From Gekko japonicus (Eukaryota): 62,517 bases of DNA. Location of the stretch: contig NW_015172070.1 of assembly GCF_001447785.1 (NCBI RefSeq), positions 252,320-314,836 of the forward strand, written 5' to 3'. The notes beneath the pieces are model-generated. The model did no database searches. It saw only the letters and a list, made by a program, of their open reading frames with translations, and had not been told where the DNA came from. The position numbers and the translations under genes were made by a program. Positions within the stretch are counted from its first letter, which is position 1; every line of letters starts with the position of its first letter. Shown here one piece after another: positions 1-62,517 of the stretch.

Positions 1-1083
1 GGTACCTGTCCATGAAAGAAAACAGGAGTTGTGTACCTTTCTAACTTTCTACAGAGGAAGGGAGGTAGATCCAGGGCACTTTCTTTCCCTGATGGCTTCC
101 CTCCAGCCTTTCAATGGGTGTCCAAAGATGGGCTGCCTCTGAACACAAAGGTCCCATTTAGCAACAGTTACTCCCAGAAATCTCCTCTTCCAGCAATTTC
201 TCAAATTGTCTTCCAACACAATCACGTAAACAGCTCTGCCAGATCAGACCAAAGGTCCCTCTTGTCCAGCATCAACATGAAGGCAACAGTCTTCTAGGCA
301 CATTGCACCAGCGGTTATTAGCCAGGAGAGATAAACGGAATTTCCAGGTTTAAAGGCAATCGATCCCCAAATACCAAGGAGACAAATTGGGCGGGGTCAC
401 ATTCGTGCCCTGCTTGGATGCTTCCCATTGGGGCACATGGCTGGTTGTCACGGGAAAAGGGATTGGTCTGGACAGAACTGAGCTGGATCTCCTGGTACTT
501 ACCTCACACTTCAAAAAGCCTAGAGACAAAAGCAGCCCACCTTTGAGCCTAGAGGCTCCACTGACCTTCTGCAGCTAGTTCTCGTTGATAAGACCTTGAA
601 TGTACTTGCCCTGCTAGTATCTAGTCCAGCACCGTTTCCAAAAGTGGGCAGACAAACACCAAGTGTCAACCTTTGTAGGAAAGGCACGCAAAGACCTCTC
701 CCCTGGTGCTTGGCATTCAGCAGAGACCCATCCCTCTGAACAGGAAACGTCAACTGACTTTTCATGGCTAATATCTGAATTTGCCGTGCACAATCAGACT
801 AAAGTGGGCCCCGCCAAGCCCAGTCCTGCCAACAATAGCAAAACAGCCGCTTTCATTATTTCCCTCTGCCCGTTGGGCACTGGGGTAGACTGCTTGAGAA
901 CGTGGAAGCTCCACAGAGCTCTTGCCAGGCCTTCCTCCCACCCGGCCCTTTATGCGGGGGGGGGGGGGGGGGGGAGGTGGAAAAGGGAAACAGGCACTTC
1001 GCTCCCAGACCCGAAAGAGAACTGCAGCTGACCAGCCGGCCTCCCTCTCCTTTACCCGGTGTGGGATAGACGCTCACTCTCAC

Positions 1084-1152
1084 CTGGTCGCCCCACAGCA
1101 GCATAAAGAGCAGCCATAAACCGAGCAAAGCCGGCCCCCTCGGAGCCATCAT
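1084..1152 (-). CDS. SPPL2B: Signal peptide peptidase-like 2B, first coding exon (signal peptide); gene continues off the left edge
   Basis: MMAPRGPALLGLWLLFMLLWGDQ is a hydrophobic signal peptide ending CAG|GTGAGA (phase 0). It is head-to-head with LSM7, as SPPL2B is in human. Identity rests mainly on synteny. Confidence 0.8.
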
Positions 1153-1482
1153 CGCCTCCTATTGTCTTGGCTAGTATTGCAGAGGGAAGCGGGGGGAGAA
1201 GGAGGGCGTCCGTCCCATTTCCGTTCCCGGCCGGAAGTCAAGGTGACGGTTACCCAGCAACCTAGCCCAGAAAAGCCGCTCCCTCGCGCTCTCTCTATGT
1301 TCTTGGGCTTTTCAATCTTCGGGTAGAACCGGAAGTGGTGTCTGTGCGCTCGCTTGTGTGTTCCGGGGAAGGGGTGGGGACTGGCGGCTCCAGTCCGAGG
1401 TGGTGATTGGAGGAAAGGAGGCGGGAACGGAAGGAACGTACGGTAAGCGGAGTCAGAGGGTGGGATGCCTGTGGAAAGCAAG
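1153..1482. promoter_or_regulatory. CpG-rich bidirectional promoter SPPL2B/LSM7
   Basis: About 330 bp between divergent ATGs, CpG-rich. ETS/GABP-type CCGGAAGT at ~1231 and ~1329. YY1-type CAAGATGGCG overlaps the LSM7 ATG. Confidence 0.8.
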
Positions 1483-4400
1483 ATGGCGGTGAGTAGCCGG
1501 GGAACAGGAAGACAGAAAGAATTGAAGGAGTTGTAGCGTAGGTTTATTTAAATAGAGGGGACGTGTCCCATTTAGGTGTATGCAGGGCAGTTCAATGTGG
1601 ACTTCCCATTTGGGGCTTCTGTATGGCCAGTGCTAGGAACAGAGTGCTGGACCAGGTGAATCCACCTTGGTCCTGTCTAGCAGGACTGCTCTGGAGTGCT
1701 CATTAGAAGAGGCTTAAGACATATTCATAGAATCTATCAGCAGCGATTGTCTCCAGCTCAGTAGAACCTCCATGTTGAGTGGTAGTCTACCTCTAGGACC
1801 AATTGGTGATAATTAATGGGAGGAACATTCACTTCTTGTTTGTGGGCTTTTGCACAATATGTGCAATAAAACAAATGCTCCAGAATGTACACAAGCAGGT
1901 CTTGTAGACAACAGCCTTCATTTTTTGACTTCTCTCCACAGCTCATAGCCAATGATAGAGTCTGACAAATCCCCCATTTAAATGTTTTTGTGCTAGTGGC
2001 CATCACCATTTGTGGCAGTGAGTTCCACAAGCCAAACACTTATTATGTGAAGTTGTACTTTATTTTTTCAGGCTTGAGTCTGATGTCAGATGGAATCATG
2101 GGATAACCCTGAGTACTGCAAGGTCTAGTATTGGCTGCTGTTGGGAACTGACTGAGGTGGACCCTGAGTGAAATCCAGCAGAACTCTGCTTATAAAACAT
2201 TAGACAAGTTCATAGAGGATAGGTGCATCATAGTGTTTCAATGGAACCTCCATGTACAGTGGCATTGTACTGAGTATTCAGATACATCTCTGAGTACTGT
2301 CTGCCAGAAGACTAACAGCAGGGATGAACTGTTTTCTTCTTGCTTTGCTTATGGGCTTCTTAGAGGAATCTGGCTGATTACTGTTGGGAATAGGATGTTA
2401 GATAAGATGGGCGCACTCTGATCTGATCCTGTTTGGTTACGTCTCATACTGTATCTTGTATTTCCCTTCTGACTTTAGGACAAAGAAAAGAAGAAGAAGG
2501 AGAGCATTTTGGACCTCTCCAAGTACATTGACAAAACCATCCGTGTCAAATTCCAAGGTGGTCGGGAAGGTAAGCTCCATTCTTGGGCTTGTCTGCATAA
2601 AATTTCTGGTATTCTGAAACTGTGTGCATTGCAACTAATGGGGATTATATCCATGGCTCAGTGGAACTAGACCTAGTTTATGTGCAGAAAGTTCCCATGC
2701 TTTCTGAAAGTCCTCAGCTAAAAGAGATGTCAGGGAGCAACTGGTGTGAAAGACCTTTTCATGCTGGATAATCACAGCTAGTCGGAGGACAGAAGACACT
2801 TTAAGATAAGGGGACTCTTGGTCTGTCTCTGTATAAAATAGCTTTATATGCATGTAAGGAAAGTAGACACTTCTGCTCTTAGCCAAAGAGCTTGTAATTC
2901 AGTGGTCAAACTAATCTTTTCTATGCCTCCAGGTTCAATCCCTGGCATTTGCTGTTAAAGGAACTCAGGAGGTGATGGGAAAGACCTTTCTCTGTGTGAA
3001 GCCTTGGAGAGTTATTGCTAGATAGAAGAGACAGTACTAAGCTAGAGGGATCATGGGTCTGACTCTATAAGGCTGCTCCATATGATCTTGTGGAACTCAA
3101 AACACTGAAGTAGTTGAGCGCACACTGGACCTTATGAGGTGCAGTAGGCAAACATGGAAATGGACCTATCTGAACATAGGAGAGCAAGAGTGGTGTAGTG
3201 GTTAGAGTGTCAGACTAGGATCTGGGAGACTCAGGTTAAAATCCCCACTCGGCTATGGAAGCTTGCTGGGCGACACATTCCCAACGTGATCTATTTATTT
3301 ATTTATTTATCTATTTATCAATCATATTTATACCCCGCCCATCCCATGAACGGCTCAGGGCGGCTAACAAAGCGGTACCATGTACCTAATAATATACCAT
3401 AACATCTTAAAAACTCTATAAAATCACATGCTCAATTCAGCACATAAGTTAACAATTAACAATAAAGTGCATACAGTAATAGAATTAGATGGCGTATCCC
3501 AGATCTCCATCTCTGATCATCATCCATCGCTCCGCTGGTCCTGGCGGCTGGACCTGGGATCCAAGCTTTCACTAGAATCATTGGTGGTAACAGTAGTGGC
3601 GGCTCCTATTGGAAAGCCTGGCGGAAGAGCTCCGTCTTGCAGGCCCTGCGGAACTGAAAAAACTGTAAACTGTAATCTACCTCACAGTGAGAATAAAATA
3701 GAGTACAGGAGAACAATGTAAGCCACTTTAGGTTCCCACTGGGTGCGGTCAGACGGCGTGCTGGGAGCGGTTTAAATTGCTCCACTCCCGATGCGGGTTT
3801 TTTTTTAACCTGGAGAATCGCAATCACATTCACCTCCTTGTTCCAGATCGCTGCGCAGCCACATCGCTCCCTGCCGTCCACACGCGGGAGCATGCGAAAG
3901 TGTTCTTTTTTTTCTCTCTGTTTGGGCATGTGCACAGGCGGCCCATCTGTAGAATTGAAATTTTCACGTGTGCGCAGAACAGCAATTTCCACTTCAACCC
4001 AACTGCTGTAACACTTCCCTTTAAACTTTAAAGGAACACTTCCCTTTAAACTTTTACCCTGAAACTGGCCTCCATGAGATCCCCAGCTCGTCTAACCAAC
4101 AAAACTAGGCACCGTTTAAACATTGTTTTTAATAACGCGGGAGTCGAGCTCCGCCTGTGCCCATACCACCGATGCTAAAATAAAATGGTGAGTGAAGAGC
4201 GGAAGCCTTGGGCTTCCAAGCAGAAATGGCTTGACACCGCAGGAGCGATCAGACGTCAGAAAAGTGCTGCTAGAACCGGAGAATCAGGAAAACACCACTT
4301 GGGGATCTGGTAACAAAATACTCCGTTTTAAAGGGGGTTTGAGCAGGAAAGCGACGGCTGGGGATGGTGCGCAGATGTTGGGTGTGTGATCGTGGATATA

Positions 4401-5645
4401 AAATCCGTTACTGAAGCGTGCTGAAAGTGGACTAAACGGCCCGTCTGAACACACCCACTGAGAAGGATGGTAGGGAATAAATGAAGTAAATAAGTATGAT
4501 ACAGCCTCATAATGAGTGGGACTATTGGTATAACCGGACTGACAGCAACTCTCCAGGATCTCATGCAGCAAGAAAACCTTTCTCAGCACTTTCTGCCTGA
4601 GATACTTTGGCTTACAAAATAGGTGTTGCCATTGGGCCGTGGTCTCTTCCTCTAAATTACAATCAGCTCTGGACAGTTAATGAGGGTTTCTGAACTTTTC
4701 CCCCTCCTCCTTTGACAGCTAGTGGTGTCCTGAAGGGATTTGACCCTCTTCTCAACCTTGTGTTGGATGGTACCATCGAGTACATGAGAGGTATGTACAA
4801 GACCAGATGAAGTGGAATGTAGTTAGGACAGCAAGGGGCAGTGGTCTCTGAATTGCTGTTCCCAAACATGGAGGCTTCTCTTTCTTTCTCTCTTTACTCC
4901 CCTGACATACAGGTCTTGGGTAGTATTAATCCCATCTACAGATAAAAGGAAAAATTCAAGCCAGAGAGGACAGGCTATGCCATATTACAGAAGATGTCTT
5001 ATCACAAGCTTCCCGAGCTGTCATGGCCTGAACAAGGAAATTAGCTAAGAAAAGAATATTTGCTTGCCTAGAATCCATTAAAAATTTAGTAACTAAAATA
5101 CAGGGGAAGTTTGTTTTCCTGGCACATAAGCGGCTTGATCCATTTCTCTCTAGCCTCCTTGTACTATGGGCATTCAAATAAAACATGTTTCACAGTTTCT
5201 GTGATTCCTAAATCACAATAGCTCACAGCCAGTGTTAAGCCTGCCCAAACACTGGTCATTTTCTGCATCCTCCAGAGATGCCCTTATTATTTATCCTGGA
5301 AAATCCTCCTTTGGCTGGGGGTGTTCTAATCCTTTTTTAAAAAATGGACGGATGAAGGGAGCAGGTTGATGGTCATAGATGATCCTCTGCCTTTGGGCTG
5401 ATGGTCAGAATCTGAATGCTTTCTGGTCTCTCTTGAGCCTGAAGTCAAGTGTGCCTGTAAAGAGGATGCAGTCTTATAACTGTTTCTGGGTTTCCCTTTC
5501 AGATCCAGATGACCAATACAAGCTCACAGAGGACACTCGTCAGCTGGGATTGGTAGTCTGCCGAGGAACATCTGTGGTCCTTATCTGTCCTCAGGATGGG
5601 ATGGAAGCCATTCCAAATCCATTTATCCAACAGCAGGATGGCTAG
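1483..5645 (+). CDS. LSM7: U6 snRNA-associated Sm-like protein LSm7; exons 1483-1488, 2479-2569, 4719-4790, 5503-5645 (312 nt, 103 aa)
   Basis: Spliced translation MA|DKEKKKKESILDLSKYIDKTIRVKFQGGRE|ASGVLKGFDPLLNLVLDGTIEYMR|DPDDQYKLTEDTRQLGLVVCRGTSVVLICPQDGMEAIPNPFIQQQDG*. All introns are GT-AG with consistent phases. Confidence 0.97.
3741..4456. mobile_element. Non-autonomous DNA transposon (PIF/Harbinger-like) inserted in a SINE tail within LSM7 intron 2
   Basis: Imperfect TIRs GGGTGCGGTCAGACGG...CCGTCTGAACACACCC with a 3-bp flanking repeat ACT. Confidence 0.55.
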
Positions 5646-6639
5646 CCTCTTTCTTGAACACTCGAGAGGACTGCCAGAGCTACCCCCCCCCCACCTAAAG
5701 CCTCTTTGAAAGGGGAAATTATTTGTATTTTTTTATATAGGAGAAGGACCTTATGTTTGTGGTTTTGTTTTGTTTTTTTACTTTCTGGTTTGGCACTGAT
5801 TACAGCCCATAAAACCCCTCTATTTATCTGGGAGGAGTTCAAGTCCTGTACAAGGAAATGACCTCTCTTGTTGCTTCAAGCCAGCACCCCTGACTCCAGT
5901 CTTGAGTGTTATAACCTTTGGAGTCAGCCACAGAGCAAGAGGCTCAGTATGATATTGCAGCAGGAGATGTTTGAGGATTTTTCTTTCTTCCTCTCCTGGG
6001 CCAAGGTGAGCCCTCCCAAGCCAGTGTTGTTACTTTGCATTCATTTAGGAACCATCAGGGTTTCTTTTTCCTCAGAAAAAGCTGAGGGGAAGAATGGAAC
6101 AGAAGTCCTACCTGCTTTCTTTAAGCTCCAAATAAAGGGGCAGTGGTAATTTTTGCATCATGTATTCAAGTGAACAGCCCCTTTGTGGAATATTTGTGGG
6201 GTTTTGTTTTGTTTTGTTCCTGTTTGGAGGAGAATTCCTGGATTCAGAAATAAAAGTTCATTTCTGAACACATTTTTGCTTCCAAGAGTGTTGCTTTGGT
6301 ATTTGAAAGCTGTTGGGTGGTCCCCATCAAATGAAAAGTGGTTGTTTCTTAGACTATCCCCATCAAACTTAAGTGATTGTTTCTTGGACTGTCCATTGTG
6401 GATACTTACATCCAAACATCTTTCGACACTTATACAAATAATTTTAGAGTCCTCTGATACAGCTGTAATTCAGATTTGAAAGTGAGATTCTCTTTAAAAA
6501 AAACACATCATTTAAGGGAGAGAGCTTCATACTCATTTTGCTTGGATCTGCATGGTTAGCAATCAGGATGTGTTGGAAGTGAATAGGAGGTCTGGTCCTT
6601 GGATAAAAGTGAGCTGTAAAATATTTTAAATAAGGTCCG

Positions 6640-7510
6640 AAAGTCAGTGTCCAGCAGTTCCTATTGAAGGATCTGAAATAGCCAGTGTTGAGAAATCGGA
6701 AAGCATCTATTCTTCAGCGCTCTGCCATCCTTATGGTCCAACTTTCTCAGCCATACATTACTACTGGGAATACCATTGCTTTGGCCGTACGGACTTTTAT
6801 TGGCAGGGTGATGTCTCTACTTTTTATTATGCTGTCTAGGTTTGCCATAGCTTTCCTCCCAAGGCACAGGCGTCTTTTAATTTCATGGCTGCAGTCACCA
6901 TCTGCAGTGATCTTGGATCCCAGGAACGTGAAGTCTGTCACTGCTTCCGTGACTTCCCCTTCTATTTGCCAAGGAGTGATGGGGCCGGATGCCATGATCT
7001 TCGTTTTTTTGATGTTGAGTTTCAAGCCAACTTGTGTGCTTTCCTCTTTCACTCAAAGCAAGAGGCTCTTTAGGTCCTCTTCACTTTCTGCCATTAGAGT
7101 GGTATTGTCTGCATATCTGAGGTTTTTGATGTTTTCCCCGGCAATCTTAATTCCAGCTTCTGATTCATCCAGGTCGGCATTTCGCATGATGTACTCTGCA
7201 TATAAATTAAATAAGCAGGGTGACAATATACATCCTTGTCATACTCCTTTTCCTATGCTAAACCAATCAGTTGTTCCATATCCACTTCTAACTGTCGCTT
7301 CTTGACCCTTATACAGGTTTCTCAGGAGACACGTGAGGTGGTCTGGTACTCCCATCTCTTTAAGGACCTGCCATAGTTTGTTGTGATCCACACAGTCAAA
7401 GGCTTTAGCATACTCAATGACGCAGAAGATGATGTTTTTCTGCTACTCCCTTGCTTTCTCCGTAATCCAGCGAATGTTGGCAATTCGATCTCTAGTTCCT
7501 CTACCTCTTC
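6640..7510 (-). mobile_element. Bov-B (RTE) LINE reverse transcriptase fragment
   Basis: ORF 6747-7052 (GLKLNIKKTKIMASGPITPWQI...DFTFLGSKITADGDCSHEIKRRL...KAMVFPVVMYG) is typical of the Bov-B RT C-terminal region. Confidence 0.9.
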
Positions 7511-7894
7511 TTTTAACTACCATCTTTTAACTGTTTTAACTGGTTTTATTGCTTAATATCTACTTTTAATTGCATATTGATTGTAATTTATTGTAACCTG
7601 CCCTGAGCCCGCTCATGGGAAGGGTGGGATATAAATCTAAGTAAATAAAGAAGTATTAATGCACTGCTGACATGAAGAACAGGCAATGCAAGATCTCCCA
7701 TCGTAACACCACATTCAGAGATGTGAGATTTCTGGAAACTTTGGCAGCAACGACTAGAGCCAACTGCAAAGCTCCCTTTTCTTATTGCCAAGCTCTAGTG
7801 GATTCTCTGCTGTGTTATTGGCCACTGAAAAATGGAAAAGAGTGACTGCCCTCCACCATCCTCCTCTTTCATTGCCACACAAGTGCCACGGGGA

Positions 7895-8288
7895 CCAAGC
7901 CCTATGAGGAAAGGCTTGAGGGACTTGGGAACAATTCAGTCTGGAGAAGAGGAGGCTGAGGGGGGACATGATTGTTCTCTTGAAGTATTTGAAGGGCTGC
8001 TACTTAAAGGAGGGCACAGAGCTGTTCCTGTTGGCAGCAGAGGATAGGACTCACAATAGTGGGTTTAAATCACTAGCAGAAAAGTACCGGTGGGATATTA
8101 GCAATTTTTTTTTTACAGTATGAGTAGTTCAGCACTGGAATTGGCTGCCTAAGGAGTTGTCCCCTCAGTGGCACCGGCTGGACGAACCCTTGTCAGGGAT
8201 GCTTTAGACTGATCCTGCCTTGAGCCGGAGGGGGGGTGTTGGACTAGATGGCCTCTATGACGCCTTCCAACTCTATGATTCTATGAGA
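7895..8288 (+). mobile_element. CR1 LINE 3' fragment
   Basis: CCCTATGAGGAAAGGCT...CTGGAGAAGAGGAGGCTGAGGGGGGACATGAT...TTCCAACTCTATGATTCTATGA is the characteristic CR1 3' end. Confidence 0.85.
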
Positions 8289-8399
8289 TTGGCCATTTAA
8301 TTACACTGATGCAATTCCTTAAAGCTGGAAGTGAATAATTATACCAAAGCAGCTTTCACTTGTTGACAAAAGGTTAAGACGCATGTGATACTTTCTTGA

Positions 8400-8692
8400 A
8401 AAAGAGCAGTTTCTGTCAGAGCTCTCTCAGCCCCACCTACCTCACAGGGTGTCTGTTGTGGGGAGTGGAAGGGAAAGGAGCTTGTAAGTTGCTCCAAGAC
8501 ACCTTTGGGTCGTGAAGGGTGGGGTATAAATCCAATCTCTTCTTCTCTCAAGGGCAGTTTCTGTCAAGAGCTCTCTCAGCCCCACCCACCTCACAGGGCG
8601 TCTGTTGTGGGGAGAGGAAGGGAAAGGAGTTTGTAAGCCGCTCTGAGATACCTTTGGGTAGCAAAGAACGGGGTATAAATCCAAACTCTTCT
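8400..8692 (+). mobile_element. Two tandem 3' fragments of a tRNA-derived squamate SINE
   Basis: Repeated CTCTCAGCCCCACC..CCTCACAGGG.GTCTGTTGTGGGG...GGGTATAAATCCAA.CTCTTCTT. Same family as 22545-22818, 37058-37336 and 60643-60918. Confidence 0.7.
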
Positions 8693-9110
8693 TAGAACCC
8701 AGGCCTAAAAAACGGTTCCGTTGTATAAACGCACACAAGAAAGAACAGCGCTTTACCTACTCTTGACAGCCAGGAGCAAAGAACCATGGGAGTCAGGTCA
8801 GGCATCTTCCTCTAGTCATCAGGCAAGCAAACATTTGCTGGAAGCGACCGGGTTTATATAGCATTCCTCCCAAGCCCCCCCCCCTCCCAATTCTTTCTTA
8901 CCAGCCAAGCAAACTGTGACAATAGGCCTGGATAAGTTATGTGGATAATCAGAGCAACCACAGAGACAAGGAGGGTCTAATTTTAGGGTTAATGAATAAT
9001 TTCTATTTCTGTCCCAGTCTGGCAGCCACAGTCTCGAGGCCTCGATGTGAGCCAAGAAACTTGAGGAGGGAGGGCTGGAGGGGAGACGGCCCTCTTTATA
9101 AGCAGCAAAA

Positions 9111-10544
9111 ATGGACGGCGTAGAGGAGACTGAGGAGCCAGCCGACCAGGCCAAGCCAGAAAATGACACTGTCCTGGAGGTTGGGACTGAGCTCTTCCCC
9201 GTCAACAGGTGGGACTTGGCCCGCCACAGCCGGTACTTCGAGGCCATGTTCTACGGGGGCACCCGAGAGCGCGGCGAAAAGCACATCTTGATCAGGGGGG
9301 TTGAGACGGAGCCGTTCCGGGCCCTTCTCGACTTTGCCCAGACGGGCACAATCGCCATCACCCGCCACAATGTGGCCAGCCTAGTGGAGACGGCCGACTT
9401 CCTCCAGTTCGACAGTGTGAAGAGACGCTGCGAGACGTTTCTGGAGAGGGAGCTGCACGTCTCCAACTGCCTCAGCCTGATGGCCTACGCGAAGCAGTTC
9501 GCTTGTGCTGACCTCTACACGGCGGCCCTCGCTGTCGCGCTCAGTCACTGGACAGAGGTGGCCGCTCAAGAGGAATTTGAAGACCTCCCCAAGGCCTCGC
9601 TGGTGGAGCTGCTGCAGAGCGACGAGCTCTTTGTGGCCCGGGAGGACGTGGTCTTTGACACGGTGATGCGTTGGGTGGCGGCGGAGCCAGCGGGCAGGGA
9701 GCAGGACTTTCTGGAGCTTGTGAGCCTGGTCAGGGTCTCTTTCCTGAGCCTCTCCTTCTTGGACCTCCTGGTGAAGCGCAGCAAGCGGGCCGGGCAGGAC
9801 TTTACAGCCAGCCTGGTGAAGAAGCTTGACAGCTGCCCACCCCCCAGTTGGAAGGACGTGGCCCAGTTGCCCTGCGTCAGCCGAAGCTACGAGACCCTCT
9901 ACGTCCTGGCCGGGAAACACGACAAAGAGCAGCAGGAGCTTTTCCAGTTTCACCCCAAGAGCGCCACGTGGCAGGCCTGCGCTCCGCTCCAGCGCAAGAA
10001 CCTCACCCAGTATGCCCTGGCTGCAGTAGGTAACTGCCTGCTGGGAGGGCTTGGTTGGGGCATAGGCTTGCCAGCCTCCAGGTGGAGCTTGGAGTTTTGC
10101 AACCTTGCTGGGGAGGCCTGGTGGGGGCAAGCCTGCCAACTTGGGGGAATCACAGGCCAAGAGGCATGTGTGCCATGCTCTGCAGCTTGCCCACTCATCC
10201 CGGGGGGGCCTTATTGTGCATATTTGGAAATAGTGAGCAAATGATGCCTGTTCTAACGCACCGTTGGTTCAAGTCTAAGCCCTGGGCCACAAGAGGGGAA
10301 AGATGGTCAGAGTCTTTTCCTTGCCTTCAAACAACTCTCCCAGGCAGAATCCCGTAGCTAGGGATTTTGGGGGGAGGGGGCCGGGGGGGTGTCTCAGCTA
10401 ATTAAATCAAAGTCAATCACATTAATTCAATTTGGGACTGGCCTGGGAGAGAGGGGGCCAAGAGGAAATGCTAGGGGGCCAGGCCCCGCGTTAGCTATGG
10501 GCCTGGTAAGTATCTCTCTGCAATGTACTCTTTTTGTGTGTATT

Positions 10545-10575
<31 letters not shown>

Positions 10576-13500
10576 ACTTGTGAGCCTGGAAGTCATGGTG
10601 ACCTCTGGCAACTCCTAGCGGGGCTAGGACGTTTCAGAGAGGTGGCTTGATAACCTGCCTCTGCGTCCTGCCCCTGGTATTCCTTGGAGGTCACCCTTCC
10701 AAGTACTTGCCAGGGTCGGCCCCGCTGAGCTTCCGAGGTCTGACGAGATCGAGATTTCCTGGGCTCTCCAGGTCAGGGCTCTGCAATGTACTCTTGAAGC
10801 GAAGAAGAGGAGGAGGAGAGGAGATTGGATTTATACCCTGCCCTTCACTATCCAAAGGAGTCTGAGCGGCTTAAAATCTCCTTTCCTTTCCCTTCCCCAC
10901 AACAGACACCCTGTGAGCAGTGTTCTCTCTAAGATGAGTTAGTGTGAGCTAGCTTACAGTTTTTTAGCCTCCAGCTCACACATTTTTGTCTTAGCTCAGG
11001 AAGGATGGCTCCAGAGCAAACTGATTTCTGCAGTAGCCAAATTGCTCGCTCACCAGTTTGATGCCAGTAGCTCACAAAGTAGAATTTTTGCTCACAAGGC
11101 CCCACAGCTTAGAGGGAGCATTGCCTGTGGGGTAGGTTTCCTTGTTATAAACCCCTGCTTTCCATTCATCCTGGCCAGCCTCAGAATAGACAGACAAGCG
11201 CATGCAGTACCTGGTAGGCAGCACCTTACGGTTTCCAAAAGCTATGCTACAGGATTTCCCCAAGCCACTGGATAAAACTGACAGGCAGTATATTCAGTAC
11301 ACCCTGACCTGGATATCCCAGGCTAGCCCGATCTCATCAGACCTTGGAAGCTAAGCAGGGTCACCCCTGGTCTGCATTTGGAAGGGAGCCCACCCAGGAT
11401 TTACCAGGGTTGTGATGCGGAGGCAGGCAATGGCAAACCACCTGTGAACGTCTCTTGCCTTGAAAACCCTATGGGTTCACCATGTCAGCTGTGACTTAAC
11501 AGCAAAAAAACCATATTCGGTACAGATGATAGAGTTAACACGTGGAACTCGCTGCCACATGAGAGACACCAGCTTCAAGGCACCTTTATGAAAGAGGTCT
11601 ATCAGCCTCAGTAGCTAAAATGGAACTTTTGTATAAGTAGTGCACTATGGAATGCAAGCTGCTGAAGGGTGGGAAAATACAGCAGAAAACTGCCGCCCTC
11701 TTGAGCCAGTTATAGGCGTCCCTTTGAGGGCATCCTGCTGGACCCTGCTACCCTTAGAAGGTACACTGCTTTTGGACATGGAGGTTCCCATTCAAACTCT
11801 TGGTATGTTTGTCTAATGGCATCTAAGCTGGAGGACATATCCACGTCTTGTGGCAACAAACTCCATTGCTTCATTTATGCGCTGTATAAAGAATGGCTTT
11901 CTTTCATATGTCCTGGACAATTGCGCTTAACACTTTCAACCAGATTGCCCAGAACAGATGGTACGTTGTTATACCTGCAATTTCCCAGCTCCCTGTTATT
12001 TTAAGGGGGGGGGGGTTACATCAGCTACTTCATGCCAGTGCCAAATTTAGCAACAGGTTGTATATTTTGTATGTTCTTCCACCAGGGAATTTCCTCTTTG
12101 TGACGGGGGGTTACTTCCGGGAGGAGTTTGTATGGTATACTGTGGACTGGGTGTTGATCTATAACAGCTGGGACAACAGCTGGCTGGAGGGACCGGCCAT
12201 GAAGAAGGCCCGAAACAGCCACTGCGCCGTGGGAGTCGGCTTCCACCTTTATGTCATGGGAGGCAGCACTGAAGACGGCATCATCCCAGACGTCGAGCGT
12301 TTGGCCCCAAATGACTCCAGCTGGGAGGCCACGAGCCAGTTGGTGCACCCTGTGGAACGTGCGGGGGCCGTCAGCGTGGGGACCCACATTTACGTGATCT
12401 GCGGACTGGATGAGAACGGAGACGTGTGCAGCGCCGTGCAGAGGCTGGATGTGGAGACCGACGTTTGGGATGTCATCTCTTTCTCTCCACTTCCTAGGTG
12501 AGTGGATCTGGCCTGGATCTCTGCTGAAAGTGCAAAAAATATGGTGGTGGTGGAAAGTACCGGCAAGTCATAGGCAGCTTATGGCAACCTTGCAGGGTTT
12601 TTAAGGCAAGAGACGTTCAGAGGTGGTTTGCCATTGCCTGCCTTTGTGTGGTGATCCTGGTATTCCTTGGTGGTCTCCCATCCAAATATTAACCAGGGCC
12701 GATCCTGCTTAGCTTCCAAGATCAGGCTCGCTTGGGCCATCCTCCAGGTCAGGGCAAAATGTCCAAAAACCTTCTGATGAGCAGGAGACAATTCAGAGGC
12801 ATTGTATTTATTCAATACCACAGCACTGCAGTGTGTATTCAACACTCTTGCACTGCAGAAGAGCAATATCTGGTACAGAGCAGAGAATTCGGTACGATTC
12901 CAGCTTGCAAGCTTTCTGACCCTTATGAATGTACCAAGATCGGATTCAAATGCACTGGGGGTCTGCAAAGTGACTTCAAGTATGTAAATGATACCTGTTC
13001 AAAGGTATGGTTTTAAGTAGGAAGCACTGAGGCAGGCAATAAGCTTTCAACTGCCCTACAAGGTAGGAAGCATTATACCCATTTTGCAAAGGGAAAAGGT
13101 CAGAGGCTTGTCTAAGGCCACCTTGTGGCTCAAGCGAGATTTTAAGCGGCTCTTTTTAAGTAGGACCAATTTCACACAAGAACTGTGCCGCGGTTAAAAT
13201 TGTTAAAAACAATTTACTTTGCTTTGATAGTTATTAAGAACAGAATACGAAAAAGAAATTGAATAGATGGTTAGAATGTTACCTGAAAAATTGATAATGA
13301 ATATGAATATGTAATGATGAATTGAAAAAAAGAAGAAGTTTTAATGTAAACTAAGAATTGAGCAGTGAAAAGGAAAATGAGGGGGTGGGAGCATTGCGGA
13401 AGGCCAAGAGAAGGGGGGGGGGAGGAGATACGAGAAAAGGGTATATGTTGAAAGAAAAGTTGTAATATTGAACATTTTGTTATATCCGAATAATAAAAAA

Positions 13501-15512
13501 GTTTGTTTTTTTTAAAAAAAGGAACTGTGCCGCGCTCACGCCTCCCTTTGCCCCGCTTCTATTGGTCAATTTCCCACTCAAAGCCGTGCGGCTGCATTTT
13601 GACCCGCGGCTTTGCCCCATTTTCCCCGCATTTTGTGATCCTCAAAAAACAGGATCACGAAACCGCAGGGAAAATCGGGCGAAGCCACAGGTCAAAATGC
13701 AGCCCCGTGGCTTCGAGTGGGAAACTGACCAATGGAAACGGGGCAAAGGGAGGCATGACGGCAGCGTGGCTCCTTGTGTGAAATCAGCCTAGGTCACAGG
13801 CAGAGTATCCAGAGAGATTGATTTGGTCCCCAATTGAAGAACCAGCATTTTAACACAACTGGGTCACATACGTGACATTTCTAATCTGCAAAACAGAACC
13901 CATGTTCATTCCCCCCCCAAACACACACACAGCCTTGCGAGCGACAACTGTTGCTATGTCTGTTTTGTGGATGGGAAACAAAGGAAGGTTTCCATGTAGA
14001 ATGCAAGAATCCCAACTTAAACAGGAGGATCTGCGTAACCCCATGCCCGTTCTGAGCAAGACCTGTGGGCCTCCCAGGGCTTTCCCCTTTAAGTAGGATC
14101 AAAGGAAAACCTCTTTTGATCCGGTTCTAAGGAGGATCTGCAAGGGGATGTTCCACCCGCGGACATTTCTTCAAGATGGCGGAGCTAATGTTCTGCATCC
14201 ACCTCTTTGGCCCTTTAGAGGGGCCTTTCTTTCCCCAATTGGGTTTCAATGCAGCTTTGCAAGGAATGGGAAAGGGGCTGTCGGGCGGCAGGCTGGTGGT
14301 GAGAGCGTGATCTCCGTCACATCTAGCCTTTGGTGCAGATGATAGGAAGAGGGGCGGCGGCAGCAAACTGCATGTGGGCAGGATGCACAGTTATCATTCC
14401 CACCTAGATTCCATACTACTTGCTCCTGTTGCTTTGGGGTCTCCTTACAGAAGCTGCCTAATGCAGCTTGGTGTTCAGCAAGTGGACAGAGAGACTTTTT
14501 TTCCTCTCCAGAATACTTTAACTGGGGGGGGGAGAGAGAATCATCCCATGGAAGTGATGGGGAAGGGATTGAAGGCAGACAAGAAGTAGTAGTGCTTCTT
14601 CCCCCAACACAACTGGCAGAATCTGCCACTACAGAATACAGAGGTGACCCTTGGTTCAAACCCAGTTCTCACAATGCTCCTGAAAGCTCTTTCCAGCTTC
14701 TATCCCACAGCTGGTGTGCACATGGGGGGGGACCCCCCCAGAAATGCATCTTTAAGTGTGCCAAATTCCTGAACCAAGGGCTATGCAGGAAGGTGGATTT
14801 ACAATCAAACTTCCAACTTTGCACACCTTAACATGTGCATGCAATTTCACTTTTGGGTGGCATTCAAAGGGAACTACATAAATTCCTAAAGGACGAAAGA
14901 GGTCTAGCAACAGCTATTGGCCGTGATGGCTAAATGGAGCCTCCATGTTCCAAGCTAGTCTACCTCTGAATAACAGGGACAAAGAACAGGGGAGAGTTGT
15001 TACCCTCTTGCCCTTCTTGGGGGCTGTCTGCAGTATCTGGCAGGCTACTTTTGGAGAAAGGATGCCGGGCGAGATGGACCTACTATTCTTGGCCCCTATC
15101 CAACAGGATTACGTTCTTTTAGCAGAGCATCTGCATAGTAAAGAGTCTGAAGTATTTGCTTTTCCAGTTTGAGTGATGGTCTCCTGTTCCTGTTGCCAGG
15201 TACGACCTGTGTGTCACAGCCCTGAATGGGGCCATCTACACTATCGGAGGGGGCGCCTTTCGCTTTGATATGGACACTGGCGAGTGGACCCCAGTGGACG
15301 AAGAATGCTTGACCGAGAAGTTCTTTAAAGGGTGCAGTACAGTGAATGGACGGATTTACCTCCTAGGGCAAAGGCAAGGGAACTCCGCCATACCAAACAT
15401 GGTTCTCTTGGACCCGTATCTGGACATGTGTCAGGAGGTGGACAATAAGCTCCCTTGCCCTCTCCCCATTCATGGAACAGCCTCCATACGGAGATTTGAC
15501 ACATGGGCATAA
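9111..15512 (+). CDS. BTB-BACK-Kelch (KLHL-family) protein; exons 9111-10029, 12086-12497, 15200-15512 (1644 nt, 547 aa)
   Basis: BTB (LARHSRYFEAMFYGGTRE...LLDFAQTG), BACK (LLQSDELFVAREDVVFDTVMRWV) and six kelch-like repeats (LFVTGGY, LYVMGG, IYVICG, IYTIGG, IYLLG). Junctions GTAG|GTAACT..ACCAG|GG and CCTAG|GTGAGT..GCCAG|G are in phase. Strong Kozak AAAATGG with an upstream in-frame stop. Confidence 0.9.
10590..10780 (-). mobile_element. 5S rRNA-derived SINE
   Basis: Reverse complement contains GATCTCGTCAGACCTCGGAAGCTCAGCGGGGCCGACCCTGG, resembling the 5S internal control region. Confidence 0.65.
10918..11123 (+). mobile_element. ~205-bp hAT-type MITE (family A) inserted in a SINE
   Basis: TIR CAGTGTTC.CTCTAAG / CTTAGAGGGAGCATTG; 8-bp TSD CCTGTGAG/CCTGTGGG. 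Confidence 0.8.
11300..11505 (+). mobile_element. 5S rRNA-derived SINE
   Basis: GCCCGATCTCATCAGACCTTGGAAGCTAAGCAGGGTC...GGAAGGGAG matches 5S rRNA boxes A/C, followed by a non-5S tail. Other copies at 12545-12755 (-) and 27855-28140 (one +, one -). Confidence 0.75.
13162..13790. mobile_element. DNA transposon remnant (Harbinger-like TIR) with a nested poly(A)-tailed LINE 3' fragment at ~13193-13521
   Basis: TIR-like ends ATTTCACACAAG / CTTGTGTGAAAT. The inner AT-rich segment ends AATAAA...poly(A) and is flanked by the 13-bp TSD GAACTGTGCCGCG. Confidence 0.6.
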
Positions 15513-16050
15513 AAGCGCCAATGCCCATGCTAAAATGGGTTCGCCTTCCTCACAACAGTGCTCAAAAGATGAGGAAATGGGGCAGTGTCTCGTGTCGGCC
15601 AGTAACGCAGAACAGCCGTTGTGTTCATGTGTCGACATCTGGCACCATCCCCACACACGTCACCACTCTATTTACAAGTTTTCAGGCAAAATACATGCAA
15701 ACAAAACGCTTCTCTAGGCCCAGCCTGATTTGGGGCCTCTCGCCCACTCCAGCACTCCTTCAGTTCCTTTTGCAAAACTGCCTCAAATTGAAAGATGACT
15801 TGCAAACTGCGGCAGAGCAGGTGCTGAAACAGCCACAAGAGACACACACGGCACTGCTTCCCAGCTCTTTATCAGCAGTATTATGAACAGTGTCTCAGAT
15901 TTGTTCACCACCACCTAAGGGGTCTTGAGTTGCAGACAGCTCCCTAATTCCAACCCCCCCCCCCCAAAAAAAAAGAGAGGAAGTAGATACTAAGACAGGA
16001 AAACACACACTGGGCTTTGGGGGAGCAAGCAGGAGAACCAAAAATCAAGT

Positions 16051-16056
16051 TTTATT
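16051..16056 (-). other. Candidate polyadenylation signal of the CTDSPL2-like gene
   Basis: TTTATT on + (AATAAA on -), ~510 nt past the stop codon. A second candidate lies at ~16492. Confidence 0.5.
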
Positions 16057-16567
16057 TTTCATTTACAAAATCATTTTTGCAATTACAAAAGAATATGGTA
16101 CAGGTCAGAAAACTCTCTGCAGCCTTTGACGCAGGAAATTCACATAAAGGCATCCATTGGACAAGCCAAGGGCAAAAAAAATCCCCAATACGAAGCTAGG
16201 GCTTAGATGGAGGAGAACTCTCTTCCCTCCGAACACATGCAAGTCGCATAAACGGGGAGGGGGGGGGATGCATATTATCACCCTCCCTAGAATGAAGATG
16301 GCACAATAATGTCTTCCCAGCCCAAAGCAGTCACGTTCTGTAAGATCTGTTTTCCTGCCACTCCCCCCAAGTTCATGACAAATCCTTCCAAAGCTGCCGA
16401 ACTTCCCAATCTTGTGATCCCAACAAATTCAAGTCAATGCAAGCAAAAATTCACCAGGACCACAGCCTGAAGGATCTCCCCCAGATCCTATTTTATTTCT
16501 AGGGCTTTTGATTGCACCAAACCAAACCAGGTATGGGAATAAAGGGCATTCGTGCCCAAAAAGGATA

Positions 16568-19500
16568 TCAAGCCTCCTCTGTTGGCTTGCCGCGATGTTT
16601 CGTCTCTATTTCAGCACGGATATCATCCTGCAGAAGAAAAATCGCTACTTTTGATAGTGGTAGGTGGATATGAAAACCAATTTCCCTAGCGTTGCCAGCT
16701 GCCAGGTGGTAGCTGGAGATCTGCTGGAATTACAAATGATCTCCAGGCAAGAGAGATCGGTTCACCTGGAGAAAATGGCGACTTTGGAAGGTGGACTCCG
16801 TGGCATTCTAACCCCCCATTGAAGCCCCTCCCCAAACCCCGCCCTCTTCAGGTTCCACCAACAAAATATCCAGGTATTTCCCCAATCCTACTCTTAACTA
16901 GGAATGCTATCCAGAAGTGGGGCAGGATCTAATGAAATGAGGGGAGAAGGGAAGAGAGGAAAGGGGGTGATCCAAGCTGTATTCCAGCAAGCTGGAATTT
17001 CCTGCTCCGGCTATGAGGACTAGAAACTTGATTTAAAAAAGAGTATCTCTCCTGCTATGGACGTGAGGAATGGAATCTTGATTGAATAAAAGAGACACGT
17101 AGAATTTCTCACCCGTTTTCATGTGATTATCGAGGCTGTCCAATTATCCCTTTGCTTAGAATCCATATTCCCACAAGACTTACCACCTGGGTAAGACGTT
17201 TCAGCACTGGTATCAGGTGCAGCAATTCCTTGTCCTGCGGACTTCCCAGCCACTTTGGGATCAATATCACATTGGAAGTCTTAGCAGAGTGGAAGAGAAA
17301 CAGGGAGGAGGGAGACATTTATTTTGGGGTTTTTTTTTCTATATTTCTCCACACTACAGAGTGCCACTTGAAGATTTTAGCAAGCTCAGATACTAAAGAT
17401 TTGGGGCTCAAAATATAAGAGCGCAGGTGGAATGTGCAGTTAAAACAGCCCCTGAGTAACCTGAGTAACCACAGGGTCTACTCAGCTGACACGTGGGTTA
17501 CAGAGACAATGCCACAGGCGTAGGGCAAGAGTCTGAGCCAGCCCCATAGGAGTCTCTTGGCCAAGGCTCCCCCTAAGCTGCAGAGTCTTGTGAGCAAAAA
17601 TTCTACTTTGTGAGCTACTGGCATTAAAGTTGTCAGCGAGCGATCTGGCTTCTGCATAAATTGGTTTGCTCTGGAGCCCATCCTTCCTGTGCTGAGACAA
17701 AAAATGTGTGAGCCGGAGGCTAAAAAACTGTGGCCTAGCTCACACTAACTCAGCTTAGAGGGAACACTGCTCTTGGCTCAGCTTGTTTCTTGTGGCCAGG
17801 AGCCCTTTAAAGCTGGGAACTTCCCCGGTAAATCAAACAGCCAGATGACCCCTGTACAAACATGACAGCTTTCCATCTGGGGAGCTTGATTTTCCCATCT
17901 GAGAGTTGATTGCATGGATCTGGAGAAGGAAAGGCAACTTGTTTGCTCTCCTCCTATTGCTAATCGACCTGCCCCTCACGCGTCTCCTGCAGGGCTTTTT
18001 TTGTAGAAAAAGCCCAGCAGGAACTCATTAGCATAATAGGCCATACCCAACAGCAGGAACTCAGTAGCATATTAGGCCACACCCCTGACAGCACAGTTTA
18101 TTAGCATATTAGGCCACACCCCCATGTTATTAGAAGTGTGGTCATCCAGCCACACCCACCTTTTGCTTCTTATTCTGTTTACCTTGTTTGTTGTCAAAAC
18201 CCAGGGCTTTTTTTGGAGCAGGAACTTCTTTGCATGTTAGGCCACACACCCCTAATGTAACCAGTCCAAATGAGTTCCTGCTGTTGAGTGTGGCCTATTA
18301 TGCTAATGAGTTCCTGGCCAGGCGTGGCCAACTTAGGAGCCAGCCGGAACTCCGTTCCTGTGTGTTCCTGCCCAAAAATAGCCCTGGCTCTCCTGGCATA
18401 TCTCCCTTCTCTCCTGAGGACAGCTCCCATCCAGAATGAATTTTTCTTCCCCGCCCCAGAAAGACACCCTTAAGGCCCTTGTTCTCCTTGAAAGCGATCA
18501 GTTCATTAGAAGTTAGGCTGCTAACATTTCAGTGGCTAGATTCATTAAAATGGGATGATCAACAAAAAAAAAGGTGCCCTCCAATTAACACATTTACAAA
18601 AAAATATTCCCAGTTATGTGAATACAACTATTAACTAAACATGGCAGGTGCTACCTCAGAAGAGACACACACACACACACATCCTGCTTCCTCTGGTACC
18701 AAAGAGTGCCTCTTCCCAAGCAAGGCCTGCTCCATCAAAAGAAGATGCTTTAGGAACAGCCCCATCTCTCTTCCCTTGAAATCCTACTTTGGACCCATCC
18801 TTTTGTACAAGACAGTGTGTGGTTTGATGTGAGGAGAGGGTTAGCTTCTGTGTCAATCTGCTTAAGAGGTTTCCCCCTCAAAAAACATTTCTGTTCTGCT
18901 TCCTTTAAGCATGTGCTTGGAGAGTCACTTTCTGCGATGGTTCCCCACTGCACACAACATGGTTCAGTCTGGCAGATACCCTTCTTTAAGCTACAGGGCA
19001 CTGGGAAAAGAGGGAGAGGAAGGGTTGAAAACTGATCCAAACACTTACCTGGTAAGGAAATGCTTCCAAGCAATTTGCTACAGCCACAGTCCTGGCCAGG
19101 TCTCTCTGCAGTACAGAAAGATCCTTGATGTAATAGCCCTGGCTACACAGGCAGTCTTCTTGATAAAGCCCGTGTCTGGTAGGGTGAGAGAAGAGAGGAC
19201 GGGGCAGCAATTAAGCTGATTAACACATCCATCAGTTGGAAATGTTTAGATCGAGTAAAAAGGTGCTCTCTGATTAATCGGGAGTTTTTTTTAAAAAAAT
19301 GTTAAAATGTGTATAAAAAAGGTAAAGGTTTCCCTTGCTCGAAAGCCAGTCGAATCCGACTCTAGGGTTACGGTACTCATCTCCGTTTCTAAGCCGAAGA
19401 GCCAGCGCTGTCTGAAGACATTTCTGTGGTCATGTGGCCGGCATGACTAAACACCAAGGCGCACGGAACGCTGTTACCTTCCCACCGAAGTGGTCCCTAT

Positions 19501-22500
19501 TTATCTACTGGCAATTTCTTGCTTTCGAACTGCTAGGGTGGCAGGAGCTGGAACTAGAGACAGGAGCTCACTCCGTCATGCGGCACACTCGGGTCTCGAA
19601 CTGCTGAACTACTGACCTTCCACAGCCTGCAGTTCAGCGTCTTAACCACTTGAGCCACCGCAGCTCCTATATGTGTATAAGACAATATAAAAGTGGCAGG
19701 CGGCTAGCAGTATAATTCAGAAGAGGCATTCCACCTCCTCTCTCACGTGGGAAGGAATGCCTTGTTGCAGGAAAACATTTGTATTCTGGGCTACTTTTAG
19801 GCTGGCATTCTGATGCCAACAGAGAGGTCACTCAGACAACACTCTTGGAAATATTGGATGTGATGTTTAGGGTTGCCGATCTTCAGGTGGTGGCTGGAGA
19901 GTGCTCACTATTACAACTGATCTCCAGGCAACAGAGATCTGTTCACCCGGAGAAAATGGATGTTTTGGAAGGCAGACTCTATGGCAGTGATAGCGAACGT
20001 TTTAGAGACCGAGTGCCCAAACTGCGACCCAAAACCCACTTATTTATCGCAAAGTGCCAACACGGCCATTTAACCTGAATACTGAGGTTTTACTTTAGAA
20101 AAAACAACTCATGCATTAACTTAAGATGATCCAAACAAAGTAAGGAAAGCAATCCCGAATGCTTTCATTGACTTAAAAGTATTTGACAGAGAATTCGACA
20201 CTTTAATGATGGTCTGGGCCTGGCTGGGGCAGTGGCACGCATGTCTACAGAGAGGGCTCTGAGTGCCACCTCTGGCACCCGTGCCATAGGTTCGCCACCA
20301 CTGCTCTATGGCATTCTACCCCGTCGAAGTCCCCCCCAACCTCACCCTCCTCAGGCTCCACCCCCAAAATCTCCAGGTATTTCCCAACTTGGAGCTAGCA
20401 ACCCTAGATTAACTGAGCTAAATACAAGGACTCTCCACCTCCCTTCCATCCAACCCCCTTGACTCAGGGTTACCAACTTCCAGGAGTTTTCCTGGAATTA
20501 CAACCAATGCTCCCTCTAAGCTATGGAGTCTTGTGAGCTACTGGCATTAAAGTTGTGAGAGAGCGATTTGGCTACAGCATCAATTAGTTTGCTCTGGAGC
20601 CACCCTTCCTGAGCTAGGACAAAAATGTGTGAGCCGGAGGCTAAAAAACTGTGAATAGCTCACACTAACTCAGCTTAGAGGGGACACTGAAACTGATATC
20701 CAGGCTACAAAGATCAGTTCCCCTGGAGAAAACGGCTGCTTTGGAGGGTGGACTGTATGGCACCAAAATCCCCGCTGAGCTCCCTTCCCTCCCAAGGCAC
20801 TGCAACCCAAATATCCAGGAACTTTACAAAGCTGGAGTTGGCAATCCTGTTAATTGGCTTGGAGTTCTGCAAGAACATTTCTCACCTGATCAGCTTTCTC
20901 TGCAGTCCAAAGGCCTCCAGAATTTTATCAGCATAGTCCTGCTTGGCAGCCGTGAAAATGAAGACCTGAAGTCAGACAAGGAAAGTGGCCTGAAGTTTAT
21001 TTCCAGCCAGTTGTGGAATAATCCTTGAATAACAACACCCCCCACCACGCAAAACCCCTATTCAAGGCTGGAATCAAATGGAACATTTTTCAGAATGGTG
21101 GAGGCGGTGGGATAGCACCACCTAATGCAAAACATGTGTTTCCTCTCTGTTGCGGGGAGTTCTGCTTTCAGTGCATTCCAAGCCCCATTCATCCTCCAGG
21201 AAAGAAGACACACATAGAGTCTTTAATGCAAATACAGCTGTTGTGTGGAGGAGGGACTATTGGCTAGCAACTGTAATGTCATTGGAGCCAAGTAACATCC
21301 CACCCCCAGCCTCCAGAGCACTTTTGCACCTGCTTTGTTATTTTTTATTTTTTTAAAATTCCCCAGTAAAAGTACATATGTAGATAGATTATATTTTAAA
21401 ATTAAACACAAATACTGCCAAGACATATTGACGAAAGCTTTCTTATAGTTTAAAATCCATTTTGTACTGATCACAGCAGGGCTCTGCAACTTGGGATCCG
21501 AATGCCGCTCAGAATGGATTCAAACACAGCACCAGGAGCATGCAGGGATAGGGATACCGGGTCCTCCCAGCCACTCGCGGAGCATGGGGTTGCCAGATTG
21601 ACGTTGGGAAACTCCTGGAGATTTGGGGATAGAGCCCAGGGAGGACAGAGACCTCACTGGAGTACAATGCCACAAAGTCCACCCCGCAAAGCATCCATTT
21701 TTTCCAGGGGAACTGATCTCTGTAGTCTGGAAATGAGCTGGAATTCCAGGAGATCCCCAGGTCCCACCTGGAGGCTGGCAACCCTAAGGGGTACTCCCCT
21801 CCAATGTTCCCTCTAAGCTGTGGAGTCTTGTGAGCAAAAATTCTACTTTGTGAGCTACTGACATTAAAGTTGTAAGCGAGCAATTCAGCTACTGCATAAA
21901 TTAGTTTGCTCTGGAGCCCTCCTTCCCAAGCTAAGACAAAAATGTGTGAGCTGGAGCAGGGGTCGTTTCGTAGAAAAAGAGCTAGGGGAACTCATTAGCA
22001 TAACTCATTAGCATATGCCACACCCCCTGACATCACCGGAAGTGTGTCATAAGGCCACACCCCCTGACATCACCAGAAGTGCGTCATAAGACCACACACC
22101 CCGCCCCCAACGGTCCTGGCCACCGTCGCCGGCCTTGCAGCTCCACTGCCGAGCCCCATGAGGGGCCCGGCGGTGGGGCGGAAGTGCAAGGAAGCCCCGC
22201 GACGGCCCTCCCTGGCCCCAGGCAGGCAGGGGTGGGGAGAGGCAGGGAGGAAGCAACTTACCCTCCCTCTTCTCCTGCCTCCTCCTGGCTGAATGAGGGC
22301 CGGAAGCGGGGTGGCCGGAAGCAGGGGGCGGGGCTTTGTCATGTGCCCTGCCCCCCTGTACCTCACCTGGGGGAACTGCGATCCCCCGCGATCCCCCCCG
22401 AAATGACCTCTGAGCTGGTGGCTAAAAAACTGTAAGCTAGCTCACGCTAAGTCAGTTTAGAGGGAACACTGGTCACCTCCCTGGCAGATATGGCTGGCCC

Positions 22501-25500
22501 ATGGCAACAGTAAAGCAGGAGACAATCATATGAAGAGGAGGAGGGAAAAGAAGAAGAGATAGGATTTATACTCCATCCTTCACTCAGAGTCTCAGAACGG
22601 CTCACAGTCTCCTTCCCTTCTCTCCACAACAGACACCCTGTGAGGTAGGTGGGGCTGAGGAAGCTCTTTTGAGGACTGTTCTTGAAAGAACAGCTCTGAG
22701 AGAGCTGTGACTGACCCAAGGTCACCCAGCTGGCTGCATATGGAGGAGTGGGGAATCAAACCCAGTTCTCCCAGATTAGAGTCCACCGCTCTTAACCGCT
22801 ACACCAAACTGGCTCTCTGTAACTTGCCACTGCCTTGGAAGGGGCTAGGTGACAGGGGTTAGATGCCAGACTTTGCATTCAGCTTTCTGGCACCGTTGTT
22901 ATTTAGAGACCTCATTGTTCTGTTTCCCAATAAAGGACTTGCAACAACCAGTATTTGGGCTGCATCTCACCACATGGAAACAGGGTGAGGGTCTTGGAGG
23001 AAATAGCTGCTTTGGAGGGCGGTTCTCTGTGGCACTGTACCCTGCTGAGGTCCCTCCCCAAACTGCACCCTCCCCCCCCAAATCTCCTGGTATTTCCCAA
23101 CCCAGAGCTGGCAACCCTAGCTAAAGCACCAAATTCTAGATCTGCCTATCTGGGATCCAGCACGGGGGGGGGGGGGGCTTGGCACTTTTTGCATGTGCAG
23201 AAAAAAGGGGAAGGCCTTTTTTAAAAAAGGGGAAGGCCCTTTGTTGTCAGCAGGATGCTGAGCCTCCTCTGTGATCGCACTGTCAGGGTTTCTCTCTCAC
23301 CCCTGTCCAGGGATGGGAGCTAAACCGAGCATTCAGCAACAATTAAACAAACCCCAGGAGAATGTCTGTACACTCTCCAGGCTTTACCAGTAGTCACTGC
23401 CACCAGGATCTCTCACAAAAGGTCCCCACCAAAGATCAGGAGCAGAGATCCTAACTCCTGCCTGGTCTACAGGACTTAACAACTTTACCAGCTCTGTACC
23501 AGGGCTGCAAACAAGTAATTAACACAGCGGTAGCCTCCTTAGGCGAACGGCTTAGACACAAGATTCAGTCTTAGAAATCAGGTTGCAACAGAGGGAACAA
23601 GTCCAGATAATATTGATTATATATTCTCTTTATTCAGTGCACAAGCATGCACATAACATGAGACTAGCAAAAGGTAAGAAAACAAATGATATCTATAGCT
23701 TGTTCAGCTCTAACTACACAACAGAGGTATTCCATAGTTACCAGGCTTTTAGAGGTACCAGATGGTTCAATGTGCAAATATTCTAAGGTCTCACCAGGGA
23801 ATCTTGAAAAGGAACCCCATGGTGCTGTGGGCAGCTAAGTCCAGCTTGGCTGCCTAGTAGTAAAACTTCATGTTAGCAGCACAGTTGACAAGCAAGCAGC
23901 CAGTCCAAAAGAACTCTTTGTTTCCAGAGAGGAACTCCTATTTTCCCATATGGATTATTGCAATTATACCCCTTCCGTCACTACAGGGTATGGCCATTAC
24001 CCAATAGTGAGAGAGTGGGGAGGCATGCACAATCTCTGGTTACCATGCGTTGCCAGGCAAGGTATATTTTGATTGGCTAGGAGTTGGGAATCCTGTCTGC
24101 AGTTCAGGTACTCCAACTCCAGCCTCTTCAAGTGTCCATGTGTCATGTCAGGGAATGCTTTTGATGTGCTTATGTACTGGGCATAGCTCTTTCCCATGCT
24201 TGGGAAGGCGCCTGCATGTCTCTCTGCCCCAGCAAAGGTGTCAAAGTGTCTTGTATATGGATATGAGGCCTGGCCATTTGGTAGGCCATCTGCTCAGGTG
24301 ATGAAAGTCACACGGAAGTGTCACCAGCTAAGGCCATCTGTCCCAGGCAGGAAGAATTCAGAAAAGACTTTTTCTGTACACTCACAACCTGCAGGAAGGA
24401 ATGATTTGCAAAACAGGAACACACAACACTGGTTTTTTAATAAAATCCCCCCCCCCCCGCATTTAGGCCACAAACCAACATTAACATACCTCATAGATTT
24501 TGGCAAGTTCTTCCAGGAACTCTTTAAGGTGGGGCCTCAACTTGAAGGAAACCTCACAGAAACACAAAAACCAAGCCAATGGGTGAATGACGTAGGCCAG
24601 GGATTAGGGTTGCCTGGTCTGGGTTGGAAAATACCTGGAGACTTTGGAGGTGGATTTGGGAGAGGGCGAGGTTTGGGCAGGGGAGGAGCCTCAGCATGGT
24701 GCAATGCCACGGAGACCTCCCTTCAAAGCAGCCATTTTCTCCAGGGGAGCTGATCTCTGTCAGCTGGGAATCAATTGTAAAAGCAGGGGATCCCCAGGTA
24801 CCACCTGGAAGTTGGCAACCCTACCAGGGGTCCCCAACATTTTTGAGCCTGCGGACACCTTAGGAAGTGGGTGGGTGGGCGCAGCCACAAAATTACTGCC
24901 ACAGGAGGTACAGCCAGCCAGGAAAAGGTCGCCCCAGTTCACCATTATCACCATCACAATAACACAAATAAAATCAATAAATTTAGCCATAAAGGTGTAG
25001 CAGCTTCAAGTCCCCACTCATGCCATGGAAGCTTGCTGGGTGGCCTTGGGCCAGTCACACCCTCTCAGCCTAACCTACCTTGCAGGGCTGTTGTGAGGAT
25101 ATAACAGAGGAGAGGAGAATGAAGTAAGCTGCTTTGGGTCCCCATTGGGGTGTAAAGCAGGATATAAACAAAGTAAAATAAAATATAATTATCAAGGAAC
25201 CTGTCCTCCATGAGTATATTTAAATCCCTAGAAACTTAACCACTGTGTTGCAGGAACAATATGGTGCTGAAGAGCAATGCTCCCCCTGAGCTGTGGGGTC
25301 TCGTGAGCCACTGGCATTAAAGTTGTGAGCAAGCGATTTGGTTACTGCATTAAATTAGCTTGCCCTGGAGCCCTCCTTCCTGAGCGAAGACAAAAACGTG
25401 TGAGCCAAAGGCTAAAAAACTATGAACTAGCTCACACTAACTCAGCTTAGAGGGAACACTGCTGAACAGTGAAGAATGGCTTTACTTATAGAATCACAGA

Positions 25501-28500
25501 AACTTGTTTCCGTCAATAAGCCGTCACAGTGGCGTTTTGTTATTTTTTCCCCCCTAGAGAGTCAATGGGAAATACTTTGTAAAGCAGAGGCTTCCCATAA
25601 GGGCCATGTGTGCTCATCTTCATGACGAGCATCACCCAGCCTGAGCACAGGCGGAAGGAGAGAAGTCCAAGGAGATTCCCGCTGTGCCCACTTTGGGGCT
25701 CAACCGACAGCAAGCACACTGACCTTATAGTGCTGGCCCTGGAAATGCACGGTGAATGTGGAGGCATCTTCCCAGTGAGTGGTCAAGGAAGACACAGCTA
25801 AAGTTTCCTCCTGCAGGGGCCCAAAGGAAAGGCAAAGCTGCCCATACGGGGGCTCTGATGCATTAGGCACAAAGGGATGCGCTGCCGCCACCAGATGGCA
25901 CCCAAGCACATCAAAAACCGGGAAGGAGACAAAGAAGAGCATCACCTGATTATGTTTCCAAAGTCCCAAACCAAGGCCCACTCTGTGCTCCGTAACTGCT
26001 AGGCGCCCCAGCCCTTTTGCCTGATGGCCGGCAGCGTGGGTCGTCCCAGTGCACAGTTTTGGCCCCTTCCTGCAGCTCTCTGCTACTTCCATTTCACTTC
26101 TGCTCACTTCCTTTTCAGCCCTCTCTCTTCCTCTCTCGGATCCCTGGTTGTTGCCCACAGCACACCTCTCTGCACATCCCAGGGCAGATTATTCTTTCCC
26201 CTCCCCATAAGCGGAACTGGCTTGTCAGCTTCCCTCAATGTACCCGCACTGCTTGTCAACATTCTCTTCCTGAGCATTTCTCTTGCAGCGGCTAGCACAG
26301 GGGTGGCCAAACTGTGGCTCGGGAGCCACGTGTGGCTCTTTCACACATATTGTGCGGCTCCCAGCGGGGCAGCTGGGGAAGCAAAGGAGAGGCATCCCTC
26401 CCCAATTGGTCTTTCCTTCCCCAACTAGTTTTCTTTCCACCTTTCTTTCTCCCTTCCTTCCTTTCTCTCTCTTTTCCTTCCTTCCCCCTCCCTCGCTTCC
26501 CCATCTATTTGCTTTGTTTCTCTCTCTTTCTCTCTTTCCACCTCTTTCATTCATTCTTTCCACCTCTCTCATTCTTTCTTTCCACCTCTCTCTTTCTCTT
26601 AGACAAATAAATATCATTAGCAAACAAATAAAAGTCATTGGACAAATAGATATCATCAGGGGTCGTTTCGTAGAAAAAGAGCTAGGGGAACTCACTAGCA
26701 TAACTCATTAGCATATGCCACACCCCCTGACATCACCGGAAGTGTGTCATAAGGCCACACCCCCTGACATCACCGGAAGTGTGTCATAAGGCCACACCCC
26801 CTGACATCACCAGAAGTGTGTCATAAGGCCACACACCCCGCCTGGCTGCCAATGGCGGTCTTGCAGCTCCACTGCCGAGCCCCATGAGGGGCCCAGTGGT
26901 GGACCTGCAAGGCCGGCGGGAGTGCAAGGAAGCCCCGTGAAGGCCCTCCCTGGCCCTAGGCAGGCAGGGGTGGGGAGAGGTAGGGAGGAAGCAACTTACC
27001 CTCCCTCTTCTCCTGCCTCCTCCTGGCTGAATGAGGGCCGGAAGCAGGGCGGCCGGAAGCAGGGGGCGGGGCTTCGTCATGTGCCCCGCCCCCCGTACCC
27101 CGTACCTCATCCGGAGGAACTGTGATCCCCCGCGATCCCTCCCCGAAATGACCTCTGGATATCATTATCAATATCTGTTTTTACCCCTTTTGTTTTTATT
27201 TTTGGCAGTCCCGTTTAATGTTAATAAAAATGTGTGTGTAACATTTGTCTTGCAGCTCTCAGACTTCAGCTCTTTATTCTATGTGGCTCTTACGTTAAGC
27301 AAGTTTGGCTAGGAGGTTGTAAGAACATCACTGCAACTTCCCTAATGGTGCCTCCATGCAACACAGGCAGTAGGGACTCAGCCTTGACGCACAACCTCTT
27401 CGGCTGCCAGTTTCTTGGCACTCTGGGCTGTAGCATGGTGTGGCGGAAGTGGCAGGGGAAATCCAGGAGAGAGAGCCACATATATACTTGGATTGGGTCC
27501 AGAAAGGGAGAGGCCCTGGCACACCCCTGTGAAGCCAGACTTTTTAAGGCTGTCCCTCTAGGCTTCAGTCAAGATTATCCCAAAAAAAGTCTTACCAGTT
27601 CCAGGACCACAGTATTCTTTGGTGTCCGGCGAGTCTTCATGGGGATTTTCTTCTTCCTCTGGGATTTCTGGGTGGTTTCTAGGGGGGGGAATCTAAACGA
27701 TGAAAGAGACGGGATTGCAGAACTCTTCATTTATCTGTCTAGCATATTCTTTGCTTCGATTCTCCCCCCCACCCCATCTTTTAGTCCTCTTGTTGGCACC
27801 AGTAACGTTTCCAACTAGGTATCAAGCTACCCAGAGGGGCAGGCATGATACAGCCTGCTCTCATCAGATCTTATAAGCCAAGCAGGGCTGGATCTCAGTT
27901 GGGAGACCATCGTGGGAGACTCTGCAGAGGAAGGCAATGGCACACCAGCTCTGCTTCGTATTTGCCTTGAAAGCCTCTAGCTGAGGTTGCCTTAAGTCAG
28001 TTGTGACTTGACGGTAGGCATCAAGCCACCCTGTACTTTTCTCTTGGTGGTCTCCCATCCACGTACTAAGCAGAGCTGACCCTGCTTAACTTCTGAGATC
28101 TGACGAGGCCCAGCTAGCCTGGTCCATCCAGGTCAGGGCCATAAAACCCTACCAGAAGCACACTCAAGGCAGCTCACAACATAAAACCATTATTTGTTAA
28201 AATGTAAAAAGGTAAAGGTTTCCCTTGCTCGAAAGCCAGTCGAATCCGAGTCTAGGGGTGCGGTGCTCATCTCCGTTTCCAAGCCGAAGAGCCAGCGCTG
28301 TCCGAAGACATTCCCGTGGTCATGTGGCCGGCATGACTAAACACCAAGGCGCACGGAACGCTGTTACCTTCCCACCGAAGTGGTACCTGTTTATCTACTT
28401 GCAATTTCTTGCTTTCGAACTGCTAGGTTGGCAGGAGCTGGAACTAGAGACGGGAGCTCACTCCGTCATGCGGCAACTCGGGTCTCGAACTGCAGAACTA

Positions 28501-29103
28501 CTGACCTTCCACAGCCTGCAGTTCAGAGTCTTAACCACTTGAGCCACCGCAGCGCCTTGTTAAAATGTACCGCCATCTTTAAAAAAAAGTAACAAAGCCC
28601 ACCCACACACACACAAAGAAGGCCACAGCATAAACTGTTGGGTAGCCAAAATTATTCACGTAACAGTCTTCAGGCTAGAATCAGCTTGCAGAAAATGACT
28701 AAGTTCCCTAGTTAAAAGCCTGATTTGAAAGAAATATTTTGGTCTGGGGCCCCAAAGAGCGTAAATGCCAGGCGAGCCTCAGTGGGCGAGGACATTCCAC
28801 AGGCCCTCCCTTCATCTAAAAGACACAGGAGGAGCTACGTCTGAAGGACAGGCTGGAAATGAGCCACTGGGTTTGGGGTTTCTCTCCTGCGACAATTTGT
28901 TTTCAGAGATAGCTTTGTACCTCAATAGTCCCTACTTACACACAGAGAGGTGTTTCTACTTTTGGCGTACCATAGCGAATACCCTTCCGGCGTTGGCCAG
29001 CACCCTTCACTTTGTGTTGTTCCAGTGAACCTGTTCCAGTGACCGCTTTCTGTGCCCTGCCCCATCCCTCCTCCAGAGAGGTCCCATTTCCACAAGAAGC
29101 CAT
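16568..29103 (-). CDS. CTDSPL2/SCP4-like FCP1-homology (HAD) protein, predicted catalytically inactive; exons 29103-28940, 27692-27596, 25810-25724, 24552-24490, 20965-20886, 19175-19049, 17279-17184, 16627-16568 (774 nt, 257 aa)
   Basis: Spliced: MASCGNG...ETPLCV|FPPLETTQKSQRKKKIPMKTRRTPKNTVVLEL|EETLAVSSLTTHWEDASTFTVHFQGQHYK|VSFKLRPHLKEFLEELAKIYE|VFIFTAAKQDYADKILEAFGLQRKLIR|HGLYQEDCLCSQGYYIKDLSVLQRDLARTVAVANCLEAFPYQ|TSNVILIPKWLGSPQDKELLHLIPVLKRLTQV|DDIRAEIETKHRGKPTEEA*. It is collinear with the recalled CTDSPL2 phosphatase domain. All introns are GT-AG and in phase. The first exon is less certain. Confidence 0.85.
17562..17769 (-). mobile_element. hAT-type MITE family A
   Basis: Perfect 8-bp TSD CTCTTGGC. 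Other copies at 20505-20689, 21802-22471 (interrupted), 25274-25461, 30996-31199, 35031-35236, 41076-41281 and 57492-57610 (partial). Confidence 0.8.
19318..19667 (-). mobile_element. Sauria SINE, near full length
   Basis: (ACCTTT)n-type tail (AAAGGTAAAGG on +) and a tRNA-like head. Near-identical to 28208-28556 and 53390-53607. Confidence 0.85.
19985..20303. mobile_element. hAT-type non-autonomous element nested in a TAGGGTTGCC-family element
   Basis: TIR CAGTGATAGCGAAC / GTTCGCCACCACTG; perfect 8-bp TSD CTCTATGG. Confidence 0.75.
21957..22412 (+). mobile_element. hAT-type MITE family B (octamer/KLF/ETS-rich), nested in a family A copy
   Basis: TIR CAGGGGTCGTTTCG / CGAAATGACCTCTG; TSD AGCTGGAG/AGCTGGTG. 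Confidence 0.85.
22545..22818 (-). mobile_element. tRNA-derived squamate SINE, full length
   Basis: Reverse strand begins GAGAGCCAGTTTGGTGTAGCGGTTAAGAGCGG (A box) ... GGGTTTGATTCCCC (B box) and ends in a (TCT)n-like tail. Confidence 0.75.
23270..24312 (-). mobile_element. Possible solo LTR
   Basis: TGTGA...TCACA termini and an internal AATAAA on - (~23628). No convincing TSD. Confidence 0.3.
24604..24823. mobile_element. Representative of the abundant ~200-bp TAGGGTTGCC...GGCAACCCTA TIR family (many other copies, e.g. 16686, 21586, 29406, 35540, 40807, 54021, 56987, 59343)
   Basis: Terminal inverted repeat TAGGGTTGCC/GGCAACCCTA with a shared core (CCTGGAGA..TTTGG...TTTTCTCCAGGGGA.CTGATCTCTGT). 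Confidence 0.7.
26657..27157 (+). mobile_element. hAT-type MITE family B
   Basis: Same TIRs; perfect TSD GATATCAT; three 37-bp internal tandem units. Confidence 0.88.
28208..28556 (-). mobile_element. Sauria SINE
   Basis: Near-identical to 19318-19667. Confidence 0.85.
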
Positions 29104-29714
29104 TTTGCTTCACACTGGCACAGAGAACATCGGACAGTGACAGGCCTGCAACTGTTTTGGAGCCTAAAGCAGAAAACAGGAAAGAGGAAGGCAGCCCCAC
29201 AACATACTCACGCATTCAGAGCATCCACTTGGGGAGGAATGTCTGACTGGACTCCTCTCAGATTTGGAGAGTCGCCGCTCAGCTTCCATTTGGGCAACCG
29301 GAGGCTTTCTGTGTCTGCAGGAAGCACATTTTGGATACAGAGCAAGCCACCCCCCCCGGTACATTCTGCAGTGCAGCAACATATAGCGCCAGAGCAGCAT
29401 AACAGTTAGGGTTTCCAGCCTCCAGGTGGGACCTGGAAATCTCCCAGAATTTCAACTGATCTCCAGACAACTGATATCTCTCCCCCTGGAGAAAATGTAG
29501 AGTTGCCAGATCCAGGTTGGGAAATATCTGTAAAAGTTGGGGGTGGAGCCTCAGGAGGCGGGGTTTGGGGAGTGGAGGGACCAATAGGGTATAATGCCAT
29601 CGAGTCCACCTTCCAAAGTCACCATTTTCTCCAGGTGAACTGATCAATTGTAATCCTAGGAGATTTTCAGCCACCACCTGGAGGTTCACAACCCATACTT
29701 CATAGCATTATACC

Positions 29715-30026
29715 CAGAGGTCATTTCAGGGGGGAACGTGCAGGGGGCGGGGCACATGACGAAGCCCCGCCCCCTGCTTCCGGCCGCCCCGCTTCCGGCC
29801 CTCATTCAGCCAGAAGGAGGCAGGAGAAGAGGGAGGGTAAGTTGCTTCCTCCCCGCCTCTCCCCACCCCTGCCTGCCTGGGGCCAGGGAGGGCCTTCGCG
29901 GGGCTTCCTTGCACTCCCGCTGGCCTTGCAGGTTCACCGCCGGGCCCCTAATGTCAGGGGGTGTGGCATATGCTAATGAGTTATTCTAATGAGTTCCCTA
30001 GCTCTTTTTCTACGAAACGACCCCTG
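29715..30026 (-). mobile_element. hAT-type MITE family B, internally deleted
   Basis: Same TIRs in reverse orientation; perfect TSD ATTATACC. Confidence 0.85.
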
Positions 30027-30251
30027 ATTATACCTAGCTGAGGCCCCTCCCCAAACCCCATCCCTCTCAGACTCCACCCCGAAATCTTTAGGAATTTCCC
30101 AACCTCTAGGTGGAGCTTGGAGATCGTCTGCTATTGCAACTGATCTGCAGACAACAGCAATCAGTTCCCCCGGAGAAAATGGCTGCTTTGGAAGGTGGAT
30201 TCTATTGCATTATACCCACCAAGATTTCACCCTCCCTAGGTTCCACCCCTA

Positions 30252-30317
30252 GGCGGGATCTGGTCCATGGGGTCGCGAAGAGTTGGACTCGACTGTGCGA
30301 CTGAACAACAACAAGAA
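30252..30317 (+). mobile_element. Very short Bov-B 3' end
   Basis: GTCCATGGGGTCGCGAAGAGTTGGACTCGACT...(CAA)n, flanked by TSD GG(T/C)TCCACCCCTAG. Confidence 0.75.
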
Positions 30318-31966
30318 GGCTCCACCCCTAGAATCTCCAGGAATTTCCTAACCCAGAGGCGGCAACCCTAACCCTGACTCTCTTTTCTTTAGGAATTCCC
30401 ACCTCTACCGCCGCCACTGCACCTGGAATTAATTGCAACCAGGGGTGGGCAGGAACGCACCGGAACAGAGTTCTGTCTGGCTTCAGGGGTGGCCATGCCC
30501 ACTACAGTCAAAACCTCTGCATGCGTGGCTACAGAGGGAAGGCCTGGAGAGCGACACCCTCCCTGACGACTCCAAGGTGGGCACCTTCCCTTCCCTTCAC
30601 GGGGGGGCTTGCACGGGCTCCCCACAGCCATGGGCAAGCCAAGGGAAGGCATGGGGTGTGGCTTAATAGGCTAATGAGCTGTGCTGTCAGGGGTGTGACC
30701 TAATAGGCTAATGAGTCTGTTGTTGGGTGTGGCCTATTATGCTAATGAGTTCCTGCTGGGCTTTTTCTACCAAAAAAGCCTTGATTGCAACTATATTGCA
30801 CTTTCAAGGGCCACTTTCCACTCACATATATATTGGATCTGGGAACAGTTTGGGGACCTCAAGTAGTCTGTGAGCATTTGCATCTCAAGCCAGATCCTGC
30901 AGAGGATCACATCCAGGATCCCTCCCTTTTCTCTACTTCGAAGGCATCACCCACATCCTTCATCCTATCCAGGCACCAAGTATCTCAGTCATAACCAGTG
31001 TTCCCTCTAAGCAGAGTTAGTGTGAACTAGCGCAGTTTTTTAGCCTCCGGCACATGCTTTTTTGACTTAGCTTAGGAAGCATGGCTCCAGAGCAAACTGA
31101 TTTAGGCAGCGGCCAATTTGCTCGCTCACAACTTTAATGCCAATAGCTCACAAAGTAGAGTTTTTGCTCACAAGACTCCACAGCTTAGAGGGAGTATGGG
31201 TCATAATCCACATTCTTGTCCACGTACTCTGCGGGCACTCAAAGCGACTCACTGCCAGAACATTCCCTGCTTCAGCTTCCAGGACAATCTCTTGTTTCTA
31301 GGCCTGGCAACGCGACCTGTGGTTTTGTAGACATGTTTGCTGTTTTTAAAAGATCTATAATTTATGGCAGGTAACCTCATCTGTAACATATCCCTCTTCC
31401 AACATTGCTGACTCTGGTCTTGCTATAGTTTTATATCCACAGATATCGGGACCTAAACGGCCATAACGGGCTAAGAATAGACAGTGACAAGGATGTGCCG
31501 TGTTCCATCAGCTCTTTAACAGACCCATTTTCTTGTTAAACAAAGATTAAATCCACATAAACACCTATACATTGTGTCCTGTTTTAGCTGTCTTTTTTTG
31601 GGGGGGATCATACTTTCTGCAATGTGTCACACTTTCTCCTTTCAGCATCCTTGTTCTCAGATTCTTATCCATTCATTTGTTATCTTGCCCATCATCCAAG
31701 GAGCTCAGGCTGCCATTTAGGGTCCACTCCTCCTTATCGTTCTTCCCCACAACAGCCCCATGAGGTAGCAGGTTGTAGTCTTCTGGTGGGGCCTGGGGTC
31801 CTCTCAGAGATTGGTTTCCCTGGAGAAAATGGCTGCTTTGGAGGGTGGACCTATGGCTTCACATCCCTGCTGAGCTCCCGCCACTCCCCCATGCGCCCTC
31901 CTCGGGCTCCACCCCTAAATCCCCAGGAATTTCCCACCCAAGAGTTGGCAATTCTAGAGGTAAGAC

Positions 31967-32396
31967 CAGGGGTCGTTTCGTAGAAAAAGAGCTAGGGGAA
32001 CTCATTAGCATAACTCATTAGCATATGCCACACCCCCTGACATCACCGGAAGTGTGTCATAAGGCCGCACACCCTGCCCCCAACGGTCCCGGCCACCACC
32101 GCCGGCCTTGCAGCTCCACTGCCGAGCCCCATGAGGGGCCCGGCGGTGGACCTGCAAGGCCGGCGAGAGTGCAAGGAAGCCCTGCGAAGGCCCTCCCTGG
32201 CCCCAGGCAGGCAGGGGTGGGGAGAGGCAGGGAGGAAGCAACTTACCCTCCCTCTTCTCCTGCCTCCTCCTGGCTGAATGAGGGCCGGAAGCGGGGCGGC
32301 CGGAAGCAGGGGGCGGGGTTTTGTCATGTGCCCCCCCTGCACCTCACCCGGGGGAACTGCGATCCCCCGCGATCCCCGCCCCCGAAATGACCTCTG
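31967..32396 (+). mobile_element. hAT-type MITE family B
   Basis: Same TIRs; perfect TSD GGTAAGAC. Confidence 0.88.
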
Positions 32397-32483
32397 GGTA
32401 AGACGACAGACTGTGTCCAGCCCAAGAGAGGGGATAGGAACACAGGTTGGCCCAGTCTGAGTCTGGTACTCTAACCTCACATC

Positions 32484-32526
32484 NNNNNNNNNNNNNNNNN
32501 NNNNNNNNNNNNNNNNNNNNNNNNNN
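32484..32526. other. Assembly gap
   Basis: Run of N. Confidence 1.
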
Positions 32527-33522
32527 GGATCTAGAATGTCTCCTTTTCCTCAACAGTCAGCTGCCCTTAAGCTGCCGACTGGGAATTTGTTTGCAGCACT
32601 GATACTACAAACAGTGGGCTCGGTAGAGACTGGAAGTAGCTACCTCACTACCATCTCTTAAGGCATATCCGGAGCCATCTGGGACTGAACTGGACAATCC
32701 ATCTACCCTGATATTAACTACTCTGACTGATTGGCAGGGCAGTACTCAGGACGCTCAGGCAGAGAGAGGCCTTCCAAACCCTCAGCAGAGCCGCTGAAGG
32801 AGAGGGCTGGATGGGGGGACAATGTTCCAGGGGCGCTGGTCATTCTGGGGGTCTACGAGGCTGAGCGACAGCGTGACTTGTTTTCTTCATGCAAGGTTTG
32901 GGTTGGATTTTGGCAATAGGATAGGGTTGCCAGGTCTCAGCTGACCACCAGTGGGGAATGGGAGGGTAGGGATGCCAGCTCCAGGTTGGGAAACTCCTGG
33001 AAATGTGGGGATTGAGCCTGGGGGTGACAGGGACCTCAGTGGGGTACAGTGCCCATAGGGTCTACCCTCCAGCATTCATTGTCTCCAGAGGAATTGATCT
33101 CTGTAGTCTGGAGATGAGCTGGGATCCCCAGGAAGAGGGCCCTTGGTGGTTCTTGGCAGCTTGCCCCAAGATCCTTTATTAACTGGAGCAGAGGTCCATC
33201 AGTGGCTATTAGCCACAAGGTATAGATAGGGGCTCTGGGGCAAGTGATGCTCTGTCTTCTTGGTGCTTGGGGGGGGGTCAACAGTGGGAGGGCTTCTAAT
33301 GTCCTGGCCCCACTAGTGGACCTCCTGATGGCACCTGGTATTTCTGGCCACTGTGTGACACGGAGTGTTGGACTGGATGGGCCTTTGGCCTGATCCAACA
33401 TTGGCGTCTCTTATGTTCTTATGAAATGCTAAGGATTGAGTCCGGGGCCTTCTACAGGCACAGCAAGGGCTCTGCCACTGAAGCAACGGTCCCCCTATCT
33501 AAAAGCAGAACAGCATCATGGG

Positions 33523-33728
33523 CAGTGCTCCCTCTAAACTATGGAATCTTGTGAGCAAAAATGCTACTTTGTGAGCTACTGGCATGAAAGTTGTGAGCAG
33601 GTGATTTGTCTACTGCATAAATTAGTTTGCTCTGGAGCCCTCCTTCCTGAGCTGAGACAAAAATGTGTGAGCTGGAGGCTAAAAAACTGTGAGCTAGCTC
33701 ACACTAACTCAGCTTAGAGGGAACACTG
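33523..33728 (-). mobile_element. hAT-type MITE family A
   Basis: Perfect TSD ATCATGGG. Confidence 0.85.
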
Positions 33729-34382
33729 ATCATGGGTAGAGTTTTGCTCATGAAGTCGAAGCCACGTTATGAAGAGTCCATCCAGCTCAGCACCATCTCT
33801 TCTGACTAATAGCAGCTTTCCAGGGACTCTGGCAAAAATAAGAAGGTGTTTTCCTGAGATCTTTATATTGGGGCTCATCTTTTCGGTCTGAATTCTGGCT
33901 CTACATTCCTTTCCATGTCAGAGCAGGCGCCAGCCTAGTAAGACCAAGACCACCGAGCTGTGCTTCTTCTCCCCCTACAAGCTCTATAGTGTTATTTCCA
34001 GGACTTACTTTCTAACCTGGAAAAGGAAAAGTAGCTGGCAATTGGAAATGAGGCCTCCTCGCAGGAAGCTGACACTTCGCAGGATCCCTGGGAGTGCGCT
34101 GCAAAAGGCAATTCCATCAAAGCACCTGCTGGAGAGAGTGAGAGATGGTTAGTGGATGCCTCGGGAAGGGGCTATTTGCCCACTTGGGAGGGGGAGAGCC
34201 CTTCTAAACTGGGCATATAGTGCCATAGAGTCCCCCTTCCAAAATGGCCCTTTTCTCCAAGTGAACTGATCTGTCGCCTGGAAATCGAATCCTAGGAGAC
34301 CTCCAGCCACCCCCTGGAGGTTACAACCAGAGAGAACCATGGAAGAAGATTACACAACAAACAAAAATACTGTGGAGAATAA

Positions 34383-34937
34383 TGAAAACAAGCAGGCAAT
34401 ATATGTGTGTGTGTGTGAGAGAGAGAGAAAATGAAAATGCATTAACAATAATAAAGTCACAACTTTTCAGCATTCAGAGACAATGTCAACATTCAAAGGG
34501 CATATTGCATGTAGAAGTCCAAATCCACATCAAAGCAAGCCATAACAATCCACATGAAATAAAGCTGTCTGTAGAAATGAAGTGTGTGTGTGTGTAATAT
34601 TGCTCCAGCTCCAGCTGAACTCTCTGGATTTGTGAATATGAGGTTCCTGTATTCTCTTCTGAAGCAACGTTTTGCGAAACGGTTTCCAAGTCGACATTAG
34701 ATTCGTTAGGAAGAAAGGAAGAAAGAACATTCATATCTCACTGATAAGAATCACATACACAAGTGCTTCATTTCTACAAACAACTTTATTTCATGTTGAC
34801 TGTTATGACTTGCTTTGATATGGATTTGGACTTTTACATGCAATATGCACTTTGAATGTCGACATTGTCTCTGAATGCTGAAAAGTTGTGACTTTATTAT
34901 TCACACACACACATATATATTACTTACTTGTTTATCA
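34383..34937. repeat. Long imperfect inverted repeat (~200-bp arms, ~150-bp spacer)
   Basis: AATAATAAAGTCACAACTTTTCAGCATTCAGAGACAATGTC (34448) versus GACATTGTCTCTGAATGCTGAAAAGTTGTGACTTTATTATT (34861); the complementarity continues across both arms. Confidence 0.9.
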
Positions 34938-36199
34938 CCTTCAACTGTGGATGCCCAATTACATCCAGCTGCTGATATTTGGGACTGGGTCTCCTCCCCA
35001 CAAGTTATAGTCATTTGATTTAATCATACCCAGTGTTCCCTCTAAGCTGAGTTAGTGTGAGCTAGCTCACAGTTTTTTAGCCTCTGGCTCACGCATTTTT
35101 GTCTCAGCTCAGGAAGGATAGCTCCAGAGCAAACTAATTTATGCAGTAGCCAAATCACTTCATCACAACTTTAATGCCAGTAGCTCACAAAGTAGAATTT
35201 TGACTCACAAGACTCCACAGCTTAGAGGGAACATTGACACCCCCCCCCCAATTATGAACCCTGTGGGAAAAAAGACACAGAAGCCCCTTGGGGGAAAGAA
35301 GACCCCAGTTTAAGAGGACAATAACATTTCTGCTATTCCCGCCCACCAAACATGTGCTAGGTGCTGTACAGAGGTGCCCCTCCACTAACCTGTCAGCGAA
35401 CAAAGCAAGCATTCAATTGAACCTCCCAAGACAACCAGGATGGTTCCTGGAGAGAGAGAGAGAAGGTGGTATTAATTAATACCTCTGCTAAGCGGAATGG
35501 CCTTTTTGTGCATTTAAAGGGACAGGGTACCTTTTTATTACAATAGAAATGCCGGCCTCCAGGTGGGTGGTGGGGATCCCCCAGAATTACAGCTCATCTC
35601 CAGACAACAGAGATCAGTTCCCCTTGGGGAAATGGGTGCTTTGGAGGGTGAACTCTACGGCATTGTATCCCACTGAGACCCCTATCCTCCCCAAGCTCCA
35701 TTCCCAAAATCTCCAGGAGTTTCCCAACCTTGGTCTGTTAACCCCACCACCCCATTCCCCTGCCAGTGGGCGGGGGGGGGACCTGGCAACCCCAATTGTA
35801 AAACAAAACCCAGATGACCATTTAAAACACAAACCAACCCACACCTTTGTGAGCATCCCAAAGTGGCTTTTAGGGAGGAGAGACCTGGTTTTCTGAGCTC
35901 ATCGGCATGGGACATGCTTGGTTGTAAGTGTCACTGAATTTACTTCCTAGGAATAGGGTCACCAGTTCTGAGTTGGGGGGGAAACTGGAGATTTTGGGGG
36001 TGGAGCCCGAGGAGGGAAGGTTTTGGGGAGGGAAGAGGCTTCAATGGAGTATAGTGCTGTACAGTCTACCTTCCAAAATGTCCATTTTCTCCAGGGGAAC
36101 TGATACCTGGAGATCAGTAGTAATCGTGGGAGATTACTACTCAGGATTACCTATCAGAATGCCGGACCCTAAGCAGCCAGCTAAGGGACAGGGGTTATC

Positions 36200-36870
36200 C
36201 TGTTGGCATCATTAAAAAAAAGCAAAGGAAAGAGCAGATCATATCAAAAGGGGTGGGTTCAAACAGAGAGCAAACGTATAAAATTCGCCATGAAATTTAA
36301 TCATTTTTCTCACCGTATTACATCTATCATTAATAAGCACTGGCCAATAGTCCAGCATATTACAGGTTGTGCAGAAAAAAAACCCTATAGGATTTAAAAG
36401 GGGATTGAATATACGTGACCGCATTATTAGAGCAGATATTGATAGACAACAGTGGGACTTACATTCAACTAGGGATCATTTTAAATGTAATAACTGCTCC
36501 ATTTGTTATTTAAGTTTGGAACTTCGTGAGTTTGCCCACCCACTATTGAAACCACCATACCAACTGAGACATATCTCTAACTGTAATAGTAAGAATTGTA
36601 TTTATGTCTTAACATGTGTATGTACATTTTTTAACGTGGGCAAAACCAGTTGACCAATCAAAATTAGAATTATGGAACACCGCTCCAGAATTAAAAACCA
36701 AATTAGGGAAGCTCCACTTGTGGAACACTGGCTACAGAAACAGCACTCTCTGGATGATTTACGCTTTTTTGTTATTTATAAATATCAAGCTGTTAAATAC
36801 CGACATGTGGCTATTGAGAGACTATTGGCACAAAGAGAATGGATACGATGGTCCCAAATGGATTGAATCA
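36200..36870 (+). mobile_element. Penelope-like element fragment (Cys-rich linker plus GIY-YIG endonuclease)
   Basis: ...FKCNNCSIC...SNCNSKNCIYVLTCVCTFFNVGKTS*PIKIRIMEHRSRIK...PLVEHW...LLAQREWI. This is a GIY-YIG signature with an in-frame stop. Confidence 0.8.
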
Positions 36871-37057
36871 AGAAATGGACCTCTCATGTTTCATTGGATA
36901 GTGCTATACCAGTGCTATGACAGTCTGCATTGGGACATTATTGTGAGATGGACATGGAGTCTTTAAAACAAATGCCATGGCTGCTCCAAATCATAGGCTC
37001 TTAATGAGGAGGAGGCCCCAAAGAATTTTTTTTAATTTAACCATATTGGTACTATGT

Positions 37058-37336
37058 AGAAGAAGAAGAGATTGGATTTATACCCCACCCTTCACTACCC
37101 AAAGGCGTCTCAGAGTGGCTTACAAACTCCTTTCCCTTGCCCTCCCCACAACAGACACCCTGTGAGGTAGGTGGGGCTGAGAGAACTCTGAGAGAGACTG
37201 CTCTTTTTTCAAGGACAGCTGTGCCAGAATTATGGCTTGCCCAAGGTCATCCAGCCAGGTGCAAGTGGAGGAGTGGGGAATCAAACCCGGTTCTCCCAGA
37301 TTAGAGTCCGTGCACTTAACCACTACACCAAACTGG
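37058..37336 (-). mobile_element. tRNA-derived squamate SINE
   Basis: Same family as 22545-22818. Confidence 0.75.
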
Positions 37337-40009
37337 TATTGGGATATTGTTGTAAAAAAAGTATGGATACTTTAAAACTTTGTTAGAACAATTATGATTG
37401 CTCCTAATGGCAGGATTTTAATGAGGCAGAAGCCCCAAAGGAATGTTTTGTTTGGTTTTTTGCTTAAACCACACCAGTCTTATGACTGTCTATAGTGTTG
37501 CTAAATAAGCATGGGCACTTTAAAACATTTCTAGAAGGGTTATGGCTGCTCTAAACTGCAGGATTTTAATATGAGTAGAGCCCCAAGAGAATGTTTATTT
37601 TATGAATGGTGTTTTGGAACAAGGATGATAAAACACGCGGGCACTTTAAGGAAAGGTGTTCTTGACACAGCTGCTCCTGATTGTGAGGCTTGGAACAAAA
37701 GAAATAGACAGAGCAAAACCCCAAATTTGTGACTACCTGATAGAACTTGAAAGATATGCTGTCTTAGATAGGTTATTATGTTTGCTGCAAGGTGTGAGCG
37801 AGCTCTTTTCACAATTTTAATAATTATAAATAAGGTGGAATGGAATTGTATTGATGTATTAATATTTTTGTTTATTTCAGTTCTGAAGGGGCCCTAGACA
37901 ATGCTGCTATCTTAAGAGCTTTTGGGCTCACAAAGAAAAATTATTGCACCTTATCTCCTTTATATAAACATCACGGTCCTTGAAAAAGATTCATTCGAAA
38001 TGGGTAAATTACTAGAGTCCCATGGGACTAGTGATAGTGTTACTGACAAGGTGCTGTCTGAATGTAAGCCTGCACTCGACGTATTGTTTGGGTGAAACAT
38101 ATTTTTCTCTATGCATTGTTTGGGTGAAATATATTTTTGATAATATTTGATACCAATATTTAGAAAACAGTACTTAAAAAAAGAAAAAGAATAAAGCATA
38201 AAATTGTTTTACCATAAACATATATTTATTGTACACAGTGATGTATATTTTTGTATGTCTTCCTAACACTTCGACCCTCAGTTTTTGTATTTAACCCCTG
38301 GAAGTTGGCAACTCTACCTAGGAAGCATGTTTTCTAGGCAAACTTAATAAATAAGCCCCACTGCTCTGAGGGACTTACTTCTGAGTAAACACAGCCAGGC
38401 AGAATGGAATTTCTTCATCTTTGGCAGCCTGATCTAGGATTGCCAACTTCAGCTTGGGAAATTCCTGGGGATTTGGGGGATGCTGTCTGGGGAGAGAGCT
38501 CAGTGGACAGGTGAGGCTGTAGAGTATACTTTCTAAAGCTGCCATGTCCTCCAAGGAAACTGATCTCTGGGCTCCATCTGGAGGTTGGCAACTCTAGCCC
38601 AGGTCATATGCATGTTTTAAGTCCTGCTGATCTCAAACAGGGCTTCCTCCCTTGTAAGTGTGGATTAGAATTGTAAACCCATTCCAGTGTTCAACAGTAC
38701 TGACCCCTAAATTAGGGTACCAGGACCGTTGCTATCATTACAAAGAAGTTCTCCTGTTTCAAATGTCAGTGTGGTATCTATATGTTCAGCTATTCTTTAT
38801 GTTGGGGGGGGGGGGGAATTAATCCCTGCAGGTAGAAAACAGAGAACTGGGTTTTCTCCATGACAGATTAGTTTTCTATATGCAGAGGGGGTGCTTGGTC
38901 AGTTTCAGAGGCTTGATCCGAAGCAAAGTGCCCTGCACATTCCTTGGTGTGTCGAGTTCTGTGTAGCCTAGCTGGGAGGATCCCGTGAAGAGGCACGTAT
39001 CTGCTCTACCAATAGCTTATGTCTCTCCAGAATCATCTTTGGAAAGTTCCTGCCTCCTAGGCCGAATGTGAAGGACATAGACCTTGGGGGGGACAGTGTT
39101 ACCACTTTGCGTATGCTCAGGGCACTCAGTTGATTATCATTCCTAATGTCCTCCAGCAGAGTCCTGTTTCCTAGATATTTGGTTTTAATTAGTGGATGGG
39201 TGAAGATACAGGGTTGTGTCCCTTGGATCAATTAAAGGACAAAACAACAGGGTCAGACCAAAGGTTCATCCAGTCCAGTATGTTGTTTCAAACAGTGGGC
39301 AGCTGGGTACTACTGGAAAGCCCAACAAATATGATGTGAAGGCAACAGCAGTCCTCCACTGGTGCCTCCCCCCCAACTGATAGGCTGCCTTTGAACATGG
39401 AAGCTCCATTTACCTAAAAGACTATTAATCGTATCTAATGTAGCTATGAAAATAGTTTTTTCTCTCATTCCTTAAGTTTTAATGTTTAGTGAAATGCTTC
39501 ACAGGAAATACTTGTGCATTTTTCTGTACTATTTTGGAAGGGACAACTGAAAATGTTAAAAAGTTGCCAACTGTTGCACTGGCGGTACACCTGGGCACTT
39601 CAGAGCAGCCTGAGACAGGGGAAATTTAGCAGCTGACTCTTTTCCTGGTAAGGAAGCAAGGCAGTCTTGAAAGCTAACGACTGTGTATTAACGGCAGAGG
39701 AGCACAGGCCACTGGAAAAGGTGGCAGCTTGCCCCTATAATCGTGATATGCCCCAAATACAACTGCAAGATATACATGCACACGTTATATATCACAAGCA
39801 GGCAGCAGAGGGAGCCACAAGCCTCCTAGGTGCTGGAACAGTAAAAGAAGGCCGCTTGTGAAGGTTGTGAGTATAGTAGCAGCAGATGTTAATGTTGCTG
39901 ATTTTTTTAGCATTTTCTGCAAAAGAGGGAGAGATTCAGACTTTACATTGTTGTTGCAGGAAAACCAAATTTCTCTCTCTCTTTTTTTGGGGGGGATGCA
40001 CAATGCATC

Positions 40010-40300
40010 CAATCCTAAAAGAAATCAACCCTGGAAGGCCAGATACTGAAGCTGAAGCTCAAATACTTTGGCCACCCAATGAGAAGGGAGCACTCATTGG
40101 AGAAGACCCTGCTGCTGGGAAAGACTGAAGGTCAAAGAAGACGGGGACGGCAGAGGATGAGATGGTTAGACAATGTTATTAATGCAAAGAACATGAAGTT
40201 AAGCAAACTTCAGAGCATGATAGAAGACAGGAGGGCCTGGCGTGATGTGGTCCATGGGGTCGCGAAGAGTTGGACCCGACTGTGCGACTGAACAACAACA
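40010..40300 (+). mobile_element. Bov-B LINE 3' end
   Basis: GAAGCTGAAGCTCAAATACTTTGGCCACC...CAGAGGATGAGATGGTTAGA...(CAA)n; TSD CAATGCATCCAA. Confidence 0.85.
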
Positions 40301-42581
40301 ATGCATCCAAAAAGGAATCTGGTTTGGGGATTATGGTTAAACCATTGCGCTGTCACTATACAGCACATTTCTTTGGCTTGGCCTGGCCTATGCAGGGTTC
40401 TTCATGTAGCAAGTTGTGTGTGTGTGTGTGCACGCGTGCATGTCGTGTGTGTGTAAAAACCTGTTTCTCGTACCCAGGATTATTTCCAGACTTTCCTCCC
40501 CAATAAAACATCCACACTCTGATGAGCCTCCCTTCTAGCGTCTGTGAAGTCACTGCAGCCCAACCAATGCATCCAAGCCCATGGTGAACAAGCAGCACTA
40601 GGAGAGTTACTGAGATTTCTAACTTTGTGGTCAGAAAATATTTAGGGGGGGGGGAAGCAAGCCCTGGGGGCGTGACCGCATCACTGAGCGAGTGCCACAC
40701 AGCTGTTGCATTGATCTGGCGTCAGCTAAAAAAAAAGGGGATATGTACATGTCTGCACACATAATAGAACAGCTGCAACACAAACAGAAAATAATAGGTC
40801 CTGTTCGGGGTTGCCAGCTCTGGATCGGGAAATACCTGGAGCTCCTGGAGGCGGAGCCTGGGGAGGGCGGAGTTTGGGGAAGGACCTCAGCGGGGCATAA
40901 TGCCGGAAAGTCCACCCTCCAAAGCAGCTGTTTTCTCCAGAACTGATCTTGACCATCCGGAGATTCAGTGGGAGATCTCCAGGCACTACCTGGCAACACT
41001 AGCCCTGTTCCAGAAGGTGGCAGCAGCAAGATCCAGCAAGGACATGGGGGGAAGTGCCTGTTTGTTGTGTGGACGCAGTGTTCCCTCTAAGCTGAGTTAG
41101 TGTGAGCTAGCTCACAGTTTTCTAGCCTCTGGCTCACACATTTTTGTCTTAGCTCAGGAAGAACAGCTCCAGAGCAAACTAATTTATACAGTTGCCAAAT
41201 CGCTCGCTCACAGTTTTAATGCCAGCCACTCACAAAGTAGAATTTTCGCTCACAAGACTCCACAGCTTAGAGGGAACATTGGAGCCATTCACTTGGTGTG
41301 CTTCCTGGGGTCTGATCCCTACGCAAACAGCAGTGAAGCAGCAAGAAGCCTGTTTCTCTCAACTGTGCCATTTCAGAGAGTGGGAAGCGGGAAGGGCGGC
41401 CATCCCATAATTGAATACTCCTGGCTGAGTGCAAAACATCCTCGCATAAGAGCATGGCAGGGAGGTGGCCAACCCCAACCCTTTCATCCTGCCAATCCAG
41501 CTTTCTGAGGATAACTCAACTGTGCCATTTCAGACAGTGGGAAGAGGAAGCGGGAAGGGCGGCCATCCCGTAATTGAATACTCCTGGCTGAGTGCAAAAC
41601 ATTCTCGCGTAAGAGCGTGGCAGGGAGGTGGCCAACCCCAACCCTTTCATCCTGCCAATCCAGCTTTCTGAGGATACATTTGTCGCACGGAACAGGGTGT
41701 CAGCTGACGTCCAAAGTGCATACGTTGAGATGCAAATTTACCCCCTCCTTTGCCGTTCGCGTGAACCATACCCTGGCTGACAGCCACACTAATGTCTGGA
41801 TGATGCAGTTGTCCGAACTCTGCAATCTGAATTGAGCCAAACCCGGTGTCTGGCCTGGCCTGGCCTGGCCTGACCTGGGGCCGGATACTGCCCCCCAGCG
41901 GGGTTCTCATGCAGATACGTGCCTCTTCACGGGATCCTCCCAGCTAGGCTACACAGAACTCACCCAGGAGTACAGGAAGGAAGGGAGGCAGCTGATGCCC
42001 AGAAAGGCCTTGGTCGAGCATTGCCCATTTTCCCCGCACGGGTAGGCCTCGGGAGGGGCTTCCTCTCAGAATGGTTATTTTCCACCCCTGCCTCCGTTTC
42101 ATCACATAAAATGAAAACAATCCCACATGTTTTCTCCTGGCAGAGAACAGAGAGGGTGTAGGTGGATCAAAAACGATGCAAGTTGGGTATGTGCTGCCCC
42201 AGCCAGCGTTAACTGTAGTTTAGTAAAACTGCTGTGTATCTTTAGCGCCGGACAGGATAGGGTACATTGGGCTTAGGGTTACCCCCCTACAGGTGGGACC
42301 TGGAGATCTCCCAGAATTACAAGTGATCACCAGACAATGGAGATTTGTTCACCTGGAGAAAATGGCTACCTTGGAGGGTGAACTGTATGGCGTTATCTAT
42401 ATATCTAATAGCCAAGTTGCCCCCTTGGAGGGTGAATTGTATGGCGTTATTTTTGTAAAATTACTTCATTCATACGCCGCCTTTCTCTCCACTAAGGACC
42501 CAAAGCAGCTTGTATCGTTCTCCTCTCCTCCACTTTATCCTCACAACAATCTTGTAAGGTAGGTTAGGCTGAGAGAGTACT

Positions 42582-43806
42582 TGTTAAGAGAAACGTAGTT
42601 CATTATTAGAATGCTGAATAAGGATCCAGTATCCTCACATATAGTTTAGATTACTGAGCACGAGACAGTTAATGTTCTTAACAGGTTTTCTATGTGTTTC
42701 TGTCCCTTCTCTCACCCTTGCCCAAAAGTCTATTAACACCCCTGAACTTTTAGGCAACCATTTTCATGGTCACAGTGTGAGGACTCCCTTATCTCTCTTC
42801 TATGTTGTAGAAGGATTGTTTTCCTTTTTTGCCCTTCCCAGGAATTTGAAATGTTCTGTAAACAGGGGTTAGGAGTGAGTTATGTCTAGGGAATGGGATT
42901 TAGTCACAGAAGCCTGTCTTTTTGTATTTTCCTATAAATGACGGACTCCATGTCTGTTCAGCATACCAGTTTGTCGGTGAACGGGCTGGTATCAGAATGA
43001 ATTCATTCTTAAATAAAACTACCTACTTTGCAAGCAGAAAGCCCTGGAAGTCACAGAAGCCTGCCTTTACCTTTACCTTTATAAATGACGGACTCCATGT
43101 CTGTTCAGCATACCAGTTTGTCAGTGAACGGGCTGGTATCAGAATGAATTCATTCTTAAATAAAACTACCTACTTTGCAAGCAGAAAGCCCTGGAAGTGA
43201 GTCTTTTCTCTCTCTCCCAGATAGACCTTGGTAATTTGCATTTAGTTCAAGTATGGCTGTGTAAGGGATGAGGGCTGAAAGAGCCTATAATTTGCTAAGC
43301 CCCTATGATTGGAAGGGGGCCATGAGTTTGACAGGATCCATCCTTGGAGGAGGACAGTAGCCTGGTGGGCGTAATTGCCAGCAGCTGCACGGCTTGGTTA
43401 TCTCAAGGGAGTGGCAGTAGCCCAGGTGGTTAGATGCTGATTAACCTTTCAGGAGGCACCAGAGTATCCTTGGACTTCGAGTTGATAAGCTGCCTCTGGA
43501 GATGGAACTGGATTCTGTTCTATGGTGATTTAGTACTGAACTGTCTAGGAGGACTTGCCATATAAGAAGCTGCAGCTTCCCTTTTTAGAATTGCCAACCT
43601 ACCTTCGCATTCAAATGTTTTACTGCCAACTGCTCAGAGGCTGGATGATTTCTGCACTGCATACATCCTGAGTGTTTGAATGTTTTTATTCAATTAAATG
43701 AAATAAGTCCTTTAAAGATATTTGCTGGGTGCTGAGAGTTATCTGTCTGCTGGCTAGCTACAAACTTATCTACTGAAGCGAACCCCAAGGTCGGTTGGAC
43801 CTGACA
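42582..43806 (+). mobile_element. LTR-like insertion(s) splitting a SINE
   Basis: SINE sequence stops at ~42581 and resumes at 43807. The interval starts TG, ends CA and contains TATA-like and AATAAA/ATTAAA motifs. Confidence 0.45.
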
Positions 43807-45394
43807 GACTGGCCAGCAAGCCTCCAGGATGGGGATCTGAACCTGAATCTCCTAAGATCCTAGGCTGACGTTCCAGCCATTACACCACCCTGGCTTATGC
43901 CCTGCAGCGGGTCCCGTCCCTCCTTCCCCAGGCTCCACCCCCAAAATCTCCAGTTATTTCCCAGCCAGGAGTTGGCAACCCTGGCTGCACAGCAGCACAG
44001 AGCATAGAGGACACACTGCTGAAGAGTCCAACCCCAAGTCCTGCTGAGAGACAGACACGCTCTGGGACTTCCATGCTGAGAAGTTGATTCCTAGGAACGG
44101 AATTACGTGTTCTGCACGTGGAACTCTTAGAGCACATCTATCGACAGGACCTGGGATGAGTGTCTCAGGTCGTCTGGCCCAGAGATGTTTTCGTTTGCTG
44201 GCATTGTGGATCTGGGGCATGCAGGTCCCTGGATCCCAACCAGCTTCCTTGGGTGCCGCCAGGTCCTTTCCCACGGCGGTTGGTCACATCTTTCCCTCAA
44301 AGGCCAATGCTGTCTGCCGGAGGTTGTCGAGCACTGTGAGAAGAGAGTCCCTAACAATTGCGAACTGTCACGAAGAGCAGCCTCCGCTCCCCTCCCAAGG
44401 ATTTTGTGAAGATAAAGGCGCTTCTTTTTTTGGTTGCAGATCACGCCTCTGCAGCAGCTGCCAACAGTTTCCCTCTCAGGTCCCTCACTGGTTTACTTTT
44501 GCAGTTCAGAAGTCCGAAGGAGAAGCAGGCTTCTAATCCACTCAACGCCCTCGTCACAGAAACCACTAGAGGCCTTGAGCAATTTACCTCAAGTGGGGTT
44601 TTAAAAAAATATTTTGAAAGCCATGAAGGAAAAAAGGATGGGCCCAAACTCTCGGAAGTGGGGTAGGAAATGACACAGACCCTCCCTCTGTGGCCTCACT
44701 TTCTCACACACCAAACAGGAATACCTCACAAGGGTGTTGTGAAGTGCTTTTGGATTTGTTTAAAAACAACTTCACATATGATCGTGTATGAAGGCTAGGG
44801 TTGTCAGCCTCCAGGTGGGACTGGAGAAGTCCAGGAATTAAAATTGATCTTCAGGCTACATAATTTATTTAATAAATTTATTCCACTTCTCTTGAAGAAA
44901 ATGGCTGTTTTGGAAGGTGGACTGTATGGCATTATACCCTACCGAGGTCCCTCCCGCTCTCTAAACCCCACTCTCCCCCCAAAATCCCACTCTCAGATCT
45001 CCAGGTATTTCCCTTCAGGAGTTGGTAACCCCAATGAAAGTGCTCTGTCTGTTTCTCCCCCCTTCCTCAACTTAGGCCAAAGCATCCCATCTGGAATGCA
45101 GTGCATGAAGGCTGCATCAGCAGGATCATGTCTTCCCTGATGTGACAAATGTCTCTGGCCAATAACTGCCATTTTGATCAGAGAATTTTCCCCCAACAGA
45201 ATTTCGTCTCACAAAGCGCCAAACTAGACATGACACTGAAGTGTTTTTAAAACTCCCAGTGGCTGTTTTAAGGCAAAAGCAGTAGGGTCGGAGTGGAGAG
45301 AGAGTACGGTGGGTTTAACCCTTTTCATACCCATCGTTCCCTTCCAGCCCAAACTGTCCTTCCCTCACCAGGGATCCAGATATGTGGTTACAAT

Positions 45395-45600
45395 CAGTGT
45401 TCCCTCTAAGCTGACTTAGTGTGAGCTAGCTCACCGTTTTTTAGCCTCTGGCTCACACATTTTTGTCTTAGCTCAGGAAGGATGGATTCAGAGCAAACTA
45501 ATTTATGCAGCAGCCAAACCACCTGCTCACAACTTCAATCCCAGTAGCTCACAAAGTACAATTTTTGCTCACAGGACTCCATAGCTTAGAGGGAGCATTG
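45395..45600 (+). mobile_element. hAT-type MITE family A
   Basis: Perfect TSD GTTACAAT. Confidence 0.85.
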
Positions 45601-45683
45601 GTTACAATCAAGTTTTTATTTTTTTGGGGGGGTGGGAGTTTGGCGGTGTTGCTTGGAGCCCAAAAGCACCATGTGGGGAATGG

Positions 45684-45977
45684 NNNNNNNNNNNNNNNNN
45701 NNNNNNNNNNNNNNNNNNNNNNNNNNNNNNNNNNNNNNNNNNNNNNNNNNNNNNNNNNNNNNNNNNNNNNNNNNNNNNNNNNNNNNNNNNNNNNNNNNNN
45801 NNNNNNNNNNNNNNNNNNNNNNNNNNNNNNNNNNNNNNNNNNNNNNNNNNNNNNNNNNNNNNNNNNNNNNNNNNNNNNNNNNNNNNNNNNNNNNNNNNNN
45901 NNNNNNNNNNNNNNNNNNNNNNNNNNNNNNNNNNNNNNNNNNNNNNNNNNNNNNNNNNNNNNNNNNNNNNNNNNNNN
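45684..45977. other. Assembly gap
   Basis: Run of N. Confidence 1.
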
Positions 45978-48371
45978 GGGGTGGAGCCTGAGGTGGGTAG
46001 AGTTTGGGGAGGGGAGGGGCTTCAGCGGGCTATAATGCAATACAATCTACCTTCCAAAATGGCCATTTTCTCCGGGTTAACCGACTGCTGTTACCCGGAG
46101 GTCTATTGTAACCCCAGGAGATCTCCAGCCACCACCTGGAAGCTGGTAACCCTACTAGTAGCCACTGCTAGTCCTTTACTCTTCCATGAATCCATGGGCT
46201 AAGCTACATCTGACTGCTACCTCTGAAACAGCCATGAGGGGGTACAGCCATTTTGGCACTCGATGAGGTATGGCGGGGGAGACAAGAGTGCTTCAGGCTA
46301 CCGCACTGCAGGCAGGACTGGGCCCTTGCAGCATTTTTTTAAATTGACTTTAAAATGGCGGTGGCATCCTCTTGGCAGGACACCATCGTGTCTGGCTTGG
46401 TCCTGTCTAACCCCCTCTCTGTTCACAACCATCACCACCATCCACTGGCAGCAAATTCCACTATGCAATTACTTGTTGAGTAATTCCTTTTGTCTGTCCA
46501 ACATCTACGGCCCATCAACTTCACTGGGTACCCCCAGTTCTAGTATTACGGGGGAAAGCTCTTGAGCCATTTCCTCCACCCTACTCATAATTGTGTAAAC
46601 CTCTCTGATGTGTCCCGTCCCACCAGCTTTTCCCCTGAACTGAAAACTCCCAGACTCTTTAGCCTTTCCTCAGCGGGGAGGTTTTTCTCAGGTTCAGCCT
46701 TGCTGGCATTTCTAGGTCTGGACTAGCCACTGTCAAAACTAGTCTCCAAACTTGTAGGATGCTGTTAAACCGGGGTTCCAGCAATGGCTGAACAGTTTGC
46801 AACTTTTTGAATTCCTTGGGCCTTATGCTTCAAAAGCCCTACCCTAAATTAACCTCCATCTATATGAATTCCAATTTAGGCATATTCCGTCTTGCATTTT
46901 AAAAATACAACAGTAGATTCTGGGTTGTATCTTAAGACAAAATTTCTTCTGCTTCTTTTGAGGGAAGGGGAGGCTAAACATCAAGCCTGACAGAGAGATC
47001 TAGAGAAACTGAAAACTCACACACTGTTTTGTAATGCACTTGGTTTTGTGATATTTTGGTTGTTCCTATGAAAAAGGCATCACACACATTTTGTTCTTAA
47101 CATTTCTGCAACTCGTTAACATGATGACAGCTGCAGGCCATTTTCATGTGCAGATTAAATGGGCTTGGGGTGATTCCCCCCACCTTCCCTGCATTCTCCC
47201 TCCTTGTGTGAATCTGGACCTTGAATTAAAAGGCTTTGGGAAGACTTGCAAAGAGCTGCTCTCAGCCTTGTCGGAACTGTATTCACAAGGGAGGTCTCCC
47301 AGGCTTTCACTGTGGCACTTGTAAAAAGGCTACGGTGCTAGAAAGACATAGCTGTTTCTCCAGAAGCAAAAGATCCGGCCAGATGGGAAGAATCTTCCCG
47401 ATATTTACCTTTAGAAACAGCAGATCTGCAGGATCAGACCGCAGTTGCCATGTAATCCACCACCTGGCTTCTCACAGTGGCCAAACAGAAGCCACAATGG
47501 AAAGCCCACAATAAGGGAATGGAACGAAATCAATCTTGCCTACTGTCCCCCCCCCCCTTTATGATTTGGAAGGTAACACTGTCTCCGAACATGGAGGTCA
47601 CTGACGGGCCTCGCCTCCTCTTTGAATTTGTCTAACCCTCTTATGAAGCCGCTCATGGCCATCACCAACATCCCGGGGCAGTGAGTTCCACAAGTGAATT
47701 ATGCAGCGAGTGAAGAGCGACTTCCTTTTGTCTGCCCTGAATCTATTGCCCGTCATCTTCAGTGGATGCTCCTTATGTTAATTTTGCGAAAGGAAAAAAT
47801 TCTCCCTGACTACTTTCTCCATCCCGTGCATAATGTTACTACCTTCTTTCATCTCCCTCCCGCACCACACTGTCAACTTGTTTTTAAGAAGGGAAGCCCC
47901 AAACCTTTTCGCCTTTCATCTTAGACAGGCATCCCAACCACAGGATCATTTTGGGTTTCCCTAATAGGATAAAGTGGTCGATGGGGTTGGGGCTGGGGAG
48001 AGGGTTGAAACTGGGCAGACAGCCACCGGCATCTCCGACCTGGCCCTGGGAACGCCACCCCTCCTGCAAATCACTTGGCAAATGGCATGTGCTTGAGATA
48101 GAGACTCTCCCTTCTCTCAAAGTCACACTCGTGCTGACTGATAAGGCAGACAGTCCAAGGGCAGAGGGGAAGGGTCTCACAGCAGTTGCGTCACGCATAA
48201 AGTTGACAAGGGTCAAAATTCCAGACCCGTGGCCCCTTTACACAGCACAGTTTGATGGGGGGACTGGCCAGGGGCTTGCTCCCTTCCGAGCTCTATGTTC
48301 TTCCAGATGGTGGTTGTCCCAGGACGGCTTCCCCCTGCCCCCAAAGGAGGCTCCAGAGGCTCCCAATCCCT

Positions 48372-51300
48372 TCAGAGCACCCTGCTGGGCTGACAGTGTT
48401 TGCCCACGTCCCGCAGCTGCAAGTCCTCCCGTGGCGACCAGGGCCGGGCGTAGCTGCTGCGCTGCAGCAGGATGCGGTTGAGGGTGTGCTCGTAGTTGAC
48501 GTGTTGGCGGGCCATCAGGACGTACTCACGCCGCTCCACCAGCAGGGGGCAGTCGCAGGTGTTGGAGACCCAGACAAATTCCCGGCGCCCAATAACGAAG
48601 CGGTTGCGGTAGGTGTGCAAAACCTGGACGTCGTAGCGGGTCTCCAGGCCAATGTAGTGCTTGGCCAGGATTTGCGCGCGGAATACTGTCGAGGGGAGGA
48701 GAAAAGAGAGAGTTTGAAAAGTGGGGAAGGGCTGCTAAGCCTCCCTCCTCAGGGAGAATTTCAGCAGTGGCGCCTTCTCCCTCAGTCATTTCACACCCAC
48801 TGGGGCTGCAATTCAATTTGTGTGGCTTTTAAAAATTAGATTAATTTATACTCCGCTTTTCTCCCCATTGGGGACTCAAAGCTGCTTACGATAGGATTCT
48901 CCTCTCCTCCAGTTTTGCATCGCAACAACCCTGTGGGGTATGTTATGCTGGAGGAGAGAGTGAATGGCCCAAGGTCACCCAAAGAGTTTCCATGGCAGGG
49001 CGAGGATTAGCACACGGGTTTCCCAGACCCTAGTCTGAGGCACCCAAACCACCACACCATGTTGACTGTGTCACAGTCTTCTCTGCACTCTGACCTGAGG
49101 ATTTGTTGCCTTCCAGATGTTGGAAAGTCCCTGACAGAGGTGGGGCTCCCCTCAAACTAGATGTTTCAGCCCGAGTTGGATGTGGTTTACCCCGACTGGA
49201 TTCTGATCGCCTCGCAGTCAAACGTGAGCTGCAGGAAACAAAGTTCCCAAGTGTGCTGGACCCCGATTTGGATCGGGACTGGTGTATAGCGGCGATTCCA
49301 TCAGCGTTCCATCCTGTGCCATTTTCCTGACTCAAAAAGGCTTCGGGGGTGCTATTTTCTGGGGCTGCAATTCAATTTGTGTGGCTTTTAAAAATTAGAT
49401 TAATTTATACTCCGCTTTTCTCCCCATTGGGGACTCAAAGCTGCTTACGATAGGATTCTCCTCTCCTCCAGTTTTGCATCGCAACAACCCTGTGGGGTAT
49501 GTTATGCTGGAGGAGAGAGTGAATGGCCCAAGGTCACCCAAAGAGTTTCCATGGCAGGGCGAGGATTAGCACACGGGTTTCCCAGACCCTAGTCTGAGGC
49601 ACCCAAACCACCACACCATGTTGACTGTGTCACAGTCTTCTCTGCACTCTGACCTGAGGATTTGTTGCCTTCCAGATGTTGGAAAGTCCCTGACAGAGGT
49701 GGGGCTCACCTCAAACTAGATGTTTCAGCCCGAGTTGGATGTGGTTTACCCCGATTGGATTCTGATCGCCTCGCAGTCAAACGTGAGCTGCAGGAAACAA
49801 AGTTCCCAAGTGTGCTGGACCCCGATTTGGATCGGGACTGGTGTATAGCGGCGATTCCATCAGCGTTCCATCCTGTGCCATTTTCCTGACTCAAAAAGCT
49901 ATTAATGTGGCTATTTTCCACATTGTGGGACTGCACGTGCTAAAACCACTTGTCTAGTTTGAGCCTACACCCAACAGGCTCACCCCAATAATGTAGCATC
50001 AGAGGAACATCGGTGAAGCTGCCTTGCATTGAATCTACCCATATCTCCCCTGACTAGTCGTGGTGCTCTGAGGTCTCCAAAGATCCTTGCCAGTTGCCAC
50101 CCTTTGCTCCCTAAGATCCTGTAAACTGGGTGTTGAACCAGGGACCCTGGGCACGTGAAGCATGCACTCAGCCCCTGAGCTACAGCTGAAAGCAGAAAAG
50201 CATTCCTGTTGTTACGCTCATGACTATAACAAAGCAGCCCTACGCAGAGCCAGATCCTTGGCCTATCCGCCTCGGCACTGCCTGATGACTGGCCGGGCCT
50301 TTCCAAAGTCTCAGGCGGAAGATCCTGTAAACTGGGTGTTGAACCAGGGACCCTGGGCACGTGAAGCATGCACTCAGCCCCTGAGCTACAGCTGAAAGCA
50401 GAAAAGCATTCCTGTTGTTACGCTCATGACTATAACAAAGCAGCCCTACGCAGAGCCAGATCCTTGGCCTATCCGCCTCAGCACTGCCTGATGACTGGCC
50501 GGGCCTTTCCAAAGTCTCAGGCGGAAGAACGACTTCCCAATACCTGCCATCTGGGAGTCACATAATTAATCAAACTGTTTCTGGGTCCAACCCGGGTCCT
50601 GTCAAACCACACGTGTGCCGACAGTTCCGAGTTCTGAAGTCCCAGCAAATTTTCAAACACTTCTCAGGCATGTGGGGGAGGATTCAGATCAGGCGATTGG
50701 GCTTCAGGGTCTCCCACCATCACATTTTCCCAAACTGGAGAGCTACCATTTGGCCCACTGGGAAACTTACATGTAGTCTGTCAGCCCATGTAAGTGTTCC
50801 CCCAAAAGGCAAGGGATGTTTCAGGCTAAGGGGAAAAAAGCATGGTGGAGGGTGGAGTGAATTAAGACCCTTCTCCTGTCGTGCCACAGTCCCAACCTGA
50901 TTTGGTCCCACCCACAGCTGAGAATTACATTTTAAAAATTGCCGGGAGCAACACATCAGCTTCTCTGGATCCGCCCTGGGTCCTGTCAATTGTGTAACGT
51001 GTCATTAGCCCCCCCCCCCCCTTCTTGCTGATGCCAGGGATTTTCCGCACACAACAGCCTTGAGCTATCCATTCTGCCATCCCCTCTGTGATGTGAGAAG
51101 ATGCCTCTCCCCAAACCCTTCCTGTAATCAGGCAGGTGAGTTCCAAAAGGGTAGTGAGGCCATTTCTCTGTTGAGGGGGTCAGGGTCTCATCCCCTGCCC
51201 CATCCCTGAAGAGAAGTAATACGTACCAAAATCACTCTGGCAGTAATGCTGAATGCGCTGGGATTTCCCTTTTGGTGTTTCACAACGTCTGCATCTCCCT

Positions 51301-54300
51301 GCAGGACAAGAAAGACAAAGCGCTTTCTGTGCAGTACTGGTGCAGTGATCGGGGGGGGGGGGGGGGGGGGAAAGCCTTCTATTGACTACATGACCCTCTA
51401 ATTAATACAATCCAAACAATGAACTACACCTCACACAGTCCCCCTCCACCCTGCTCTCACCTTAACCTGTTAACTGTTATTCCTTCTCCTCGCAATTCAC
51501 AAATTACAGCATACACAGGAGGGTGGGTCTGCGAGATCCCCACCCTTTGTAGCAGTCAGACATGAATTGCACGTGGAGAACAGACTTCAGCCTTCCCACC
51601 TGTGCCATTTTCCCTACTTGAAACCAGGGGTTGTTTCCTGCAGGAGGGCACGGGAGCGGAGCCCCGGCAGTAAAGAGCCCAGGGGGCGGGCACATGCAAC
51701 AAGCCCCCACCCCCTGCTCCCCGCAGCCCTCCGCCAGAGCAAGAAGCAGCCAGGTAAGCTGCAGAGCTCCCCCCCCCAGCCCCCCCGGTCCAAAACAGTC
51801 CAGTGGTACCTTTAAGACCAAGTTTTATTCAGGTACAAGCTCTCCCTCCTCTGCGAGGACAGATCTGCGTGTTCCCCCCCCCCAATAGCTAGCAATCCAA
51901 AACAGTCCAGTGGAGCCTGAGTGGTGGGTGTTGCCTTCTGACACACTTCCGGTGATGTTACGAGGTGTGGCATATGCAAATGAGTTATGCTAATGAGTTA
52001 TGCTAATGAGCTCCTGCATCTCTTTTTCTACGAAATGACCCCTGCTTGAAACAGTCTCGGGGGAGGGGGACTTCTTTGTACTCCACGATTTGTTATCAGC
52101 TCTCAGAATCCTGGGTCCAGACAGCTACCCTGTTTTCTCACTCCCCATCCTCCACCAGGACCATCTTCTCTCAACTCCTGGTAAGCCACCTCCCCGTCAA
52201 CCTATCCCTCTCCTCTGACTCTTTCGTCACCCTGTCCAACCATATCCCATCACTTGTCTCATTCTCCAAAAATCCTGCCTTGATCCACCCATGGTATAAA
52301 AACGATTAAGCAAATGGAACCTGATTTCTTCCCGAGCGATGCTTTGTTTTGCTGGAGGGACAGGAAGAAATTTGGTTTATAATTCTTTGAGAGGGTGACG
52401 TTAGCTTCAAATAATGTGTGGTGCAGAAATGGGGAGGGAGGAATTCTGTAACATCAAAGACCTCCCTGTTGCCAAAAATAAAACTTTTATCTGTTCTTTA
52501 TTGGTTCTGTGGCAAAACACTGCAGTTCTAACTAATGAAGGGACAATTTGGTGAATTGCCTGTACTTGCACGAGTCAGAAATCTCATTGTGAATTATGGA
52601 GTAAAAACTCCAGAGGCTGGGGGGGAAACGAGCCTTCCAAAGTTCTGCTTGACACAGCAGGCAAAGAAATGCGCCTCCAGATGTTTGGGCTGACATAATG
52701 CTAAAACCGATTGGCAGACACTGTTTTTCACTTTTGCCTTTTGGTCAGCCTGATTTACGAGTGATCAGAAAAAGGAAGCTGATAGTAACACAAGACGTGA
52801 ATACATGAAGCTGCCTTGTAGTGAATCAGACCCTTGGCAGACGTTCTCCAGGGTCTGAGGCAGAGGTCTTTCATATCACCTACTGCCTGGTCTTTTTTAA
52901 CTGGAGATGCCAGGGACTGAACCTGGGACCTTCTGCATGCCAAGCAGATGCTCTACTACTGAGCCACAGCCCCACCTGTGACGCCTTGTCTCGTCTACCA
53001 GCATCCGCAGAGCCCTACGGATCTGACTTGTCAGTCTGGAGATTTAAAGCTGAAGGAGTGAAACTGACTATCAACAGAGTCAATGAATACTTGGAGTGCT
53101 TTCTGAATGCGGAATTCCATCACACTGTCTTTTAGAATGTTTGTGGCAAATCTCAGGGCCTATTCACCTATGACGAAGTTCTTATGTCCCCCATGTCTCT
53201 ACCCCCATCCTGCTGACCAGAGTCTCACACTCACAACTTGTTTGCTAGGTCCATGTGGACCTGATTTGGATTGGTCTGGAGCACGCAGGGCAGGGGGGGG
53301 GGCATAACCTTTCCTGTCATTTTCCTGAGCGGGGAGCTGCTGTTTGCCCCGTTGGGGGAAATTTAATGTATACTAATGGACTGTGTGTAAGGGTAAAGGT
53401 TCCCTTGCTCGAAAGCCAATCAAATCCGACTCTAGGGTTGCGGTGCTCATCTCCGTTTCCAAGCCGAAGAGCCAGCGCTGTCCGAAGACGTTTCCGTGGT
53501 CATGTGGCCGGCATGACTAAACACCAAGGCGCACGGAATGCTGTTACCTTCCCACTGAAGTGGTACCTATTTATCTACTTGCAATTTCTTGCTTTCAAAC
53601 TGCTAGGGCTGCGTGCAAGTTCCCTCAAAAGTGCACACAGTGGATCTCCGGACTGTTTCAGGTGGGGAAAATAGCACAGAGGGAAGCTTAAGCCCCTTCC
53701 CTGCACACCATGGTCCTGATTTGAATCTGTCTTTCACGGACCTGGGAAATAATCCTCAAACGCAGAATCCCCAGAGTCCATCAGATTAACAGAAACTTGT
53801 GGGGAGATGTGAGGACTTGGTAATACATGAATTGGCTTGAGAAACCTGTCACCTTGACAAAAGAATAACTTTTAGAGAACAGAACAAAAAAGGCTACTGT
53901 TAAAATGGAAGTGGATGGCCACAGCTGCCAAATTCATCTTTTTTCCATTTAGACGTGGTTTGTTTTGCCCTAGTGTGATTGTTGCCTGCCGGAATTATCA
54001 TGCTGTGATGGCATTATTGTTAGGGCTGCGGGCACCAGGTTGGGAAATTCCTGGAGATTTTGAGGGTGGAAGCCTGAGGAAAGTGGGGCTTGGAGAGGGA
54101 AGGGACTTCAGCAGGCTATAATTTGGCCTGGGCTGCAAGCACTGCACTGGCTGTCGGTAGCATACCGGGTTCACTTCAAAGTGCTGGTTCTCACCTTTAA
54201 AGCCCTGAATGGCCAGGGTCCGGCTTACCTGAAGGACCGTCTCTTCCCGTATGTTCCCTCAAGAGCACTACGATCGGGGAAAAAATGGAAGTGGATGGCC

Positions 54301-57300
54301 ACAGCTGCCAAATTCATCTTTTTTCCATTTATACGTGGTTTGTTTTGCCCTAGTAGTGTGATTGTTGCCTGCCTGAATTATCGTGTTGTGATGGCATTAC
54401 TGTTAGGGCTGCCAGCACCAGGTTGGGAAATTCCTGGAGATTTTGAGGGTGGAGCCTGAGGAAAGTGGGGTTTGAAGGGACTTCAGCAGGGTATAATGCT
54501 ACAGAGTCCACCTTCCAAAGTGGCCATTTTCGCAAAGCGAACTGATCACTGTCGCCTGGAGATCGGTTGTAATCCCAGGGGATCTCCAGCCACTACCTGG
54601 AAGTTGGTAACCCAAACTATTGTGTTGCAGCTACGGGACTCCACCTCCCCAACGGCTAGATTTGGACAGCTGCTGTTGATAGTTCAACACTGTCTATGTG
54701 TGTATCATTTTGATGGTATATTTTTTAATTCAGAGCTTCATTAGAGACAGTTATTTAATTACGAAAGCTGCATACAAATGCTTCCGTTCATCATCCTCGC
54801 CATATTAAAATAATAGGCTGGATCTAGCTATAAATAATGTTGTCAGTTATAACGGTGAGGTTTAAAAAAAAAAAAGGGCTGCAAGTCTGACTTGGTTTGA
54901 TCAGTACATGAAATGCAAGCTCTTGGCTTGGCTTCCAAACAAACCTGAAATCCACATGGCTCATTATCCGATGGAACAACTTGAGAACCTGGTGGCCCAA
55001 GGAATGTGCTTCACAGTTAGTTCTCCCTAAGGGCTAATGGGAGAGCAGACAGGCTGTTGGGAAAAAAATACCCTTCTGAAGCCTGTTATGTTTGGGGGCC
55101 TGCTATACTTTTTATTTGGGGCAGTATATATCTGATGCTTGCTATACTCTTAAAATCTAGGGCCAAAAATGTACTGGATTAACAGATTTCTATTCATTTC
55201 CTTCTCCAATTAAGAATGAAGTTTCCTTTCTATAAAGCCAAATGCGCTTTGCCTGAAACCCCGGATGTCAGCAGACTTCCTGCAATGACTTTGCGGGAGG
55301 GATGTGTTTAGATGCTGGCACAGTACACCCGTCTCGGATCTTGGCTCTCCTGTGAACTTGCCAGGTGACCATCAGTCAGCCACTGTGCTTCCAGATTTGT
55401 CTCTGCATGAGAGCAATACTGAGCTAGCTTACGAAGCTGCTGTAGATACCATGGGAGGGGAGGGGCCATGCTTCTTAGACAGAGCATTTGCTTGGCACGC
55501 AGAATGTCCCAGGTCCCAGTTAAAAGAATCAGGCTGCTGGTGATGTGGAAGACCTCCGCTTGAGACCCTGGAGAGCGGCTGCCACTCAGAGTAACCAGTG
55601 TTCACCTTGATGGACCGAGGGTCTGATTCACTATAAGGCCACTTCCTGTGAGTTCAAAGGGGGCTGTTACCCTGGCAAAAGCTGACTGAAAAGTCTGTGA
55701 GGAGAAACTGACAAAAGGACAGGCCCGTAGCCAGGATATTTTAATTGGGGGGGGGCTTCAAATAAGTCAGGGGGCACCCTCACACACCTCAAGCAAGCAC
55801 CATAAATAAAATAAAAAATTGAAAGTTGTGGGGCCTGGGCTGCATGGGAAGTTGTGGGGCCTTGGTGGTAAGTTGTGGGGCCGGTCCCCATGAGACCCCA
55901 CTGTAGCTATGGGCCTGCAAGAGGAGGAAATTCAGATCTTTGAAGGTCCAGAAAAAGAGACCAACGTGAGAGTCAAAGTTCCCACTTAAGTCTACTCCCA
56001 GGAAAGTGTTCCTAGGATGACGCCATAAAGCGTAATTTCACACTGAAGGCTTATTAAAGTGATGTTTGTTTAAAGTGGCTTGTAAAAGAAACACAAACCT
56101 GCACCGATTGGGAAGCTCATCCACATTACAAGTATTTTTTCTTCCGCATTGCATCTCATAACAACAATCACACATTCGCATAAATAGTCTCAAGGGCCCT
56201 TTAATGTTTCACGCTTAAGTAGGGCTGAAACATTCATCAGCTCAGTTTCAGAGGGGTAGCCAACGTGTAAAAAAAACTAGATTAGAGTCCAGCAGGACCA
56301 CAGAGACCGATAAGGTTTTCGGCACATAAGCTTCTGAGAGCCATCCGATGTAGTCTTGCACCCTGAAAATCTTGTTGGTCTCCAAAATTCTCCTGGACTC
56401 CAATTTAGCAGAAAAAGGAAGTCAGCCAGACTCTACCTAGCTGGTTGGGTGTCCTTGCTGGCGTAGACATGGGTGCCTCTTGCGATGTCTTCTTGGCTGC
56501 ACCCCCAACCTTTTGAACAGGTGGGGTTGTTGTGGCTTGTGGGAAATGTCGGGGTTCCCCCTCTGGGTTTCCCTCCACTTCCCTGGTCTGTTGCTGGCGC
56601 AGGGGGCTAGCGTCGCTCTGGACATGGTGGAACTGCTCCCTCGGCAGCCAGAACTGGTATTCGATGCCAGAGTTGTGCTCCTGGAAGAGAACCTGACAAG
56701 AAAGTTTGGGTTGAGACTCTACAGCAGGGGTAGCGCATAAGATACCGGGAGCTTGCTGGCTGCTGTGGAGTAGCTCACGCATCCCCTGGAAGATCTAGGT
56801 AAAAAAACGACAAGATCGGCTCTAGGGCTGTTTGTTTTTGTTTTTTTTAAACACTTTAATCTGATAGGAGTTTTCTCTGTGCTGCTTAGGTTTCTGCCGC
56901 TCTTCATAGTCCACATTCTGTTTCTAGGATAGAACGAAACTTCTTAACACGGGTCCACCCTGGCCACTGGCGGGGGGAGGGGGGCATAGGGTTGCCAGCT
57001 CCAGGTTAGAGAACTCCTGGAGATTTGAGGGGCGGAGCCTGGGGAGGACAGGGACCTCAGTGGGATACAACACCATAGAGCCCACCAGCAATGCTCCCTC
57101 TAAGCTCCACAGTGTTATCTACAGCAGGGGTAGCGCATAAGATACCGGGAGCTTGCTGGCTGCTGTGGAGTAGCTCATGCATCCCCTGGAAGATCTAGGT
57201 AAAAAAATGACAAGATCAGCTCTAGGGCTGTTTGTTTTTGTTTGTTTTTTAAAACACTTTAATCTGATAGGATTTTTCTCTGTGCTGCTTAGGTTTCTGC

Positions 57301-60300
57301 CGCTCTTCGTAGTCCACATTCTGTTTCTAGGATAGAACGAAACTTCTTAACACGGGTCCACCCTGGCCACTGGCGGGGGGAGGGGGGCATAGGGTTGCCA
57401 GCTCCAGGTTAGAGAACTCCTGGAGATTTGAGGGGCGGAGCCTGGGGAGGACAGGGACCTCAGTGGGATACAACACCATAGAGCCCACCAGCAATGCTCC
57501 CTCTAAGATCCACAGTGTTATGAGCAAAAATTCTACCTCATGAGCAAAAAAAACTAGTAGCATTAAAGTTGTGAGCAAGTCTGCATTTGACTATCGCATA
57601 AATTAGTTCTTTTAGAGGATTATTTCCATTACCTTGTAAAAATCTCAGAATGAATTCTTTTAAACTATATTTAAACTATATTTTAAGACTAATTTAAAGA
57701 TTATAAGAGAAAATAGAACCAAGTCAAATTTCATTACATAAAATGTTATCCTCTATGGAGGTAGACCAGGACTCTGGAGAATAGGTCTTCCCGCCCCTTT
57801 CCACTATATTGGTAGACCTGGACTCAGTCCGTTGCCCTGCGCTGAGCCTTAGAAAACATACCAGCACTTGGGGGGGGGGGGCCTTTTGCAGTTTCTTTTG
57901 GGGGGGCGTTAGTGAAATACGCAAATTTACAAGTAAAATATTACAGAGGTGGAACAATCACTATCAGAACCCTGCCTAACCTAACAAACAGGAAGTTGCT
58001 TAAATGTTATCAACCTGCCCAAACTTATTTATTCAAATATTTCAGTATTCAGTATTCAAATATTTCAGTTTTTCTCTGTGACTCAAAGCAACTTACAAAT
58101 CATACTGAAAAGCATAAGAGGGGTATGCAAAAAACCCCCACAAATCTTTTTCTCCCCTGCTCCATTATAGCCTATGGGGACCATGATAGTCAATGGGCCC
58201 CATAGGCCACAATGGAGAAGCAATCGGGGGGGGGGGCTGTTTTTTGAGGTAGAGGCACCAACTTTGCAGCATTGCTGCCATCTTCTGTCCTCAACTCCTC
58301 CCCTACGTTTCAAAAATATTGGACTGGGGATCCAATTCTATGGACCCCAGAAGGAAGTGCCCTCATCCTCCATTGTTTCCAATGGAGGGGGAAAATGCTA
58401 GTGAGCTGGAAGCTAAAATATCTGAGCAGCCAGCTAAAATTCTGTGCACCAGTGCCCCGTGGAGCAGCTTACAGGGACCACTGAAGTCCACCCTCCAAAG
58501 CATCTATTTTCTCCAGGGGAACTGATCTCTGTAGTCTGGAGATAACCTGTAATTCCAGGGGACCCCAGGTCCCACCGGAAGGCTGGCATCCCCAGATGCC
58601 ATAACATGTGCGGGAGTGTAGCTCAGGACAGTTTTTTCTTTACTGTCATTAAAGAAAAAGTTGCTGGCACTTGCCCTACAGTATTTTTGTTCCCAGGGAA
58701 GATATATCGGAATCATTCTAGGAGGGGAAGCATAGTACCCTCAACATCTTAACAGCAGCATATGTAGAGGGAGAGTTGCAGAATAATATGTCCCATTCCA
58801 CCTGGTTGTGTTGATTGGAATGGACTGGTCTGGGGCTGAGTAAAGGGGAAAAGTCAAAAGTGGGGATGACAGGTGGACCTCTCTACAGGAATGCTGTTCT
58901 TTTTATTGTGATCTCTTTTCTGTTTCGATTAACAAAGCTCTGTTGGGCTCCAAAGGAGCAATCTGAAGTGTTGCATTTCGGTAGCAGAGGATGGCTTCAT
59001 GCTGAGTATTCTAGCAGTGAGGGATGCTCAGTCCCTTTTCACATGGCTCCTCCCCTCCCCTCTTACCATCACAGACAAGTCTTCCTGGGTGGGGCCAGTG
59101 GCTTCAAAGCTCTCATGCACGTCAGCCGTCCGAGCATAGTGCACTTTGGTGCCTGCCACTTCGTACACGCCCGGCCAGTCAATGGCCCAGTCCCCATTGA
59201 TGACGTAACGCTGGTTGGCGTTCATCAGAGCTGCAGAGGGAAGGCAGAGGGAGAGATGAGATGGCTCCCAGTTGGGTGCGGACATTACACACAGGTAGAT
59301 TAACAAGGAGGACTGGTGCAGAAAGAGCAGGATGAGTGCCAAGTAGGGCTGCCAACCTCCAGGTGGTGGCTGGAGATCTCCTGGGATTACAACTGATTGC
59401 CAGGTGACGGAGATCAGTTCACCTGGAGAAAATGGCTGCTTTGGAAGGTGGACTCTATGGCACTGTACCCTGCTAAAGTCCCTCCTCTCTCCAAACCCTG
59501 GCTCCACCCCTAAAATCTCCAGATATTTCCCAAACCAGAGCTAATAGCACTAACAACTGAGTAGTTGGGCCTAGTGGTTGGAGAGAAAGTCCAGGCTCTG
59601 CCTTCTAAGGAAGCTACAGAAACTCTATTCACGTGTTACAGTGAACACATGTACATACATAGATCTGTTTGTACAAAAGAGTCAACATGCATTCACAGCA
59701 ATTGAAAGCAGGATAAATGTGCCATTTCAGTCACATGTTCAGTTGTATCTGCATCAAATGGAACATGAGAATTACTCAGTGTGTGCATAAAAGTAATCAA
59801 GTGTACACTGTACACGGATTATATGTGTTTTCACTGTAATGTGTGAACAGGGCTCCTGTCACATTCGATTATATGTGCTTTCACTCTAATGTGTGAACAG
59901 GGCTCCTGTCACATTCCAAGAACAGGGCCTTTTCTGTGGTGGTCCCAGAGTTAAGGAATAGGCTCCCCTGAGAAGTCCATGCGTGTCCAGAGAGTCATCT
60001 TTTTTCCATTCTGCTGGCAATTTGGGAATTGGCTTGAGATTCTTCACTGCTATTTTACACAGTTTTAGAATATCCTTTTAATAGCATTTAAATTGTGCTT
60101 TTAAAAATGTTCAGTGTTTTTTTGGAAGCTGATTTATGAATTTTTGTTGCTGTTGAAATATGGTCTAGAAAGGTTGTAAAACACCCCTCCACAAACAAAT
60201 AAAAAGGCCAGGAACTGGAATTCTAGTGGGGTCCAACAAGTGTCTAGGAAGGATACATGTTGTGGTTACAGTGTTGGATTAGGAATTGGGAGACCCAGGT

Positions 60301-61629
60301 GCAAATCCCCACAGCCAAGAAGTACAGGAGGTGACCGTGGGTGAGCCACTCTCTCTCAGCCTGGTTTACCTTGCGAGATTGCTGTGAGGGCAAAACAGGG
60401 AGAAGAGAATTTATAGAATGCAGAATACCAGCACTCTCAATCTATGAATACAGAAAGTATACACCATGTATTTGGGTGATATCCATTGGGAGCAAGTAGG
60501 AGTATCACAGTGTGTGCGAGTATGGTGCAATAGTTAGACTGCTGGACTAGGATCTGGAAGACCTGGGTTCAGATCCCCATTCATGCCAGCTTACTGGATG
60601 ACCTTGGGCCAGTCACGCATTCTCAGCCTAACCTACCTCACAGAGGAAGAGGAGGAGATTGGATTTATACCCCGCCCTTCACTTGGAGTCTCCGAGCGGC
60701 TTACAAACTCCTTTCCCTTCCCCTCCCCACAACAGACACCCTGTGAGGTGGGTGGGGCTGAGAGAACTCTGACACAAACTGCTCTTTCAGGAACAGCTGT
60801 GCCAGAGCTTGTGACTGACCCAAGGTCACACCAGCAGCTGTATGTGGAGGAGTGGGGGAATCAAACCCGGTTCTCCCAGATTAGAGTCTGCGCTCCTAAC
60901 CACTACACCAAACTGGCTGTACAGGGCTGTTGTGAGGATAAACTGGAGGAGAGAACTATATATGCCTCCTTGGGTCCCCATTGGGGAGAAAGGCAGGGTA
61001 TATCTGGTTAAATAAAAATAAATAAATTAGTAACAGAAATCAAGGTGCCCCTATTGGTTTTCTAAAGAATAATATTGGATCTAATGATATGAAACTGGTT
61101 ACATTACACCTTTGATGACTGTAGCCAGAACTTATATTGCTGCTGTACAGAAATCAAAGAGTCCCCACCATCAATAGACTGGTACAAAAGGATTTGGACA
61201 GTCACACTTTTTGACCAAGCTGACTTATAATAGAAGGGAACTGGGAAGACCGTAATCTTATAGATTTGTGAAAACCTGGATTTTGTTTACTGGCCATTGG
61301 AACAAAACTTTTTCTTATTGTATACAATTATATATACTATTTTCCTTGATATTAAAAAAAAGAGGGAGAGGAGAAACTTGTATTCCACTGAGAGCACTTT
61401 AGGGGTAAAGTGGGATATAAATTTGATAAGACAGACCAGTATGTGCCCCATCCACTGCCAAACAGGGGACCAGGATAAATGCTCTCCCGGTGCTGGTGGG
61501 AGGGGGCTATGTGCAGAATTGGATGGGGCAGAAGTTGCTTCCTACCCAGATAGTTGCGGCTGCGATCCGTCACCTTGATGTGCCTCGCGCCTGCTGGGAT
61601 CCGGGTCACATTCTTGTACCCAAAGAAGC
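48372..61629 (-). CDS. ADAMTSL5: ADAMTS-like protein 5, 3' part; exons 61629-61546, 59230-59067, 56692-56437, 51298-51227, 48685-48372; the 5' part is off the right edge
   Basis: ADAMTS spacer (GFFGYKNVTRIPAGARHIKVTDRSRNYL|ALMNANQRYVINGDWAIDWPGVYEVAGTKVHY...|VLFQEHNSGIEYQFWLP) followed by a C-terminal NTR module (CRRCETPKGKSQRIQHYCQSDF|VFRAQIL...NTCDCPLL...LRDVGKHC). This spacer-plus-NTR layout is diagnostic of ADAMTSL5. All phases are consistent. Confidence 0.93.
48801..49898. repeat. Near-identical tandem duplication, period 559 bp
   Basis: 48802-49339 repeats at 49361-49898 with only a few substitutions (twin ORFs 49103 and 49662). Confidence 0.95.
50114..50527. repeat. Tandem duplication, period 206 bp
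   Basis: Twin ORFs 50162 and 50368. Confidence 0.95.
54125..54280 (+). mobile_element. L2 LINE fragment
   Basis: LHWL...FKVLVLTFKALNGQGPAYLKDRLFPYVPSRALRS is an L2-type RT C-terminal motif. Confidence 0.7.
55720..55917. mobile_element. hAT-type MITE
   Basis: TIR CAGGCCCGTAGC / GCTATGGGCCTG; TSD CAAAAGGA/CAAGAGGA. Confidence 0.7.
56719..57520. repeat. Tandem duplication, period 400 bp
   Basis: Twin ORFs 56719 and 57119. Confidence 0.95.
60643..60918 (-). mobile_element. tRNA-derived squamate SINE nested in an oppositely oriented SINE
   Basis: Same family as 22545-22818; it interrupts a + strand SINE spanning ~60515-61030. Confidence 0.7.
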
Positions 61630-62517
61630 CTGTCAAGAGATCAGAGAGGGGAGAGAGTCAAGTGTAGGGGGAGAGGAAAACCAGGGCAAGGTGTTGAGGA
61701 GGCTGCTGCCGTCAGCGGTACAACAGGACGTGTGTTTGGGTCCATGGTGAATAAGAACTATGTTGGGATGGTGGGAAGGGGGACTGCTTATAGCGTGACA
61801 CACAGCAAGAGGCAAAAGGCTTCGTGAGACAACAAAGCTGTTGGCTCAGACCCTAAGATCATTCATTCCCCAAAAGTCATCTGAAATGTTAGGCATTTCA
61901 GATACCTCCTTGTTCTATGATCAGAACAAATTTTAGGGGACTTGAACTGTGGATGCGCATAGTTGTGGCAAACGGGGGTGCAGAATGAATCCGGACTCTT
62001 AAGAAACGGAGTGGGGTTTTTTTCCTTTCAGGGGAAAGCAGCCATTTAGTCCTCGTTGTTACAAAGATAGCTTAATAAGGGGGATCCCCTGATAAGTAAT
62101 TCTGCTGAAAAAAAGAGCTGGGGAACCCTCAATAAGGGGAAGGAGGACTAGCTCTTAAGCCATGTTGTTTCTGGGCTGCTCTTTCAACCGCCTGAGGCTC
62201 AAATCAGTCTGGGATTGGGCAGTTCCGATCAGGGCAATGGTACACATCTCTTCCCCAGCACCACAGCTTTAACTGATGCTACTTTCTGCAGTTGTTAGAT
62301 CTGGGGGTGTTCTGATTTATTTCATTTCATTCATTTATGCCCCTTTTTTTCTCCTCAATGGAGACCTGTAGCAGCTTACAACATTCTCCTCTCCCCTATA
62401 TTTTATCTTCAGAACAACCCTGTGAGGTACTCCAGGAAATTAAGATACATGTGCTAACGTAGCAGAAGGCACAGAGGTTTGCAGCTGTCTCTCTGTCTCA
62501 AGTACTGGATATAATTT

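What the first reader, a model, noticed from the sequence alone, without database searches (positions are those of the whole stretch)
16568..27692. CTDSPL2-like gene with both catalytic aspartates changed to glutamate (DLDET to ELEET): a candidate CTD pseudophosphatase
Seen: seven exons splice in frame without stops into a complete FCP1/SCP-type domain. Motif I spans an intron and reads VVLEL|EETL (GAA CTG|GAG GAA ACT; 27596-27601 and 25802-25810). The motif IV region reads VAVANCLEAF. Established: FCP/SCP HAD phosphatases need DxDx(T/V), where Asp1 is the nucleophile and Asp3 the general acid/base, plus a Mg2+-binding acidic motif IV (IDNS in CTDSPL2). D-to-E substitutions are used to make inactive or substrate-trapping mutants. 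Inference: losing three catalytic acids, two conservatively, while keeping the ORF and exon chain suggests a selected catalytically dead paralog. It could act as a phospho-substrate binder, decoy or scaffold rather than being random decay. The ORF track misses this because the motif is split by an intron. The basic stretch QRKKKIPMKTRR is a possible NLS. I know of no human gene of this type next to LSM7 or ADAMTSL5.
Basis: partly seen in the sequence, partly recalled or inferred. Interest (0 to 1): 0.85.

Follow-up and report, generated by a model that had tools for sequence, protein, structure and literature searches.

The report
Gecko CTDSPL3: conserved dead-looking CTD phosphatase
This is an intact nine-exon gecko copy of the little-known vertebrate gene CTDSPL3, a small CTD-phosphatase relative in which all reptiles and birds carry glutamate in place of both catalytic aspartates, so it probably works by binding rather than by removing phosphate.

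Summary
All seven exons, the split motif I (VVLEL|EETL) and VAVANC at motif IV sit at the stated coordinates. Every intron is GT-AG and no exon has a stop. Two further upstream coding exons give a nine-exon, 822-nt, 273-codon gene on the minus strand (34117..16568).

It is not an unknown paralog. It is the ortholog of a gene that NCBI annotates as "CTD small phosphatase-like protein 3" (CTDSPL3), often mislabelled CTDSPL2-A/B or TIM50. I found it in fish, lungfish, amphibians, turtles, crocodilians, birds, squamates and marsupials. No eutherian copy turned up. The closest relatives are gekkonid geckos (88-89% identity over exons 3-9).

The ancestral DLDET plus DN motifs survive in bichir, elopomorph fish, lungfish, salamanders and basal frogs. 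All 17 sauropsid rows that cover both positions have Glu at the second, and 16 have Glu at the first (Varanus has Gly). Squamates have also lost the motif IV Asp. Catalytic Asp was replaced by Glu at least seven separate times. The phosphate-contacting Thr and Lys remain, and a gecko ortholog folds confidently onto SCP1.

Best reading: a conserved, fast-evolving, probably inactive FCP/SCP-fold protein. I found no functional literature.

The parts
34009..34117 (-). Coding exon 1 (MELPFAAHSQGSCEVSASCEEASFPIASYFSFSRLE, then one base of a split Asn codon). The start codon at 34117 is tentative.
   Evidence: tblastn with gecko orthologs P0197 and P0205. The donor is A|GTAAGT and the phase fits exon 2.
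29212..29314 (-). Coding exon 2 (TESLRLPKWKLSGDSPNLRGVQSDIPPQVDALN); part of the poorly conserved N-terminal region.
   Evidence: tblastn with P0197, P0207 and P0205. AG acceptor and GT donor.
27596..27692 (-). Coding exon 3. It holds the basic stretch QRKKKIPMKTRR (27661-27626) and the first half of motif I, VVLEL, with Glu (GAA, 27601-27599) at the nucleophile position.
25724..25810 (-). Coding exon 4. It holds the second half of motif I, EETL, with Glu (GAG, 25810-25808) at the general acid/base position.
   Evidence: 27 of 29 residues match Heteronotia and 28 of 29 match Gekko kuhli.
24490..24552 (-). Coding exon 5 (VSFKLRPHLKEFLEELAKIYE).
   Evidence: Pfam NIF profile positions 34-56.
20886..20965 (-). 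Coding exon 6 (VFIFTAAKQDYADKILEAFGLQRKLI). The motif II Thr (ACG, 20953-20951) is retained.
   Evidence: Found. Pfam NIF positions 56-81.
19049..19175 (-). Coding exon 7. The motif III Lys (AAG, 19126-19124) is retained. Motif IV reads VAVANC (19087-19070), with Ala (19078-19076) where the family has Asp.
   Evidence: Pfam NIF positions 82-135, E 1.6e-8. PDB alignment to SCP1 and SCP2.
17184..17279 (-). Coding exon 8 (TSNVILIPKWLGSPQDKELLHLIPVLKRLTQV).
   Evidence: Pfam NIF positions 124-156.
16568..16627 (-). Coding exon 9 (DDIRAEIETKHRGKPTEEA, then the stop codon).
   Evidence: tblastn with P0002, P0197 and P0207.

Best explanation
The locus is the gecko ortholog of vertebrate CTDSPL3. CTDSPL3 is an FCP/SCP-type (NIF, HAD-fold) small CTD-phosphatase-like gene, a sister family to CTDSPL2, that arose before bony fishes and tetrapods diverged. 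I found no eutherian copy.

Shown here:
- The gene is intact: nine GT-AG exons and 273 codons.
- Its motif I is ELEET instead of DLDET, and its motif IV is AN instead of DN.
- Glu is at the second catalytic position in all 17 sauropsid rows covering it, and at the first in 16 of the 17 rows covering it (Varanus has Gly). All nine squamate rows lack the motif IV Asp.
- The phosphate-contacting Thr (motif II) and Lys (motif III) are kept.
- The domain fold of a gecko ortholog is predicted with high confidence.

Inferred from established FCP/SCP chemistry:
- Asp1 forms the acyl-phosphate and is a Mg2+ ligand.
- Asp3 is the general acid/base.
- The motif IV Asp holds Mg2+.
- Without them the protein cannot carry out the normal two-step phosphoryl transfer, or does so very poorly. 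That makes it a pseudophosphatase.

Inferred, weaker:
- Each independent loss replaced Asp with Glu, so the carboxylates were kept. The Thr/Lys phosphate cradle also remains.
- The pocket is therefore probably still used to bind a phosphorylated Ser/Thr ligand or an anion.
- The protein would then act as a non-hydrolysing binder: a protector or decoy against CTDSPL2/SCP-type phosphatases, or a scaffold.
For: Identity:
- The representative search with exon 7 returned vertebrate CTDSPL3-type proteins first. Sources name them "CTD small phosphatase-like protein 3", 2-A or 2-B.
- CTDSPL3 forms a 54-row clade with SH-aLRT 100, separate from CTDSPL2, and its branching mirrors the species tree.
- Window exons 3-9 are 88-89% identical to gekkonid orthologs.

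Integrity:
- All nine exons have canonical splice sites, compatible phases and no stops.

Motif states across 63 proteins:
- DLD is kept in bichir, elopomorphs, lungfish, salamanders and basal frogs.
- E-x-E occurs in sauropsids and caecilians, DLE in most frogs and some fish, and ELD in marsupials.
- The minimum number of changes on the tree is 5 at each Asp position. Seven primary replacements are Asp to Glu and one is Asp to Ala.
- With two of eight non-synonymous single-base neighbours of GAY being Glu (both transversions), seven or more of eight by chance is below 1e-3 (my arithmetic).

Constraint:
- Identity to Heteronotia is 176/201 in exons 3-9 against 39/69 in exons 1-2 (Fisher p 1.8e-7).
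- 43 of 178 domain columns are invariant in 18 sauropsids, including the motif II Thr. The motif III Lys is kept in 17 of 18, with Arg in Paroedura.
- Per-site entropy correlates with that of the canonical-motif group (rho 0.58, p 1.6e-17).

Fold:
- In the AlphaFold model of Heteronotia CTDSPL3, ten-residue blocks across residues 91-250 average pLDDT 92-98.
- Foldseek superposes the model on SCP1 (1T9Z) with target TM-score 0.90 and rmsd 1.5 A over 176 columns.

Chemistry and precedent:
- The roles of the nucleophile Asp, the general-base Asp, Thr, Lys and the motif IV Asp in Fcp1 are described in PMC4436666.
- PDB entries 3L0Y, 3L0B and 3L0C are SCP1 D98A and D206A mutants. The D206A entries hold a phosphoryl intermediate (3L0B) and trapped phosphate (3L0C).
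- Fungal Tim50 is a NIF-fold protein that lacks DXDX(T/V), has no phosphatase activity and works as a binding receptor (PMC13216928).
Against: - No activity, binding or expression data exist for any CTDSPL3.
- RNA-read evidence could not be obtained. No ortholog DNA could be fetched, so dN/dS is unknown.
- The family evolves very fast in amniotes. Crown depth is 1.24 substitutions per site against 0.075 or less for CTDSPL2. Squamates are the fastest (root-to-tip 1.8-2.2), and lineages that lost an Asp are faster than those that kept both (1.36 against 0.80). This fits relaxed constraint as well as a change of function.
- Several database models skip an exon (Lerista lacks exon 4, Erythrolamprus X2 lacks exon 5). 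These may be annotation errors or real erosion.
- Glu could conceivably support weak or altered chemistry.
- The structure was predicted for an ortholog, not for the window's own spliced product.
- The motif counts rest on predicted proteins.
Confidence: 0.6

Rival explanations
1. It is still an enzyme. The two Glu residues, which keep the carboxylates, support phosphoryl transfer with altered geometry, a different metal or a different substrate. On this reading sauropsid CTDSPL3 is a non-canonical ExExT phosphatase or other hydrolase.
For: - Every independent primary loss went to Glu rather than to a neutral residue, so the carboxylates are under selection.
- The motif II Thr and motif III Lys are conserved.
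- The pocket-forming fold is intact.
- Some proteins classed as pseudophosphatases by motif have later shown activity. Human TIMM50 under acidic conditions and S. pombe Asp1 are examples named in PMC13216928.
Against: - Squamates, including this window, have also lost the motif IV Asp that positions Mg2+ (AVAN or AVAT).
- Varanus has Gly at position 1 and Eleutherodactylus has Ala. Neither could act as a nucleophile.
- From memory, not checked here: Asp-to-Glu changes of the HAD nucleophile abolish activity in FCP/SCP enzymes and are used to make inactive SCP1.
- Lineages that lost an Asp evolve faster. That is not expected if the same enzymatic function continued.
Confidence: 0.15
2. The gene is under relaxed selection and on its way to loss, as apparently happened in eutherians. 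It is still intact but has no selected function, and the motif changes are early symptoms of decay.
For: - Amniote CTDSPL3 evolves very fast compared with CTDSPL2, and squamates are the fastest.
- No eutherian ortholog was found.
- There is no CpG island at the 5' end.
- Some predicted orthologs lack an exon.
- No functional literature was found.
Against: - The E-x-E state is shared across sauropsids, so it is old, yet the ORF is intact with nine good splice sites in the window and in about 20 sauropsid species.
- The domain is far better conserved than the N-terminus among gekkonids (88% against 57%, p 1.8e-7).
- 43 of 178 domain columns are invariant across 18 sauropsids, and site constraint tracks that of active relatives.
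- The replacements are overwhelmingly conservative Asp to Glu.
- The gene tree follows the species tree without scattered losses.
Confidence: 0.12
3. It is a gene-model artefact. A canonical DxDxT-encoding exon exists elsewhere in the intron, and the ELEET junction is not the one used.
For: Motif I is split by a 1.8-kb intron, and no transcript reads could be laid on it.
Against: - The exon 3 donor (CTG|GTAAGA) and the exon 4 acceptor (CTGCAG|GAG) are canonical and in phase.
- Both exons are 78-97% identical to the same parts of independently predicted gecko proteins, which read LVLELEETL or LVLELEGTL.
- The same LVL[DE]L|[DE] arrangement is found in all 54 family members.
- Full-length family proteins P0163 and P0183 lie on Logan contigs of 1445 and 1197 nt. 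These are too short to hold introns, so they must be spliced transcripts, and they carry DLEET and DLEEV.
Confidence: 0.02

Closest known systems
CTDSPL3 ("CTD small phosphatase-like protein 3"; zebrafish ctdspl3), as annotated by NCBI and UniProt in fish, amphibians, reptiles, birds and marsupials
   Same: The window's gene is an ortholog. Its exon peptides are 88-89% identical to gekkonid family members over exons 3-9. The family forms one clade with SH-aLRT 100 that mirrors the species tree. Domain layout, motif I intron position and C-terminal DDIRAEI tail are the same.
   Different: Nothing distinguishes it from other gecko orthologs. It differs from fish, lungfish, salamander and basal-frog members, which keep DLD(E/D)T and mostly DN. 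The window has ELEET and AN. Database names are inconsistent (CTDSPL2-A, 2-B, TIM50, CTDNEP1-like), and I found no functional study.
CTDSPL2 (SCP4/HSPC129), the active sister family
   Same: It has the same NIF/FCP-homology fold and the same conserved IPxKTRxTP lead-in, FT(A/T)(A/S)K motif II and Y(I/V)KDL motif III. Over exons 3-9 the window is 43% identical to mole CTDSPL2.
   Different: CTDSPL2 keeps LVLDLDETL and IIIDNSP in every sequence examined, from insect and mollusc to mammals. Its substitution depth across the amniote sequences sampled is 0.075 or less, against 1.24 for CTDSPL3. It also has a longer N-terminal region (465-497 aa against about 270 aa).
SCP1/CTDSP1 and its engineered active-site mutants (PDB 1T9Z, 3L0Y D98A, 3L0B and 3L0C D206A)
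   Same: These are the best structural matches to the gecko ortholog model (target TM-score about 0.90, rmsd 1.5-1.6 A, 31% identity). The squamate motif IV state (Ala for Asp) is the natural counterpart of D206A, and the Glu at the second motif I position alters the same residue as D98A.
   Different: Those are laboratory mutants of an active enzyme. Here the substitutions are natural, combined (both motif I Asp plus the motif IV Asp) and fixed across large clades. Whether CTDSPL3 traps substrate or a phosphoryl group as D206A does is untested.
Tim50/TIMM50, a NIF-fold protein of the mitochondrial presequence translocase
   Same: It is a member of the same fold family. In fungi it has lost DXDX(T/V), has no phosphatase activity and works as a binding receptor (PMC13216928). 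It is structurally related (4QQF, 3QLE). It shows that this fold can be retained for binding alone.
   Different: It belongs to a different subfamily and is a mitochondrial inner-membrane protein with a transmembrane anchor. CTDSPL3 groups with CTDSPL2, not Tim50. The "TIM50" labels on some CTDSPL3 entries are automatic names.

Membership tests
FCP/SCP (NIF, PF03031) fold family of the HAD superfamily | Sequence match to the NIF/FCP-homology domain profile | tested here: met
   Exons 5, 6, 7 and 8 each match PF03031 on their own, in profile order (positions 34-56, 56-81, 82-135, 124-156 of 160). Exons 5, 7 and 8 exceed the 21.8-bit cut-off. Exons 3 and 4 were too short or divergent to score alone.
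FCP/SCP (NIF, PF03031) fold family of the HAD superfamily | SCP-like three-dimensional fold | tested here: met
   Tested on the gecko ortholog P0197, not on the window's own joined product. Ten-residue blocks across residues 91-250 have pLDDT 92-98. Foldseek to SCP1 1T9Z gives target TM-score 0.90 and rmsd 1.5 A.
Catalytically competent DxDx(T/V) aspartyl phosphatase | Motif I DxDx(T/V), with Asp1 as nucleophile and Asp3 as general acid/base | tested here: not met
   The window reads E-L-E-E-T (GAA CTG | GAG GAA ACT). Only the Thr is kept.
Catalytically competent DxDx(T/V) aspartyl phosphatase | Motif IV acidic residue (DN or DD) that positions Mg2+ | tested here: not met
   The window reads VAVANC, with Ala where CTDSPL2 and fish CTDSPL3 have Asp. 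The Asn is kept.
Catalytically competent DxDx(T/V) aspartyl phosphatase | Motif II Thr/Ser and motif III Lys, which contact the phosphate oxygens | tested here: met
   FTAAK Thr at 20953-20951 and YIKDL Lys at 19126-19124. The Thr is invariant in 18 sauropsid rows and the Lys is kept in 17 of 18.
Catalytically competent DxDx(T/V) aspartyl phosphatase | Measured Mg2+-dependent phosphatase activity | not testable with these tools
   This needs recombinant protein.
CTDSPL3 orthology group | Groups with CTDSPL3 rather than CTDSPL2 or other FCP/SCP subfamilies | tested here: met
   The CTDSPL3 clade has SH-aLRT 100. Window exons 3-9 are 88-89% identical to gekkonid CTDSPL3 and 43% identical to CTDSPL2. 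The window's row was not put in the tree because the joined model was not built.
CTDSPL3 orthology group | Conserved gene neighbourhood (LSM7, BTB-Kelch gene, ADAMTSL5) in other species | not testable with these tools
Pseudophosphatase (phosphatase fold kept, catalytic residues lost, gene retained) | Catalytic residues replaced while the fold and the gene are retained across a clade | tested here: met
   All 17 sauropsid rows covering the second catalytic position have Glu, and 16 of the 17 rows covering the first do (Varanus has Gly). The ORF is intact. Domain conservation is high and site constraint correlates with active relatives.
Pseudophosphatase (phosphatase fold kept, catalytic residues lost, gene retained) | Purifying selection shown by codon analysis, and expression shown | not tested
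   No ortholog DNA and no RNA reads could be obtained.

The most novel reading that the evidence does not exclude
CTDSPL3 is a vertebrate-wide family whose main selected function is not catalysis. Phosphoryl transfer has been given up at least five times independently: in sauropsids, caecilians, most frogs, paddlefish or sturgeon-like fish, and some teleosts. The nucleophile has been lost at least twice more, in the amniote stem and in caecilians. Nearly every replacement was the same conservative Asp-to-Glu change. This points to a phospho-ligand-binding "reader" or "anti-phosphatase" role, for example shielding CTDSPL2/SCP substrates, which the ancestral enzyme already had and which sauropsids now rely on alone.
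Probability: 0.3. Interest if true: 0.7.

Novelty: new member of a known kind. Interest (0 to 1): 0.55.

Why it matters
FCP/SCP phosphatases regulate RNA polymerase II, Smads and neuronal gene silencing. Engineered active-site mutants are their standard inactive or trapping tools. CTDSPL3 would be a natural, clade-wide version of such a mutant.

The family is present in most vertebrates, but I found no eutherian copy. That may explain why the searchable literature holds no functional work on it.

The family also offers a built-in comparison. Canonical DLDET members occur in bichir, eels, lungfish, salamanders and Xenopus. Half-lost members (DLE, ELD) and fully lost members (ELE, and ELE plus motif IV) occur in other lineages. 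The Asp-to-Glu change recurs each time.

This makes a concrete question testable: how does a phosphatase fold become a non-catalytic binder, and are the retained carboxylates needed for ligand or metal binding?

If the gene is merely decaying, the result is ordinary.

Tried and rejected

No ortholog DNA, synteny comparison or dN/dS was possible.

Joined model. All searches used single exons by reference. Identities were summed exon by exon, with split codons left out. The structure was predicted for the gecko ortholog P0197 instead. The window's gene is not a row in the tree.

Single-exon Pfam. Exon 3 gave nothing for NIF. Exon 4 gave only a chance ABM hit (E about 0.1). Both are too short to score alone.

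Other dead ends:
- A promoter/terminator scan was irrelevant to a eukaryotic gene.
- The search of earlier findings returned only this same finding.
- Literature searches for D96E/D98N SCP1 mutants found nothing. The statement that such mutants are inactive rests on my memory only.
- Simple TSP1 and PLAC regex searches found no ADAMTSL5 repeats. The NTR and spacer exons were found by Pfam instead.

Rejected readings:
- A lineage-specific pseudogene is ruled out by the intact ORF and clade-wide conservation.
- A mis-spliced model is ruled out by the orthologs and by intronless Logan transcript contigs.
- Membership of TIM50 or CTDNEP1 is ruled out; those labels are automatic names.

Human sequence. 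The window is not human, because its closest relatives are geckos. No human-like contig was handled.

Full report
**Observation**

On the minus strand, exon 3 ends ...GTC CTG GAA CTG at 27596 and is followed by GTAAGA. After CTGCAG, exon 4 starts GAG GAA ACT TTA at 25810. VAVANC lies at 19087-19070 and QRKKKIPMKTRR at 27661-27626. All have AG acceptors, GT donors and compatible phases, and none has a stop.

tblastn with gecko orthologs shows two more coding exons upstream, at 34117-34009 and 29314-29212. The gene therefore has nine coding exons, 822 nt and 273 codons. The ATG at 34117 is tentative. An N run at 32484-32526 lies inside intron 1; I did not fill it in.

Pfam NIF (PF03031) matches exons 5, 6, 7 and 8 separately and in profile order. 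Exon 7 aligns to SCP1, SCP2, CTDSPL and Tim50 chains in the PDB.

**What the gene is**

A HMMER search of 1.84 billion representative proteins with the exon 7 ORF gave vertebrate proteins as the best hits. Their sources name them "CTD small phosphatase-like protein 3", "2-A", "2-B" or, automatically, "TIM50".

A profile search with eight of them collected 111 proteins. They come from ray-finned fishes, lungfish, caecilians, salamanders, frogs, turtles, crocodilians, birds, snakes, lizards, geckos and marsupials. True CTDSPL2 from mammals, birds and invertebrates was also recovered. A search with koala CTDSPL3 found close relatives only in marsupials and no eutherian or monotreme copy. These searches are limited by shared words and by protein length, so this absence is only suggestive.

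In a maximum-likelihood tree of 63 proteins, the 54 CTDSPL3 rows form one clade (SH-aLRT 100) apart from CTDSPL2. Inside the clade the branching follows the species tree. This is one old orthologous gene.

Exon by exon, the window is closest to gekkonid geckos. Over exons 3-9 it is 88% identical to Heteronotia binoei, 89% to Gekko kuhli, 82% to Paroedura, 60-65% to other squamates and 43% to CTDSPL2. The window therefore comes from a gecko-like squamate and is not human.

**Neighbours in the window**

- LSM7 lies on the plus strand at about 2.5-5.6 kb.
- A BTB-BACK-Kelch gene lies on the plus strand at 9.1-15.5 kb.
- On the minus strand beyond 48 kb there are an NTR-module exon and an ADAM-TS spacer exon, consistent with ADAMTSL5.

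**State of the catalytic motifs across the family**

| Group | Motif I | Motif IV |
|---|---|---|
| CTDSPL2, all sequences examined | LVLDLDETL | IIIDNSP |
| CTDSPL3: bichir, four elopomorph fishes, one unnamed metagenome-derived fish-like sequence, lungfish, two salamanders, Ascaphus, Discoglossus, Xenopus, Hymenochirus | D-L-D | DN in the fishes and salamanders |
| CTDSPL3: paddlefish group, two teleosts, pelobatoid and neobatrachian frogs | D-L-E | varied; Asp mostly kept |
| CTDSPL3: marsupials | E-L-D | LTDS |
| CTDSPL3: caecilians | E-L-E | Asp kept (AVDPAP, ALDSAP) |
| CTDSPL3: turtles, alligator, birds | E-L-E | Asp mostly kept |
| CTDSPL3: squamates | E-L-E or E-V-E (Varanus G-L-E) | A[NT], Asp lost |

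- The sauropsid counts rest on 18 rows. The Lerista model lacks the second half of motif I, and the Elgaria model is cut at the start of it.
- On the tree each Asp position needs at least five changes. One change at position 1 is an artefact of the truncated Elgaria model.
- At position 3 all five changes are Asp to Glu. At position 1 there are two Asp-to-Glu changes (amniote stem and caecilians), plus Glu to Gly in Varanus and Asp to Ala in Eleutherodactylus.
- Seven of the eight primary replacements are thus Glu. Only two of the eight non-synonymous single-base neighbours of GAY encode Glu, both by transversion. Seven or more of eight by chance is below 1e-3 (my arithmetic). The carboxylates appear to be kept by selection even where the exact catalytic geometry is not.

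**Is it maintained?**

Expression and dN/dS are therefore untested. The indirect evidence is as follows.

- (a) The ORF and all sixteen splice sites are intact in the window. Full-domain proteins are predicted in about 20 sauropsid species.
- (b) Constraint is uneven. Against Heteronotia, exons 1-2 are 39/69 identical and exons 3-9 are 176/201 identical (Fisher p 1.8e-7).
- (c) In 18 sauropsid sequences, 43 of 178 domain columns are invariant. Per-column entropy correlates with that of 21 canonical-motif sequences (Spearman 0.58, p 1.6e-17). Relatedness inflates such p-values.
- (d) The motif II Thr is invariant. The motif III Lys is kept in 17 of 18, with Arg in Paroedura.
- (e) Two full-length family proteins, with DLEET and DLEEV, sit on Logan contigs of 1445 and 1197 nt. 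These are too short for introns, so they are spliced transcripts. They are from a fish and a frog, not a sauropsid.

Against maintenance:

- The family is very fast-evolving in amniotes. Crown depth is 1.24 substitutions per site against 0.075 or less for CTDSPL2.
- Lineages that lost an Asp have longer root-to-tip paths (1.36) than those that kept both (0.80).
- Squamates are the longest, at 1.8-2.2.

**Fold**

I folded the Heteronotia ortholog with a 49-sequence alignment instead.

- Ten-residue blocks across residues 91-250 average pLDDT 92-98. Residues 1-59 are below 50.
- Foldseek places the domain on SCP1 (1T9Z) with target TM-score 0.90 and rmsd 1.5 A over 176 columns at 31% identity.
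- It also matches SCP2, CTDSPL, CTDNEP1, TIM50 and Fcp1.

**Mechanism**

In Fcp1 the first Asp attacks the phosphoserine phosphorus, forms the acyl-phosphate and is a Mg2+ ligand. The second Asp is the general base for hydrolysis. Thr243 and Lys280 hold the non-bridging phosphate oxygens. Asp297 and Asp298 hold the metal (PMC4436666).

The window's protein keeps the Thr and Lys. It has Glu at both motif I positions and Ala at the motif IV Asp. The Ala is the natural counterpart of SCP1 D206A, whose crystal structures hold a phosphoryl intermediate (3L0B) and trapped phosphate (3L0C).

I infer that normal turnover is lost or very poor. I infer more weakly that the pocket still binds a phosphorylated ligand or an anion, so that the protein acts as a binder, decoy or scaffold.

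Fungal Tim50 is a precedent in the same fold. It has lost DXDX(T/V), has no phosphatase activity and works by binding (PMC13216928). My recollection that D-to-E SCP1 mutants are inactive could not be confirmed in the library.

That stretch is nearly invariant across CTDSPL2 and CTDSPL3. It sits in the 81-90 block, which has pLDDT 87. It may be structural, and nuclear import was not tested.

**What is already known**

The gene is annotated, inconsistently, in many genomes. In the searchable library "ctdspl3" occurs in three papers. Two concern Toxoplasma. The third only lists the gene among positively selected loach genes. Searches for the full gene name, and for pseudophosphatase together with CTDSPL2, found nothing.

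I therefore class this as a new member of a known kind: a NIF-fold pseudophosphatase in an annotated but unstudied gene family.

**Verdict**

The gene is real, intact and clade-wide, and it very probably lacks normal catalysis. Its activity, expression, selection and function still have to be measured.

Noticed in passing
window 9102-15509 (+): A BTB-BACK-Kelch gene lies between LSM7 and CTDSPL3. It has one 380-codon open exon with BTB and BACK domains (9102-10241) and Kelch-repeat exons at 11890-12498 and 15177-15509. A CpG-rich segment lies at 9001-9800.
   Followed up: partly
window about 2470-5642 (+): LSM7 exons lie here (DKEKKKKESILDLSKYIDKTIRVKFQGGRE; ASGVLKGFDPLLNLVLDGTIEYMR; last exon ending ...IPNPFIQQQDG). 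A CpG-island-like segment lies upstream at 1001-1600.
   Followed up: partly
window 48375-48734 (-) and 61355-61657 (-): An NTR-module exon (Pfam E 8e-10) and a weak ADAM-TS spacer match (E 0.0055, below the cut-off) lie on the minus strand. No TSP1 repeat was found by a simple pattern search.
   Followed up: partly
window 22047-22435 and 26784-27125: Two copies of the same GC-rich interspersed element lie in introns 5 and 3 of the gene. Their minus-strand ORFs of 98 and 108 aa are near-identical (MRY..GAGHMTKPRPLLPA...). Next to the second copy is a roughly 37-nt unit repeated three times at about 26720-26840.
   Followed up: no
window about 11000, 17500, 21800 and 41200: A dispersed repeat family recurs in both orientations in introns and intergenic DNA. 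It is recognisable by the pseudo-ORF ...SSSQSRIFAHKTPQLRG.... It is probably a SINE or LINE fragment.
   Followed up: no
window 34100-36000: There is no CpG-island-like segment at or upstream of the first coding exon of CTDSPL3, unlike LSM7 and the Kelch gene. This would fit a tissue-restricted promoter or an unseen non-coding 5' exon.
   Followed up: no
window 32484-32526 and 45684-45977: Two N runs are present. The first lies inside intron 1 of CTDSPL3 and the second in intergenic DNA before the ADAMTSL5-like exons. They were left as they are.
   Followed up: no
proteins P0219, P0241, P0264, P0265 (marsupial CTDSPL3): Marsupial orthologs carry E-L-D at motif I and LTDS at motif IV. They sit on a very long stem branch (1.18 substitutions per site). 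This is a third, different way of degrading the site, and no eutherian counterpart was found.
   Followed up: partly
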